Shown: piece after piece, positions 1-64,000 of the stretch
Layout: the number at the start of each line of letters is the position of its first letter
How positions within the stretch are numbered: position 1 is the stretch's first letter
From: Neoechinorhynchus agilis
Taxonomy: Eukaryota > Animalia > Acanthocephala
Length of the DNA: 64,000 nt
Reading direction: 5' to 3'
Assembly (NCBI GenBank): GCA_051530055.1
Contig: CM121342.1
Coordinates: 1,956,797-2,020,796 of the forward strand
Program-made: the position numbers and the translations under genes
The notes under the pieces: model-generated
Told to the model about the DNA's origin: nothing
Seen by the model: only the letters and a program-made list of their open reading frames with translations
Databases searched by the model: none

Positions 1-119
1 TACATTCCATCGGATTAAGGATGACGCGCTCGAGATGAAATGATGAAATGATGAAATGCCCTCTTTAAATTAAGAAATCAAAGGATGAAAAATAATTTAA
101 TATTTCGAATTTTAAGCCA

Positions 120-430
120 TAAGATCATTCACACCACCGCTCTGGATCACTCAGCTGCCGTCCTGGTGTAGCGGTCGAAAGTACGGATGCAGCGTTCCCT
201 CGTTGCACAGCCAGACGAATGTTTTGTAGGAGGAATGCTCCTGATCTCGGATCGCCAGTGATTCGTCTCAATCGCTTGACCAGGTCCTGCGCTGCGGGAC
301 CAAACGACCCGAGCGTCTCGACGCCAAAGGGAATGAAATAATGATTTTGTCCTTCTGCGTTCCTCAGCGGCGGTTGCTGCCCCCTGGTTTAATGGTGGCG
401 AATTTTATGTTGTTGGCTGCGAACGCGTCC
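120..430 (-). mobile_element. CRE-clade non-LTR retrotransposon, degenerate 3' end (restriction-like endonuclease, RLE)
   Basis: Minus strand encodes frameshifted pieces including GAATAAE, the FGVETLGSFG equivalent and QNIRLAVQRGNAASVL, the C-terminal signature shared with the intact ORF at 3316-3804. Closely similar in DNA to 28960-29110. Confidence 0.8.
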
Positions 431-733
431 ACGCACGTAGCGTCCTACGTTAAACTAAGATCAAATCAATCACAGAAGCTTATATTTTGAAGAAATGAAG
501 GCAATGATAATTTTTGCTTCGCTGAATTTTAGAATGTTGACACTTTTATCGTTTAGTAGCATGATAATTATTTACATGCAAAATTTCGATAACAATTTTT
601 CTAAAGTGCAACAAATTACTTTTCGATATTATTTGTGATTATGATAGAAAATAACAAGCCAATAAAATCGACCCCTTTTCTTTCAAAAAATTGATACTGT
701 AAGTACTAGTTTTAGCCGCAATATAACCTCACT

Positions 734-1121
734 ATGCCAATTCCGTGCCTCAGTCAATTCTCTTTCGCTGTTGTTCAATCTTACGTTTTTGAACTTCACA
801 ACAGAATTTGCGATGAACTTAGACGTCAAAGATCGGTCAGTCTTGAGTTGCGGAATTATAATGTAGGATTCCCCATCAATAGAGAAAAAGTTCCAATCGT
901 TGTTCGGGTAAGTTTAAAAACTTTTAAATTTTATGACCGACTTCTTCGATTAGCTATTCGTTGAAAGATGGGAATATGTTGATGCTCACATCGAAGCTGT
1001 TCTTCAACCAGACAGATTGTTCGAGCCTCGTTTTGTCAGGATTCTGGCACGTCAATTTCATCCATCTGCTAATCTTCCAACTCCAACGGAAAATGGATAC
1101 ATTGTCCAGATGAGGCGATAA
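734..1121 (+). CDS. Small two-exon orphan gene (~113 aa); exons 734-907 and 954-1121
   Basis: ATG at 734. A GTAAGT...TTAG intron at 908-953 (46 nt, phase 0) joins ...KVPIVVR to LFVERWEYVDAHIEAVLQPDRLFEPRFVRILARQFHPSANLPTPTENGYIVQMRR* in frame. No family recognised. Confidence 0.55.
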
Positions 1122-1399
1122 AATTATTTATGAAAATTATTTTATCAACATATTAAGCTTATTTAACCAAATAAAATATTTAATCAAATTAATTTATGTT
1201 ACGATGTAAAATATTTTTTTGATTTAAAAATTTACGATCGCTTCGAACACAAAGAACTGATATGCTTTTATGACAAAATTTGAATCTACGCGGTCATCTG
1301 ATTATCCGTTGATTAATCAAATATTAACATTTTGTTTCTGTTTTCGTATTAACCCCAGGTCGAGATTTTCTGATGATATCATTTTTTATATTTAATATT

Positions 1400-2340
1400 T
1401 CAACGGCCGCTTTGTTTCAAAGAATAAGAGAGAAAACAGCTCCTTGGGGGACCCTCGTTGATTGCTAAGGTGTTCGAGGCGATGCTCCCTATTTCGATAA
1501 ATTGTAATCTATTGTTTAGAACGGATTTCAACCCTCAAAATTTAAGCATGCATCGAAAAGATTGGGTTTTGACCGACCGAATCAAAAACTTTCTGAATGT
1601 CGATTTGGATGAGTCGAGAGATAAATAAAGGTTGTGCGTCGAGATTACAAAAAAAATCTTAGATGCATAGAAGAGCATCCGTCCACGAAAAGAATAGATG
1701 AAATTATTCGATTGAACATTGACAGAAGGTGTGCTTTAAAGCATCCCTCGATTATATAAGCACGTATTTGTTATTTTAAAACACGACATCAGTCGACGAC
1801 GAAAAGTAAATCTACATGATATCTGGGCATTTAGCCATTAGAAAGTTTGCATTATTATACGTCTTTGTGAAAATATTCAACATTATATCGTGTATTTGGC
1901 AAAACTTGAGGTAAAACTATCTATAGCATTTTTCAAGTAAGCAGTTAAAACAAAAATGACGAGAAATCATGGATACAATTATCTCAAAAAATTTAACGCG
2001 CAACATTAGCATTGATATGTGATGTTTAGAACTCGCAATCAGCCGACGAGGAAACTGATATCTGCTTGAAATGTACGCATTTCGCTGTACAATCCAAACA
2101 TTTAAAAGCTTTACTGGAAATTCCCAACATGATTTCTGACATTTTTCAAGAAATGCAGTTAAATCATCTATAACTTGTGTCATATCTCGAAAAAATATTA
2201 AAGGGTGATATAAGCTTGGATTTGTGATTTGCGCAATTAATGATTCCTTAATTTGCAGATAGATTGTTAACTTTTCTTTGCTGATCAGCGTAATATTCAG
2301 CATTGTTTCGAACAATAGTAGTGCTTTGTTCCACAACTTG
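1400..2340 (-). mobile_element. Degenerate LINE-type reverse transcriptase remnant (domains ~0-4)
   Basis: Minus-strand frames give ISMLMLRVKFFEIIVS (RPISLL..K.FE-like), IQIDIQKVFDSV (LD..KAFD motif) and a frameshifted RGSPQGAV. Many stops. Confidence 0.6.
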
Positions 2341-2456
2341 ACGAGGAATATATTTTGTTTGGTGATGAGGAATTATAAATTAGAATCCTGAATAAAATAT
2401 AAATTTAGATAAAATGGCGGTAGAATAGTTTTATTCACTCCAAATGCTGCATGCAA

Positions 2457-2745
2457 TCAAAGCCTAATTCCATCCTCCACTTCGATACCGTCAATCACAT
2501 GTTTACGACGAGTGTATAAATTCTTTACGGTCGCAAAACACAATCCGGATGCAGTTTCATCTCTAACAAATAGACTTACCAAAAGTTCATTATCGTTCAT
2601 TGCTGAGTAACTGCATAAGAAGTGGGTGGAATAAGACCGTTTAGGAATTTTTTTGAAGAATGAGAGAGAACAGCCCCTTGGGGGACCCTCGTTGATTGCT
2701 GAGGTCTTCGAGGCGATGCTTACCATACGGGTTTTTGGCAATCAT
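2457..2745 (-). mobile_element. Second LINE RT remnant (domains 4-5), paralogous to 1415-1490
   Basis: Encodes QRGSPQGAVLS and, after a frameshift, MNDNELLVSLFVRDE (degenerate FADD). 2651-2720 is a diverged direct repeat of 1415-1486. Confidence 0.55.
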
Positions 2746-2790
2746 CTAGTTAAGTAATGATCAAACCCTTAGATCAACTTCCATCTAAAT

Positions 2791-3060
2791 GACCAGGTGT
2801 TCACGAAGACCAGGTGTTCATGAGGACAGGTGTTCACGAGGACCCAGAGGTACATGGTTCTTCTTTGATAAAATAAAAAATAAAACGTGTTATCAACGTG
2901 CTCAAAACGTATATTAGAGAAAGATAGCAGTTGCAATTGTTGATTTAAACAAAAAGTTATGAAATAACAAATACTTAAATTTGCTCGGTATTTATCTTTG
3001 TATCCCGCTCGTTCATCAATGATAAATATTTCCGGACACTTTCCTCGTTCCATTGTGCGT
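2791..3060 (-). mobile_element. Putative hAT transposon end with triplicated terminal motif
   Basis: Three tandem ~17-bp copies of GACCAGGTGTTCACGAA (2791-2840), then AGGTACATGGTTC...ATAAAACGTGTT, which matches 21293-21360 next to a clear hAT dimerisation-domain fragment. Confidence 0.45.
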
Positions 3061-3299
3061 CAAAACATACATTGATGATATTCCCTTTTCACAAAAGATT
3101 GTAGTCCGCCAGAGAAACCTATTCATCCGCTTCCTTGTTAACCAAATCGTGATGTATGATAAGACTTATAATATTAGTTGATAAACTTTGTGCCGTTGGC
3201 ACATTAAAGGTTGAAAAGCCCTAATTAGAATCATCATTCATAGTGATTGTCTTTTGCGTGACGGCTTCTTCTCAGGTATTCTTATAATATTGGTGACCA

Positions 3300-3810
3300 T
3301 AATCCCGGCCATAACATGGCGAGACACGCGGAGTTAAACAACATTATTAGCCGGACGCTCCACTCATTAAATGTCCTGACTCTATTAGAGCCGAACCACC
3401 TGTGTCGCTCAGATGGCAAACGTCCCGATGGGATGACCATATTCCCGTGGAAAGAGGGAAAATGCCTTATCTGGGACGCCACATGCGTCGATTCGTTAGC
3501 ACCCTCCAGCCGAAGTGATGCAATATCAGGACCGGGAGGAGCTGCGACGGCGGCCGAAAGGAGGAAGACAGCGAAATACGCTGAGCTGGAAAAGACTCAC
3601 CTATTCCTTCCTTTCGGTGTAGAGACAAATGGGGCGTTTGGAGTGTCGGCAAAGAAATTTTGCGCGGAGATAGGCCGACTACTCATAAAAGCCAGCGGAG
3701 ATCACAGACAAAGGAACTACCTCATCCAACGCTTGAGTGTGGCTATTCAACGGGGCAACACGGCAAGCGTGATAACAACGGCCCAATGGAGTGGCGCGGA
3801 ATGAGGGATA
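3300..3810 (+). mobile_element. CRE-clade element, 5'-truncated, intact RLE domain ORF (162 aa)
   Basis: RHAELNNII...EPNHLCRSDGKRPDG...WKEGKCLIWDATCVDSLAPS...PFGVETNG...IQRLSVAIQRGNTASV is the typical CRE/RLE PD-D endonuclease C-terminus. Confidence 0.9.
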
Positions 3811-3939
3811 TAATGAAAAATGTTTTTTTGGAAAAGAAAATTTCAACATAAATAAAAAATTAATATATTTGAAATATTTCGTGAGGTAACTCCGTCAATT
3901 CAGTCATCTAAAAAAGTTGTTAAATTTTGTGTTATATAG

Positions 3940-4960
3940 CTCAGGTGCACGGGATCGCTATTTCCGAAGTGCAGGGACCGTGTGTCGTTTTTGATTGATT
4001 TTTGACGCATCGCCATCCGATAATTTTATTTGCTCTCCTTCTACAAAATAAGGTCGCAGCCAAAATATGCACAATGTTGAAGTCTCTCGGTGATTGGAAA
4101 TGGCAGAAGAGTGCTCAATTCGGCTGCAAGTTTGCTTACTTCTTAATGCCCTGCATCGTTTGCCCGATACAGATTCTTCATTATCGAGTAGATCATTTGT
4201 CGCTTAAGTACATTTATAAAAAAACTTGTACACTTTTATGTTTTTATCAAAACAGTTTTTTGCGTTAAAGACAAGATGTACAATCTAAACCATAGCCGCG
4301 GAGTGTACATATCAAGCAAAAGATCAATTGCATTTGCCATTCTAAAATATTTGTGCAGGATCTACCGTACCTTAGACCCCGATTTCTAAGAGCATAAATC
4401 AAGATTCTATTACGCACGGAGATCAGTAATTTTCTTAAGATCATTGTTGATTGTTGTAGATTTGGTGAAATGTAAAATTTCGTGAGGAATCCTTTTTTCA
4501 TCATTCATCTAAAAAGGTTTTAGTTGTTTTCTATTAAATGGCTCTTGTCCACGGGATCGCCATTGCCAAAGCGCAAAAACGGTGTACTCCGTTCGAACCC
4601 CTGCGTTGTGTTGCGTTTCAAAGATTTTAACATAGTTTTGTTTCCTTCCATGGTGTTAGAAGTAGCGAGGTGTAATGCCTCAAGATCAGAGCGTCGTTTA
4701 AGGTTTTGCGTTCTCTGCGCGATGTTGCATTGCTCAAATCGGCACAGAATTGCTGACTGATGTTAGATGATCCTCTTATGATGCCGTGCATCGTTTGTCC
4801 TACCAGCATTTTATCACACTGAAAGCACTGTATTCTGTACACCCCTTGAGTCTTATTTGTGTCTCTTATTCTCCAAGTATTTGCGAGCGTGATCCTTTTA
4901 TTTTTGTACAACCTAACTCCCACCTTTGTCTTAAAAAATCGAGCGTATCATTTTAGTAGT
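3940..4960 (-). mobile_element. Two tandem diverged Penelope-like (PLE) fragments, RT thumb plus GIY-YIG
   Basis: 4627-4923 encodes QGVYRIQCFQCDKMLVGQT (GIY-YIG motif). The adjacent copy encodes ICIGQTMQG. The two share CACGGGATCGC ends at ~3948 and ~4550. Confidence 0.65.
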
Positions 4961-4983
4961 TTCATCGTTGATGAAGTTTGCGC

Positions 4984-5100
4984 TTTCGAAGCTAAACACA
5001 CTGCGGACGAAATTATGATGGGTGATCGGTACTTGCGTCTTTCGAAGCTAAACACACTGCGGACGAAATTATGATGGGTGATCGGTACTTGCGTCTTTCG
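4984..5100. repeat. 56-bp perfect tandem duplication
   Basis: TTTCGAAGCTAAACACACTGCGGACGAAATTATGATGGGTGATCGGTACTTGCGTC starts at 4984 and again at 5040. Confidence 0.9.
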
Positions 5101-6139
5101 ATTCATCAGTATATTATCCAGCGCGAATATCCACTTGCTATCAATTTTTCGAAGGTCCTTTTTCTCGCCTTATTCCATGCAAATTGAGTTGATGAGATCA
5201 TAAAAGCTCGTCCAAAATGGAAAGTATGAAAATGTTATCCATAGATTGTTTTTGGTCAGACGAAATCAAGAAAAGTGATTTAACTTGATTAATATTTCGT
5301 CATCTACGTGGGACTTCTTCAGATCTGCTTTATTAATAAGTCGACTATATGTCAAACATAGGAAGTGAATGCGGAAATTTTATACTTCATAGGTCGATGA
5401 CTAGACGTTCGGCTTCCGAAATAATCAAGTGAAAATTTTGCCAAGTGTTGAACGTTTAACCAAGACATCTAGAAACGAAATCTCGCCATCACCATTCTCG
5501 CTATAGACAGTTCACTGTGTGTGCATCTTGAATGTTCAGTACAGCATTTAAAGAGTCTTTGTTGTGGTTTAAATCGGCCACGAGAAAGTGGACTCCCCTA
5601 AGGTCAGAGCTAGTGACGATCCCATGGCTACCCCATTTGTTTGATCGTAAAAATAACCATTAAATTCAAAGGCAGTCATAATCGTGCACCATTGGTCGTT
5701 TTATTCAATGGGACATTGGCCAAGAAGGCGTTCACGTTGGCCGTAAACATTCTGTAGTGTACAATGTTTATGTTTCTAAACGCAATCGCAAACGTTAAAC
5801 CATCCTTAATGTGTGAAGCGGAGATTTGTAAAATTGATCTTAAAAATGCATTGATCTTTTTAGATGTGCGATGATTAACACACATATTGCAAGCTATAAA
5901 TAGACGGTATCGAGGGATGGGCTCGTGAATCGTCGGAAGGAGACAGAGAAGGCTCCCGCAGTTAATGATGATCTCGTCATATTGCTTATTGCTGACATTC
6001 TCTTGAGCGGACTCGTGATTGTCATCTCGTCTTTGTCGTTGAGAACTTTCTGGACACAAGTTATCCTGTCATAGGCCACTATGGAGTCCATGTTCAACTT
6101 GTCTAATGATATACTGAACTGCTGACTTTCCAACAAATA

Positions 6140-6575
6140 ATCCAGTTTCACGAACGTAGGTACTTACAAACATTGTCAATACCTTTTCATGGCATCTCGA
6201 TATTTGTAGAAAAACACCCGAAGAAATATATGTCATCCAGAACTCAATAGCGTATCTTTGTGTTTCTCAAGAATATTCATATTATGTTACATTTCAATTA
6301 TTTCAAGCTTTATTGCAACTTCTCCCAATAACTTCATATTTTTTGCTACGATGTAAATATCACACGTTAAATTATTCTCAACAAAAAGTTGCAATTCAGA
6401 CGGCGAATGTCTAACAAACGAGCAGAGAAATCCGATTTAAACTTTTCTGATGATATGCTGAAATGCCCACTTTTAACCAGATAATCAAGTTTCATAAACG
6501 TAGGTACATCCAAACATTGATAATATCTTTTAATAGCATTTCGATATTTGTGGAAATTCATCAAAAGAAATATAT
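6140..6575 (-). mobile_element. Two diverged hAT C-terminal dimerisation-domain fragments
   Basis: 6157-6270 is nearly identical to 21549-21662 (KVLTMFVSTY). A second diverged copy sits ~340 bp downstream at 6480-6575. Confidence 0.6.
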
Positions 6576-6599
6576 TTCAAACAAAACTACGGTTTTCCT

Positions 6600-6940
6600 T
6601 CATATCGATTCCGTGAAAGATCATCTTTCCGTTTCTACACTCTTGGATAATACCGCTACTGGGACCGCATGATTTCGTTAAGAGTATATCCATTATTAGC
6701 GAAAATTGCGTTCACTCCTTTTGAAGCCAATCGTTTCTCGGATAATGACGATATGCAAACCAGTGATGTTCTGTGCATCTCTGAGGATAATGGGAATCTC
6801 GATGTGATACCAACTGAAATCAGTGACCTGATTAACTTTGAAACATAAATGGAAAAATAGCCGATAATCCGATGGTTTGTCTTATGATATGGGTGATTTT
6901 GGTTTTTGACCGAATAAATGCCGGTTACCACGAGTAGCGA
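6600..6940 (-). mobile_element. PLE RT-thumb remnant
   Basis: ORF 6656-6931 encodes HPYHKT...LIRSLIS...AIFANNGY, matching the PLE HP..K...RSL...NGY pattern. Confidence 0.5.
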
Positions 6941-6964
6941 CGAAGACTTATTGAGTAAAATATT

Positions 6965-7160
6965 GATGTAACGGCTTATTCATGCGGCGGCTGCCTTGGT
7001 ATTTTGCCACAGCCATTTTCCAACAATATATGGATGATCTGCTTAATGAAATTCCTGGAGTCACAGTATATCTGGACAATGTCCTCATCACTGGAAAACA
7101 CAAGATGGAGATAATATATCGAGTTGGATTGCGATTAAATCGTGCCAAGTGCGTAGTACG
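6965..7160 (+). mobile_element. Ty3/Gypsy RT fragment
   Basis: RRLPWYFATAIFQQYMDDLLNEIPGVTVYLDNVLITG...GLRLNRAKC; the YLDD catalytic motif has decayed to YLDN. Confidence 0.8.
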
Positions 7161-7564
7161 GCTCTGTCTAACATTTAAAGGTCTCCTTTCAGAATTGAGC
7201 ATCCGTACTCAGCTTCTATTACTGTTGTCACTGTACAGAGCAAATTTCCATTCGGCCAAGTATTAATGGAATCGCCATGCGTCGAACATTATGGCTAACC
7301 CTTCTTATTCCCACTTGAGGATAATTCTTTTCTGGTCTTTTTAGGTGTCTGGATGCATATGCCACCTGAAACGGTTTCCCGTTGTGCGGTCTAAATTAGG
7401 ACCACCCGGGATATTTCTCACTCACATCGCACCACAGCATTGTTTCTATGCCCAGATTGAGGGTCTTAAAACTTGAGCGCACATCAATGAACTCCTAACT
7501 TCGTCAAAAGCCTCATCGTATTCTATGCTCCACTCTCATTTCTTACATTTGTTGATCAATTCAT

Positions 7565-8214
7565 TTAATACTTGACATTTGGATTGCAAGCCGGGAAGGA
7601 ATTTTTAGGAAATTTACGGTGCCGCGGCAGCGCTAAAATCGCATAAATTTTTGTATCACTCGGTCGCATATAATCGCAATGCAGGTTGTGGTCTAGGAAC
7701 TCAATCTTGTCCAGTAAGAAAACGCACTTGGCACGATTTAATCGCAATCGAACTCAATTCAATCTCCCCATCTTGTGTTTTTGCAGTGATGAGGACATCA
7801 TACAGATACACTGCAACCCCGAGAAAAATTATTTTATAAAGACATTCAATTTATTTAACGAATTTTTTATTCAAATTAGTTTATTTTGATATGACACGTG
7901 AATCGTCGATTGGCACACTTAATCCATTGTTCAAATCATCGGATAAGTATCGACAAATCGCTGGATATGTAAACCAAGATTTCCTTTACAATTGAACATA
8001 AATCCCTATTGTTTTTCACTCCCTTTCCAATATCGGCGATATATCTTTTTAAATTATCGTCCTCTTTAGATTGAACAACTTCGATAAAATACTCATCTGC
8101 TTGGATCTTTAATTTCTTTAGCTTACACATACATCGAGGTTCAACACAATTACGCATGTACGTTTCAAGTGTTTGTTCGCTTTCCAATCGATTTTGTTGA
8201 AGAATTTTCTCCAA
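7565..8214 (-). mobile_element. Inverted second copy of the same Gypsy RT, with a possible gag remnant at 7936-8214
   Basis: 7690-7830 is the reverse complement of 7050-7155 (GVAVYL.DVLITAKHK...LRLNRAKCVFLLDKIEFL). The gag call for 7936-8214 is weak and rests on position and composition. Confidence 0.6.
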
Positions 8215-8599
8215 GTTTAAAACAGACAGATCGTTAAATGAATACTTATAGCGCTGTTTTTAACATTAGAGTAGTTTCATAACTAAAGTTGTCAAAGAGA
8301 TTAGTCGATTTTTGAAATACGTGGAAGGTTAGATAGTTTTTACATTGTAACATTTTTTAGATTACTTAATGAGCTAAAATAGCTGAAAAAGAAAATTGAA
8401 TTCGATGCAAAAATATTACAGCACCTTTAGCATAAATGATCGAATGCTTGGAATTCATAACAATGTTATTTTTTTCAATTTGAGTATGAAAATTAAAAAG
8501 ACGTACGTGTTCCAAGCGATTTAAGAATTATATAAATTCAGATGGAAATTATTTTCCTTCGTACAGAAAGTTAAAAGCTTCCTCCAATCTGATACAGTA

Positions 8600-9500
8600 A
8601 GATTCCAGCCTTCATTATTTTCCAATCGCCCCAATTATGGCAGAAATCTACATGCGCCACTGGGAAGATGCCAATGTATGTAATTTCACATTTAAAATTA
8701 TGGCTACGATATGTTGATGATACATTTCTCCTCGTGAACAGCTCCATTGGCGAAGAGTAAATCTGTGACATTTTAAACCGTCCAGATTCTTCGATTCAGT
8801 GGAGTGTCGATGTGAATGAATGTCAATCATTTCCTTTCCTAGATGTCCTGGTTGGGCGAGCTAATGTTTTTAATACGAAGTTTTTTCGAAAACCTGGTAT
8901 CCCCAAGCAGCCTGTTCCATGGATATCTAATCTACCCAGCCAATAAAATTCAAAATTGGCAGAATGGTCGCACTATTTCGTAGGACCTACAATTACTAAT
9001 CAGAAATTGATTTTTTGAAAAAATTTTTAAAAAAAGAGGCTACCCGTATAAATATATCACACGTTGCATTCGAGGCATGAGCATTTGGAAAAAGACTCAA
9101 CCCCAAAAATTGGAGGACAAACGGTATATAAGCATTCCATTTGTGAACGACATTTGGAACGGAAAATTAAATAACCGTATCGTTAATGGATATGGTAACA
9201 AAAACATGAAGGCAGTTACTTATACGACAAAAAAACTCTCAGTGCCCTCATACGTTCTGCTCGTCTATACGACAGGACATTCCATCAATTTTGATACTGT
9301 CAAAATCTTGATGCGTAGTGACGATCGATATTCGCGTGTTATTGTTGAATTGATACACATTCACGATCGCAACACGATGGAAGGCAACCAAGCTGATTAC
9401 CAGTTGAAATTGCGGACTGGGGTTACCTAACCTCTCCTTGTTTTAGATATCCTGACGAAGACCCATGAAAGGGTCGAAAATTCGAATTCAATTGACAATT
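8600..9500 (+). mobile_element. Degenerate PLE: RT (YVDD), thumb, GIY-YIG tail and terminal hammerhead motif
   Basis: PIMAEIYM, KLWLRYVDDTFL, FPFLDVLV..KFFRKP, YISIPFV and GHSINFDTVKIL...ELIHIH. The GIY-YIG core itself is deleted. Confidence 0.85.
9452..9489 (+). ncRNA. Minimal hammerhead ribozyme core at a PLE end
   Basis: CUGACGA-A-GACCC(AUGAAA)GGGUC-GAAA-AUUCGAAU-UC: both conserved boxes, a 5-bp stem II, palindromic stem III and a UUC triplet. Stem I pairing is poor. Confidence 0.6.
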
Positions 9501-10017
9501 TTATTTAATTTTAATAAATTCACCAATCTTTAAGATATCATTTCTTAAATTTAATATTTTAACAGCCGTTTGTTGCAATATAAAATCATTTGGATTTTTA
9601 TAGTCAGTTTCATCTTTATAAGATTGCTATCAAGTCAATTGTGCGAGTGAGTGTAATATTTGCCTTGAATATTAATAATAATTTTTTATTATTGACAAAC
9701 TTGCATAATTTTTGCTTCTTGGTTGAAGACGTTAAATAAAGTGTTGAGAATATCCAGAAAGGTAGATTGAATTTTTACGGTGGAGTTTTTAAAGATTGCA
9801 TTCAAATAGACTACAATCTTTTAGTAACAAAAGATTTCCTAAGTGCGATTTTTCATTTTTTCGTAAGGAGAAAACATAGACTTGACATCGTGTCTTAGGG
9901 GAATTTTTAACAAAAGGTGTCTTTGGTGTTGGGTGTCTCGAGACAAAAAATGCCATCCCGCCCATTGTCGTTAGTACATATAGGACAAGTGCGCTAAAAG
10001 TTTGACAAATTTTTTGA

Positions 10018-13000
10018 ATGCGCACTTTGATTCGAGTCGTATTTGTACTCCTCTTCCCGCAAATTCTGTCTGGTAACAACGTCTTTTTTAATCTTTAAAT
10101 ATTATAATTAACCAAATTTAGAGCGCATTGATAGCTATGTAACCACGGATGGAATCGAATTCGAAGGAATTATTCCTAGTGCTAATAAATCTGCGAAAAT
10201 ATTTAATCGGACCATGGAAAACAGTTCCCTCAACAACGAGCCAATTAGCGAGCAAGAATTGATCCCAAGTGCGGAGGCGAACGAGAGCGGCCAATCACGA
10301 AATAATGAAGAATACCCAAAGAAAGGACATGAATTAATCGCTGGACAGGGATTGGGGGACGAAACATCATCTCAAGATGAAGGATTAGATGATAATAATG
10401 CAGATAAATCTGAATTACCCTTGACAAAACAGAACTCAATCAATGACTTATATTCAACTAAGAGTCTTTTATATTCCACAGCAGCGAAGCATGCATTAAC
10501 GAATAATACGGAATATTTAATGCCTGAATCTTTCGCCAGCGATTCGGTTATAAATTTTAGAGGTATTGAAAGCGATACTTACTCAGATGTAGTGGATACA
10601 ATTGAAGAAGAGCAAATGTATTCTACTATGCTTGACGAAGTTGAAATTTCGAACGATTTATATCAGCAGACATCATCTGAAAAAACAAATGATTTTGTTA
10701 GTCAATACGATGGCGTCTCTAACAATGAGGTAGGAAATTTTTATTCAAACAATATAGAGCCTACAACTACATCGAATTTTCATGGAGTCAGTGAAGTTGT
10801 TACTGAAGAAAGTGATAGCGCTATAATAGAAAATATTTTTCATGGCACCGAAATCGATCAAGCCCCTCAAATAATGGAAAATTTGACTTCAATTCACGTC
10901 GAAAGTGGAAACGAAAATTTGAGTGAAAACGTCGAGGAAAATCTTTCAGCGGAAAACGGATTCCATGGAACCACATTTCAAAATCGCATAGATGATTCCA
11001 TTGAAGAAAATTTTCAAGGCTCCACAAAACCTGCACAAGAAACGGATAAAATTCAGGATCAACTTTCGTCTCATGCAGATAAGATTTCGACAGATCACTT
11101 GCTCGCAATTCAGGAGAGCTATTCGACTGAAGGGGCAACTTCTAACAATGAATACACAGAAAATGAGCAATCTATAATGATCAGAAATTATTCATCAATA
11201 AAAGTACCGGAGAGTGAGCAATCCGCCACAAATTTGAATACAGAGACATACTGGAGAACCAGGGAAGGCGAAATGGGAATGGCAATGCTGACTTGGAATG
11301 ACTTCGATCGCATCAATTTAACGAGTAGTGAAGAACCGTTAGATATGGGAACTATATCTGTTTCTGGCGGTGATCTATGGGCAAGAGCGAAGGAAACGAA
11401 CGATAGAAGCACGTTTCTAGTAAACGAGACAGTTCAACGTACAGAAGGATTTGAAGATTTACTTGGAGATGAAGATGAATCTAAAGATTCGATATCATTT
11501 TCTATCAACGATGATTTTGGGACAGAGGAATTGACAGCAACTCGACATACTGAAGTCTTCAGTGGCCCTGAGACTTCTGAACAAATTTTACTTAATATGC
11601 CTACACTCGGTGAAGGGGTGGGTGGATATTCAAGTAATAGAAATGAATCTCTTAAGACAAATAAGTCCACGGCAATCAAGGAGGAGATAATTTTCGGTCA
11701 TTTGGGAGAGATTAACGATATTGCAGACTCTGGAGTTGTAGAAAAAAGGCGAGACTTGTCCTCTACAAGCGTAAATTCAATACAAAATGACACTTTAGCA
11801 AATACATCGAACAATGTTTCAGAAGACAACTCATTTGTACCCGAGACATCAAGTTGGCCTAAAGCGGAGGAAATTTCAAGTACCTTGTTGAGTGGTACCC
11901 ATTTCAACAAAAACGAATCTGGCACACAATCTCAAGATAAAGGTTTCTTTGAGGCAAAATTTCACAGGGAAATTAGAGAAATTACCCCTGAAGAAGTTTA
12001 CGATGCTATTTCGAGAACTGATGAAGCATCGCGGATCAAAATGGCGGAACATTTCATCGGCACTCAAAAAGAAGAAAAAAATGTATTGAATAGTTCTAAA
12101 GATAATTTGACAACGTTAAACAACATCACCGCAGTAAATTCAGAATTTACACCCGAGCAGAAGTCTACAAATCAAACTGGGCTGAGTACGTATCAACTTT
12201 CGGAACCAAACGCAACCAATAATACTGTGGTAGGAGGCGGAATATTAAATAATAGCATCGAATCCGTGGAATCGACGACTAAGTCTGGTAAGGGGAACTT
12301 GAATGAGACATTTATTACAATGGGCGCAAGTATTGGTGAAACTACGTTGAGTGCCAAATTGCTTCAACTTTCGTCGGAGTCAATGATTGCGTTCAAAATA
12401 CAAAAACAAGTTAATCGCAGTTCAGCTACTAACCAGAACTTATCGGAGATTTTCCTTCAACCCACTGACAATGAGTCGGTTCAACTGCCGGTTGAGCATC
12501 CGGTTTTCGAACATGCTACAAGTTTAATTTTAAAGTCCACTTCGACAAATCTAACTACTGTAGCAGAGCAAGACGACAAACAAAGATTTGCATTAATTAG
12601 TAGAAAAAGGAAATCAGCAGGTGCAATGAGCAACATTTCAACACACGATAATGGGCTACCTGTTTCAACCTTAAGTGATTCAAATCTTGAACGTAACGCA
12701 GATTCCCATAAAAATGAATTTACATCGCCGTTGAAGGTAGAAGAGAAAGATCAAAGTGGGGAGAAATTTTCAGAAAACAATGGCACAAATATTCCGCAAA
12801 TTTCGAATGAGGATTTATTACATGCTCGAGGAATATACGTTGAAGGATCGGAAACCCTTATTTATGACGGAAAATCCACGACTTCTTTGCAAGATCATGG
12901 AAATTTTAGTTTTGAACAAAAGGATTCCGGCATGAAACATAGCTCGGATTCACACAAAAATGAATTTACACCGCAAATGGGTATAGATGAGGAAAGTCAA

Positions 13001-15571
13001 AATGAGGATATATTTTTAGAAGGCAATGGTACAAAGACTCAAAAAATTTCGAATAAGGATTTATTAAAAGCTACAGATATGCACATTGAAGGATCAGAAC
13101 CCTTTAAAATTGACAGAAACCCTACGACTTCTTTTCAAGATCGCGAAAATTTAAGTTTTGAAGCAAAGGATTCCGTTATAAAAAATTCCATGGAGTCACA
13201 CGGAAGTGAAATTACGTCGCAATTGAATGTAGAAAAGGAATATCAAAGTGTGCAGATATATTCAGAAAACTATGGCACAGATATCTTAGAAATTTCAAAT
13301 GATGATTTATTAAATGCTCGCGGAATACACGTTGAACGATCGGAAACCCCTATAATTGGCGGAAAAACCACGAGTTCTTTGCACGATCACAGAAATTTTA
13401 GTGTCGAAGCAAAGGATTCCGGTATAAAACATAGTATGGATTCACACAAAACTGAATTTACATCGCCGTTGAAGGTAGAAGAGGAAGATCAAAGTGGGGA
13501 GAAATTTCCAGAAAACAATGGAACAAATATTCCGCCAATTTCGAATGAGGATTTATTACATGCTCGAGGAATATACGTTGAAGGATCGGAAACCCTTATT
13601 TATGGCGGAAAATCCACGACTTCTTTGCAAGATCATGGAAATTTTAGTTTTGAACAAAAGGATTCCGGCATGAAACATAGCTCGGATTCACACAAAAATG
13701 AATTTACACCGCAAATGGGTATAGATGAGGAAAGTCAAAATGAGGATATATTTTTAGAAGGCAATGGTACAAAGACTCAAAAAATTTCGAATAAGGATTT
13801 ATTAAAAGCTACAGATATGCACATTGAAGGATCAGAACCCTTTAAAATTGACAGAAACCCTACGACTTCCTTTCAAGATCGCGAAAATTTAAGTTTTGAA
13901 GCAAAGGATTCCGTTATAAAAAATTCCACGGAGTCACACGGAAGTGAAATTACGTCGCAATTGAATGTAGAAAAGGAATATCAAAGTGTGGAGATATATT
14001 CAGAAAACTATGGCACAGATACATTAGAAATTTCAAATGATGATTTATTAAATGCTCGCGGAATACACGTTGAACGATCGGAAACCCCTATAATTGGCGG
14101 AAAAACCACGAGTTCTTTGCACGATCACAGAAATTTTAGTGTCGAAGCAAAGGATTCCGGTATAAAACATAGTATGGATTCACACAAAACTGAATTTACA
14201 TCGCCGTTGAAGGTAGAAGAGGAAGATCAAAGTGGGGAGAAATTTTCAGAAAACAATGGCACAAATATTCCGCAAATTTCGAATGAGGATTTATTACATG
14301 CTCGAGGAATATACGTTGAAGGATCGGAAACCCTTATTTATGACGGAAAATCCACGACTTCTTTGCAAGATCATGGAAATTTTAGTTTTGAACAAAAGGA
14401 TTCCGGCATGAAACATAGCTCGGATTCACACAAAAATGAATTTACACCGCAAATGGGTATAGATGAGGAAAGTCAAAATGAGGATATATTTTTAGAAGGC
14501 AATGGTACAAAGACTCAAAAAATTTCGAATAAGGATTTATTAAAAGCTACAGATATGCACATTGAAGGATCAGAACCCTTTAAAATTGACAGAAACCCTA
14601 CGACTTCTTTTCAAGATCGCGAAAATTTAAGTTTTGAAGCAAAGGATTCCGTTATAAAAAATTCCACGGAGTCACACGGAAGTGAAATTACGTCGCAATT
14701 GAATGTAGAAAAGGAATATCAAAGTGTGGAGATATATTCAGAAAACTATGGCACAGATATATTAGAAATTTCAAATGATGATTTATTAAATGCTCGCGGA
14801 ATACACGTTGAACGATCGGAAACCCCTATAATTGGCGGAAAAACCACGAGTTCTTTGCACGATCACAGAAATTTTAGTGTCGAAGCAAAGGATTCCGGTA
14901 TAAAATATAGTACGGATTCACACAAAACTGAATTTACATCACAAATTAGTAGGAACGTGCATATGAATATATTTTTAGAAGGGAATGGCACAAATACTCA
15001 AAAAATTTCAAATGAGGATTTATTAAAAGCTACAGAAAATAACATTGAAGGATCGGAACCCCTTAAAATTGATGGAAAAACTACGACTTCTTTGCAAGCT
15101 CACAACGGAAATTTTAATATCGAAGCAAAGGATTCTGTTATAAAAAATTTCACCGAGTCACACGGAAGTGAAATTACGTCGCAATCGAAGATAGAAGAGG
15201 AAGCTACAAATGAATATATATTTTTAGAAGGCAATGACGTAAATACTCAAACAGTTTTGATTGAGCAATCATTAAGTGATGGAGAAATACGAGTTGAAGG
15301 ATCGGAAACCCCTATAACTGAAGGAGAAACCGCGACTTCTTTACAAGATCACACAGATTCTAGTTTTGAAGCAAAGGATTCCGGTATGCAACAAAGTGAT
15401 GAACCACCAAAACGCAGATCTGTAAATGACAATTTATATGGAGAAGGAACAAACAAAAATGCAAAAGGCGGTACAATTAATATATTGGGAATCGTCCTTG
15501 GATTCATATCTGCTTTAATCGTGATCGTAATTGTCGTTGCTGCTCCAATTTATTTGCTTTATTATAGATAA
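10018..15571 (+). CDS. Giant acidic S/T/E/N-rich type I membrane (mucin-like surface) protein, ~1834 aa; exons 10018-10072 and 10122-15571
   Basis: Exon 1 (MRTLIRVVFVLLFPQILS) is signal-peptide-like and joins the 5.4-kb ORF in frame through a 49-nt GT-AG intron (10073-10121). There is a hydrophobic C-terminal TM (ILGIVLGFISALIVIVIVVAAPIYLLYY), many N-x-S/T sites and internal 82-aa repeats. Confidence 0.85.
12700..15400 (+). repeat. Coding tandem repeat: ~11 x 246-bp (82-aa) units, the first nine arranged as 3 x 738-bp higher-order repeats
   Basis: Units start at ~12703, 12949, 13195, 13441 and so on. Copies 738 bp apart are nearly identical, whereas adjacent 246-bp units are clearly diverged. 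Confidence 0.95.
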
Positions 15572-16625
15572 AGGCCTAATAAATTTAAGTTCATTCCAAT
15601 TTAATTTTCCACGCAAGACCTTGAACATTTTAGTTTGCAAGAGTTAATCTCAAACCACCGGCGTAGATAATGCATGCTTTGGTAATAGTTCGTCCGTTAC
15701 CATTTCTTCTGAAATGCCATTCATCGCAACGACGACATAATTCGCTTTCCTATATTTTGACGCCGTACTATTTTTACTGATTGAATCATATAAATCATTT
15801 AACTAAATCCGTCAAGGAGGCGTTTTTGGTTAAAAACTAAAAAAATTGATCGCTTTTCGTCAACCAGTTCGACCAATAAGATTCCTAAATGATTTTAATC
15901 ACAGAGCGTCAGATATTCGTTCGTGAACGAAAATAGTTGCACTATTGAATATTTTGAAAGTTTGTATTTTCGCGCTTGTAAAAATACAATGACTAAGTGC
16001 TTGTGTTGGCTTTCCTAAAAAAAGGTTCTGAAAATTTAAACGAAGATCGGTCAAGTTATAATTTCAAACACAATACGATTTAAAATTAAAAAATGTTGAT
16101 AGCAGCCTGAACCAGTGACGTTGATGTTCATCTTAATAATGATGATAATGCCCCATGTATTTCTGAAAATTTTAACATTAAAAAATCGTTTTGTTTTGCC
16201 ACGAGATCTTTTATAAAATACCAAGTATTCAAGATACCAAGGCGTTACTATAATAACCGAAGGGTCGCGGTCCAAACGAAAATATCTGTTTCGATCAACA
16301 CTGCCGTTCAGTTTCGAATGAATACATCAATACCAATACAGCCACGTAACCCACAAAAACATACAAACACGCGATAACTGATAAATCGATCACCCCACCT
16401 GCCACAGTGATTATCTCTGTCTAACTACGAATAAATGAATTCGTTGACGTGAAAAGCGTTTTAATTCGAACACAATTTATCTCCCTCTTATAAATTTAAA
16501 TGTTTTTAAGATAATCGATAAATACTCACTTTGAAATATTCCATTTGCTTCATATCACATCAGAATCAAAGTACAACCAAAAATTTGTGTGAAAAGTATA
16601 TTTCCAGTCATTTTAGAATATCGAA

Positions 16626-18671
16626 ATGCGAGAAAATCCAAACAGTTCAAAAAATCCATCTCGAACCGCTTACGCTGCCCAGGATGCGGTTCAGTCAGCA
16701 AATCAATATCCTGCTCACATCGAAAGCGCAACGCTGCAGCGACCCTCACTGCCTAGAATGCACCACAATCCACAAGTTCGACAAGATTATGAGCAAAGAC
16801 AACAAGCACCAACTTTTCAAAACCTACCATGGCAAATGCTCTCACAGTTTCGGCATCCAACAACTCAAATGAACACTGAACAAATTCCCCCCGCTGTAGA
16901 ATACAACCAGCAACAAATGCAGCATTTAAGAGCTCAGCATTTTCCTGCCGGTACGTCACGCTTCGTTAACAACCAACCGGTGAGTTTTCACCATTCCGGA
17001 GCAATTTCTCAAGCCGGAAATCAGTTCGGTGCCGAAATTCAAGCCCAGGGCCATCACTTTCCGAGGCGACCAGTTTCAGCCCAAAATCGAATGGAAATAC
17101 AACCGCCAATTCATCATGCGATCTACCAACAATGTCCTCGAACGTCACCGTCAAATCTCGGATCGCAACAGCCAACGGTTCCTTATCAACAAATAATGAA
17201 CCAATATCACCCGAACTCTATGCATGGAAGCGTCATAATCTCTAGTCCACTGCAACCATTTCAGCAAGCACCTTGCCATCCGCCTTTGCAAATCTTAAAA
17301 GCAGACTTAGATATTCCTACTGGACAATTGCCATCCGTAAGAGCGAATTTGATGTCTGTGTCGTGTCAACCGCATCAAGCAATGTTTACTAAAAATCAGC
17401 TGCCAGGTGGTTACGTTGAAAGTCAAGTTGCAAACATGCATTTTATAGCGGAACCCGGAATCGCAGTCTCAGTCGACAATCAGCATCAACAGGCAGTAGA
17501 ACAGAATCCGATAATAAACACACAGTCTTACGATCCACGCTTGCTTAAAATCAACCAAGAACCTCGCCGAGATATCTCTGAACATCAATCGCTACAAACC
17601 TCTAGCAAAAGGCAGCCACATAGCACAGTGCACATTCCGAATAATCCACTGGGGCCCAAAGATGCCATCGAAGCTCAAGCACCAGCCAATCAAATGACTC
17701 CACAGATTTGTAATGCCTTGGAAAGCGAGTTCCAAATTCATCCATCGAAATTCGAAGAAAAGTGCAACGCAGATAGGAAGCCGAAAGCGAACAAGGAGTC
17801 CCATAATGGAAAATCTTCCAAAACGAAGGTTCTGAATGCTGCATTAAACTCTACTGAGATGCTTGGGATAGATGTAGATTTTCTTGGAGGAGAGCACGGG
17901 CCTACGTCGCTCTCTCAATATTTGGGAATCTCAACATCTTCTAAAGACTCGAGCTCATTTTTCTCTTCAACGGAATCACAAAGCAGTGAAATGTCCAAAT
18001 TTGGGACATTGGGCAAACCGAAGTCGGATAAAGAATTATGTCAATTAAAGAAATCAAAAAACAAATCCAAAGCTAAACGACCAAGAAAATTAGATTCTGA
18101 CTCTTCGAACTCCTTCGAACGCACAACGTCGCGGGGTCGAAAAATGAAAACTATTACAAGGAAAACCAAGGAATTTAAGAGAAGTAGTGACCATAGGAGA
18201 TCTAGAAAAGCCCAATCGGATTCTTCAGATATGTCCAATGATAGTTCATCCTACAGCAAAACATTACAAGGATCGAAGTTCGCGCTTTTCACGCATGAGG
18301 AACATTCAATACTTGAGAATCACAGATCAATTTTTAATGAAGAATTTCATTCACAGGTTGATTTTTTCAGCCAAGAGTTGGTTAGTAAGTTAAAATCTAA
18401 AGTGGATCGAGCGGAACAGCCGGAGATAAAAATCCTTGGTGTAAATTGCACCATTGAAGAATTCGGTGGAGATCAGTTTAAGAAAATTATTGGAGACGAG
18501 TACGATAAAAAAATTTTCGAATCGTGTGAATCTCTACACGACGTTATGAGATACAAAAAGTGCCTTGAACTTGGTCATTCTACGCAGTACGTCGATTCAA
18601 TCGAAGAAGCGGAGTCACTTATTGACCAGATGAATGCTCCTTTGACTGTAAAAGAGAAGCAGAAAAGATAG
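16626..18671 (+). CDS. 681-aa intronless orphan protein: Q/P-rich N-terminus, S/K-rich basic middle, acidic C-terminal domain
   Basis: 2-kb uninterrupted ORF in AT-rich DNA with low-complexity composition and KKSKNKSKAKRPRK-type basic clusters. No family recognised. Confidence 0.75.
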   Translation: MRENPNSSKNPSRTAYAAQDAVQSANQYPAHIESATLQRPSLPRMHHNPQVRQDYEQRQQAPTFQNLPWQMLSQFRHPTTQMNTEQIPPAVEYNQQQMQHLRAQHFPAGTSRFVNNQPVSFHHSGAISQAGNQFGAEIQAQGHHFPRRPVSAQNRMEIQPPIHHAIYQQCPRTSPSNLGSQQPTVPYQQIMNQYHPNSMHGSVIISSPLQPFQQAPCHPPLQILKADLDIPTGQLPSVRANLMSVSCQPHQAMFTKNQLPGGYVESQVANMHFIAEPGIAVSVDNQHQQAVEQNPIINTQSYDPRLLKINQEPRRDISEHQSLQTSSKRQPHSTVHIPNNPLGPKDAIEAQAPANQMTPQICNALESEFQIHPSKFEEKCNADRKPKANKESHNGKSSKTKVLNAALNSTEMLGIDVDFLGGEHGPTSLSQYLGISTSSKDSSSFFSSTESQSSEMSKFGTLGKPKSDKELCQLKKSKNKSKAKRPRKLDSDSSNSFERTTSRGRKMKTITRKTKEFKRSSDHRRSRKAQSDSSDMSNDSSSYSKTLQGSKFALFTHEEHSILENHRSIFNEEFHSQVDFFSQELVSKLKSKVDRAEQPEIKILGVNCTIEEFGGDQFKKIIGDEYDKKIFESCESLHDVMRYKKCLELGHSTQYVDSIEEAESLIDQMNAPLTVKEKQKR

Positions 18672-19739
18672 GTCGAGAAACAGAGAGCTAATACCGCTGT
18701 TTGTTTGAACATTAAACAGGAAATATTTTTAGCTGACAAATAAAAAATGGAAAATTTCGTTTCTTAATGTATTGGCTTCTTTATCGGCGAATTTAAACTG
18801 CCAACAATCACTCTTAAATTAAAAACTGGTTAATATCATAAATTGAGAGGTGCGATATTTCTTTATTGGTAAAAAACAAAGCAAGAAAAATTTTGTTTTA
18901 TTTTTCAGGTCGAGAGAAAGCTTCAGGTCCTAAATTCGTCAAGTATTAATGTTTGCTTAACACTTGCTATCTGCTTCGTAGCCATAAGCATTCGAATTTT
19001 ATAAGTTGGTGGAAATTATATTTACTATAAAATTAATACTCGGACGTTAAACGAACAACGTTTTTGACTTCAACGTAGTGATTTGGTTCCGCTAAAATTA
19101 AATAAAGCGGTCAATATTCGACTGTCATCTCTCAGTCCAGTCAACGTCCTCTTTCTCGCCAACGTCCCTTCTATCTCAGTCAACGTTCTCTAATCAATGA
19201 ACGGTGAACTAGAATCGGACAAGTATTTCACTCTTATTGATGTTGCACTAAAGAAATGCTTTGAGCGAGTTACTGAAACTCTAAAGGACTCGTTAATTGA
19301 AGTGATGAGCACAGTTAAGGGTATATTAGCGGAGGCTATTCAGTGCGAAATGAAATCTCTCAAAAGTGAACAGTTGATCGAAGTGAAAAAGTGCAAAAGA
19401 AAAAAAACTAACAGTTCAAAGAGGCAGACAAAGGTTTTATAGGGAATTCTAAGAAACTAGCTAAAGATTTACAGAAATCGGCTAGCGAACCGGTCACGAA
19501 AGAGAATACGGTTTTGGAAATAAATGCAAAAGTTCACAACAGATGGAATTCGATGCAGGAAGATGACATCGACGCCAAAATTTGCTTCAATTTCTCTTGC
19601 CTTTTTATTAACCTCTAAAACGCACGAAAAAACAGAATAATATATTTGAAATCTCTGTGTTGTTTTCAGCTCTCATGATTAATTTGTTTAGTATCTTTGC
19701 TGGGCAGGCATCCCACTGATCTGGTTCAGGGAAGTGATT

Positions 19740-20200
19740 GAATTAGCCGGCGTCATCGGGGAGCATCAACGGATTTTCTGGTGTTGCCGGTTGAAGCGGT
19801 CGCGGGATTTGACCAGATACCCCACAACGTGATTTGACGGACCATGAATGCGCAAAACCCCCAATTTCGTTATTGAAAAAGAGTCTAAACAAACGGGGCA
19901 TATACCTTTGGAGAGGCCTGATGTCCCTGTAGCGTTGGGCGTTTCCTCGGTATTTGATTGGTCCGAATACGTAGTTGGGCTTCCGTGGCTTGTTGCGTCA
20001 AATTGTATTATTGCAGCCTCAACGGGTCGTGACATCGCATAAGGATCGTGTGTTTGCCGTGAAAAATGAAATTGCTTGTCCCAAAGTAGAGCTTTGATGA
20101 ACAGAATTTAGGCCTGGTGTCCCGGTAGCGTTGGGTGTTTCCTCGGTATTTGAGTGGTCCGAATACGTAGTTGGGCTGTCGTACCAAGAATATTTCTATT
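19740..20200 (-). mobile_element. 5' part of a CRE-type element (N-terminal zinc finger) with an internal 67-bp direct repeat
   Basis: GICPVCLDSFSITKLGVLRIHGPSNHVVG resembles the N-terminal CxxC...HGP finger of animal CRE ORFs. 19915-19981 repeats at 20111-20177. Confidence 0.55.
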
Positions 20201-20761
20201 GAGCTCCTACGCTTTTGTCTTTGCGTCGATGGATATTAATTTTAGAAAATTCGACGAAGGAACTGAAGAAATGCTTTAGACGAAATATAAGCCACAAGCA
20301 TTTGGTTTTCTTGCCTTGAACAACATATTTCTCCATAGACTTTGTCATTCTTACCTTTATATTGTGAATAAGAATTGCATATATCGCTGCCTAAAAATAT
20401 ATTATCTTTGTCGTGTGTAATAAATGTATAACATTAAACAAAAAACTACTTCCGCTATCACCATTCTCCGAGTTGGGTCAACTAATTTACTTCCTAACTC
20501 GTCTTGAAGCTCACTTCGACAAAGTGTTCACCAATATCGAAGCCTACTCAACCGCCTGTAAACCCCCATCAAACGAAATCATTCGCATAAAAGATTTATG
20601 CACTGAATGCTTCGGTTTGATTCCCTCCCTTTTCCGCAGCCTCATACCCTACCCCAGTCTTCCAAATGACATTCTACGAGTCAATTCCCTCAGAATTGTG
20701 GGTCACCAATTTCAATTAAATCTGAAATGGGACTCGAACATTTCACTCTCCTTCAAACGAA

Positions 20762-21275
20762 ATACCTTTAAAAAATTACGTCGTCAAACGAATCCGACAT
20801 TTAGGAGTCCAATCGCCCGCCCTCTTCAAATTTTACTATAGCTTTATTTTACCTTAATTCACCTACGGTTATATAGTCTTTTGCAAACTAACCAATTCAT
20901 AAATCGCCTTGAAACATTTCAAAGAAGAACCCCTAAAATTTGACCAGTTGATTTCCCCCTCTCGCCAAATTCCTTTATAAGATTTTCAACAAACAATCAA
21001 AACGCCTCCCAACCCTACCACTACGATTTTTACCATATTTTATCCCCCTTTTCACACGAGCACAATACTCGCAATCCCAATTCCCGTTTTTCCTTTACCG
21101 CGTATCTGCTTTTACCTCTGCTTCTTTTTCATACTGGCAATCTTCTCGGATATCACAACCCGAAATGAACCTGAGGAAGGAACCAACCTGACAAACGTTT
21201 CTACAAACAATAAGCACCAACTTTCCCCCACTCGACCGGACTTGTAATCCCGTAAAAAATCAACAGGCGCATTCA
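20762..21275 (+). repeat. ~510-bp dispersed repeat, inverted partner of 32585-33067
   Basis: Near-identical reverse-complement match. The distal copy lacks ~30 bp (21128-21158). Contains a decayed hammerhead-like string CTGAGGAAGG...AAACGTTTC. Confidence 0.9.
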
Positions 21276-21292
21276 TTTATCCTATCAGAACT

Positions 21293-21680
21293 CAAGTGTT
21301 CACGAATACCCAAAGGTACATGGTTCTTTTTCTTAGTTCATTTATAAAACGTGTTGTTATTATTTGATTAAACATTCCGGCACGTTTTAATGAGAGATTA
21401 CACTTTGAATTGTATCTGCAATTTTTTAAATTACGGTTTGTACTTTGTAACTGATGCCCTCATTATATTTTTTGAAAGGTTCGTCAGTCAATGAATTTCG
21501 CGTTTTCGATTTGATGTTAGTCATTGCAGAAAATGAAGTTTCAAAAACGTAGGTACTTACAAACATTGTCAATACCTTTTCATGGCATCTCGATATTTGT
21601 CGAAATTCACCCGAAGAAATATATGTCATCCAGAACTCAATAACGTACCTTTGTGTTTCTCAGTGCAGTATTGGAAGGTG
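21293..21680 (-). mobile_element. hAT transposon 3' remnant (dimerisation domain plus end)
   Basis: FWMTYISSGEFRQISRCHEKVLTMFVSTYVFETSFSAMTNIKSKTRNSLTDE matches the hAT C-terminal F.STY.CE..FS.M..IKSK.R..LTDE pattern. Confidence 0.85.
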
Positions 21681-22101
21681 CGTAAAAATTGAATGATACA
21701 GCTGACTGATAAGTCCAGCTTTTTTCAAAAAACACTGATTTCCTTCAATAAAGTTCTATTAATTGATCATTCCCTTGCAATTTCAAATTTCATTTATTCA
21801 GGCGGTCCGTGATTTCAGTAAGAAATGCGAGTAAAACGATAAACATTGGTGTTTCTAGGTGAACAACAACTTCTTGGATTTCCCCGTGAGAAGAATTTTG
21901 TTTGTGAGAGCACGTTACCAAATACAGAAAGAAGAAGAAACACTATTTGGTAGCGAAAAATGATTTTTCTAGAAAAACAACCTCTGTTGGCTCGCGGGAC
22001 CCGCCGTAGTGGTACTTTTCTGTGTTCTGTTTTCCGTACGTGAAATGCGCAGGGGAGGACGAGGAGCCGATGGAAGCCAAATTTCCTCCATCTCCTGCTC
22101 G

Positions 22102-22174
22102 TGGAGCTGCCGGGTGTCGATCCCGGTGCCTCTCGCATGCAAAGCGAGCGCTCTACCAGCTGAGCTACAGCCCC
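22102..22174 (-). tRNA. trnA-UGC: tRNA-Ala (anticodon UGC)
   Basis: GGGGCTG TA GCTC AGCTGGTA GAGC G CTCGC TT-TGC-AT GCGAG AGGCA CCGGG ATCGACA CCCGG CAGCTCC A: full 73-nt cloverleaf with a eukaryotic Ala-type A54 T-loop. Confidence 0.95.
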
Positions 22175-22689
22175 GTGGGGACAGCCTAATCCGGCTAAAT
22201 TCCAACATCGTCTAACCGGACCAATAAACGCGACAGAGAATAAGAAACAGGAGTCATAAGTCGGCCTTGTTGCGCCGAAGTTTGTATAGCAAGCATTTTG
22301 TCTCGTTCCTGCTCTTCATCATCGTGACCCTGAAACACCAAGGTTTCGCGTGCGTCTTGTTTCCTCTGCCAAAATGCAACGATGGGATTTTACGTTAGCT
22401 TTTAAAATTAGATACTATTATTACATCAAGTGAAGACCACAAAACCAAGTCAGCGTTGTTTGGTTTAAATTACCAGATTATTAAAAACTGCAATTTTGCA
22501 ATTTATAAAACAAATGAACTGCGATAGGAATGGACACATTGTGAAGGACAAACAACATCAAAAAACGGAAGCGTGAAGGCAAGAATCCAGATTTCGATAT
22601 TTTCCTTAATAAATGGTTTGACATTGTTACTCGACGAGGTTTGCGAGTAAGCGGACCAATGAATGCAAAGCAGAAGAGGTAGCTAAAAT

Positions 22690-22880
22690 GTTGGATTTGC
22701 TAGAAGTAGTTATCGATCACGCACCTGAAGCATTTCGATATTTCGTTAATGCTTAATGCGAACTCAACACCCTTGTTGTTCAACAACCACGTTTGGTGGT
22801 CAGAAAGAGGAGTTCAACAAGGGTACCACTTGGGCCCAATGGCTTTCGCACTAGCAATCAATCGCGTCGCTTTGCGCCGG
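22690..22880 (+). mobile_element. CRE-type RT fragment
   Basis: EAFRYFVNA...STPLLFNNHVWWSERGVQQGYHLGPMAFALAIN (GVQQGDPLGP motif); similar to 46165-46220. Confidence 0.75.
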
Positions 22881-23205
22881 TATTTTACATGCTACGATTT
22901 TGTTCAAGCGCAATCCGTCAACAGAACATTTGATGCAACATTTGATAAGTTCCTAAAAAAAATTTCGCACGCTGTAAATTAATTCGTCAATAAGTTCTAG
23001 TGCAAAAGAAATGTCAAAATCAAACCATCCTGCCTTGCAAAATAAGACTTCTTTGTGTAATTGGACCGGCCGGTTATTAGGACCAAAACGATCGCGTACC
23101 GCAGAAGCCCGATTAATCCCGGAATGAGGTTCTGTAGTTATCCTAACCATTGTGTTCAATGAAATCGACTCAAAAGATGGGAAATATACGATGCTCTCTC
23201 TACCT

Positions 23206-24610
23206 TTCAGCCAATCGCAGAAGTGCCTTTCTTGCATCGTCCACCGATTTCTCCAATGCGCCACTAACGAGTACCTGATTTCCGTTTTTGAAGAATTTCA
23301 CTTTCACGTTGTGTATACTTTCAAAAGATTTAATCCTCCATCCTTGCGTTCCGATCAAAAAAGGAATCACTGAAAGAGACAATGACGTTTCCTTTGTCCA
23401 GAATTCTCTGGACGAGTGTTCAAGTGGTCGTTCGGACTCTTCGCCGATGATTCTCCTAATTTCAGCGGAAGCTTGTCTACATTGGCTTATAGACGGACAT
23501 CTAATAACAAAATCATCATCTGATGGATCGGTTCGTTCATTTGGCGCAAATATCTCCACTTGATATTTCGCCATTATATTCCTCAGTATATCATTATCTC
23601 TTGTTATAATAAGCGGCCACTGGTCTTTTTGAATGTTTAAAAGCAAATCATGCTGTTTCGGATGCCGTTTTGGATTTCTAAATTGAGTCATTGTCTGATG
23701 GAGAGAATTCGCCATCAACTGTTCGGCCTTTTCGATTGACGATAGTGTGCCCATTAAGCGTCCAAGAAGACGACCGTGATGCCACGATGGAATTTGGATG
23801 ACCTTCGTTATTTCTAGCGTTGATTTTAGAATATCGATCACTTCTTTGCACCTATTTATGCGACCTGTGATTAGCAGCATTGGACAGTTTGAAGTTAACG
23901 GTATTTCAATCAGAACATTGTGATTGACAAAGATTGGCAAAATAATGTCTGTCGCCTTTGATTGGATTGCTTTTATTAACGAATCGGGAAACTAAACTTC
24001 GATCACTGTAACATCCTTCCATTCTTGTACAATTTCTTGTATTTTTATAATCGCCAGAACAACGTCAGGTTCTAGTCCGTAGACTACGATTTTCTCCACG
24101 AAAATACCATATTTGACAACAATAAAAATTCTAAAGTGAATAGCTAAAGTCCTAACAAATTCCGAGATTCCAAATAATATCGTGAATTTCGTTCGTTCAT
24201 TAATCACTGTGGCATAAACTCGTTTTTCGATCATTGGGCCGAAATTGTAAACAGCTCTTTTAATTTTCCCGATCGCGGCTTGTGCATTTGAACCATAGAA
24301 AAGTATTTTGTCAGGGTGATTCGTGTAATCAATCCGGACTTTCATTTCTCGAATACTGCATTATTTTGAAGTCCAATGGCATTTCCAATACTAAACTGCG
24401 GACACAATCTTCTATTCTGGCAGTCACGTATCGTAAAAATTTCAAACCCTCATCTTGTGGGCCTTTCTTTAAAATCGAATTTGGTCTTATTCCAACCAAT
24501 TTTGAGGACGCCGGAGGCTGCGCAAAATATTCAACGTTGAAGCGCCCATTTGATGCGAAATTACACATTATTGCGGGTGGAATTAGAATCGCAACGTGAA
24601 CCACCAACGC
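23206..24610 (-). pseudogene. Decayed copy of the multi-KH gene at 38881-40878
   Basis: Reverse-complement homology. Lacks the first ~150 codons and has a net 38-nt frameshifting deletion (~24345), a CAG>TAG stop (~23992), an in-frame 87-nt deletion in a KH domain (~23755) and a truncated 3' end. Confidence 0.9.
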
Positions 24611-25099
24611 TGAATTGCATAAAGAAAATTTGAACACTCCTTTTCGTCAAACTCCTCTCAGTTGAATTGAAGTAGGGTTAAAGAATTTCTAGGCTGGCAT
24701 AATTAATCGATTTCCGATGTATGCTATTATTAGTGATAAGTTTAAGTTGTGATTAAAACACGCTGGTCACCTTCAATGATTTTTCTAGTGTCTAACAATT
24801 CCTAAGAATTTAAATCGAACGATAATAAATTTCATTAACTAATATCAACCATCTTGAGCATTATTTGTCGTACCTGCGTTCAGATTTCGACCTTAATATT
24901 CTTAAAATTCATTTGCGATAAAAAAATCACAACGAATATAATATTAAATTGGAATAATTGTGATCATAATCCTGAATAAAGCATAGCCTCGCCTCATCAG
25001 TGATTGCTTGTAATTTGTAGAAAACTAAACAATAACTGACAAGACTCCCTCGCAAGATATTTCAATAAAAAAAATTTTAACAATTTTTTTAAGCAAGCA

Positions 25100-25690
25100 T
25101 TCATAATTTATAGTTTCACCAACGCTCCCATTCATCGGCGCTGGCCAAAATGCTGGCCGCATTGCCCCGCTGCACCGCAATGCTTATTTTTTGCGCCAAG
25201 AACGACGTCGATCTTGGCTCTCCGGTCGCCGCGTTGATTCGTTTCCCCAAGTCCTTCACGAGGGCCAGTGCCGACCCTCCCAAGGCTCCATACGTTTCCA
25301 CACCGAAGGGGACAAAATGGTAATTTCGGATTAGGTCCCTGTATTTTGAGAATTTCCGACCCTCTGCAGCCGTCGCCGCTCCTCCTGGACCTTTTTTCGG
25401 GTGGCTGATGTTGGAGTTTGCCAACGTGTCCACACACGTTGCATCCCACAACAAACATTTTCCCTCCCGCCAAGGAAATACGGTCACGCCATCAGGGCGT
25501 CTTCCATCTAATCTACAAAGATTAATGGGTTCTAGAATGTTTGGTAGGGAAAGCGTTTTTAGAGTCCTACTCAGAATGGCATTGATTTCAGCATGCCTTG
25601 GAAATCGTCCCGCTGACGACGTCTTGCATATGAGACCGTTTTATCCGGGATTATGATAACCAGAACTCAGATTCTACCAATCTGAAGGAT
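25100..25690 (-). mobile_element. CRE-clade 3' fragment (RLE)
   Basis: RHAEINAILSRTLKTLSLPNILEPINLCRLDGRRPDG...WREGKCLLWDATCVDTLA...PFGVETYG...AVQRGNAASIL. Confidence 0.9.
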
Positions 25691-25799
25691 TCCCTTCGGT
25701 GAATAATATAAAATATTTAGCAGAAAAGTATTTAAGATCGTACGTAGGTACGGAATTTTGTTATTCAACTGAAAAACAATCATCTGTTTATTCCAGAAT

Positions 25800-26380
25800 T
25801 TTTAAGCAGAGTAAAAGAGAAAAATGTGAATTCCCTCTTCGATTGGTTTAAATGAAATCTTTTGGGCTACGGCGTTTGCATTTTGCGGTGCTAATATAAA
25901 ACGTGAAGATGGAAATCGAGAACGAAATATTTCATAAGAATAAAGTTCATTCTTTTCGTTAACAAATTCCTCCTTTTCATCCAATTCTGCAGCTGTCGTC
26001 ATGATTGTTCGGCAGCTTCCTTAATGGCCGCGGCATTGCAGCGTTGGATCGCCGCGCTGATTCGCGGCATCAGGAAGCTGCTCTTCTTTTCCGAAGTATC
26101 CAAGCGTTTCCACCGCAATCGAGATGAAGACATATTGATACCCATCGAGCGAGGAGTACTTAGGCCGCTTCTTTTCCTCGCTGAAGCTCGCGACTGCTCC
26201 AGCTTTTGAGGTGGCATCCCGTAAGTGGGATGCTGCGAGCATGTTGGGGCATTTAAAATCCCAAACCAGTAATTTCAAGGAACACTATGGGATGCAGGGC
26301 GTTTACCGTCGTTGGCGTCTTTAGTGGAGAATGCCGCCCCGTGAAGGGGGGGGGGACAAACGAAACGAAAAATATCTCAA
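25800..26380 (-). mobile_element. Second, divergent CRE/RLE 3' fragment with an internal deletion
   Basis: LVWDFKCPNMLAASHL...KYSSL...IAVETLG followed by AAIQRCNAAAI. Confidence 0.75.
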
Positions 26381-26426
26381 GCAATGTATTTTTAAAATAT
26401 TTTATTAAAAAACTTGAATTTTTTTA

Positions 26427-27783
26427 TCAACTATTGAAATTGTAATATTCGTATTTGTGATATTGATTTATTGACTGTTGGACCGGTTGCACGAATTGTG
26501 CCTGTACCTGAAAAGGAGTAAACGAATTCTCACCTTGAGGACCGTACTGATAATATGACGTCACTGGTGCCATCGAAGATTGCTGATAATGAGCTGGCGG
26601 ATAATAAGAAATATAATCGTATTGCGTTGACGGACAAGGGTATGGATCCCGCTTGTATTGCACAAATTGTGGATTGCAAGACATTTCAAATTGAAGGTCT
26701 AAAAATCAAAAAATTGCTTAAATCTCTGTCACTTTTGATTAATCTTCTTGACCGCCGGCTTCTTTTAATTTGTGGGTCAATGGGAAAGCTCACATTTCGC
26801 AGTGAGTTAAGATCAAAAGCATTTACGGCATCGTAAAACGGCAATCAATACTGTATGGGAGTTCGCCTTTATTTGTTTGTATTTCAACAGTTAATGGGAA
26901 CACAAACAAAAGAGACTAATAAAAAATCAATTTAAACACGAACCTGTTTTTTGCCGTTTTCTGATTGGCTGCCCAGTGGTTGTGCCGTTAGTTAATCTAA
27001 AATGTGTAAATTAAAATTAGGATAATTTTCGAAAATAAAATTCAAACCTTCTTTTGGGTTCCGCAAATGCTTTGGCGAACGGATTATGCTTTATTTTAAG
27101 ATTTGTTATCTAAAACGTTTCTGTAAAACGATGCAATGATCAAATAAACAAATACATTTTCGTTTTGATAAGCCGTTACACATAAAAATTTTGACAGCTC
27201 AATTGTTTCACTTGCAATCAACTCCGATAGTTCACCTTCGATCCGGTAAATTAGGATTTCAGGAACGTACATGTGCAGAGTTTTTAATAAAATCTAAAAA
27301 TGATTGTTTTTAATTTTTCAAATACCTTCCAACCCAAAAAGATGCACAAACCTTGTCAACATTTGAACTGCTTGGCTGATTTGTAATTTTTAATCGCTCG
27401 AAACTGATTTCTTTGGACATCCAATGAAGTCCGTAATTCGGAGAATCCGGGTGCATATACTGTCCTTCGCTCACTGAAACCGATTGCTCGCCATTTCGAA
27501 TCCATTCACCGCCGGAGTACTTCCATCTACTCCGATTTGCGTATTTAAGCTTTAGAAAAATTTTATAAATTGAGTTTGAATCGAGACCGCTGACAACAAT
27601 TTTCAGAGACGGAAACATTCTTCGACCTGAACGCGTGACTATCATCTCTGTTTTACATTCCGAAAATTCTTGCCATAGCTCTCGATTGCTCAATTCAATT
27701 TTTACGTTGTCCTCGTCCGACTTTGACCGCTTGGATTGGTTGCATTCAAGGGATTCGAGAGATCGTTTTCGCAATGAATTCAT
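26427..27783 (-). CDS. bra: Brachyury-type T-box transcription factor, copy A (~318 aa); exons 27783-27352, 27293-27156, 27109-27048, 26996-26944, 26698-26427
   Basis: The T-domain has ELW..F...[41 protein letters not shown] and [37 protein letters not shown].HWM and KHNPFAKAF are Brachyury-like. All four GT-AG introns (58, 46, 51, 245 nt) preserve frame into a Y/Q/P-rich tail. Confidence 0.88.
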
Positions 27784-28899
27784 GTTTCTGTCTAAAATCA
27801 AGATTTTCAGAAGATATTTCGACCTCAAAATATATTTCTGTAGTGGTCGACCGTAGTTAGTACGATCAAACACAGCTCGTAAATGGACCAATAAAAATCC
27901 GAGGCCATAATTATGAGCAGTTGCTCAGCAAGAGCTGGCGCGCTTCGTGCTGTTTCTGCGTTTAATTAGGCTTTGAAAATGGAGATGTTAAAACCGGAAG
28001 ATTTTAAACGTTAATTATTCTTTAAGAATTTTTATGCAAATCGGGCGTAATTTCCAGAGAAAATAATTATCCATTAACATCTTATACGAGTCGCAGGTTT
28101 AGAATCCATTTTAATCGATGATACGATGTCCTTTATTTATAGTGTCCAATCCTATAAACGATTTTTTTTCAATTATTACGAAAAAGATTAAGTTACTTTT
28201 AAATCTGGAGCATCCATTATTATGGATTAAAACAATCGCCACTATTCAAAAAAATTATAACCAAGGATTTCGAAATTTATAGCAAATATTTTTTCAAACC
28301 CAAAGAACTTTAAAGTGTATAGTTCATGCAACATATTAGTGTCAAGACCCTAGTGGAAATCCGCTAACTATAAATGTTTTCGTGCTTATAAAGAACTAAG
28401 GTTTTACATCTCTGTTAAGTTCAGGAAAGCTATGAACATCGTTATGTTGTAATTTAGGAAGAATTGTGCTTTAATAATTAGCGATGCTGTCCAACGATTT
28501 TCTTTAATTCTTTTTATAATATTTTGAATGTAATTAAATATTTAAAATTGTTTTTAATATTTAAGATCATGTTATCGAACGTAAAAATGTCAATAAGTGA
28601 ATTTATAGTGTTTCATGCGTGAAAATGTAGAATAACTGAAAAGGGAGTGCAAAATGCACTTACGATAGTTGAAAACAGTTGATTTCATCTATTAACGATT
28701 TTACCTATTTTTTGCCTCATGGCATCTTAGAATATGAATAAAATCTAAGTTCGGTAAACTGACTTGCTCTGAATCAGTACGTCAATATTTATTTTAAGTT
28801 TGGAATCCTTATAAAGAGAAAATATTAATCGCAAACTGGAATATCAGAAATAATTTAATAGATCTGCAGTTATTTCGAGTTCTTTTGTGCATTAATTTA

Positions 28900-29200
28900 A
28901 CTTTAATTTTTCAGTTCTGGATATCCGAGCTGCCGTTCTGGTTTAATGGTCGAAAGGACGGATATAGCATCCACTCGTTGCACAGCAATATGTTTTGTAG
29001 GAGGAAGTAATTCGTCTCAGTCTCTTGGACAATTGATTCACGAGGTATTGCGCCGCGATACCAAACTGCCCGAGTGTCTTGCCCGAGTGTCTCGACACCA
29101 AAGGGAGCGAGGAATAAATTGTTGATCGTGGAAAAATTATTATAGTTGGTTGAACCGATGCAATGTTGATTTGTCACTCAAATGCAGATTCAAATCTCGC
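28900..29200 (-). mobile_element. Degenerate CRE/RLE 3' fragment
   Basis: FLAPFGVETLG and LLQNI..(AV)QR.DAISVL; DNA similar to 180-330. Confidence 0.7.
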
Positions 29201-29327
29201 CGTACTCAAGCATCGATTTTAACTTGGTAATATTTTCTCCTTATTGCTAAAAATCAACAGATTTGGCTTCGCGGAGCCTATCGAAACTTCATGGATTTCG
29301 AGCATTTTAATGTCGTAATTTTAAGTT

Positions 29328-31291
29328 TGTGGAGTGAGCGTTCGTCATCAGGTTTATATGTGTATTCCTTCGCGACGCCTATAAATAAACACGTTTTTGG
29401 GGCGGTGGTTGAGGAACCACCGTGAAACTTTCATCCGTTCCATCCGATACCTTGCCACTCCATTTGGACACCATCGGCTCAGTTGAACATGTGATCGAGA
29501 TACACGGGCCGTTACTGCATGCAAAAGTTCAACGATTGCCACCTGACAAACTAAAGCTCGCCTTGTAGGAATTCCGAGAGATAGAGAAATTGGACGTCAT
29601 AAGGCGATCCAACAGTTCATGGTCGTCCGCTTTACAAATGGTGCCTAAAGCTGATGGAGGTTGGAGACCCCGTGGAGGCTACAGGCGATTGAACGAAGTG
29701 ACAACGCCAGACAAGTATCCGGCACCGCGCATCCAGGATTTTACCTCCCGATTGGCAGGGAAAAGGACATTTTCGAAAGTCGATCTCGTCCGGATATTTC
29801 CTCGAAGGTCGAGCGTTCACCGTTTTCACTGACCAACGCCCATTGACTTTTGCGATTTCAAAGGTTTCTGATTCGTGGACGACGCGTCAACAACGACAAC
29901 TCAATTTTGTCTCGGAATTCACGACCAGCATTGAGCATGTAGCGGGTAAGGGCAATCTGGTAGCTGACGCGCTCTCAAGAATAAATACCTTGACAAGTAT
30001 CAGTGACGGCATATCGTTCGAGGAAATGGCACACGATCAGCTAGCCGACTAGAATATTCAACAATATAGTAAAGCGAAACATCTTTACAATTGGAAGACG
30101 TGCCATTCGACAAAGCACGACGAACTATACTTTGTGGCATTTCGACAGGTTGACACAGACCATTAGTGCCAACATCGTGGAGAAAACGAATATTCAATTC
30201 CGTTCATTAACTTTCCCACCCCGGAATCAACGCGACTCGCAAATTGGTTCGGGATTAAAAAAAATTGGCCAGGTTTATCGAAGGATATCAGTAACTGGGT
30301 GAAAACATGTATCGATTGCCAACGATCTAAACTTCAACGACATATGCGAGCACCGCCGCCAACATTCGAACTTCCGTCTCGCCGCTTCGACAATGTCCAC
30401 ATTGATTTGGTCGATCCGTTTCCTCCGTCACAAGGCTACAGTCGGTGGCCAGATGCGATCCCAGTGAGGAACACGGACGCGATCTCGTGTGCAAGGGCAT
30501 TTATTGGACACTGGACATCCCGTTTCGGAATACCTAAAGATCTCACTTCCAACCGTGGGTCGCAATTCATTTCGCAGTTGTAGGCAGCGGCAGCTAATCA
30601 TCTCGGAATGAAACTACACCGCACCACCGCCTACCACCCTCAATCGAACGGAATGGTCGAGAGGTTCCATAGACATCTCAAATCGGCTTTGAAAGCTCAC
30701 CTTCGCGGAAACAATTGGGCGGACGAACTCCCGTGGATTCTGCTAGGAATTCGAACGACGCCCAAATCCGATCTTGGATCGTCAGCGGCGGAGCACGTCC
30801 ACGGCAGTCCAATCAGCGTCCCAGCCGATTTCCTCGATGTATCTTGGAACCAGGTCGAGCCACACGTCCACCTACATCGTCTACGCGAGAAAATACAATC
30901 GTTAGTTCCTGTTCCTATCGTGCATCATGGCAGGATAACAACGTTTATACCTCAATCTCTAAATCGAGCTTCGTTCGTTTTCGTCAGACGCAGGCATCCG
31001 GGGGAATCCGATACAAACCCCATATACGGGACCCTACAGAGTCTTTGAACGAAGCGATAAAATGTTCACGGTGGATATCGGAGGACGACCTGAGAATTTG
31101 TCAATCTATCGGCTAAAGCAAGCCTACACCGAACCAACAGCGCCAGTCCAGCTCGCTCAGCCGCCAAAACGAGGACGACCTCCAAATCGTCCAATCGCAT
31201 TGGATATTAAACTTCTTCGGGGAGCTGTGTGGAGTGAGCGTTCGTCATCAGGTTTATATGTGTATTCCTTCGCGACGCCTATAAATAAACA
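29328..31291 (+). mobile_element. Internally deleted Ty3/Gypsy LTR element (1964 bp) with identical 64-bp TG...CA terminal repeats
   Basis: Repeats at 29328-29391 and 31228-31291. AGTT flanks both ends (possible 4-bp TSD) and a purine tract GGGGAG precedes the 3' repeat. Inside: RT start (SSWSSALQMVPKADGGWRP...DKYP), RNaseH end (FTDQRPL...NLVADALSR) and integrase (H.....HPG, CIDCQ, HIDLV, TTAYHPQSNGMVERFHR). No gag or protease. Confidence 0.9.
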
Positions 31292-31299
31292 AGTTTTTG

Positions 31300-32080
31300 C
31301 GCGGTGGTGAAAAAACCACCGATGTCCATTTTTCCCGTTACAATACTACATCCTATCGACAAAAAGTAAACGGGCAATGCGAGAGACTTAACGCCATCTT
31401 GTGGAAAACTATTTTGGATTGTATTAAGAGTCGGCGGGAAATCAATAACGACCTGGCACGACGCGCTTATTCTGGCACACGCCGGTATAAGATCATTATT
31501 ATGCACCAGCACCGGTAAGACGCCTCATGAAAGAATGTTCAGTTTTGAGTGGAGAGTTCCGCTAAATATCACCCTTCCTCAATGGTTACGTGATGGAGAA
31601 TCTGCGTGGCTCAAGAGCGGCCATCCAACGAGCAAAAACGAACGCTCGACAAAAAAGGTTAATCTGGTCGAAGCCAATGAAAAATATTCAGTTGTGGAAT
31701 ATCCCGACGGTCGCGTTGACAAAGTTTCCACCTTCCATTAATGCGCCAATTGAAGATAAGGATTCAACAAATGATTCGAACGTGGATGTAGGTACTCCTG
31801 ACGCGCCTTCGAGTGAATTGACGCCCTTGAAGGTTTCTAAGGTGATTAATCAAAATGGTCAATTAGTTCGTCTCTCCTGTCGATTTTCTTCATGAGACTT
31901 GCCGAAGGTTGTTATAGAATATCGACCCACGGGCATCACCATTATTTAGTGGCGTTACTATTATTTTCATCATAACGTTACAACGTGTGTGCAAGTGTTT
32001 AGTTTTGCCAGTGTGTTTTCTATTCAATAAAACCTCTTAATGGTCATCACAACAACGAACCACACGCTCACACTATAACA
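31300..32080 (+). mobile_element. 3' end of a different Gypsy element (integrase C-terminus plus 171-bp LTR at 31910-32080)
   Basis: TTSY.QKVNGQCERLNAILWK and LPQWL...VEAN..Y..V.YPDGR. The LTR is bounded by perfect inverted TGTTATAG/CTATAACA and contains AATAAA. Confidence 0.75.
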
Positions 32081-32367
32081 CGACACCAAGTGCCAAATAA
32101 TTACCATGTAACGAGTGTTTTTTCGTTGTCATTCGGTACTTCCATTAAGAAAGTCGTGAAATTGTCAGTTTGTATACTCAAATCAGCTTTTGAATTTGGT
32201 CAAGAGAAATTACAAGCCGCAGTCATCTTTACCCTGATGGCATTTTCTTGCTGGATTGCGATGCTAATATTCTGGTGGAACTAACCGGCCGAACGAGGGT
32301 TCGTGAAAATCCCCATACGTCTTCTGATAATAATAATAATAATAACACGTTTATTTGTTATATAAAA

Positions 32368-32504
32368 ATGTTGATATGTGAGGTACCGGGGAATGTGATC
32401 GGAATTATTGTTTAGAAGTCTACACCCGCAGTGGATCCGACGAGGTTCCAAACGTCTTTAATAAATAATCATTTACTGCGGGTGTAGAGCTAAACAATAA
32501 TTCC
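32368..32504 (+). repeat. Fold-back element enclosing the 3' half of a hammerhead core
   Basis: GGAATTATTGTTTAG..CTACACCCGCAGT pairs with ACTGCGGGTGTAG..CTAAACAATAATTCC around CCGACGAGGTTCCAAACGTC. Same family as 41718-41876 and 59545-59680. Confidence 0.75.
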
Positions 32505-32584
32505 ACGTTTATTTGTCAATTAAAAAAGAATTGGACCCATTTCCCCCTTGGGGCCTCATGAACCTTGAGTTCAGAGTTGCTCAT

Positions 32585-33067
32585 TGAATGCCGTTGCTGA
32601 TTTTTTACGGGATTACAGGTCCGGTCGAGTGGGGGAAAGTTAGTGCTTATTGTTTGTAGAAACGTTTGTCAGGTCGGTTCCTTCCTCAGTTCATTTCGGG
32701 AAAGAAGCAGAGGTAAAAGCAGATACGCGGTAAAGGAAAAACGGGAATTGGGATTGCGAGTATTGTGCTCGTGTGAAAAGGGGGATAAAATATGGTAAAA
32801 ATCGTAGTGGTAGGGTTGGGAGGCGTTTTGATTGTTTGTTGAAAATCTTATAAAGGAATTTGGCGAGAGGGGGAAATCAACTGGTCAAATTTTAGGGGTT
32901 CTTCTTTGAAATGTTTCAAGGCGATTTATGAATTGGTTAGTTTGCAAAAGACTATATAACCGTAGGTGAATTAAGGTAAAATAAAGCTATAGTAAAATTT
33001 GAAGAGGGCGGGCGATTGGACTCCTAAATGTCGGATTCGTTTGACGACGTAATTTTTTAAAGGTATG
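32585..33067 (-). repeat. Inverted partner of 20762-21275
   Basis: Direct reverse-complement comparison. Confidence 0.9.
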
Positions 33068-35099
33068 ACGAGAGAGGTTTAAGTTCCCTTAAGAAAATAT
33101 TAAAAGGAAGGAGTGACAGGACGGTACCGTGAGATACGATTTTTGTGAGGGATTTGATGAGCAAGGAGGTAGCCTGGCAGTGAATGTATCGTTGGCGATT
33201 GTGAAGATAGGTAGACAGCCAGTGGATCTGTCATGAGTTTAGACCGAAATCGGAACAAACCTGAAGAAGTAGTCGATGGTCTACTGAGTCGAATGTTTTC
33301 GATGAGTCCATTAGAACGAGAAAGGTGAAGTAGGGGTTGGTTATTTTCGAGCTTGTGTAGGAGCGTCTCGTAAATGCAAAGTAAGACATCCGTTGCCGGA
33401 AATTTGGGTCGGAAGCGAAATTGTAAGGGCGATTGTTTGTTGTTGAGAAGTAGTTTCAGCGCCGCTCCGAAAATTACGAAGTTTAAATCCGCGCACATTT
33501 CTCTACATTTTAGACATTTCTTTTGCTATGCTGCTGTCGCCATTGATCTCGGATCTCTCCGCGCAATATTGTCGGAGGACTTGGCGGATGATTTGCGTCC
33601 CATAAGGGGCATTTTCCTCAGGCCCAAGGAGAAATCAGTCACACCGTCCGTCGTCCGATCTGAAAGATTGATAGGCTTCAAGATATTGGGAGCGTTGATC
33701 GAAGTCAGCGCCCTACCGTTGATCATTTTCATGTCGGCGTGTGGCACAAGGCGATTAGAAGAGTTTCGTCGCACTGCTGGAATCGCTTTAAACCACGCGC
33801 AAAACTCCTTAGTTGAGCATGCGATCAGTCTCGTCCGGGAGTTTATGTAATTATATTGAAAACTTTCAATTATTTACTTGGTAAAAAGTTTGATATTCAC
33901 TCTTTCTGCGTTTGTGCCAAATCCAACGTATTTTTAGAAAAATTAATCCATTTACATATTCATTGGTTTATACCATTTTTAGTTTTCAAGCACTAATGCC
34001 AGCACAGTATCTTCTTTTCCATTTAAAATCTGGTCTTTTGTTTAAGACTGCTGGCGTGACGTATACTCACGAACGGCGAAGTTTTTCTGAACTGATTTAG
34101 AGAATTTGATTGCAGCAATTTTTAGTACACCGATGATGAGCGGACAAAATGCTGTTTTTAAATATTTTAGTATGATACTTTTATCTTTTTATTACAAGTC
34201 GAGAAAATGTCCGCAAGTTTTCGATGGCTGATCAATAAGACCCTTTCGAAGAAATAAGAAATCTTTGGGCGAGAAGCAGATGAGTGAGAAACCTTGCTTC
34301 AGAATGAAATGAGCATTTCGAAGTTTCTTGAACGGTGCCGTTATTTCTGGTTTTTGTTTTTTATATCTTTTTAAGCGCATTTCTTGCTCTTTTATTTCAC
34401 CATCGGCGATTTAAACAACGCTTTCGTTCTTCCTTTACACGTTTTTTTAAATTTAATCATTTATCTGAGGTCATTAAAACTAAATCGTTTTATTTGATTT
34501 GATGAAAAAAATATATTAATCGGCCTCTTCAAAATGTAATCTAAAACTCCACATATTCCCTTTTCTATAAAGCTATATTGATCCATAAATTTTGTTGGAA
34601 TTGATATTTACGACGACTATGGCACGATTTGCTGTCAAGTGGATTTGTGATGATCATACATTTTAAATCTCTTAGTAAAGTGTCGTTTTTTGTGTTTAAA
34701 ATTCTCGAGTACTTCTGAAATGTACATTTCAAAACACTCTAAACACTTTATTAAGGATTTCATTTAGATATTTTCATCGCTATATGTCGTGAAATTAAAA
34801 CGTAAATGTCAAACAAACGATTAGTCAATCTCTAGAACACTTCACTCGATAATATCTACGATGAACGTTGACTTTAGAAGAGTTAGTCATATTAGTTATG
34901 AGTTATGAACCAAGATAGCAGAATATTAAAAAAACTCGAAATGGTTGGGCGAACTGTGGAAAATTAGATTGTGAAACCATAAATTCGTTATTTTACAATT
35001 GTTATTATTTTGGTCGATCATAAACACCCGCGAGGGACATTATCAATTCAAATCTAACAAATATACACGTAAGGTCATAATCACACGAAATGATTGTTT

Positions 35100-35690
35100 T
35101 AGTTTTTACTCGGGAACCCGGGATCGTCATCTTTGTATGCTGCCTCCCTGGATGGATTTTGACTCTGTTCCTTGCAGAGAACTTCGGTTTTAACGAATCC
35201 AATTAAATGTGGAGTTTGGTTTTGAATTTGTATCGCCACATCGAAAAGCGTACTTGTGTTCAAGGAGACGGGTTTCTTTGAACAACTCATTTTCACCTAC
35301 GTAAAACCTTGATAGTCCGAGTACCCTTTTTGCTATTGGCGAGAATCAAGTATTTCGAATTTCCAAGTGTTCTGCGTAAAATATTGGAGCAAATATCACC
35401 AATCTGAATTCAGATCGGATAAAGGCCACTGCTGAATTTTCCATTAGTCGATTGGATCGGTATACATCTCTTGCTTATAAGCCTATCGCATCGCCTAATC
35501 CAGGTATTACCTTTTTTCTACATGTTCTTAATATTATCGATCTCACGATTTCTCTCATGATCAATAGAGGCGAGTTAGTTTTCCATGATGTGCTTTGCAA
35601 ACAGATTCCAGGTTTACGGTATATGGAAGTGTTTATAGCCAAGAAAATAGCTGCGATCACAACCCGCGAAAGCGCAATAAGTTAATTTTT
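35100..35690 (-). mobile_element. PLE remnant (RT thumb plus GIY-YIG)
   Basis: NTSIYRKPG..Q..SWKTNSP...VRSII and ..DYQGFYVGE....RLLEHKYAFRCGDTNS. Confidence 0.7.
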
Positions 35691-35852
35691 CAAAAAATTA
35701 AGAATATAGCTAGAATTTTATAAAATACTTCTTAGTTTGTAGCAGTTTCAATATATGAGGCAATTACGATAATTATTGCCGTCAAATCTCCAAGGAATCC
35801 TTAATGAAACGTTAGGCTTTTAAATTTGGTTAGTACGAATAGAGACAAATTC

Positions 35853-38800
35853 TCTTCCGGTTTTAACACCTCTATTTTCAAAGCGTAATTAAACGCAGAA
35901 ACAGCACGAAGCGCGCCAGCTCTTGCTGAGCAACTGCTCATAATTATGGCCTCGGATTTTTATTGGTCCATTTACGAGCTGTGTTTGATCGTACTGACTA
36001 CGGTCGACCACTACAGAAATATATTTTGAGGTCGAAATATCTTCTGAAAATCTTGATTTTAGACAGAAACATGAATTCATTGCGAAAACGATCTCTCGAA
36101 TCCCTTGAATGCAACCAATCCAAGCGGTCAAAGTCGGACGAGGACAACGTAAAAATTGAATTGAGCAATCGAGAGCTATGGCAAGAATTTTCGGAATGTA
36201 AAACAGAGATGATAGTCACGCGTTCAGGTCGAAGAATGTTTCCGTCTCTGAAAATTGTTGTCAGCGGTCTCGATTCAAACTCAATTTATAAAATTTTTCT
36301 AAAGCTTAAATACGCAAATCGGAGTAGATGGAAGTACTCCGGCGGTGAATGGATTCGAAATGGCGAGCAATCGGTTTCAGTGAGCGAAGGACAGTATATG
36401 CACCCGGATTCTCCGAATTACGGACTTCATTGGATGTCCAAAGAAATCAGTTTCGAGCGATTAAAAATTACAAATCAGCCAAGCAGTTCAAATGTTGACA
36501 AGGTTTGTGCATCTTTTTGGGTTAAAAGGTATTTGAAAAATTAAAAACAATCATTTTTAGATTTTATTAAAAACCCTGCACATGTACGTTCCTGAAATCC
36601 TAATTTACCGGATCGAAGGTGAACTATCGGAGTTGATTGCAAGTGAAACAATTGCGCTGTCAAAATTTTTATGTGTAACGGCTTATCAAAACGAAAATGT
36701 ATTGTTTATTTGATCATTGCATCGTTTTACAGAAACGTTATAGATAACAAATCTTAAAATAAAGCATAATCCGTTCGCCAAAGCATTTGCGGAACCCAAA
36801 AGAAGGTTTGAATTTTATTTTCGAAAATTATCCTAATTTTCCCTTACACATTTTAGTTTAACTAACGACACAAACACTATGCAGCCAATCAGAAAACGGC
36901 AAAAAACAGGTTCGTGTTCAAATTGATTTTTTATTAGTCTCTTTTGTTTGTGTTCCCATTAACTGTTGAAATACAAACAAATAAAGGCGAACTCCCGTAC
37001 AGTATTGATTGCCGTTTTACGATGCCGTAAATGCTTTTGATCTTAACTCACTGCGAAATGTGAGCTTTCCCATTGACCCATAAATTAAAAGAAGCCGGCG
37101 GTCAAGAAGATTAATCAAAAGTGACAGAGATTTAAGCAATTTTTTGATTTTTAGACCTTCAATTTGAAATGTCTTGCAATCCACAATTTGTGCAATACAA
37201 GCAGGATCCATACCTTGGTCCGTCAACGCAATACGATTATATTTCTTATTATCCGCCAGCTCATTACCAGCAATCTTCGATGGCACCAGTGACGTCATAT
37301 TATCAGTACGGTCCTCGAGGTGAGAATTCGTTTACTCCTTTTCAGGTACAGGCACAATTCGTGCAACCGGTCCAACAGTCAATAAATCAATATCACAAAT
37401 ACGAATATTACAATTTTAATAGTTGATTTTAATTTTTCAAGTTTTTAATAAAATATTTTAAAATACATTACTTTGCTATTCGGGATTATGATCACAATTA
37501 TTCCAATTTAATATTATATTCGTTGCGATTTTTTTATCGCAAATGAATTTTAAGAATATTAAAGTCGAAATCTGAACGCAGGTACGACAAATAATGCTCA
37601 AGATGGTTGATATTAGTTAATGAAATTTATTATCGTTCGATTTAACTTCCTATGAATTGTTAGACACTAGAAAAATCATTGAAGGTGACCAGCGTGTTTT
37701 AATCACAACTTAAACTTATCACTAATAATAGCATACATCGGAAATCGATTAATTATGTCAGCCTAGAAATTCTTTAACCCTACTTCGGTTCAACTAAGAG
37801 GAGTTGTCTAAATTTTTATTATGTACTTTTCGAATTATTATTTATATTCCTAAAGCGATATTAATTGCGAACAAGTTTAAAGACTTGGAATTACACAAAA
37901 AATTGAGAAATTTTAAAGAAATCATTAACGATTAATATTTATACTTGCAATCCTATAATCCACTGTCTACATTCAACTAAATCATCGATAGTGGAACTTA
38001 CGTTATAATAACTTTCGAACAATGACTGATGAGGCGAGGTTCCTCGGCAAACATTTCCAATAAATCAAATATATTGTGACCGGGATTATTTTTATCAAAA
38101 GTATAATTAAACTAGATGACCCGAATTTTATTCTCCAATCGCAATGCATTTGTATATCTTAAGTGTACATTCATAGTGTCAAAATATTTTTAAACTTTCG
38201 AAAGTGCAATCTTTCCTCTGTAATTATTTTCCAACAAATAAGATAACCGCTATAAAATTAAGTAGGTCATATCGACTGCACTTTTTATCCGTATATTTTC
38301 AGTCTTGATGCCTTCGGACATACAAACTGAGACAAATTTTTAAACTTATTCACACTTAAAAGGACAAGATTGATCACTTGAATAAAAATAGTGCGAATGT
38401 TCTATCTTTAACTATTCATTGCGATCTAAAAATTACAAATATTTAGTTAAACTTGCGAAAATAATAATATCTCATTTTTATCTGCGTGGTGCTGATCAAA
38501 CAAAATCGTTGTAGAGATTCAAATTCAAAACAAAAATACGTCTGCAATTAATTATATAATTTTCGAAAACTATTACGTAATTTTATTGGGAAACATTTCC
38601 AGCTAAAATAATAGCGTTGTAACGGTTTATGTAATGATCACGAAATTTGGACCCAATAAACATTAGAATATTTACTTCGCGCACGAACACATCGGTCTAA
38701 ATATTCTATATCTAGGAATTAACACGTAAGTTTAACCGCCTGCTTCTCCCATTGATTGGTAAAAAAATTAATAAACAGTAATTGGTTACTATCAAAAATA

Positions 38801-40857
38801 ATTCCAACTTAAAATTTATCGTATCTCTATTTTCTTACTAAAGAAATCCCTTCTCAAGTGCGCTTTTTCATTCGCAGATAATGGCCTCAAGCAATATTCC
38901 TCAAATTGTAATGAAGAAACTTAAAATTGACAAGGGACTGTACGAACAAGCGATCGGAAATGAAAATCAAATAATAAATCAAATGAGGCAGGAATATTCC
39001 GTGGATATTGCGATTCTTAGAAGGTTTATCAATCTAATTGAAGTTGTATTTCGTGGTGAAAGATCTCAGGTTGAAATGTGCGCTCAAATCATCCGGGCAA
39101 TGTTAGCTAACGTCGAGAACAAAGAGATCTCAATGGTGCTGACAGTTGAGAGGGATCTTCACGGAATGGTTATTGGTCGCGGCGGTGCGACAATTCAGAG
39201 GCTTAGAAGAGAAAATAATGGTGTTTTGATCATAATTCCGCCCATTGGGTCAAAATCACCAGAAATTAATCTTCGTGGTCTTAAAGAAGATGTAGAAAGA
39301 GCAATGAAATCCATCGAAAAATTGGTAGCATCGGTGGTTGACGTTGCGATTCCAATTCCACCCGCAATAATGTGCAATTTCGTATCAAATGGGCGCTTCA
39401 ATGTGGAATATTTTGCGCAGCTTCCAGCGTCCTTGAAATTGGTTGGAATAAGACAAAATTCGATTTTAATGAAAGGACCCGAAGATGAGGTAGAAAAATT
39501 TAGACGATACTTGACTGCCAGAATAGAAGATTGTGCCCGCAGTTTAGTATTAGAAATGCCATTCGACTTCAAAATGCTGCAGTATATTAGAATGTATTGC
39601 GAAGGGGGATTCGATCAGGTTGAACGAGAAATGAAAGTTCGGATTGATTACACGAATCACCCTGACAAAATACTTTTTTATGGTTCAAATGCACAAGCCG
39701 CGATCGGGAAAATTCAAAGAGCTGTTTGCGATTTCGGCCCAATGATCGAAAAGCAAGTGGATGCCACATTGATTAACGAACGAACGAAATTCGCGATATT
39801 ATTTGGAATCTCGGAATTTGTTAGGACTTTAGCTATTCACTTTAGAGTTCTTATTGTTGTCAAATATGATTTTTTCGTCGAGAAAATCGTGGTCTACGGA
39901 CGAGAACCTGACGTTGTTCCAGCGATTATAAAAATACAAGAAATTATACAAGAATGGAAGGATGCTACCGTTATCGAAGTTCAGTTTCCCGATTCGTTAA
40001 TAAAAGCAATCCAATCAAAGGCGACAGACGTTGTTTTGCCAATCTTCGTCAATCACAATGTTCTGATTGAAATACCGATAACTTCAGACTATCCAATGCT
40101 GCTAATCACTGGTCGCATAAATAGATGCAAAGAAGTCATCGATATTCTAAAATCAACGCTAGAAATAACGAAGGTTATCCAAATTCCATCGTGGCACCAT
40201 GGTCGTCTTCTTGGACGCTTTGGCTGCGAGGTAAAACGAATCAAGCAAGAAAGTGGGACTAAGATAATCCGATTTCCGTTGAATGGGCAAGGAGATGATG
40301 TACTATTAAGGGGCACACTATCGTCAATCGAAAAGGCCGAACAGTTGATGGCGAATTCTCTCCATCAGACAATGACTCAATTTAGAAATCCAAAACGGCA
40401 TCCGAAACAGCATGATTTGCTTTTAAACATTCAAAAAGACCAGTGGCCGCTTATTATAACAAGAGATAATGATATACTGAGGAATATAATGGCGAAATAT
40501 CAAGTGGAGATATTTGCGCCAAATGAACAAACCGATCCATCAGATGATGATTTTGTTATTAGATGTCCGTCTATAAGCCAATGTAGACAAGCTTCCGCTG
40601 AAATTAGGAGAATCATCGGCGAAGAGTCCGAACGACCACTTGAACACTCGTCCAGAGAATTCTGGACAAAGGAAACGTCATTGTCTCTTTCAGTGATTCC
40701 TTTTTTGATCGGAACGCAAGGATGGAGGATTAAATCTTTTGAAAGTATACACAACGTGAAAGTGAAATTCTTCAAAAACCGAAATCAGGTACTCGTTAGT
40801 GGCGCATTGGAGAAATCAGTGGACGATGCATTAAAGGCACTTCTGCGATTGGCTGAA
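35853..40857 (+). repeat. Right arm of the large inverted segmental duplication
   Basis: Mirror of 23206-28001. The coordinate sum is 63854 across T-box exons 1-2. Confidence 0.92.
36071..37426 (+). CDS. bra: Brachyury-type T-box transcription factor, copy B (~318 aa); exons 36071-36502, 36561-36698, 36744-36805, 36857-36909, 37155-37426
   Basis: Same motifs and exon sizes (432, 138, 62, 53, 272 nt) as copy A; introns 58, 45, 51 and 245 nt; open frame throughout. Confidence 0.88.
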
Positions 40858-40878
40858 CTATTATCCGATAAACAATAA
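38881..40878 (+). CDS. Intronless multi-KH-domain RNA-binding protein (vigilin/Bicaudal-C-like), 665 aa
   Basis: HGMVIGRGGATIQRLRRE, HGRLLGRFGCEVKRIKQESG and IPFLIGTQGWRIKSFE are KH GxxG-type repeats, with further degenerate KH-sized units between them. Confidence 0.85.
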   Translation: MASSNIPQIVMKKLKIDKGLYEQAIGNENQIINQMRQEYSVDIAILRRFINLIEVVFRGERSQVEMCAQIIRAMLANVENKEISMVLTVERDLHGMVIGRGGATIQRLRRENNGVLIIIPPIGSKSPEINLRGLKEDVERAMKSIEKLVASVVDVAIPIPPAIMCNFVSNGRFNVEYFAQLPASLKLVGIRQNSILMKGPEDEVEKFRRYLTARIEDCARSLVLEMPFDFKMLQYIRMYCEGGFDQVEREMKVRIDYTNHPDKILFYGSNAQAAIGKIQRAVCDFGPMIEKQVDATLINERTKFAILFGISEFVRTLAIHFRVLIVVKYDFFVEKIVVYGREPDVVPAIIKIQEIIQEWKDATVIEVQFPDSLIKAIQSKATDVVLPIFVNHNVLIEIPITSDYPMLLITGRINRCKEVIDILKSTLEITKVIQIPSWHHGRLLGRFGCEVKRIKQESGTKIIRFPLNGQGDDVLLRGTLSSIEKAEQLMANSLHQTMTQFRNPKRHPKQHDLLLNIQKDQWPLIITRDNDILRNIMAKYQVEIFAPNEQTDPSDDDFVIRCPSISQCRQASAEIRRIIGEESERPLEHSSREFWTKETSLSLSVIPFLIGTQGWRIKSFESIHNVKVKFFKNRNQVLVSGALEKSVDDALKALLRLAELLSDKQ

Positions 40879-41717
40879 ATTTTAAAATTTATTATCGCCT
40901 GATTAGAATGATTATTGTGTTATTAAAACTTGTAAAAAAATTCAAATTAATTCGACTTATTAAATTGATGATGGTATTTAAACTCTTTCTTACTTCAATT
41001 CATTTGGTTCGAAAAAATTTTATCATAAAATTAAAATACGAATATTTCTCCGTGACTTTTAGCGACCCAAATATTGCGAAAGCATGAGTCAATATTATCC
41101 AAAGCCCACCAAGACAACTCCAAACGGTGGCCTCATTAGAATACGGCAGCCATCAATGACAAAAAATGCATTCACAATTAAATTTACAATCCCCCACACC
41201 GAAGTGATGATCACTTTATCAAAAGTGAGATTCTCAAAGAAAAGAACTATAAAATAGAGGAACTACTACAAAAAAGTACGCCACATGAAACCTCTTCTCT
41301 GTTACGATCAACAAATAGCGTATAACGTACAAATTATATCACAGGGGGACAAATCAGCATTCCTTTCCTGTTTTTGCGATTATTTTGATTCCCTCTGAGG
41401 TAGGAATTTTTTTAACGATGTCCAACTTCCCAACGTTTTTCAAGTGATTGCTGCCACGTTTTTGTCTAGAGGTCGCACTTCACTTTCAATACCAAAATTT
41501 TAATATAGTCAAGCGATGAAAAAGATTTACAAAAGTCCAAAGTTTTTGTGTGTGGAATGAGTGCACAATGTTATACAAGAAAAAAATCTTAAGGCACTTG
41601 ATACTACGTTAAATAAAATTCACGGCAAAACGAACTTAAATCACATGGTAAATAAATATTTTCATTTTTGGTAGGCTGCCTATACGATAAATCCGTCATC
41701 AAATGATGCTATGTGAA

Positions 41718-41876
41718 GTACCCGGGTATATGATTTTAAGTGTAGTTTAGGTCTTCACTCGGTAAATAATTTTTCATTAAAGACTTTTCGAACCTCGTCG
41801 TATTCTTCATTATTTTGTTAGTTATATTATCTTTTATAGAAAAAAAATGTACCCCGGGAAGACCTAAACAACACTT
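41718..41876 (-). repeat. Decayed member of the hammerhead fold-back family
   Basis: GTGTAGTTTAGGTCTTC / GAAGACCTAAACAACAC inverted ends (16/17). The minus strand carries CGACGAGGTTCGAAAAGTCTTTAAT. Confidence 0.65.
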
Positions 41877-43078
41877 CTAGACATTAGTTTGTTAAGTTTA
41901 ATGATATGTTCAAAGGGTTGAATAAATTGATCGGCACAATTTACCACTGCTTTTTCTATACCTTTATTTTTGACTTAAATATTGCATTTTTTTGAAAATT
42001 TCGCCCTTTAAAAGTTATCGTTAGAATTTAAAACTTCAATTTAATGATCATAGCAAGACTTATGGGATGTTCGTGCTTAAAATAAGCTTTCAAATTTCCA
42101 CCCTTAATTAAGCACTAGCGTCCATTTTAAAACAGACCAATTGTCGTCATTTGTCGCGGCAATTTCGAGAAATCGTCGGGATATTCATCTATGTGTTCCA
42201 GAGTGTGAGTGCATTCCTCCGGATTTTTCGGTTCCTCCCAGAGGCGGGACTCATTAGTGAGTTTTCTCCCTTCAGCGATATATCGTACTTTTTTGTCGTG
42301 GATCGTTGGCGTAAGGGAGTCGAACCAATTGACCCTAAAACATAGATTCTGGTTTACCACAACTGTGCATCCTGCTAGCCACCCGAAAATAGGGAGTTTT
42401 CGACAGTTTAAGTTTCCAACTTTTGTCGTATATGTGGAGCTGTGTTTCCAAGAGAAATCAGCAGTGTAGAGATGATAATTTCGAAAAATTCAGATGTATT
42501 TCGATAATACACACGAAGAATTTTTTAGCCTGTAGGTATCCGAATTTAAACCTGCGTTCTGATTTGTTTATATATTATTACCTCAGCCTATAAAATCTTA
42601 GAAAATATTAAACGACAACGATTTGATTTGCAAGTTACAGTGGAATATAAGAAATAAACATGTTATCGATTGTTTGCGTCGCACGTTGTGTGCTTTTTAC
42701 TCTTCTTGATCTTTTGTGCTTACATTCCGGACACATGCTCAGCTTGGTTCGATTTGTAACTTCAAAAATAAAGCTTCGGTATTCGTGTCACGGTCGAAGA
42801 AGTTTAAAATATACACTTGTTCGGTATAAATCTATAAATATTGCTATCTAATTGCTTCATTGTTTAAACTTTCGTTGGCTCGGCGTTTATAGACTTAAAG
42901 ATAATTGATTAACCAAAATGTATAGACATCCAACTTTAGTCGTGTCGAGCGTTTCTTATGAGTCGGTTGGACTTTTGACCTATGTCTGAATTGTCATTTA
43001 AAGCTCGTCTCGCAAGTTATCTCTTTTGTAATAACTGGACCTTTTTCAACAAGACTTTTGAATCGAATCGTGATTGAT

Positions 43079-43591
43079 ATGTTAAACGTACCGAACTATC
43101 TGAGGTTATTGAAGTTATCAGCTATGATAATACTGCATGTTTCCATATTGTTCAATTTGATAATTGTATTTTGCACAATCAATCAATCGATTCCATCGAT
43201 CCAACAAGTACAAAATGCCTCCATTAAAATTGTGGATCCTTACATCTTTGACTATTTTTGCATACCAATGACTTTGGTGGTCATTACCTCAAGCGTAAAT
43301 CCATCTATAAAGCTCTCTAGCTATTTCATCAAAGGAATAAACGTTTATGGGATCTTCGCTATTCAAACTTCTTTATTGCTCACAGCAGGCATTGCCTTGA
43401 ACCTGCGATTAAGTTCTGATAAAGTCACTCTTCTCGTAATGGTTTCACTACCAACAGTCATTGCTCGATTAGCGCTCGGTGGCGTTGAAATGCATGTTCG
43501 CTCCGTTACAATCGATCGAATGCCAATTCGACGAGGCGATATTGTTCGTGATCAGCGTTGGTTAAATGGAAATGCACTGATTATTGAATAA
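43079..43591 (+). CDS. Orphan ~170-aa protein with about four hydrophobic segments
   Basis: Open frame of 0.5 kb from ATG at 43079 with four TM-like stretches. No family recognised. Confidence 0.5.
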   Translation: MLNVPNYLRLLKLSAMIILHVSILFNLIIVFCTINQSIPSIQQVQNASIKIVDPYIFDYFCIPMTLVVITSSVNPSIKLSSYFIKGINVYGIFAIQTSLLLTAGIALNLRLSSDKVTLLVMVSLPTVIARLALGGVEMHVRSVTIDRMPIRRGDIVRDQRWLNGNALIIE

Positions 43592-45599
43592 ATTAAGTTT
43601 CTTATATTAATGCCAAAACGACGCTAACCAACTACACCGAGCAACTTTCATTTCAATCGCATCGTTATTAAAAATTAAGTCATCATTATCTTAAAATCAA
43701 TAAAACAATTGCTAATTGAGATTAACAGAATAAGTGTCTCAAGCCTTCAATATACACCTTAAAGGGAGTAAAATGGCGTAAACTTATTCCAATAAAAGTA
43801 AAATAAAAATCGGCAAAAAGTGTAACCGCATAAATAATTTCGAGTCTTAGAAGGATAGAAATTTTAAAAGTTCTAGCGTCATTGGCATTGTAAATGAGAA
43901 ATTAAATAGAAAAATATTTAGAGGTCAGCTGAATCTAAAAAATTGAAACAATATTTTAAAAAGCCTCTTATTTAGCAGTTTGACTTGAATTAATATTATT
44001 AAGACCCGAGCCAGAGACAATTCTATCACTGTATTTTTAAAACTAATACAAACAGTTCAGCCAAAAAGGCAAATAATTAACAACTATAAAGTATCGTGAT
44101 ATTTATCTAAAAACATCTCAAGAAATATTTTACCTCAAACATGCTAAAACGAGCACTCTTCGATCCAATTTTAGATGCACATATTAAATAGTATGTCGTG
44201 TACAATTCATGTGGACGAATACCATCGTCTCTTTCACGATTACCGCACAAAATTAAGAAATTAAAAGTTCCTAAGAAATCCCACACGAACCGTCTCTTCT
44301 CTATCTCGAAGGGAAACATTTATGGAATCTTTTTACTTTCTGCGTGATTGACTTCTCTCATTCTTAGACATTAACTTAGCTGTCTTTGTTTGAGTTAGTG
44401 CTTTAGTAATGGAGCCGTTTGTGGTTTTCCGCTTTGGGAGTAAACATTGAATAAAGACCGAAACATGAATTAAAAAAGCATTTGAGAGTTATGCAAGAAA
44501 TTCCGAACGCGAAACATGTCGGTATTTAAAGCGCCCTCAAATTGATGGAATTAAATTAAACAAATATAAGAAGCAAATGTATTTACCGTAAACACGATGC
44601 ATAGAAGATAACGAACGTTGAATAACCATCGATTAGCACACAACCGAAACTCAAAGCGAGCATCTGATCTGCATTTTCGTCTCGGGTCTGAAAAATTGCC
44701 CAAAATCTGGGACAAGAACTCGCAAAGCAAGATTAAAAAACCTGGATCAGACAAATTTACTCTGAACGTTGAAGAATGCAACTCTAAAGAAAAACAGAAA
44801 TCTTATAAGGTTCTGCGTCCCCTAAGATGCCTGAAAAATTGCCCGAAATCCATACAATTCTTATCCTTTTTTTCATTGTCAGATTATCTTTACAGTGTGA
44901 TCTGATTGTGTTTCTGTTTTCCTTTGCTTATGAATTTATATTAGAAATTTACTGTATCGTAATATAGATAATCACTATTTTTTTTAAATAACGTTTTTTC
45001 TGTTTTATTATTTTAGTAATGAACATAATCCTTATTTTAATGTTGGCTGCTAGTAATTAAGACCGCTATTTCAAGTTTGGGTTGAAGATTTTGAACTTCA
45101 AATGAATGTTTTTTGAATATAACTTTGTGTTGTTCAAATATTTCTATAAACGCTGAATCTCTTGATCCTCGAAAAATCATTAAAATTTGCAATTTCAGAT
45201 TTCCATCTCAAATTTTTAGATGTAGTATTTTTTATTAACCGATTTGCTATTATGTCATTTTGTAAATTCGTAACCATTTGTTTTTACAAACAAACATTAT
45301 ATTTTTAGCAACAGAATTTAACTACATAATCGTTTCAAATTGGAAGATTTATTTAATTTTCCGTAGAAAATCCACGACAGGTCGCTTAACAAAAGTACTC
45401 AGAGGGATTACTCTTAAGCCGAACGAGCTGAGTAGATTTTTTGCTACAACAGAGATCTACGCGGGACGGTCGAAGGAAATGCATTACAGTTTACAGAACT
45501 GAACTTATCAAATATATTTATAAGAACTTCGAATTATTTAAACTTTTTACTTTTTTTCATACTTTGATGTTATTTAACTGTTTTACACTCAAAGAAAAC

Positions 45600-45671
45600 G
45601 GGAGTGTAGCTCAGCGGTAGAGCATTCGACTGCAGATCGAGAGGTCCCCGGTTCAATCCCGGGCGCTCCCT
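45600..45671 (+). tRNA. trnC-GCA: tRNA-Cys (anticodon GCA)
   Basis: GGGAGTG TA GCTC AGCGGTA GAGC A TTCGA CT-GCA-GA TCGAG AGGTC CCCGG TTCAATC CCGGG CGCTCCC T: 72-nt cloverleaf, U73 discriminator, TTTT ~36 nt downstream. Confidence 0.96.
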
Positions 45672-45929
45672 AGGGTTGCGAATACCGCGCATTCCGACTT
45701 CGGAATATTTTAGTTCCTACAATCACGCCGCGCGAATCAACTACGATTTTTTAAACGAACTCCAATCTCAGGGATCAAAATATCTTTATTTTTTATGAAA
45801 ATTTCTTATCTGTTTAAGTGTGGCCTTTTTTACGGTGGGTATTAAGTTATTTAATGCGCTTTCCTCACCTAATAAAAATATCAGCTGTGAAAATGGCCTC
45901 ACTTAAACAGAAAATAAAAGTTACGGGTT

Positions 45930-47700
45930 AGTCAGACTCGACGATACGTCGACTTGCAGGAAAAATTCTCTGTAAACGTATCACAGAGAAAACCGGGCAG
46001 CAACTTCGTCCAGTCCAACTGGGCTGCTGCACATCCTGCAGGGCGGAAGCTATTGTCCACGCGCTCCGAAAAGCCGTGCCTTATTCTTAAGTGTGATTTT
46101 CAGAACACCTTTAACTCTCACAAAAGTGAAAGCATGTTCTGCGCAATTAGGGATCCCGCACAAGAAGCCTTCCAGTATTTTCTCAATGCATACGGGACCG
46201 CGACTCCTTTGCTTTTCGAAGACCACTTCATTCGGTCCCAATAGCGCACTCTCTCCATTCCAGCTTCAACCCTTGGTACTTGGATGACGCTACACTCGGC
46301 GGTGATCGCTCCGTTGTACTGCGCGATTTGGAGACGTAGATAAGGGAGACCTCGAGATATCGAAGACGCCGCCAAAGTCAAGGACCTAATGGATGGGTTC
46401 GAGGCCGCAGCTCAAGGTCTGAAACTTGTGACTCCAAAGCAACTCAGCCTTCCGGGTAGTTGCGTTTTTGATTCAAATGTGGAAGCTGAGATCGGCCGTA
46501 TCATACCGAAACTTTCGTTGCTGTGCGATATGGCGAGCGCTCTCGGCTCACGAAGCGTTATTTCTGACAAAGAACGCACTCTTTATCCCGAAATTGTTAT
46601 ATGAGGTCCGCACAGCAAAATTCTTCAAACATAAGGAAGGATTGGCTAAGCTCGACGATAAGGTGAGGGCTTGTCTCGAGCGTATTTTAAATGTCCAACT
46701 CTCAGATGAGGCGTGGCGGCAAGCTTCATTGCCTGTGTCATCCTTGGATTGGGCATTCGGGCGGTAGCAGGCCTTGCCTTGCCAGCCTTTCTTGGATCGC
46801 ATGAGCAAATTCTGAGGGAAAAGGTTTTCTATTGACCAAGACTTTGCGGTGCCAGTTGCAGAATGGTACCAGCAGACAGGCGCTAACCATGTTCCCATGA
46901 ATGGCATCAGACAGTCGATCTGGGACAGACCTCTCGTCGCGAGAGCTCGCAGTTCTCTACTTTCAGGTTCTCGCGATGGGGTCGTCCGAGCTAGATTGTT
47001 GGCAGTTTCGACACGAGAATCAGGGGTGCGGTTGGAGGCTGCTCCTCTGGCATCTGTAGGAACTCTTCTCACTGATGAGGTAACGGGGATCGCAGTGTCC
47101 TTAAGACTTGGTCCCCAATATGCACGCCTCATTGCTGTCGATGTGGGTCTTTGGTTGATGCTTTCAGGCGACACGGTCTCGTTTGCCGAAAGTCAGGAAC
47201 GCCATTCTGAGATCAATAGCGTAATTTCTCGGGCGTTGAGAACGGCGAACTTCCCCGACATCTTGGAACCCGCCCATCTTTGTCGACTAGACGGTCGTCG
47301 ACCTGACGGAATTTCGCTCTTTCCGTGGTGGGAGGGCAAATGCCTTCTCCAGGTCGTCACGTGTGTGGACACCCTCGCAGTGAGCAACATTCTGTACTTT
47401 CTCAAAATCGCTGGAGGTACAGCTAGTGCAGCGGAAGGGAGGAAGGTTCGAAAATATAGAGAATTAGCAAGGGCCCAACATTTTGTCCCCTTCGGAGTAG
47501 AGACGTATAGAGCGCTTGGCAGCTCGGCACTCACTCTGCTGCAGGATCTCTCGAAGAAATTGAGAGAAACGACCGGCGACGCATGAGCAGGTGTATTCCT
47601 GCGACAAAATATCTCGCTCGCAGTACAACGAGGCAATGCTGCTAGCGTGATAGCGACAGCCGAGGAAGGAGAGAAGCTCCAATTTTGCGGACGGTGGTGA
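45930..47700 (+). mobile_element. Longest CRE-clade remnant (RT plus RLE), frameshifted and internally deleted
   Basis: TIRRLAGK...PVQLG...AEAIVH, LKCDFQNTFNS, LFIPKLLY, QASLPV, RHSEINSVISRAL...RPDGISLFPW and FVPFGVETY...AVQRGNAAS. Confidence 0.9.
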
Positions 47701-48002
47701 TTGCACGCTTTGTACTTTATGTTATGATTAAAAAAATGTTTATTGAAAGCATGATATTTAAAAATGTCGAATTCCCACCGATTATCCAAATAATGCCGAT
47801 CCTTGACTGGAAAGAAGTAAATGCATTTGGAAAAAATTAGTGCATTCAGTCTCGGAAAAGTGGTAAAATAAGAATGTTTGCACAAACTACAATTCATTTG
47901 GTTTATAGGCGACTGAGCGTTTTCACAAGCTGGATAATTAAATATTGTATTGTATAAATTAGGATTTATGATTGAAATATATTTCGCATGCATTTCTTGT
48001 TC

Positions 48003-48163
48003 TTTAGGTCGCTTGTCGACGCCCAAAGGATATCGTTAAAGACGAATGAATATTTGGACTGATTGAATCAGTCATTGTCAATTAGCAAGACAATGACTGA
48101 TTTAATCAGTCAAAATAAATTCGTCTTTAAAGATCTCCCTCGGGTATCGACAAGCAACCTAAA
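48003..48163. repeat. Imperfect palindrome with ~75-bp arms
   Basis: TTAGGTCGCTTGTCGAC...GAATCAGTCATTGTC pairs with GACAATGACTGATT...GTATCGACAAGCAACCTAA. The arms are homologous to 58945-59030. Confidence 0.8.
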
Positions 48164-48399
48164 TAACAACATATCCCTAACCACCCGAATGCAATCATCA
48201 ACATGTATTTGTGTTTACCACGAATCAAACTATGCTTTTGATGGAATTCCAATTACTAGAATGTAACATGTTTTTGATCAGACTTAGATGATGAAAATCC
48301 ACCTTTGTTTGTTACTGTTTATAAATATGTAAAGTCTTTTCTTACTGATAGGTTGAATTTTTACATGTTATTCCTAGCCAAAAAAGATCTAATTTACTT

Positions 48400-50460
48400 T
48401 CATGGCCTTTAAGCCAATCTTCGAGCTCACCACTTTGTGAATATGACAAGCACCGAAAAACTCGAAGGCAGCCAAACTGATTACAATATTTCTCATCACT
48501 TTCCCACACATTATACCTTTCATTTAATTCTTCGACAAATTTCCTTCATCACGCGTCCGCCACTGTCTTCTTATGACTGTGATGTATTCCTCCGAATTCT
48601 GCACTATACATAAACGTCGATCCAACTACAAGGAATGTGCCAGCTATAAACATACTGAAAAGTTAAACTTTTGTAGCAAAACGATTCTAATTCGAGAACT
48701 TACAAATTGGGCGTAAAATCCCCTAGCAACAAATATGAAGCCAGGCTGCTTACTATTATGGACAGAGATGCCGCGAATCCTTTTATGATATTATCCGCAT
48801 ATTTTATAATGGCAGCTATTACAAGTCCACCTATTGCCTAAAATATTCGCTTTAAGGAGAAATTAAGTGTATCTTCAATTTTGAATTTGATAAAATAAAT
48901 AATTTTTTTATTTCTTCTAAGAAATTATGAAATGTCGTAAATTTCTTGTTCCTTGAATCCGGAAAGGAATCTGCCGAATAAATGATTGTCATATAGGACG
49001 AAGCAACGAACCGAGTCTCTCCCATGGTGAACGTGCAGTCGTGAAATCGACTAAAGAAGTGTCCCAAAATAAGTCGCGAAGAGTGATAGTTAGTGATAAA
49101 GGTGGCAAATTGGTTGTGATCGGGCGAAGTGTAGAAGAGCGAATGATGTCGACATTATTAGGAGATTGGACCACTTATGATTTAACAGCGAATGATTATA
49201 GCGAGGAACGCCGTGAGGAATTCCGTCCTTCCCAAAATGTGATTGATAGGCGCCAATTAAGAGGGTTCAGCGCTTACATCCGAGTACCAGAGATGCTAAA
49301 AGGTCCCCATCACAGGGACAACTGGATCATCGTTAAAGTGCAGGCCGATTATATTCGGAGTGAACGGCAATGGTCATCGAGTCCCAAAACTGTTAGCTAT
49401 GACCCAAAGTCCACTCCTCCAAACGACAAGGGTATATACTAAAAATGCGGAGGGACTGATTGAGTCCTTGCATTCCCGGCGAGGGGATTTAAATAACTGC
49501 CGACTAATGTCTTTTGATTTTGAAGTCTTATACACAAACGTCGACAATGATATGGCCTTAGGAGCTACGGAGAAAAGATTGCTTGAAACGAAAGCTTAGC
49601 CTTCATGGTTTTGAGATAACGGATCTCGTGTGGCTCATACGCTTAATCATCAAGTGCAAATTATTCAGGCATGGGAATAGGCTCTTTTGGTAAGTTCAAC
49701 GGTTTCACTATGGGAAATTTTGGTATTGGACGATCTGGAGAGGCAGCACATTTTCAACACATTACCGAACAACAGGTTATACCTGAGGTATGTGGATGAC
49801 GTGGGCACCCAGCGGACAATGTAGCCTCCCTCAGCTTGCGATTTAGGGCCCACGATGCAACCACATTTGAACGGTATTGCAAGCTTGGCAAGAAAGCTGT
49901 AGTTATGAATCGGTATTCTCACTGTCCTCTTGGGTGATGAAGCAAGCAATGCATAGGACTGCAATGATTCGCTCATCTTCGCCGGAGGCTGTAAGGAGCG
50001 CTGTTGGGGTTTTAAACAGAATGTTCGCTCAAAACGGTTATGGCGATCGGGAAAACGAGAAGCTTTAACGATGAGCAGAATCGGTTGGCGGACTCTTGAG
50101 AAAGAAGGAAAAGAATTGCGATTCCTTACCGACCCTCAGAATCTTATTTGTTAGCGAAGATTCCACGAGCGACATCAAGGGGCTCTTTTAAAAGAGACAT
50201 GACTAAACAGGACCAGATCCGGGTCGACAACATGGGAAAGACGGACGTACTTATGAACACCTGCGAAACGCATTGAACCCAAACGCAGCCTAAATGGGCC
50301 AAACACTACTCAAAGTTAAACCCAGATCAACGGACGAAACTTTCGACATCCGTGAAATACCAAGCGAGAGACCCATTGGAACTTTCGCTCACGGAATCAC
50401 ATCTCATGTTGTCGTAGGAGGGAGACGGCCAAAGTAAGACGTGTTATATTGCATAACCAA
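48400..50460 (+). mobile_element. Degenerate near-full-length PLE
   Basis: VSDKGGKLVVI...LLGDWTTY, RPII, LMSFDFEVLYTNV, YLRYVDDV, MFAQNGY, IAIPY and a decayed GIY-YIG tail. Confidence 0.85.
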
Positions 50461-50745
50461 AGGGACGAGTTGACTTTCTCACTGACTTTATTCTAACTCT
50501 ACCTTTGTAGATTGTTTTGGCGGACTCCGAAATATTGGTTAAAAATAAATTTGCTTCAACCGCGTAAATTGAATAAAATTAATTATAGAATAAAACTATA
50601 ATTTTTAATTAAATAAAGGGCCGAATTTTCCGGAACTGAAATGAGTTTAAGGATTTTAAGGCTTTTTATCATAAATCGAATCTTGCGTCAAGTGAATCGC
50701 CGAAACTACAACTCGATTTTTCTATAATTATATAATTAGTTTTAC

Positions 50746-51930
50746 CTGCAGAAATATAACCAGGCAAACTATTTGATTATACCCAGCAAAGAATCCTTCT
50801 TCCAAAATTCTTTTGCTATCGGTTGCATACGCAATAAATAATCCAATAATGGTTGAGTACAAAGCTTAATAAACGAATGCTAATAATTCAGATTGCAAAA
50901 AATTATCTACCCAAGTAAAGATTTTGAACCCAAGCCGAACGACCCGGCATTTTCATCATCTTTTCAAAGAATACGCCGGCAAAGCCACTACTGAGGCATG
51001 CAAGGGTTACTGCCACAAGACCAAGAAGTCGAGACGAATTCTGTCTTGGTGGTTTCTGCGCAGAATCGGACGGGTACTAAATCGATATTAAATTGATTTT
51101 TCGATGTAACAAAAGTTCTGACCTGAACAAATGCCACGCCGATTGTGAGAATTAAAAGAGAAATCCACTTTTGTCTGCTCAGTTTCTTATGTAAGATTAA
51201 TACGCTGAACATGGCTGTCGTGAGAATCTTGAATTGGTATGTAACCTTTAATGAGCAAAATGATATTTAAACTTTTGCGGAGTTATACATAACCTGGTAT
51301 GTGGCAGCGTCTAAATTTGAAAGAGCTACAAATAGTAGATTATTTTGAATTGTGTATCGGGTTCTTTTGGACTTCGAATGAAGGTTGTAAAAACATTTTA
51401 GTGAACTCTGTCGCCTATGTTGGCCTTTTTTTAAAACTGTGTTTCACTAGTTTTGCCTATTGGATTCTAATATTAATTTCTGCTGAAATGTCGAAATTCC
51501 CGGACACTGAACAGTCAGATAAAAAAATCGTGAACCTTGAAATTGGCCAAGAAACTGTATTAATCCACCATTGCAGGGAAGCAAGGATTTGTTGAACATT
51601 GCTTGGGTCGCTTAGTCAAATTTTAAAAATTGCCTCCTTCAAAAGTACCCTGTAAATAAAGGCTGGGATAGCCAGTTTAATGAAGTCCCATTTTCTCTCA
51701 GCTTCCTTCTTAATAAATAGTTTCAGACCACCGTTGGAATTCGTCGTAATGCAAACCAGAACTGCACTTAAGACGAACTTTAGCAACTCGGCCATTACGA
51801 TTGCAGAGGAGTTGATAAATAGCGTTGGAGTTGACCGAGTTCGTGAATATCGTAGGAGCAGTACAAGGGATGTAGTTTGAAATACGAGTGCAATCAGAGC
51901 ACCGTTTCTCACCAAGATGCTATGTCCCAT
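50746..51930 (-). CDS. SLC35A: SLC35A-family nucleotide-sugar (UDP-Gal/UDP-GlcNAc) transporter, interrupted by a MITE; 3' exon(s) not found
   Basis: Segments 51930-51653, 51354-51294, 51245-51123, 51076-50911 and 50864-50746 give [74 protein letters not shown] and GFFAGYN. Introns are 48, 46 and 46 nt. May be a pseudogene. Confidence 0.85.
51357..51652. mobile_element. 296-bp Tc1/mariner-type MITE with TA target duplication
   Basis: TA at 51355-56 and 51653-54. Ends are TCGGGTTCTTTTG and CAAAAGTACCCTG (imperfect TIR). Removing the element plus one TA restores TTT ATT TAC ACA ATT CAA (FIYTIQ). Confidence 0.85.
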
Positions 51931-52059
51931 TTCCGGAATAATTATGGACAAATGTAATTGCAAAAGATCGACAATGCGGAAGCAGGCTGATCCGTGATGA
52001 TTGAAGTAGCTGATATGTATCTGAAAAATGATTAGAAACAAGGAAAAGACTATCTTTCA

Positions 52060-54242
52060 TCAAAACGAGCCATTATTCCCTTGGCGCTCAATAGCCCTTG
52101 GAACAATCAAAGACGCCGATCGCCGGTCGTTGATCGCAAGTAAATTGGTCCATTTGTAGATGCTTGAACTTGAATATTGGTCACTCCTTAACTCGAATAC
52201 TCAATTGTTTTTTTGGATAAAATTGCGTACCTTTTGGGTGATATCATGTGCCACGAAGAAACCAATGCGTCCGCAAACATATCAATCTTCTTTACAAATA
52301 AACGGATATGCGAATAGTGTCTGTCGGATGGCATAATTTTGATCTGATTTCTTAAATATTGGCTTTAATAAGCAAGCATTGCGAAATACCTGATTAATCA
52401 ATTGATTTACGATTTCGGCTGATTTTGTAACGGGGCGCCATTGGAAAGTACTAGATAATTGATTCCATCGTTTACAAACGCGGACTGTTTTTTTGTGAAG
52501 GTCAACGAGGCAGTATCCTCTGTGATGCACCCAATCGACTTCAATCGTGGTGTATTCTGGACAAAATCGATTTTCTATCAATCCTTCAACGGTTGATCGT
52601 CCAACGTTTGCCTGAATAAAAACAACGAAAATTATTTCTAGCTCAAGCTATGTTTCCGAACCTACTGTTAAATGCCGTGGTCTAGAAATTATCCCTATGT
52701 TCAATGGCTTAATATTTTAGATGGTCAATAAAAATCTGGATAGCCTTTATTCACAAATCAGCGACGATTGTTCAGACGATTCTCGCAAGGTGACTAATAA
52801 GCACTGTTTGGTGATAAGATATGACTTTTATGGATTTTACTAGAATGACAGAAATAAAAATTCATTTGCTTAGATAATTTTGTGTTAACAATACGCAATC
52901 TACGCACAAAGAAATTAAGATTTCCTTTGTCGGTTTTAAATTTAGAAGCATTAATACAAGTTGTGAAGCTTAAATATGATCTTTACCACAATTTTCAATT
53001 AAAGTGTTAAAGTGAGCTAAAATTTCAATTAAAACCGAGAATATGGGAAAACATTAGTAGCCCTGGATAAAATGCAGGTTATTGGATAAGATGCCGTCAA
53101 TTAAATATGATTTCTAATGTTTACGTCAACTGGAAAGAATCTTTGATTGTTGATCCTTATTAACAAGCATTCATAATTTTAGAAAGCATTAAAAATGCGA
53201 AAATAAAACAGAGTTATAAAGTTTGAATGAGGATTTTAAATCAGGAAAGCAAAAAAATATTCGAAAAGGTGTAAATAATTACTAAGATATTCATTAAGAT
53301 TAAACGTACTCACTGTAACTAAAGCCTGTAATCGAATGCAAGGATATAACTTAGCGGAATCGAATACCGCCAGAGCGCAACTTCCACTACAATGTTCATC
53401 CATAAACGAATCCAATAATCGGACGACCTGAACGAATTCTTATAAAACGAACTAAAATTTCGAAATACCTGATTGACTTGTTCAAGACTCTTTCCAGTAA
53501 TGATTGAAAAACAATTAGTTGACAAATGCGCAGTTATAACTTGTTTTAAAAATGTTTGACCATAAGAAGACAATAATTCCTCAATCTGAAGCTCCTTTTT
53601 CTGTGCAAGGCTCAGCGTCTTTATAGACCGTGTAAGCAAATGACCACACATTCTCATAAGTTCAGCGATCTTATCGGTGCAATAACAACGACACTCCTCG
53701 CTTATATTCCCGCTCTTGGGATCATTTTTATTTTCAATTCTTAATATTCCCTTGATAATCGCGACCATATGACCAACCATTGGTTCTTCAAAATTCATGA
53801 TAATCTCCTCCCGTTTGCTTCGATCATCTCCACTCATTGTAAGAGCCAGGCAGCTTTTGGTCATCAATAAAGGACCTTTAAAGAATAACGAGATAGTTGA
53901 AGTTGCTTTAGAAAATAAAATCTTATGAAAAATTCTTGTCGCGCTTTCTCCTGATTTCTTCAGATGCTCCGAAAATAATTCACTGTTCAAAAGTAGCACA
54001 CCAAGGCGGTGGATTTGATCGACTGAAAGCTTATTTTTGAAATCCATAGACGAGTTATCATCGTGATCTTGATGCCAAGTACAAAGAGTCTGGGGACCAA
54101 GGACGGAATTCCATGTCGAAAGCTGAACAATAGTGTATGGTAGACTGCTGAAAGTCGGAATGCGAATCATTGAAATGTGCTTAGCTGATTCTGCGGACCA
54201 AGATCTTATACGTTCTAACTGTCCTATGTTTTCAAAACTCAT
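52060..54242 (-). CDS. C9orf72: C9orf72 homologue (DENN-like), ~443 aa; exons 54242-53469, 53427-53314, 52611-52390, 52343-52231, 52168-52060
   Basis: STWNSVLGPQTLCTW, LLNSEL, FLKQVITAHLSTNCFSIITGKSLEQVNQ-VVRLL, RLQAL and PEYTTIEVD align from memory with C9orf72 motifs (YWDNILGPRVRHIW, FLLNAISSHLQTCGCSVVVGSSAEKVNKIVRTL, PYPTTHIDVD). Introns of 41, 702, 46 and 62 nt keep frame. The last exon is least certain. Confidence 0.8.
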
Positions 54243-55199
54243 TTGTTTTCTGGAAAGTGAATGCACTTTTTTTAGGAAAAGACTGCTAAACACAAGTTCA
54301 TTCTACTGTTAGTAGTCATTAATTTGACCGATTAGAATCACAAACAAGCCCTCGAACTCTCAAAAGTAGTCGTTCTCATCAATTGATATTAAATCAAAAA
54401 TTACTTATATATTATTTCATCATCATCCAAAATATCATCGAAAAATTTCCTAATATCCTTGCAGATGTATTATTTTCAAATGTCACTTTAAGCAAAAATA
54501 ACGCTAATCTTTAGTGTTATCGACTAAATAAGAACAAAAATGGTGAAGGAATTCGATTTATTCTTTGATTTTATTGCTCCACTTGCGTTCATAAGATGCT
54601 TTTAATTGTTTAAAAACATTCCAAAGTTATTCCAAATTTCACTCAAGAATTTAAAAAATTAAAAGCTCGAAACGAGTGCACTGATCACGACCAATTTTAA
54701 TCAAATAAATCCCCAATATCACAGCGGCTGCATCTCCTTCGATAATAAAGAATGGAAAATTCCGTTTGGCCAAACAATTTATCGGTTCACGTAAACACGG
54801 AAAATTGCATTAATCACTGTTAAACATCTTTGAATAATTTTCCAATATCGCAAGGGTTACCGTTTATAAAAATAACACACGAGGCTTTACTTAAGCGCGA
54901 AAATTTGAATCGATCACAGATAAATTTCATCGAAGTGATTTATAATGTCATTAAGGCCGTATCTTTTTTAGAAAACAACTTGAGTAAAAATGTCATCAGC
55001 ATAAAATTCTGCATTGATCGCAACGAACTAACTTTAAATATAGATTTTTAAGAACTGGTCATGAGGCATACAAAAACATCGCTATTAAAAATTTGAAATT
55101 ATAAATGAATAAAAAATGGGGAATCTAATTTAACATCGAATTTTTATTTACTGGGTAATGTTTTCTGAAACCTGTATAATTTTTGAAATTCAATCAATC

Positions 55200-55290
55200 T
55201 TCATCTACCTCCCGCCGAATTCCAGCTTTTGTCCTTCCTCGACCGTCGCCATCACGCTGGCAGCATTGCCCCGTTGTATAGCCGTGATAT
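55200..55290 (-). mobile_element. Very short CRE 3' tip
   Basis: TAIQRGNAASVMATVEEGQKLEFGGR*, similar to 47625-47700. Confidence 0.75.
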
Positions 55291-55797
55291 AAGGAATAAT
55301 GGATTTTGAAAGTATGTCAAGTCTTAACAATAGAAAAGTCGTTGGAAAATCAGAGGGACAAACAATGTCTTTAGAACATAAATAACTAACTTTCAAGAAA
55401 TTATTTGATTTTCTAAATCATTTATGGAAATCAGAATAATCCACGCATGATTAATTCTTGGTAGTAAATATCGTAAAAACCTAAACTTCAGACACAACTG
55501 AAATCAGCTAATGTAGTTTTTTAAAATCAAAATTCGAAATCGAGCAAATCATTAGATTGACAATTAAAGATACCTACAAGAATACAGATTTCCGATGTAG
55601 CCAATTCGAGTGGTGATACGTGAAATGATGGATTTTGAATTCGATGTGGAATTACGGTACAAATAAGTTTTCGCGAGCTAGAAGTAGAACCTCTTAACCA
55701 GTAATATTCAAACGTATTTTTAGTTATACATCGATTATTGATATTCAATAAAGAGTCGAATATTTGTATTTACTAAAAGTAGATGTCGTTTTTATAG

Positions 55798-55881
55798 CGA
55801 ATTATAATAATTGATTTATTTGATAATTTTCGGCCTACACGAAGGCCGAAAATTATCAAATAAATCAATTATTATAATTCG
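55798..55881. repeat. Perfect 39-bp inverted repeat with a 6-nt loop
   Basis: CGAATTATAATAATTGATTTATTTGATAATTTTCGGCCT-acacga-AGGCCGAAAATTATCAAATAAATCAATTATTATAATTCG. Confidence 0.95.
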
Positions 55882-56980
55882 TGATAAAAAAGAAATGATG
55901 AACATCTTTACAACTTAGATTTCCCTTTTGAACATTGAAATGTTCACGCTTTGTTATGGCGGCAAATCGAATTCATTGAATCCTTATAAATTATTTGTAT
56001 TTTCAGCCATAATAAAACAGTCGAATTTCTTCAAATTTTTCCAACTATTGAGTCAAAATACAGAGAAAAGGGAACATTAAGATTTAGAGTTAAAAATATT
56101 TAATAGGCCACCTCGTACGTTTCGTTCATTTCTTTCACGGGAGGATCTACGAATATTTCGAAGAATACAACAATTATTCAAGTTTCGTACAACTTTAAGA
56201 GTCCTATGATTTAAAAATGATTTTCACAAGATAGTTTTACCCATATAAAAGCTAAGAAGTGGATAAATCCCGAAAAACCTGGATCTTTCTAAAATACAAA
56301 TAGTTTTCACTTTAATCTATATATGATTTTAAAAGATTTTAGTAGTATTTAATTCCCAGTGAACAACCGTAAAATTTTATTTTTATTTACTTTACTTGCA
56401 TGCCACCTCATTGGTGATTAGAAGCTCAGTATACAGAATTCGGCTTAAAAAATCATTTTGGGGAGGATATAAAGTAGAACACCGTTTATGCGAATTAACT
56501 GGGAGTGGAAACCACTCGGATAAGAGATTTTTTGGGATAACCGAAACCCCAATGTGATGTAGGTTCTTAACATGCGGGCCGAAAGTGGTTTTAAAAAGCG
56601 AAATTAGGATAGAATTGCATAATTTTAGCTTGATTGCTTAAAATAGTCACTAATTTTTCTATGTACTTGTAGACCTTTGTTTTCTTCGCTGCAAAGTCTC
56701 TGATTCTCTTGAGTAGGACTGCATTCTGATCCGGATAAAATTGACGTTTCGGTTAATTGACATTCCCCTGTAGACACCGAATCTGACAAAATCCTCCCGC
56801 ATTTCTAATGTTCTTTGTATAGCAGAATACTCTTTTCCAGGAATGGATTCGTCAGTCATGAAAAATCCAACTGATAATCTCCTCACAAATCATCGACCAC
56901 GAGGAACTGCCGAGAGAGGAAGCACCACTCTCGAGAGCATGATCTACTTTGTAATCTCACAAAACAGTCCAACGCAAATA

Positions 56981-57221
56981 CACTTATTTTGCTTTCTTAA
57001 AAACGCCATTAGGGACTTTGGAGTTTATATCAAATTTATCTTGTTTCTTTGCACCACTATCACCTTCCGTCGCTTTTTTCTTTAAAATATCACCAAATAT
57101 TTTAATAAAACACACTTATTTTGCTTTCTTAAAAACGCCATTAAAAACTTTTGAGTTTATATCAAATTTCTCCTGCCTCTTTGCACCACTTTCACCTTCC
57201 GTCGCTTTTTTCTTTAAAATA
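56981..57221 (-). repeat. 132-bp tandem duplication spanning the MCM10 stop codon
   Basis: The units encode DILKKKATEGESGAKRQEKFDINSKVFNGVFKKAK* and DILKKKATEGDSGAKKQDKFDINSKVPNGVFKKAK*. Confidence 0.9.
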
Positions 57222-58285
57222 TCAGCGTTAATGCACTTTTCTTGTTTCTCGTAGACCCAATCATTTCGATCGTAACTCTTGACTCCATTAGTTCTCACTT
57301 CAGATGGAGACATTTTCATCATCTTCTGTGCTTGAAGTCCCAGTGGAACGCTTCTATTTAATGCCTGTACCGATGGAAGTTGTTGCGATCGATATGCCTG
57401 ATTTGGCGGATTTTGAACATTCGACTTCCTTTTAAACGATTCTTTTCGTTGTGGCACACTAATCGATATTGATCTATGATATTTACATTGTTTAATGCAT
57501 CTTTTATCGATGAGATTGTTACATGGTTCATTGCGACCTCCTGAACAAACCACGGCATCGATAGCTAATCCGATTTCTTCGATACAATCAGCAGTGTTCA
57601 CTGAAAGAGCGCAAGTGTACGATTTGTATTCGGATTTTGGTGGCATCACACGTGGATTCTTGATAAAAATGTACATTCTATCTGGACACTGCTTCCAATA
57701 TTGCCGATAAGCCGCTCCGAACAAGAGTAAAACAGCCTGAGTATCGCTTAAATCGGTCAATCGCCAAACGCAGTAATGATTGTTCGAACGAGCCGCACTT
57801 TGTTTTGTGAATGAACATTGGTTCACAACTGCAGCTGTAACGTATTCTTCGTGTTTTGAGCAGTCGAAAGAGTTTATATCTTTGAGACTTAGCTTTGGAA
57901 TGGATGTCGACAATCGGGATCGGTCGAATGTGGTTGGGAGTCTTAATCTAAGACCATACAAAGGGTCCATAATCACACGCGGATCTGTTTCTGTAATTGA
58001 GCGATCAATATGCCTAATAGTAGGAGGTGTTGGTAGCTGTAAAGAGCTAGGTGGTTGATTTGGAACCTTTAACCAAAGATCTTTACAAAGAAGCCAGACG
58101 AGTTTGACGAGTTCTTTGCGTTCCATTGATGTAGTGCACTTTTCTACAAGTTCAGGAGCTGGACATTGTCCTTTCGAACATATATCCTTCAGTAGACAAT
58201 GTGCTTCGTCAACCACAGCACTTCGGGAGTTGTTGGAGGGATCATCACCCTGGTCCATGGCGTCCAGAATGTCATTAAGATCCAT
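57116..58285 (-). CDS. MCM10: MCM10 replication factor (internal OB-fold plus CCCH zinc finger), 389 aa, intronless
   Basis: DPLYGLRLR, YVTAAVV, YCVWRLTDL, LLLFG..Y..YWK, LSV....EIG.A.D and C(SGGRNEP)C(NNLIDKRCIKQ)C(KY)H match the MCM10 internal domain. Confidence 0.85.
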   Translation of the reverse strand: MDLNDILDAMDQGDDPSNNSRSAVVDEAHCLLKDICSKGQCPAPELVEKCTTSMERKELVKLVWLLCKDLWLKVPNQPPSSLQLPTPPTIRHIDRSITETDPRVIMDPLYGLRLRLPTTFDRSRLSTSIPKLSLKDINSFDCSKHEEYVTAAVVNQCSFTKQSAARSNNHYCVWRLTDLSDTQAVLLLFGAAYRQYWKQCPDRMYIFIKNPRVMPPKSEYKSYTCALSVNTADCIEEIGLAIDAVVCSGGRNEPCNNLIDKRCIKQCKYHRSISISVPQRKESFKRKSNVQNPPNQAYRSQQLPSVQALNRSVPLGLQAQKMMKMSPSEVRTNGVKSYDRNDWVYEKQEKCINADILKKKATEGESGAKRQEKFDINSKVFNGVFKKAK

Positions 58286-58827
58286 CTAAAAGTATAATGG
58301 ACTAACGATTCACTTCTTATATTTTTGGGCTTAAATTACACGACAATTGAAAATCATTTAATGTCAATGTTTACCATTTTTACTTCATTATAAACCGTTT
58401 TATCACTTGGATTGGACCCATTGAATTTATTCGATCGTCGATACAAAAAAGCGAATCCAATGATTATTGGAACAAACATACATTTCACAATATTAAGCGC
58501 CAAAACTAATGAAATGTGATAGACCCTTTACTCTTAGGATTGAGTGAGCGTAAGAGAAATATACTAATTTGAGATAATTTATTGACCAAAAGAAAGTTAA
58601 TTTAGAATATCGCAACCGACGGTAAATTAGAGTGAAGATTGCGAGCAAGTGTACTATTTTTATACTATTTAACTAAAAAATTCGGTTTGTAAAATCACTG
58701 CTTATTTGGTTTGTGCGTTAAGTAAAATAGTGGCAAATATACTTATTTTATCGAATTTATTGATTATAACATTCTAATAAAATCACTTCTTTTAGTCTAA
58801 ATTTTTATTTTTTTATTTAGATTGCTG

Positions 58828-58965
58828 ACTGATTGAATTAGAGTCATTTTATCGATTCAATTACTTTTAAGTTTTAAAAACTTACAAACAATTGAAGATA
58901 CAAGCTCACCTTTTTAAAAAACTTATAAGCAATTGAATTGATAAAATGACTCTGATTCAATCAGT
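58828..58965. repeat. Imperfect palindrome (~52-bp arms, ~30-nt spacer)
   Basis: ACTGATTGAATTAGAGTCATTTTATCGATTCAATT... pairs with ...AATTGAATTGATAAAATGACTCTGATTCAATCAGT. Confidence 0.8.
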
Positions 58966-59569
58966 TCAAATATTCATTCGTCTTTAATAATCTCTCTCGG
59001 GTGTCGACAAGCGACCTAAATAATAATATCCTCAGTAAAAATTTATTTTAGAAAGCGTTAAATAAATTGATTTTATCTACATTTTTTGTGAGTTGTAAAG
59101 AAATTCTTTATTATAGTTTTAAATTGTAGAAAACTTGCAAACAATTGAATGAGGAAGGCCAACGAAAAGGCCGAAAATTTTCAAGATAAATCTATTTTCT
59201 AAATCAAACATCGCTAATCTTTGTGAGTTGTAAAGTAACTCAGATTTTCTCTTGGGTTCTAAGAAAAAATAAGTTCAAGTTTGAGAAAAGCGAAACATTG
59301 ATGGCGATGATGATCAATTGAACTCATCTCGTTCTTGAGCATAAATTATAAAGAGGTTGAGGACGAGCATTGTCGTAGCTTTCAAAAGAGATGAGTAAAG
59401 ATAACGAACTGACGTGATCGTCATGTGACTTTTGATGATAAATCAGAGCTGTAAAGGTAATCGAATTTTTTTTAACTTAATTTAGTTAGGATGCGAAATT
59501 GAATCGAATCTTAATCCGTGTGGAATACATTTGATCTGCACAAATTATTGTAAATGAGTATTTATTAAA

Positions 59570-59601
59570 GACGTTTCGAACCTCGTCGGGTTCATCATCA
59601 G
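59570..59601 (-). ncRNA. Minimal hammerhead ribozyme core inside the fold-back family
   Basis: Minus strand: CUGAUGA-U-GAACC(CGACGA)GGUUC-GAAA-CG-UC, with a palindromic ACGU stem III and a GUC triplet. Flanks GTAAATGATTA / TACTCATTTAC can pair. Confidence 0.65.
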
Positions 59602-60200
59602 TATGTTTCGCTAATCATTTACCGGATGTAGACCTAAACAATAATTCCAATCATATTCCCCTCACATATCGACATTTTGCAAATTATGGTGATTTCATAA
59701 TCAAAAATTTGATTGTTATAAAGAACCAATCATATTGAAGTGAAATGAATTGACAAAAAGTGCTTATTAATTATTATTTTATCAGTTTAACTTCTTTTAA
59801 AAAAGACGAAAGAAGCAACAAGCCAGCATATTGAGGTGATCGTTAGAAACTTGAACAGTGCAATTAAAATCAAGAGAAACTGAGAAGTATTCACAGATCC
59901 GATGGATATTTAAGGTCTTTCCTCGCGTTCGGCATCGAAAATGTAAAGGAATTTGCCATTAAATCGTAAGATCGCCGAACGTTCCCTTCTGTTCAAACGG
60001 TCTTTCTTAAAGGCGACACCGATGCAAGATATTCTCCACAGGTCAAAATATGACCTTGAAGAAGGCATTTTAACTCGTCTATTTAATTCTTGATCATGTT
60101 TTTTATATGGCGGAAAATTTAAAAGAATTTATTGATTTCTGATGTTGTAAATACTTGCAAACAACCTTGATAAACGCGTACAAGATTGTGCCGAAATATC

Positions 60201-63200
60201 GGAATCAATAAACTCTTTTAATTTTTCAAGCATATAAAAAACATGAATAGTTCAATCTTCACTCCATTCTTGATTTCCCGTTTTTCTAGAATGGAATGCT
60301 CATTTTTTGTTTCTAATTTATCTCTGGTGACTTTTAGGCCTAAAGAAGTTCGACGAGACAGACGAAATATTGTGAAAGGGAATCAATAAATTCTTTTAAT
60401 TTTTTACCGGCATGTAAAAAACATGAATAGTTCAATCTTCACTCCATTCAGGATTTCCCGTTTTTCTAGAATGGAATGTTCATTTTGTGTTTCTAATTTA
60501 TCTCTGGTGACTTTTAGGCCCAAAGAAGTTCGACGAGACTGACGAAATATTGTGAAAGGGAATCAATGAATTCTTTTAATTTTTCACCGGCATATAAAAA
60601 ATATGAATAGTTCAATCTTCACTCCATTCTTGATTTCCCGTTTTTCTAGAATGGAATGTTCATTTTGTGTTTCTAATTTATCTCTGGTGACTTTTAGGCC
60701 TCAAGAAGTTCGACGAGACTGACGAAATATTGTGAAAGGGAATCAATAAACTCTTTTAATTTTTCACCGGCATATAAAAAACATGAATAGTTCAATCTTC
60801 ACTCCATTCTTGATTTCCCGTTTTTCTAGAATGGAATGTTCATTTTGTGTTTCTAATTTATCTCTGGTGACTTTTAGGCCTAAAGAAGTTCGACGAGACG
60901 GACGAAATATTGTGAAAGGGAATCAATAAACTCTTTTAATTTTTCACCGGCATATAAAAAACATGAATAGTTCAATCTTCACCCCATTCAGGATTTCCCG
61001 TTTTTCTAGAATGGAATGTTCATTTTGTGTTTCTAATTTATCTCTGGTGACTTTTAGGCCAAAAGAAGTTCGACGAGACGGACGAAATATTGTGAAAGGG
61101 AATCAATGAATTCTTTTAATTTTTCACCAAGCATATAAAAAACATGAATAGTTCAATCTTCACTCCATTCAGGATTTCCCGTTTTTCTAGAATGGAATCG
61201 TTATTTTGTGTTTCTAATTTGTCTCTGGTGACTTTTAGGCCTAAAGAAGTTCGACGAGACGGACGAAATATTGTGAAAGGGAATCAATGAATTCTTTTAA
61301 TTTTTCACCGGCATATAAAAAACATGAATAGTTCAATCTTCACTCCATTTAAAAGTTTCCCGTTTTTTCTAGAATGGAATGTTCATTTTGTGTTTCTAAT
61401 TTATCTCCGGTGACTTTTAGGCCTAAAGAAGTTCGACGAGACGGACGAAATATTGTGAAAGGGAATCAATAAATTCTTTTAATTTTTCACCGGCATATAA
61501 AAAAAATGAATAGTTCAATCTTCACTCCATTCTTGATTTCCCGTTTTTCTAGAATGGAATGTTCATTTTGTGTTTCTAATTTATCTCTGGTGACTTTTGA
61601 GCCTAAAAGTTCGACGAGACGGACGAAATATTGTGAAAGGGAATCAATGAATTCTTTTAATTTTTTCACCGGCATATAAAAAACATGAATAGTTCGTCTT
61701 CACTCATTAGGATTTCCCGTTTTTTCTAGAATGGAATGTTCATTTTGTGTTTCTAATTTATCTCTGGTGACTTTTAGGCCTAAAGAAGGTCGACGAGACG
61801 GACGAAATGATATTGTGAAAGGGAATCAATGAATTCTTTTAATTTTCACAAGCATATAAAAAACATGAATAGTTCAATCTTCACTCCATTCTTGATTTCC
61901 CGTTTTTCTAGAATGGAATGTTCATTTTGTGTTTCTAATTTATCTCTGGTGACTTTTAGGCCGAAAGAAGTTCGACGAGACGGACGAAATATTGTGAAAG
62001 GGAATCAATGAATTCTTTTAATTTTTCACCGGCATATAAAAAACATGAATAGTTCAATCTTCACTCCATTCTTGATTTCCCGTTTTTCTAGAATGGAATG
62101 TTCATTTTGTGTTTCTAATTTATCTCTGGTGACTTTTAGGCCTAAAGAAGTTCGACGAGACGGACGAAATATTGTGAAAGGGAATCATTGAATTCTTTTA
62201 ATTTTTCACCGGCATATAAAAAACATGAATAGTTCGATCTTCACTCCATTCTTGATTTCCCGTTTTTCTAGAATGGAATGTTCATTTTGTGTTTCTAATT
62301 TATCTCCGGTGACTTTTAGGCCTATAGAAGTTCGACGAGACGGACGAAATATTGTGAAAGGGAATCATTGAATTCTTTCAATTTTTCACCGACATATAAA
62401 AAACATGAATAGTTCAATCTTCACTCCATTCTTGATTTCCCGTTTTTCTAGAATGGAATGTTCATTTTGTGTTTCTAATTTATCTCTGGTGACTTTTAGG
62501 CCGAAAGAAGTTCGACGAGACGGACGAAATATTGTGAAAGGGAATCAATGAATTCTTTTAATTTTTCACCGGCATATAAAAAACATGAATAGTTCAATCT
62601 TCACTCCATTCTTGATTTCCCGTTTTCTAGAATGGAATGTTCATTTTGTGTTTCTAATTTATCTCTGGTTACTTTTAGGCCTAAAGAATCGACGAGACGG
62701 ACGAAATATTGTGAAGAGATCAATGAATTCTTTTAATTTTTCACCGGCATATAAAAAATATGAATAGTTCAATCTTCACTCCATTCTTGATTCCCGTTTT
62801 TCTAGAATGGAATGTTCATTTTGTGTTTCTAATTTATCTCTGGTGACTTTTAGGCCTAAAGAAGTTCGACGAGACGGACGAAATATTGTGAAAGGGAATC
62901 AATAAACTCTTTTAATTTTTAACCGGCATATAAAAAACATGAATAGTTCAATCTTCACTCCATTCAGGATTTCCGGTTTTTCTAGAATGGAATGTTCATT
63001 TTGTGTTTCTAATTTATCTCCGGTGACTTTTAGGCTTAAAGAAGTTCGACGAGACGGACGAAATATTGTGAAAGGGAATCAATAAATTCTTTTAATTTTT
63101 CACCGGCATATAAAAAACATGAATAGTTCAATCTTCCCACTTCCATTCAGGATTTCCCGTTTTTCTAGAATGGAATGTTCATTTTGTGTTTCTAATTTAT

Positions 63201-64000
63201 CTCTGGTGACTTTTAGGCCAAAAGAAGTTCGACGAGACGGACGAAATATTGTGAAAGGGAATCAATGAATTCTTTTAATTTTTCACCGGCATATAAAAAA
63301 CATGAATAGTTCAATCTTCACTCCATTCTTGATTTCCCGTTTTTCTAGAATGGAATGTTCATTTTGTGTTTCTAATCTATCTCCGGTGACTTTTAGGCCT
63401 AAAGAAGTTCGACGAGACGGACGAAATATTGTGAAAGGGAATCAATTAATTCTTTTAATTTTTCACCGGCATATAAAAAATATGAATAGTTCAATCTTCA
63501 CTCCATTCTTGATTTCCCGTTTTTCTACAATGGAATGTTCATTTTGTGTTTCTAATTTATCTCCGGTGACTTTTAGGCCTAAAGAAGTTCGACGAGACGG
63601 ACGAAATATTGTGAAAGGGAATCAATTAATTCTTTTTATTTTTCACCGGCATATAAAAAACATGAATAGTTCGATCTTCACTCCATTCTTGATTTCCCGT
63701 TTTTCTAGAATGGAATGTTCATTTTGTGTTTCTAATTTATCTCTGGTGACTTTTAGGCCTAAAGAAGTTCGACGAGACGGACGAAATATTGTGAATGGGA
63801 ATCATTGAATTCTTTTAATTTTTCACCGTCATATAAAAAATATGAATAGTTCGATCTTCACTCCATTCTTGATTTCCCGTTTTTCTAGGATGGAATGTTC
63901 ATTTTGTGTTTCTAATTTATCTCTGGTGACTTTTAGGCCTAAAGAAGGTCGACGAGACGGACGAAATATTGTGAAAGGGAATCAATGAATTCTTTTAGTT
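60201..64000. repeat. 180-bp tandem satellite, ~21 copies, running off the window end
   Basis: Unit ATAAAAAACATGAATAGTTCAATCTTCACTCCATTC...GAAGTTCGACGAGACGGACGAAATATTGTGAAAGGGAATCAATGAATTCTTTTAATTTTTCACCGGC recurs every ~180 bp with a few substitutions and indels. Confidence 0.98.

Follow-up and report, generated by a model that had tools for sequence, protein, structure and literature searches.

The 82-aa repeats that occupy positions 12701–15397 of the analysed window (a stretch of 64,000 nucleotides from the Neoechinorhynchus agilis genome, chromosome CM121342.1; all coordinates below refer to it, plus strand, unless stated otherwise) are, in the reading that we favor with moderate confidence, translated as part of a single-pass membrane protein, in which they would form a disordered glycosylated spacer or brush at the cell surface with a length changed by unequal crossing-over.

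Tandem Repeats Finder registered a single array at positions 12701–15387, with a period of 246 nt and 10.9 copies. Cutting the open reading frame in register from position 12701 gave nine 82-aa monomers in the order A-B-C-A-B-C-A-B-C, followed by one 80-aa monomer (D), one 81-aa monomer (E) and then the transmembrane helix, so that eleven in-frame monomers of approximately 82 aa are present across 12701–15397. Three higher-order units of 3 × 246 nt are located at 12701–13438 (A1, B1, C1), 13439–14176 (A2, B2, C2) and 14177–14914 (A3, B3, C3). Their length of 738 nt is an integer multiple of the monomer period, and 11/11 monomers are in register. Unit 2 differs from unit 1 in 13 positions and from unit 3 in 8, while 9 differences were found between units 3 and 1, i.e. 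the units are 98.2–98.9% identical pairwise (8–13 differing positions) and have no indels. Monomer types A, B and C are far less alike: 72–81% identity in DNA and 44–62% in protein. The older monomer D (14915–15154) is B-like, with 9 nt deleted and 3 nt inserted. Monomer E (15155–15397) is the most diverged one; its first 31 nt are those of C. A profile composed from the five monomer types found 11 copies in the six frames of the window, all of them within 12701–15397, and no further copy either in the rest of the window or in the N-terminal 880 aa. Some superficial likeness to a degenerate monomer was noticed for SSHADKISTDHLLAIQESYSTEG in the N-terminal part, which the profile scores below 0 bits. 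Thus, coordinates, monomer size, (ABC)x3 order, two older monomers and almost perfect triplication, all proposed beforehand from the letters of this DNA (the sequence-only reading), were reproduced by the repeat finder, the in-register cut and the profile.

The same reading had suggested two-stage evolution, and two time scales are indeed distinguishable: divergence of monomers (dS 0.17–0.46) and later triplication of the unit (1.1–1.8% divergence). Unequal crossing-over, also suggested there, is the likely mechanism. The first 26 nt of A2 and A3 coincide exactly with those of monomer D, while A1 differs from them at 3 sites, and such identity is what one expects at the joint after A and D have exchanged in register. 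The array thus started from five old monomers in the order A-B-C-D-E, whose amino-acid divergence was almost neutral. The A-B-C segment was subsequently doubled through an unequal, in-register exchange at the starts of monomers A and D, and a second A/D exchange of like kind brought it to three copies. Unequal crossing-over is as such a textbook mechanism for a coding repeat under weak constraint. Gene copies, and probably also individuals, may come to differ in array length through the same process.

The number of copies is given here as assembled by hybrid MaSuRCA from Illumina and ONT R9.4 reads of a pool of about 50 worms. Hybrid contigs from such a pool might in principle contain allelic variants laid out in tandem, in which case an assembly artefact would account for the triplication or for the exact number of copies, with only one or two ABC units in the real allele. 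We consider this unlikely. The array is only 2.7 kb long, and ONT reads of at least 5 kb were kept, so single reads can span it. Each unit has private substitutions and no indels, which disfavors a simple assembly duplication, and a recombinant A/D joint makes coherent sense biologically. Lability of the copy number over evolutionary time is supported, at the level of sequence comparison, by the paralogue ACOME3_004865 (KAL7669918.1), located approximately 0.82 Mb away on the same N. agilis chromosome, which has about 1.5 E-like monomers versus 11 in the gene studied here. Divergence between the two paralogues is highest in the repeat part, with 64% DNA identity over aligned codons, while their N-terminal non-repetitive parts are identical by 96% in DNA (dN/dS 1.2). 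The paralogue has also lost about 130, 15 and 41 aa in three other in-frame deletions, and all indels between the two genes keep the frame.

Frame 1 is open across 12701–15571 and contains only the terminal stop, while each of the other five frames has 34–86 stops. No nonsense changes were registered among at least 140 substitutions between the five monomer types, versus 6.4–7.7 expected (P = 4e-4 to 1.4e-3 under a simple mutation model for ~140 substitutions), and indels between monomers, being 9, 3 and 3 nt long, are all multiples of three. Judged by the missing nonsense changes and by the size of indels, the reading frame of the array is protected. Translation of the array was also supported by the transmembrane helix, which lies in the same frame and for which (a block of 34 codons) dN/dS between the paralogues is as low as 0.19.

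The GenBank model ACOME3_005041 presents this region in another way. Positions 12675–15417 are annotated on the plus strand as an intron with GT at 12675 and AG at 15417, which removes the whole array and shifts the frame, so that the product of 822 aa ends two codons further on and has no membrane anchor. Under this model the array would be intronic, and RNA-seq hints were indeed used in the BRAKER2 annotation of N. agilis that produced it (PMC12690905). Yet the supposed intron stays open for 2.7 kb in the frame of the exon, the other frames having dozens of stops, and it is inside this intron that nonsense changes are missing and indels keep the frame. Its boundaries follow the tandem-repeat block closely, lying 26 nt upstream and 20 nt downstream of it, and repeats were masked ahead of gene prediction (PMC12690905). 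The acceptor ACCACCAAAACGCAG has no pyrimidine tract, the modelled product terminates out of frame with the transmembrane helix, and the GenBank model of the paralogue reads on into this helix. The intronic status of the array is therefore very unlikely. ACOME3_005041 probably encodes a membrane protein of 1834 aa rather than an 822-aa fragment, and the public model may be corrected accordingly; it provides a concrete case of how a coding tandem repeat can end up as a false intron once repeats are masked ahead of prediction.

In the re-modelled gene, a mini-exon for the signal peptide is probably separated by a 49-nt intron from a single exon of 5.45 kb, and the two exons together would encode a type I membrane protein. 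Exon 1 (10018–10072, 55 nt), missing from the GenBank model, contains the start codon and a signal-peptide-like N-terminus MRTLIRVVFVLLFPQILS, in which a basic residue is followed by a 15-residue hydrophobic stretch, as read from the sequence; it is a candidate signal peptide. Splicing from GT at 10073 to AG at 10121 would join this exon in frame to the long open reading frame. The putative intron 1 (10073–10121, GTAAC...TTTAG) was deduced from its sequence and from identity in the paralogue, where the same exon 1 and intron were found with one substitution at positions 9805–9908 of the paralogue locus (L001); the deposited model ACOME3_004865 also lacks this putative signal-peptide exon. The non-repetitive part of the ectodomain (10122–12700) is acidic, rich in Ser, Thr, Asn and Glu, free of Cys and contains 30 N-X-S/T sequons; no Pfam family reached the threshold for it. 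The array is followed by a juxtamembrane linker DEPPKRRSVNDNLYGEGTNKNAKGGT (15398–15475) with tribasic KRR, which one may speculatively regard as a processing site, and by the transmembrane helix INILGIVLGFISALIVIVIVVAAPIYLLYY (15476–15571), after which only one Arg and the stop codon remain, i.e. there is virtually no cytoplasmic tail. Kyte-Doolittle windows of 19 residues exceed 1.6 only at residues 1800–1834 of the whole protein. Helix and C-terminal LLYYR are of identical kind in both paralogues. Placement of the repeats in an ectodomain, assumed by the sequence-only reading, agrees with the putative signal-peptide exon upstream and the helix at the C-terminus. The composition (GRAVY −0.98, pI 4.7) includes neither Cys nor Trp.

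Much less constraint was found on the amino-acid sequence of the repeats. Substitutions between monomer types are distributed over codon positions 1, 2 and 3 as 48/49/43, and dN/dS between them is approximately 1 (pairwise 0.6–2.5); for some monomer pairs and for two segments compared between the paralogues it reaches 2–2.9. A functionless gene would show the same ratio between monomer types, and the value of 1.2 between the N-terminal parts of the paralogues together with the failure to find relatives outside N. agilis is also compatible with a young duplicate that drifts without function, its open frame being a leftover. Such drift is nevertheless very unlikely, since an open frame of 1834 codons at 37% G+C is far past chance, nonsense changes are significantly missing, indels keep the frame both between monomers and between paralogues, and the transmembrane segment is under purifying selection. 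For a protein translated as a spacer, selection would act on the open frame, overall composition and length rather than on a particular fold or sequence.

Motifs SH..E.T, ISN.DLL, EGSE and EAKDS, reported earlier as kept in each monomer, are present: 14 columns are invariant in the 11 monomers, including S2 H3 E6 T8, L40, E48 S50 E51 and E K D S, and 14 more are near-invariant. Their conservation, however, does not exceed chance. Synonymous variation was found only in 3 of the 14 invariant columns, the rest being mostly codons identical in DNA, and 11 fully invariant codons were observed versus 9.0 expected by chance (P = 0.24), so that the frequency of the motifs can be ascribed to chance survival of unmutated codons. 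N-glycosylation sites, reported earlier for each monomer, were found in A, B, C and D. Monomer position 27 bears the sequon NGT in A, B and D, whereas the sequon N-[FL]-S of A, B and C begins at position 68. Monomer E has none.

The suggestion that the monomer is an undescribed structured repeat did not find support. AlphaFold2 gave no confident fold either for one monomer (11-row alignment; pLDDT 55.5, pTM 0.21) or for the ABC unit (pLDDT 32.4, pTM 0.12). The sole recurrent element of these models is a 7-residue helix at NEDLLHA (pLDDT 70–78), present in every monomer. The alignments held 2–5 distinct sequence types, and an orphan fold could escape AlphaFold2 for this reason. A known Pfam repeat was looked for as well, and no family reached the gathering threshold. 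The best match, BAMBI (21.8 bits), stayed under the cut-off of 23 with no stretch passing alone; the next one was no better than E = 0.98. A profile search of PDB returned 0 matches at E ≤ 10. Thus, neither a confident fold nor purifying selection on a core, both expected for a folded repeat, was registered, which with such shallow alignments means absence of support, not disproof. Were the monomer a new autonomously folding extracellular domain with the four motifs as its structural or ligand-binding core, its invariant and near-invariant columns, the length kept at 80–82 aa, the short helix in every monomer and the alternation of hydrophobic positions around IYVEGSETLIY would find a natural explanation. 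This is unlikely in view of the low pTM values, the chance-level number of invariant codons, no excess of changes at third codon positions, no relative in Pfam or PDB, composition typical of disorder and the half monomer tolerated in the paralogue. The large acidic ectodomain is probably disordered.

In an exhaustive profile search, the monomer profile matched T9SS repeat proteins of bacteria, E-values for whole proteins being as low as 4e-12. In hhalign, monomer residues 44–76 were aligned with positions 2–34 of the bacterial unit (probability 79%, 42% identity). The part in common with choice-of-anchor D (NF012200)/PF22544 is a motif of about 30 residues, [IV]x[IV]xG[SN]xxxIxDGxxTxSLxDHxxF. 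That the monomer could be a truncated and distantly related form of this bacterial choice-of-anchor D / HYDIN-VesB-like Ig domain is nevertheless extremely improbable. Low E-values arise from summing near-identical repeats, and no single bacterial repeat scores above 14.5 bits; only 33 of ~108 positions of the domain are aligned, its remainder has no counterpart in the 82-aa monomer and no family threshold is reached; the array has no match to NF012200 even at E ≤ 1, nor to PF22544 or any Ig-like Pfam family, and the T9SS match was picked out of 1.8 billion proteins. We judge the resemblance to be a chance or convergent motif.

Relatives outside N. agilis were found neither in protein searches nor in metagenome contigs, where a scan gave 269 pattern matches, of which 0 were confirmed. 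A word-indexed protein search with the whole open reading frame gave no match; such nulls are uninformative, because this search missed the paralogue found later by the exhaustive one. The neighbouring ORF with five KH domains had no match at E ≤ 1e-10 in the word-indexed search, and neither it nor the plain repeat ORF has an exact database record. T-box genes and MCM10 were also noted.

Assembled together, these features would give a protein with a signal peptide, about 1760 aa of ectodomain that is acidic, Cys-free and rich in N-glycosylation sequons, and one C-terminal helix without a cytoplasmic tail. Its ectodomain, including the 82-aa repeats, would most likely be intrinsically disordered and, being glycosylated, serve at the cell surface as a spacer or brush. 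We infer from the sequence both this function with its surface or tegument location and the expression of the gene with splicing of exon 1. Acanthocephalans lack a gut and absorb nutrients across the body surface (PMC12690905), and the nutrient-absorbing tegument is one possible site. Nothing directly usable was found in the literature on the acanthocephalan glycocalyx, and molecular data on the body surface of these worms are very scarce. One may reasonably consider a lineage-restricted, fast-evolving, sequon-rich pair of membrane proteins as a candidate for the host-parasite interface and as a possible length-polymorphic marker. It is even conceivable, although unlikely, that the 82-aa unit is a new host-facing tegument module under diversifying selection, to which the dN/dS values of 2–2.9 would then be due, and whose repeat number and sequence vary between worms and modulate interaction with the gut or immunity of the fish. 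Such a module would play in a helminth the part that variable repeat antigens play in protozoan parasites.

Mucin-type and mucin-like membrane glycoproteins have a signal peptide, a long repetitive ectodomain, a single transmembrane helix and many glycosylation sites; their repeat number shifts by unequal recombination, and constraint on the repeat sequence is weak, with frame and composition preserved. The N. agilis protein, as re-modelled with its candidate signal peptide, would have these traits of layout and repeats, as far as a general comparison with no specific entry can tell. Its array, however, is not a Pro/Thr/Ser domain. With 2.4% Pro, 8.0% Thr and 12.7% Ser (Ser+Thr 20.7%) it lacks the dominance of these residues typical of mucins, in line with the early suggestion that it may not be a plain mucin, and is strongly acidic (Glu+Asp 19%). 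Its sequons are N-linked, SEA, VWD and Cys-rich domains are absent as is any Cys, and there is virtually no cytoplasmic tail.

Another comparison is offered by coding higher-order repeats of human NBPF genes, i.e. NBPF 3mer HORs or Olduvai (DUF1220) HLS triplets (PMC9584774, PMC10475015). Olduvai monomers, unlike the uninterrupted 246-nt exonic monomer of N. agilis with no recognised domain or sign of fold, span ~1.6 kb of genomic DNA, contain introns of their own and encode a Pfam-recognised domain; N. agilis has only three copies of the unit, and both organism and protein family are unrelated. What the two systems have in common is the architecture: three diverged monomers compose a unit tandemly amplified in a coding region, copies of the unit are far closer to each other than the monomers inside it, and unequal exchange is the accepted mechanism.

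The array-bearing open reading frame occupies positions 10214..15571 (+) and counts 1785 aa from its first ATG. Tandem Repeats Finder registered a single array at 12701..15387 with a period of 246 nt and 10.9 copies. Cutting in an 82-residue register from position 12701 gave nine monomers in the order A B C A B C A B C, which are followed by monomer D (14915..15154, +; 80 aa) and monomer E (15155..15397, +; 81 aa). The three 738-nt units differ at 8–13 positions (98.2–98.9% identity) and have no indels relative to each other, and the identity of A, B and C is 72–81% for DNA and 44–62% for protein. A profile HMM built on the five monomer types recovered 11 copies, exactly those of the array; translation of the window in all six frames yielded no further monomers, and nothing in the N-terminal 880 residues scored above 0 bits. 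Both structural hallmarks of a higher-order repeat (2/2) were found at the array locus. Thus, the arrangement noticed at 12700–15400 in the sequence-only reading, i.e. an 82-aa monomer organized as (ABC)x3 with two older monomers behind, stands as written according to the repeat finder, the register cut and the identities.

Several observations bear on the coding capacity of this region. Within 12701..15571 frame 1 contains only the terminal stop codon, and the remaining five frames contain 34–86 stops. Of all possible single-base changes in the A-rich codons of the array 5–6% produce a stop, so that 6.4–7.7 nonsense changes were expected for the minimum of 140 substitutions between the five monomer types, while none was seen (P = 4e-4 to 1.4e-3). 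Three indels distinguish the monomer types, and their sizes are 9, 3 and 3 nt. The transmembrane (TM) helix downstream lies in the frame of the array and has dN/dS of 0.19 versus the paralogue, whose own short repeat region is read through to the TM helix in its GenBank model. Taken jointly, the open frame, the missing nonsense changes, the indels in multiples of three, the conserved in-frame TM helix and the model of the paralogue strongly argue that the array is coding.

The protein deposited for this gene of N. agilis, an acanthocephalan parasitic in mullets, is ACOME3_005041 (822 aa), found by search with the paralogous protein; its locus corresponds to window positions 214..25425 with every base identical. 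The model starts at an internal ATG (10214), assigns the whole array with 26 nt and 20 nt of flank to an intron (12675..15417), and terminates two codons past this splice in a different frame, with loss of the TM helix. Since RepeatMasker masking preceded BRAKER2 prediction in the genome paper (PMC12690905), we infer that this false intron is a bridge over the masked repeat block. Upstream of the long exon there is a 55-nt exon 1 (10018..10072, +) encoding MRTLIRVVFVLLFPQILS, which a 49-nt GT..AG intron (10073..10121, +) joins in frame to the long exon, and the re-modelled product of these two exons has 1834 aa. The same mini-exon and intron, one substitution apart, are present at the locus of the paralogue (L001, 9805..9908). 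Both the signal peptide and the exon-1 splice are predictions from the sequence. The sole strongly hydrophobic segment of the protein is the C-terminal INILGIVLGFISALIVIVIVVAAPIYLLYY, after which come a single Arg and the stop codon. Given the putative signal-peptide exon and this lone C-terminal segment, the product is best interpreted as a membrane protein of type I whose cytoplasmic tail is nearly missing. The GenBank models of both paralogues thus look wrong: ACOME3_005041 seems to treat the coding array as intronic and is devoid of the TM helix, and both ACOME3_005041 and ACOME3_004865 appear to start at internal ATGs and to miss the conserved signal-peptide mini-exon. Correction of two public gene models is the most useful by-product of the analysis.

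The monomer had been suspected to be an undescribed structured repeat, and AlphaFold modelling of one to three monomers had been proposed as a check. For a single monomer with an 11-row alignment AlphaFold2 gave mean pLDDT of 55.5 and pTM of 0.21, for the full ABC unit 32.4 and 0.12, respectively, and the sole recurrent element in the ABC model was a seven-residue helix, NEDLLHA; as the alignments comprised only between two and five different types of sequence, a truly orphan fold could escape. A Pfam scan of the array protein gave nothing at thresholds (the top hit was BAMBI, 21.8 bits versus a cut-off of 23), and among all PDB sequences a search with the profile matched none at E <= 10. The array is hydrophilic (GRAVY −0.98), contains 19% of Glu+Asp, and has neither Cys nor Trp. 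Most telling on this question is the substitution pattern. Minimum substitutions are distributed over codon positions 1, 2 and 3 as 48, 49 and 43, and pairwise Nei-Gojobori dN/dS between monomer types ranges from 0.6 to 2.5, with B–E as the lone pair nominally above 1 (P = 0.01, uncorrected for ten tests). The 14 invariant amino-acid columns have identical codons in 11 cases and synonymous variation in three, and these 11 fully invariant codons compare with 9.0 expected under independent site invariance (permutation P = 0.24). Because their number fits chance and the columns consist mostly of identical codons, the motifs SH..E.T, ISN.DLL, EGSE and EAKDS, previously listed as conserved, are not distinguishable from DNA yet to mutate. 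N-glycosylation sites, ascribed to each monomer, are not universal: NGT is absent in C and E, and N-[FL]-S in D and E. Thus, with low AlphaFold2 confidence, no PDB match and a near-neutral substitution pattern, the structured repeat is unsupported.

The two-stage evolution and unequal crossing-over proposed earlier hold up. Values of dS between monomer types are 0.17–0.46, N-terminal parts of the paralogues differ by ~4% (dS 0.034), and divergence among the three units is 1.1–1.8%. If rates were similar, this descending series suggests that an old monomer array was followed by gene duplication and then by triplication of ABC in the window copy. Over the initial 26 nt A2 and A3 match D exactly, and A1 differs there at three sites. 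An ancestral A-B-C-D-E array in which the beginnings of A and D were exchanged unequally but in register would leave this very joint. Identity of E and C over the initial 31 nt suggests that patchy conversion between monomers may have occurred as well.

The search for paralogues with a monomer profile, also proposed earlier, was productive: exhaustive search with the monomer alignment returned KAL7669918.1 ("hypothetical protein ACOME3_004865", 780 aa), encoded on the same CM121342.1 of GCA_051530055.1. It contains only ~1.5 E-like monomers and in the rest of the ectodomain differs from the window gene by in-frame indels of ~130, 15 and 41 aa; divergence is greatest in the repeat part (64% identity over aligned codons). 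Because of this low monomer content and the further indels, array length is labile over evolutionary time, and length polymorphism between living worms is plausible. The gene is adjoined by a 681-aa Gln/Ser-rich ORF (16626..18671, +), which is annotated in the deposited locus and has no Pfam family. Its partial copy, inverted and 91–93% identical, lies beside the paralogue (L001, 15796..16777), so the paralogue arose from a larger duplication, which was later rearranged.

Besides the paralogue, the hits listed in the exhaustive search comprise seven bacterial proteins. Two of them, P0001 and P0003, were scanned against family libraries and proved to contain HYDIN/VesB-like Ig domains, and P0001 additionally has a choice-of-anchor D match (NF012200) and a T9SS sorting domain. 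Kinship with choice-of-anchor D proteins was rejected, as the similarity spans only ~30 residues (IYVEGSETLIYDGKSTTSLQDHGNFS versus a 27-letter stretch), the score per repeat is <=14.5 bits, whole-protein E-values being sums over near-identical repeats, and NF012200 has no match to the array at E <= 1. The bacterial resemblance is treated here as a probable chance or convergent motif. No relatives were found in the metagenome contigs scanned. Word-indexed protein search with the repeat-rich ORF as a query missed the paralogue, ~90% identical over hundreds of residues, and found it when the paralogue was the query, which makes nulls for repetitive queries untrustworthy. Since even the paralogue was missed, restriction of the family to N. 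agilis is provisional.

A candidate retroelement remnant was noticed by eye just upstream of the gene (~8700..9470), with reverse-transcriptase-like RYVDDTFLL in one frame. A large inverted duplication (~20762..28001 and 32556..40857, 91–99% identical in patches) carries in each arm a T-box gene exon (27310..27891, −; 35963..36544, +) and a multi-KH-domain gene (23200..23940, −; 38881..40878, +). A 180-nt satellite (60201..63997; at least 21 copies, ~95% identical) continues past the window end. Short tandem duplications are found at 4978..5101 (56 nt x 2.2) and 56976..57224 (132 nt x 1.9), the latter overlapping the end of the MCM10-like ORF. This ORF, with its MCM10 OB-fold exon (57116..58285, −), and a C9orf72-like domain exon (53319..54293, −) are ordinary housekeeping neighbours, and genes of tRNA-Ala(TGC) and tRNA-Cys(GCA) are located at 22101..22174 (−) and 45600..45671 (+).

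The ectodomain is long, acidic and Cys-free, with 49 sequons ahead of the TM anchor; its reading frame is protected, missense changes are nearly free, and length changes come as whole or partial monomers. The protein is probably a glycosylated, disordered spacer or brush at a membrane surface, for which length, charge and glycan load would count and exact sequence would not. As Acanthocephala are gutless and absorb nutrients via the body surface (PMC12690905), one would naturally guess that it is located in the tegument. Some comparisons give dN/dS above 1, which would allow for diversifying selection at a host interface, although the data are too few for such a claim.

The feature is real yet ordinary: the locus is a lineage-restricted repeat protein carrying a small, young higher-order repeat, and it falls outside PTS mucins, any Pfam family and proteins with a choice-of-anchor D domain. 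Titin and nebulin with their super-repeats, and mucins with their variable repeats, are examples of higher-order organization in coding DNA. Well documented among coding higher-order repeats are the 3mer repeats of NBPF, or Olduvai triplets (PMC9584774, PMC10475015), which the array resembles in being both higher-order and coding.

Follow-up and report, generated by a model that had tools for sequence, protein, structure and literature searches.

An inverted segmental duplication with a pair of Brachyury-like T-box genes, one intact KH gene and one KH pseudogene

The window analysed here, a single 64-kb stretch of DNA taken as a whole, contains an inverted segmental duplication of an ordinary kind, and not a demonstrated sex-chromosome amplicon, in which a T-box gene and a multi-KH gene are represented on both arms. 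We consider it likely, with a probability of about 75%, that the locus goes back to an old inverted duplication of the two genes, which was followed by decay of the left KH copy, by transposon insertions, and by tract-wise gene conversion from arm to arm.

Self-BLAST of the window placed the whole structure at positions 23206-40857 (17,652 bp), where an earlier note on this DNA had described a palindrome, and returned five inverted blocks there. Since the BLAST E-values of all blocks lie between 1e-85 and 0, the match between the arms is beyond chance. The parts of the locus are the following:

23206-28001, minus strand: left arm, 4796 bp, with the KH pseudogene, a transposon insertion and T-box copy L
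28002-35852, no strand: spacer, 7851 bp, free of internal symmetry and made up of retroelement debris and unclassified AT-rich DNA
35853-40857, plus strand: right arm, 5005 bp, with T-box copy R, intergenic DNA and the intact KH gene
23200-24611, minus strand: KH pseudogene
26427-27783, minus strand: T-box gene L, 318 aa, intact and built of the five exons seen in R
36071-37426, plus strand: T-box gene R, five exons, 318 aa (our own model, guided by the left-arm protein P0023)
38881-40878, plus strand: intact intronless multi-KH gene, 665 aa, with its stop codon 21 bp past the end of the arm

The five blocks pair across the spacer as follows:

Block 1: 23206-23757 with 40857-40306, identity 98.9%
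Block 2: 23756-24351 with 40220-39625, identity 93.6%
Block 3: 24353-24611 with 39585-39327, identity 88.5%
Block 4: 24650-24978 with 37805-37477, identity 97.0%
Block 5: 26379-28001 with 37473-35853, identity 97.8%

The order and strands agree with those read before, namely KH(-), T-box(-), spacer, T-box(+), KH(+), and Pfam backs the assignment of both gene families. Two collinear and opposite copies lie on one molecule with unique sequence between them. They share a single outer breakpoint, which falls 21 bp short of the KH stop codon, and a single inner one, which lies 218 bp ahead of the T-box ATG. The flanks are unique, and no third copy of the arms was found when the 64-kb window was searched. 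An older, larger palindrome extending into the spacer or the flanks can be rejected, as a sensitive self-comparison detected no further symmetry in either. A giant DNA transposon with long terminal inverted repeats was likewise rejected, since the spacer holds retroelement fragments only and no transposase; a target-site duplication around the 17.6-kb unit was looked for, and none was seen. On the 16.4-Mb chromosome CM121342.1 (GCA_051530055.1), most likely that of an invertebrate animal with very short introns, the locus is some 2 Mb away from one end, in repeat-rich surroundings with satellite and transposons nearby. An Rfam search matched only two tRNAs, and a homologue search with MCM10 gave back that protein alone.

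Four large differences set the left arm apart: compared with the right arm, it has gained a transposon insertion of 1.4 kb and has lost segments of 1.5 kb, 87 bp and 38 bp:

24979-26378, minus strand: 1.4-kb insertion found in the left arm only, with two pieces of an ORF family that is associated with retroelements
37806-39326, plus strand: 1521 bp found in the right arm only, comprising the KH upstream region and codons 1-149
39586-39623, plus strand: 38 bp kept in the right arm and deleted in the left, where the KH frame is shifted
40219-40305, plus strand: 87 bp kept in the right arm and deleted in the left, at the border between the KH core, which is 8% diverged, and the near-identical KH 3' tract

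The insertion begins 48 bp past the stop codon of T-box L, downstream of an AATAAA, and its ORF family is recognisable by the motifs …PWxEGKCLxWDATCVDTLA… and …PFGVETxG…; a short target-site duplication may be present there. The 1521 bp unique to the right arm represent a deletion on the left, because the left arm has about 40 bp of filler in their place (24612-24649).

Only the right KH copy is intact, whereas the left one is a pseudogene, a point absent from the earlier note. The left copy has lost codons 1-149, and it carries the frameshifting 38-bp deletion, an in-frame stop, and the 87-bp deletion, which takes out the GXXG core of one KH repeat. Its 3' end is cut at the duplication boundary, so that it reads …LAER* versus …LAELLSDKQ* in the right copy. 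The dN/dS of 0.38 in the KH core is what one constrained and one free copy would be expected to give. The intact protein matches Pfam KH_1 (E 6e-42) with five domains, and about nine KH-like repeats can be made out by eye; Pfam gives KH-type families only. The 665-aa ORF has no entry as such in the protein collection, and among 5.8 billion proteins there was no close homologue, the best match being 23% identical over 23% of the query.

The KH protein had been called vigilin- or BicC-like, which we find to be a generic resemblance. In Bicaudal-C, the KH domains precede a SAM domain at the C-terminus, and as no SAM domain is present in the 665-aa protein, this identity is rejected. Vigilin (HDLBP/Scp160) is closer in layout, with tandem back-to-back type I KH repeats and no further recognisable domain. 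However, vigilin has 14-15 repeats where we count about nine (five by Pfam KH_1), orthology is not recognisable, and the best match to a solved structure, a vigilin KH domain at E 4e-6, is no better than generic KH similarity, with hnRNP K at 2e-5.

Both T-box copies, by contrast with the KH pair, are intact. The exons of copy R (36071-36502, 36561-36698, 36744-36805, 36857-36909 and 37155-37426) are separated by introns of 58, 45, 51 and 245 nt, all GT-AG, and an AATAAA follows at about 37447. An operon-like unit of T-box and KH gene is unlikely, given this AATAAA after the T-box stop codon and the 1.45-kb gap to the KH ATG. Our model of copy L differs from the public model P0023 (379 aa), in which the last exon is spliced into the transposon ORF at 26021-26278; the comparison thus exposes an annotation error, a fusion of the left T-box gene to a transposon ORF.

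Membership of the T-box family is clear from Pfam PF00907 (E 3e-38), with exon 1 alone scoring 132 bits versus a cut-off of 26, and the T-domain is complete, aligning end to end with positions 2-181 of the Xbra chain. Against solved structures, the domain scored 188 bits with Xenopus Brachyury, 180 with human T, 160 with TBX21, 143 with TBX5, 138 with TBX3 and 119 with TBX1, a 28-bit margin over the next family. Among the ten top matches whose names were looked up, the best-scoring relatives with a single T-box are named brachyury or TBX19, and identity to named T-subfamily matches is about 46-49% over exon 1. The length is similarly compact to that of Brachyury (T/TBXT) and TBX19. Yet the C-terminal half of the T-domain is strongly diverged, and apart from the protein of the locus itself, no relative exceeds 50% identity. 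The lysine at Xbra position 149 is reportedly a specificity determinant; here a Gln (…KITNQ…) is aligned opposite this Lys (…KLTNK…). The earlier name brachyury therefore stands as a best structural-database match, for a protein that is very divergent and has Gln at this position, and we regard the gene as a putative, divergent member of the Brachyury class by best match.

Overall, the two T-box copies differ by 10 amino-acid and 3 silent changes, which are unevenly placed. Codons 1-210 have one replacement and one silent difference (dS 0.0075), versus nine replacement and two silent differences in the C-terminal tails (dN/dS about 1.1).

Divergence between the arms is likewise very patchy, ranging from 0.16% to about 8%. 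As whole-arm global alignment with MAFFT mis-aligned the indel-rich middle, block-wise global alignments were used, which gave an identity of 96.4% over 3359 alignable columns (about 3.36 kb per arm). Both the discrete indels and the patchy divergence that had been pointed out previously are seen in these alignments. There are three levels of divergence (0.2%, 3% and 8%), with sharp borders at indels, and identity exceeds 99%, noncoding and silent sites included, in two tracts only:

35886-36523, plus strand: tract 1, one mismatch in 638 bp, left partner 27331-27968; it covers T-box exon 1 together with the shared DNA upstream of it and the first part of intron 1
40311-40779, plus strand: tract 2, one mismatch in 469 bp of KH 3' coding sequence, left partner 23284-23752; it is common to the intact KH gene and the left pseudogene

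The core between them is 3-8% diverged, and one tract border falls at the 87-bp heterology. Synonymous divergence follows the same pattern, with dS of 0.163 in the KH core (locally, silent divergence is 0.16-0.23), 0.0085 at the 3' end of KH and 0.0075 for the T-box domain. Heterogeneity among segments is strong (chi-square 85, p = 6e-17), for segments that were picked after seeing the data; in a run-length permutation test, which is independent of them, none of 20,000 permutations reached the identical run of 527 bp and one reached that of 250 bp. The differences between the arms gave no clear signal of strand or GC asymmetry, which would hint at biased conversion or at decay of a single arm.

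[quoted passage not shown] The same pattern would be given by overwriting of one arm's core from a third paralogue, or by polishing that homogenised or mixed the copies. Arm-to-arm conversion had been proposed before as what maintains the locus. The proposal has indirect support where conversion itself is concerned, from the near-identical tracts that flank a 3-8% diverged core. It does not extend to upkeep of the cassette, which as a whole is not being maintained, because one of its four genes has decayed; and with 8% divergence in the KH core, conversion would be sporadic.

Three other readings of the locus can be considered. First, the palindrome could be young, with a divergence of about 0.2%, and the middle of one arm could have been overwritten from an older third paralogue or pseudogene, or the duplication could have occurred in two steps. 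The three divergence levels with their sharp borders would suit such a mosaic. However, it requires an unseen third copy, of which there is none in the window, and a look-up of the left KH fragment, which can detect identical proteins alone, gave this one place only. As the arms are also collinear and have one outer and one inner breakpoint in common, we regard this reading as unlikely.

Second, haplotypes, or a chimeric or fold-back read, could have been joined head to head in the assembly, with truly one T-box/KH cassette in the genome. Inverted false duplications do arise in long-read assemblies, and the repeat-rich setting with its satellite and transposons is in favour of such an error. 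Yet there is no gap or N in the 64-kb window, the flanks are unique, and a 7.85-kb unique spacer separates the arms, unlike the product of a zero-spacer fold-back. The arms also differ by the 1.4-kb insertion and by three deletions (1.5 kb, 87 bp and 38 bp), and one KH copy is multiply broken. In the KH core, silent sites have diverged by 0.16-0.23, a very high value for alleles, and this core adjoins tracts at 0.2%. An artefact is thus very improbable. The earlier note had argued for a real inverted amplicon over a duplicated assembly; the locus does look like a real paralogous duplication, but the word amplicon goes too far for two copies in the window.

Third, and also with very little probability in our view, the locus could be a sex-linked or germline-expressed ampliconic palindrome, its genes kept by frequent conversion and selection like those of the mammalian X and Y. 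It is an inverted repeat that carries genes and has a spacer, its near-identical tracts point to conversion, and neither T-box copy is broken, their DNA-binding domain being almost unchanged. [quoted passage not shown] More broadly, mammalian gene palindromes such as P1-P8 of the human Y and the 26 of the human X have arms of 8 kb to 1.45 Mb with identity of more than 99-99.9% (PMC8327919, PMC8600007, PMC3723533). What is shared with them is the inverted arms, the unique spacer, coding genes in the arms and signs of non-reciprocal exchange; what differs is the arms of about 5 kb, the patchy identity and the decayed KH copy. As only two copies are seen in the 64-kb window, no amplicon family has been shown. 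Least credible to us is the more elaborate version in which the palindrome would belong, as one of its units, to an amplicon that is sex-linked or germline-restricted, in an invertebrate lineage that evolves fast. A Brachyury-class gene would have been recruited there, and arm-to-arm conversion would keep its two copies evolving in concert, with a homogenised DNA-binding domain and with C-terminal tails that diverge under relaxed or positive selection.

The locus also has counterparts among small inverted duplications. Many recent duplicates in C. elegans are reportedly inverted and partial, and gene conversion is said to occur between nearby duplicates; to our knowledge, C. elegans has no Brachyury. 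Caenorhabditis has 21 T-box paralogues, including near-identical redundant pairs such as tbx-37/tbx-38 (PMC9750850). The present locus resembles these cases in its inverted segment of a few kilobases, its breakpoints that cut gene ends, its two near-identical neighbouring T-box copies and its probable conversion between close paralogues. It differs in that the T-box gene is Brachyury-class by best match, and in that an unrelated second gene was co-duplicated and then lost in one arm.

Fold-back duplications, which form at double-strand breaks (PMC10622511), likewise yield inverted copies, and the locus could plausibly have arisen in this way. Such products start with a very short spacer, in contrast to the 7.85 kb found here. 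The spacer, which had been described as TE-filled and is so only in part, contains about 3.3 kb of recognisable retroelement DNA in its 7851 bp (reverse transcriptase, RNase H and integrase of an LTR element, and LINE reverse transcriptase), and the rest is unclassified AT-rich DNA; its part at 28002-33880 has no public gene calls. Two remnants stand out:

29328-31342, plus strand: degenerate, internally deleted LTR-retrotransposon remnant with motifs of reverse transcriptase, RNase H and integrase, which lie between the two copies of a direct repeat of about 115 bp at 86% identity
32556-33520, minus strand: LINE-type reverse-transcriptase fragment; its 3' part, at 32556-33066, matches 20762-21305, beyond the left arm, in inverted orientation, and identity is 100% over 366 bp

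Because less than half of the 7.85-kb spacer consists of recognisably later transposon insertions, a fold-back origin cannot be shown.

In the old inverted duplication that we favour, a segment of about 5 kb with a T-box gene and a same-strand downstream KH gene would have been copied in opposite orientation, the right arm probably being the parental copy. Afterwards, the left KH copy would have become a pseudogene, a transposon would have entered the left arm just past the T-box 3' end, and retroelement fragments would have built up in the spacer, in an order that we can only reconstruct as probable. Non-reciprocal recombination between the arms may have re-homogenised the T-box promoter and exon 1 as well as the KH 3' end, at different times, while the KH core would have escaped conversion. 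The outcome would be two divergently transcribed, intact T-box paralogues with a near-identical DNA-binding domain and diverging C-terminal tails, and a single predicted working KH gene.

The locus is a known kind of structure and opens no new kind of biology. It is a compact example of the aftermath of a short inverted segmental duplication, in which one co-duplicated gene dies and the other is kept as a pair, and in which exchange between the arms appears to re-homogenise some tracts and to stop at indels. A Brachyury-class gene that is both duplicated and very divergent, and whose copies have C-terminal tails that are drifting apart, would also be of interest for the evolution of development, if the organism is.

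Self-comparison of the window pairs a left arm with a right arm through five collinear inverted blocks at 88.5% to 98.9% identity (BLAST E-values 1e-85 to 0), an inverted repeat far beyond chance. These blocks confirm the coordinates, the 17,652-bp size and the spacer length proposed in the earlier note. Each arm carries a KH and a T-box copy, and transcription of the two T-box genes runs outward from the spacer, in opposite directions:

23206-28001, left arm, 4796 bp
28002-35852, spacer, 7851 bp
35853-40857, right arm, 5005 bp
26427-27783 (-), left T-box gene, intact, with the five-exon structure of the right copy by comparison
36071-36502, 36561-36698, 36744-36805, 36857-36909 and 37155-37426 (+), five exons of the right T-box gene, 318 aa
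38881-40878 (+), right KH gene, an uninterrupted 665-aa ORF that matches Pfam KH_1 five times (E 6e-42)

A sensitive search of the spacer and outer flanks found no additional symmetry. At the inner edge, homology starts 218 bp ahead of the T-box start codon; at the outer edge it stops 21 bp short of the KH stop codon (right copy …RLAELLSDKQ*, left copy …RLAER*). The duplicated unit therefore truncated one KH copy at the 3' end and placed one T-box copy behind new distal upstream sequence. Because the left arm has retroelement debris on both sides, we guess the right arm to be the parental one.

The right T-box model was built from P0023, the public protein model of the left copy, together with GT-AG sites; its stop codon is followed, after about 20 bp, by an AATAAA. 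P0023 itself (26021-27783, -, 379 aa) is chimeric: its last exon continues into a transposon ORF at 26021-26278, whose sequence supplies the final 87 residues in place of the native …VQAQFVQPVQQSINQYHKYEYYNFNS end, a fusion that we take to be an annotation artefact. This ORF lies within a 1.4-kb insertion (24979-26378) that need not harm the left T-box gene, since it begins 48 bp past the stop codon, beyond the polyadenylation signal. The insertion holds two pieces of an ORF family associated with retroelements; the window has five diverged copies of this family:

3316-3804 (+), family copy
25116-25487 (-), family copy
26021-26278 (-), family copy
28911-29177 (-), family fragment in the spacer
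46849-47586 (+), family copy

The copies share motifs such as RPDG…PWxEGKCLxWDxTCVDTLA and PFGVETxGxxG, are unlike at the DNA level and have no Pfam match; they probably represent the C-terminal part of a retroelement that is unclassified. Two further retroelement pieces lie in the spacer:

29328-31342, degenerate, internally deleted LTR-retroelement remnant with motifs of RT, RNase H and integrase, flanked on both sides by a ~115-bp direct repeat
~32556-33520 (-), LINE-type RT fragment

Recognisable pieces make up ~3.3 kb of the 7.85-kb spacer, the remainder being unclassified AT-rich DNA, and the public record, which covers 28002-33880 of it, has no gene calls there. The 3' part of the LINE fragment (32556-33066) recurs in inverted orientation at 20762-21305, outside the left arm. 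Over 366 bp the two copies are 100% identical, which suggests either a LINE family that was active very recently or recent exchange between copies.

The large first T-box exon matches the Pfam T-box family at E 3e-38. Scored against solved structures, the full T-domain reaches 188 bits with Xenopus Brachyury and 180 with human Brachyury, followed by TBX21 (160), TBX5 (143), TBX3 (138) and TBX1 (119). Searched against 1.84 billion representative proteins, exon 1 has no relative above 50% identity beyond the locus's own protein, and of the ten top matches with names looked up, the highest-scoring ones with a single T-box are named brachyury or TBX19. Because the structure scores favour Brachyury and the named matches brachyury or TBX19, the best label for this very divergent protein is Brachyury-class, by best match rather than by established orthology. 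Alignment to the solved structure places Gln at the position of Xbra Lys149, a residue that Conlon et al. (2001) reportedly found significant.

About nine KH-like repeats can be made out by eye in the right KH gene, two of them with canonical GXXG loops, and there is no SAM domain or any other domain besides KH. Its top solved-structure match, a vigilin KH domain, reaches only E 4e-6, level with hnRNP K, and no close homologue was found among 5.8 billion proteins. The vigilin/BicC label of the earlier note is unsupported; "vigilin-like" fits the architecture only, and the product is a lineage-specific multi-KH protein. The left copy is a pseudogene. It lacks 1521 bp (right-arm 37806-39326) comprising the KH upstream region and codons 1-149, with ~40 bp of filler instead; 38 bp (39586-39623), which shifts the frame; and 87 bp (40219-40305), which removes the GXXG core of one KH repeat. 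It also has an in-frame stop (…VIEV*FPD…).

Overall arm identity is 96.4% (120 mismatches in 3359 alignable columns), distributed over six segments, in right-arm coordinates:

35853-35885, inner edge, 3/33 mismatches
35886-36523, 1/638 (0.16%)
36524-37476, 31/953 (3.3%)
37477-37805, 10/329 (3.0%)
39327-40218, 69/854 (8.1%)
40306-40857, 6/552 (1.1%), including a tract at 40311-40779 with 1/469

Divergence among these segments, which were picked after seeing the data, is strongly uneven (chi-square 85, p = 6e-17). In a permutation test on run lengths, which is independent of segment choice, the longest identical runs of 527 and 250 bp were matched in 0 and 1 of 20,000 permutations. Silent sites vary about twenty-fold between regions, from dS 0.0075 in T-box codons 1-210 and 0.0085 in the 184 codons of the KH 3' end (dN/dS not informative, with 2 and 6 differences) through 0.031 in the T-box tail to 0.163 in the KH core (dN/dS 0.38). 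In the tail (codons 211-318), dN/dS is about 1.1 (9 replacement, 2 silent), indistinguishable from neutrality.

The simplest reading of this pattern is that an old duplication, of at least dS 0.16, would have come first, and that several arm-to-arm conversion events of differing age would have followed. One tract edge coincides exactly with the 87-bp heterology, as it should if heterology halts a conversion tract. It is possible that the diverged part was instead overwritten from a third paralogue located at another site of the genome; within the window neither gene occurs a third time. Internal evidence makes an assembly artefact unlikely, and the window is free of gaps, with no letter other than A, C, G and T. 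Protein-level selection as the source of the unevenness is ruled out, because the near-identical tract at 35886-36523 includes noncoding DNA and silent sites themselves vary. The earlier interpretation is supported in part: the locus looks like a real inverted segmental duplication, and conversion is likely.

Two of its ORFs, matched to public proteins, place the window at about 1.957-2.021 Mb of CM121342.1, a 16.4-Mb chromosome (GCA_051530055.1). Its GC content (32-48% in 2-kb windows), short GT-AG introns (45-58 nt) beside long intronless ORFs, LINE and LTR fragments, satellite and neighbouring genes indicate a eukaryotic sequence:

10214-15571 (+), intronless 1785-aa ORF with a C-terminal hydrophobic anchor
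12701-15387, coding repeat of 246 bp (82 aa), present ~11 times in that ORF, in a higher-order 738-bp period (92% identity)
16626-18671 (+), intronless 681-aa ORF, Gln/Pro/Ser-rich, a gene in the public record, no Pfam family
22101-22174 (-), tRNA-Ala(TGC), 1 kb outside the left arm
45600-45671 (+), tRNA-Cys(GCA), 4.7 kb outside the right arm
51616-52041 (-), nucleotide-sugar transporter exon
53319-54293 (-), C9orf72-like protein
56976-57224, 132-bp tandem duplication (91% identity) overlapping the 3' end of the MCM10 ORF
57116-58285 (-), MCM10, OB-fold and zinc finger
60201-63997, tandem satellite, 180-bp unit, at least 21 copies at ~95% identity, stopping no more than 3 bp before the end of the window (64000)

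ORFs listed within the satellite are repeat artefacts, and the public model of the 1785-aa ORF, with an 822-aa product, splices out most of the repeat. A word-indexed search of 5.8 billion proteins matched MCM10 only to itself, which suggests a poorly sampled or fast-evolving lineage. The source is presumably an invertebrate animal that evolves fast.

Katju and Lynch (2003) reportedly found many recent C. elegans gene duplicates to be inverted and partial, and Semple and Wolfe (1999) reportedly described gene conversion between duplicates that lie close together. With mammalian sex-chromosome palindromes, defined by arms >8 kb and identity >99% (PMC8327919), the locus shares its architecture and a sign of arm-to-arm exchange. 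Unlike them, it falls short of both thresholds and has one dead arm gene. No result points to sex linkage, germline expression or amplification beyond two copies, and the idea of a sex-chromosome or germline amplicon is unsupported. Closer analogues are pairs of adjacent, near-identical T-box genes known from Caenorhabditis (PMC9750850) and short inverted duplicates that contain only part of a gene set. At this locus, the T-box gene has been kept in both arms and partly homogenised, and the KH gene has been lost from one.
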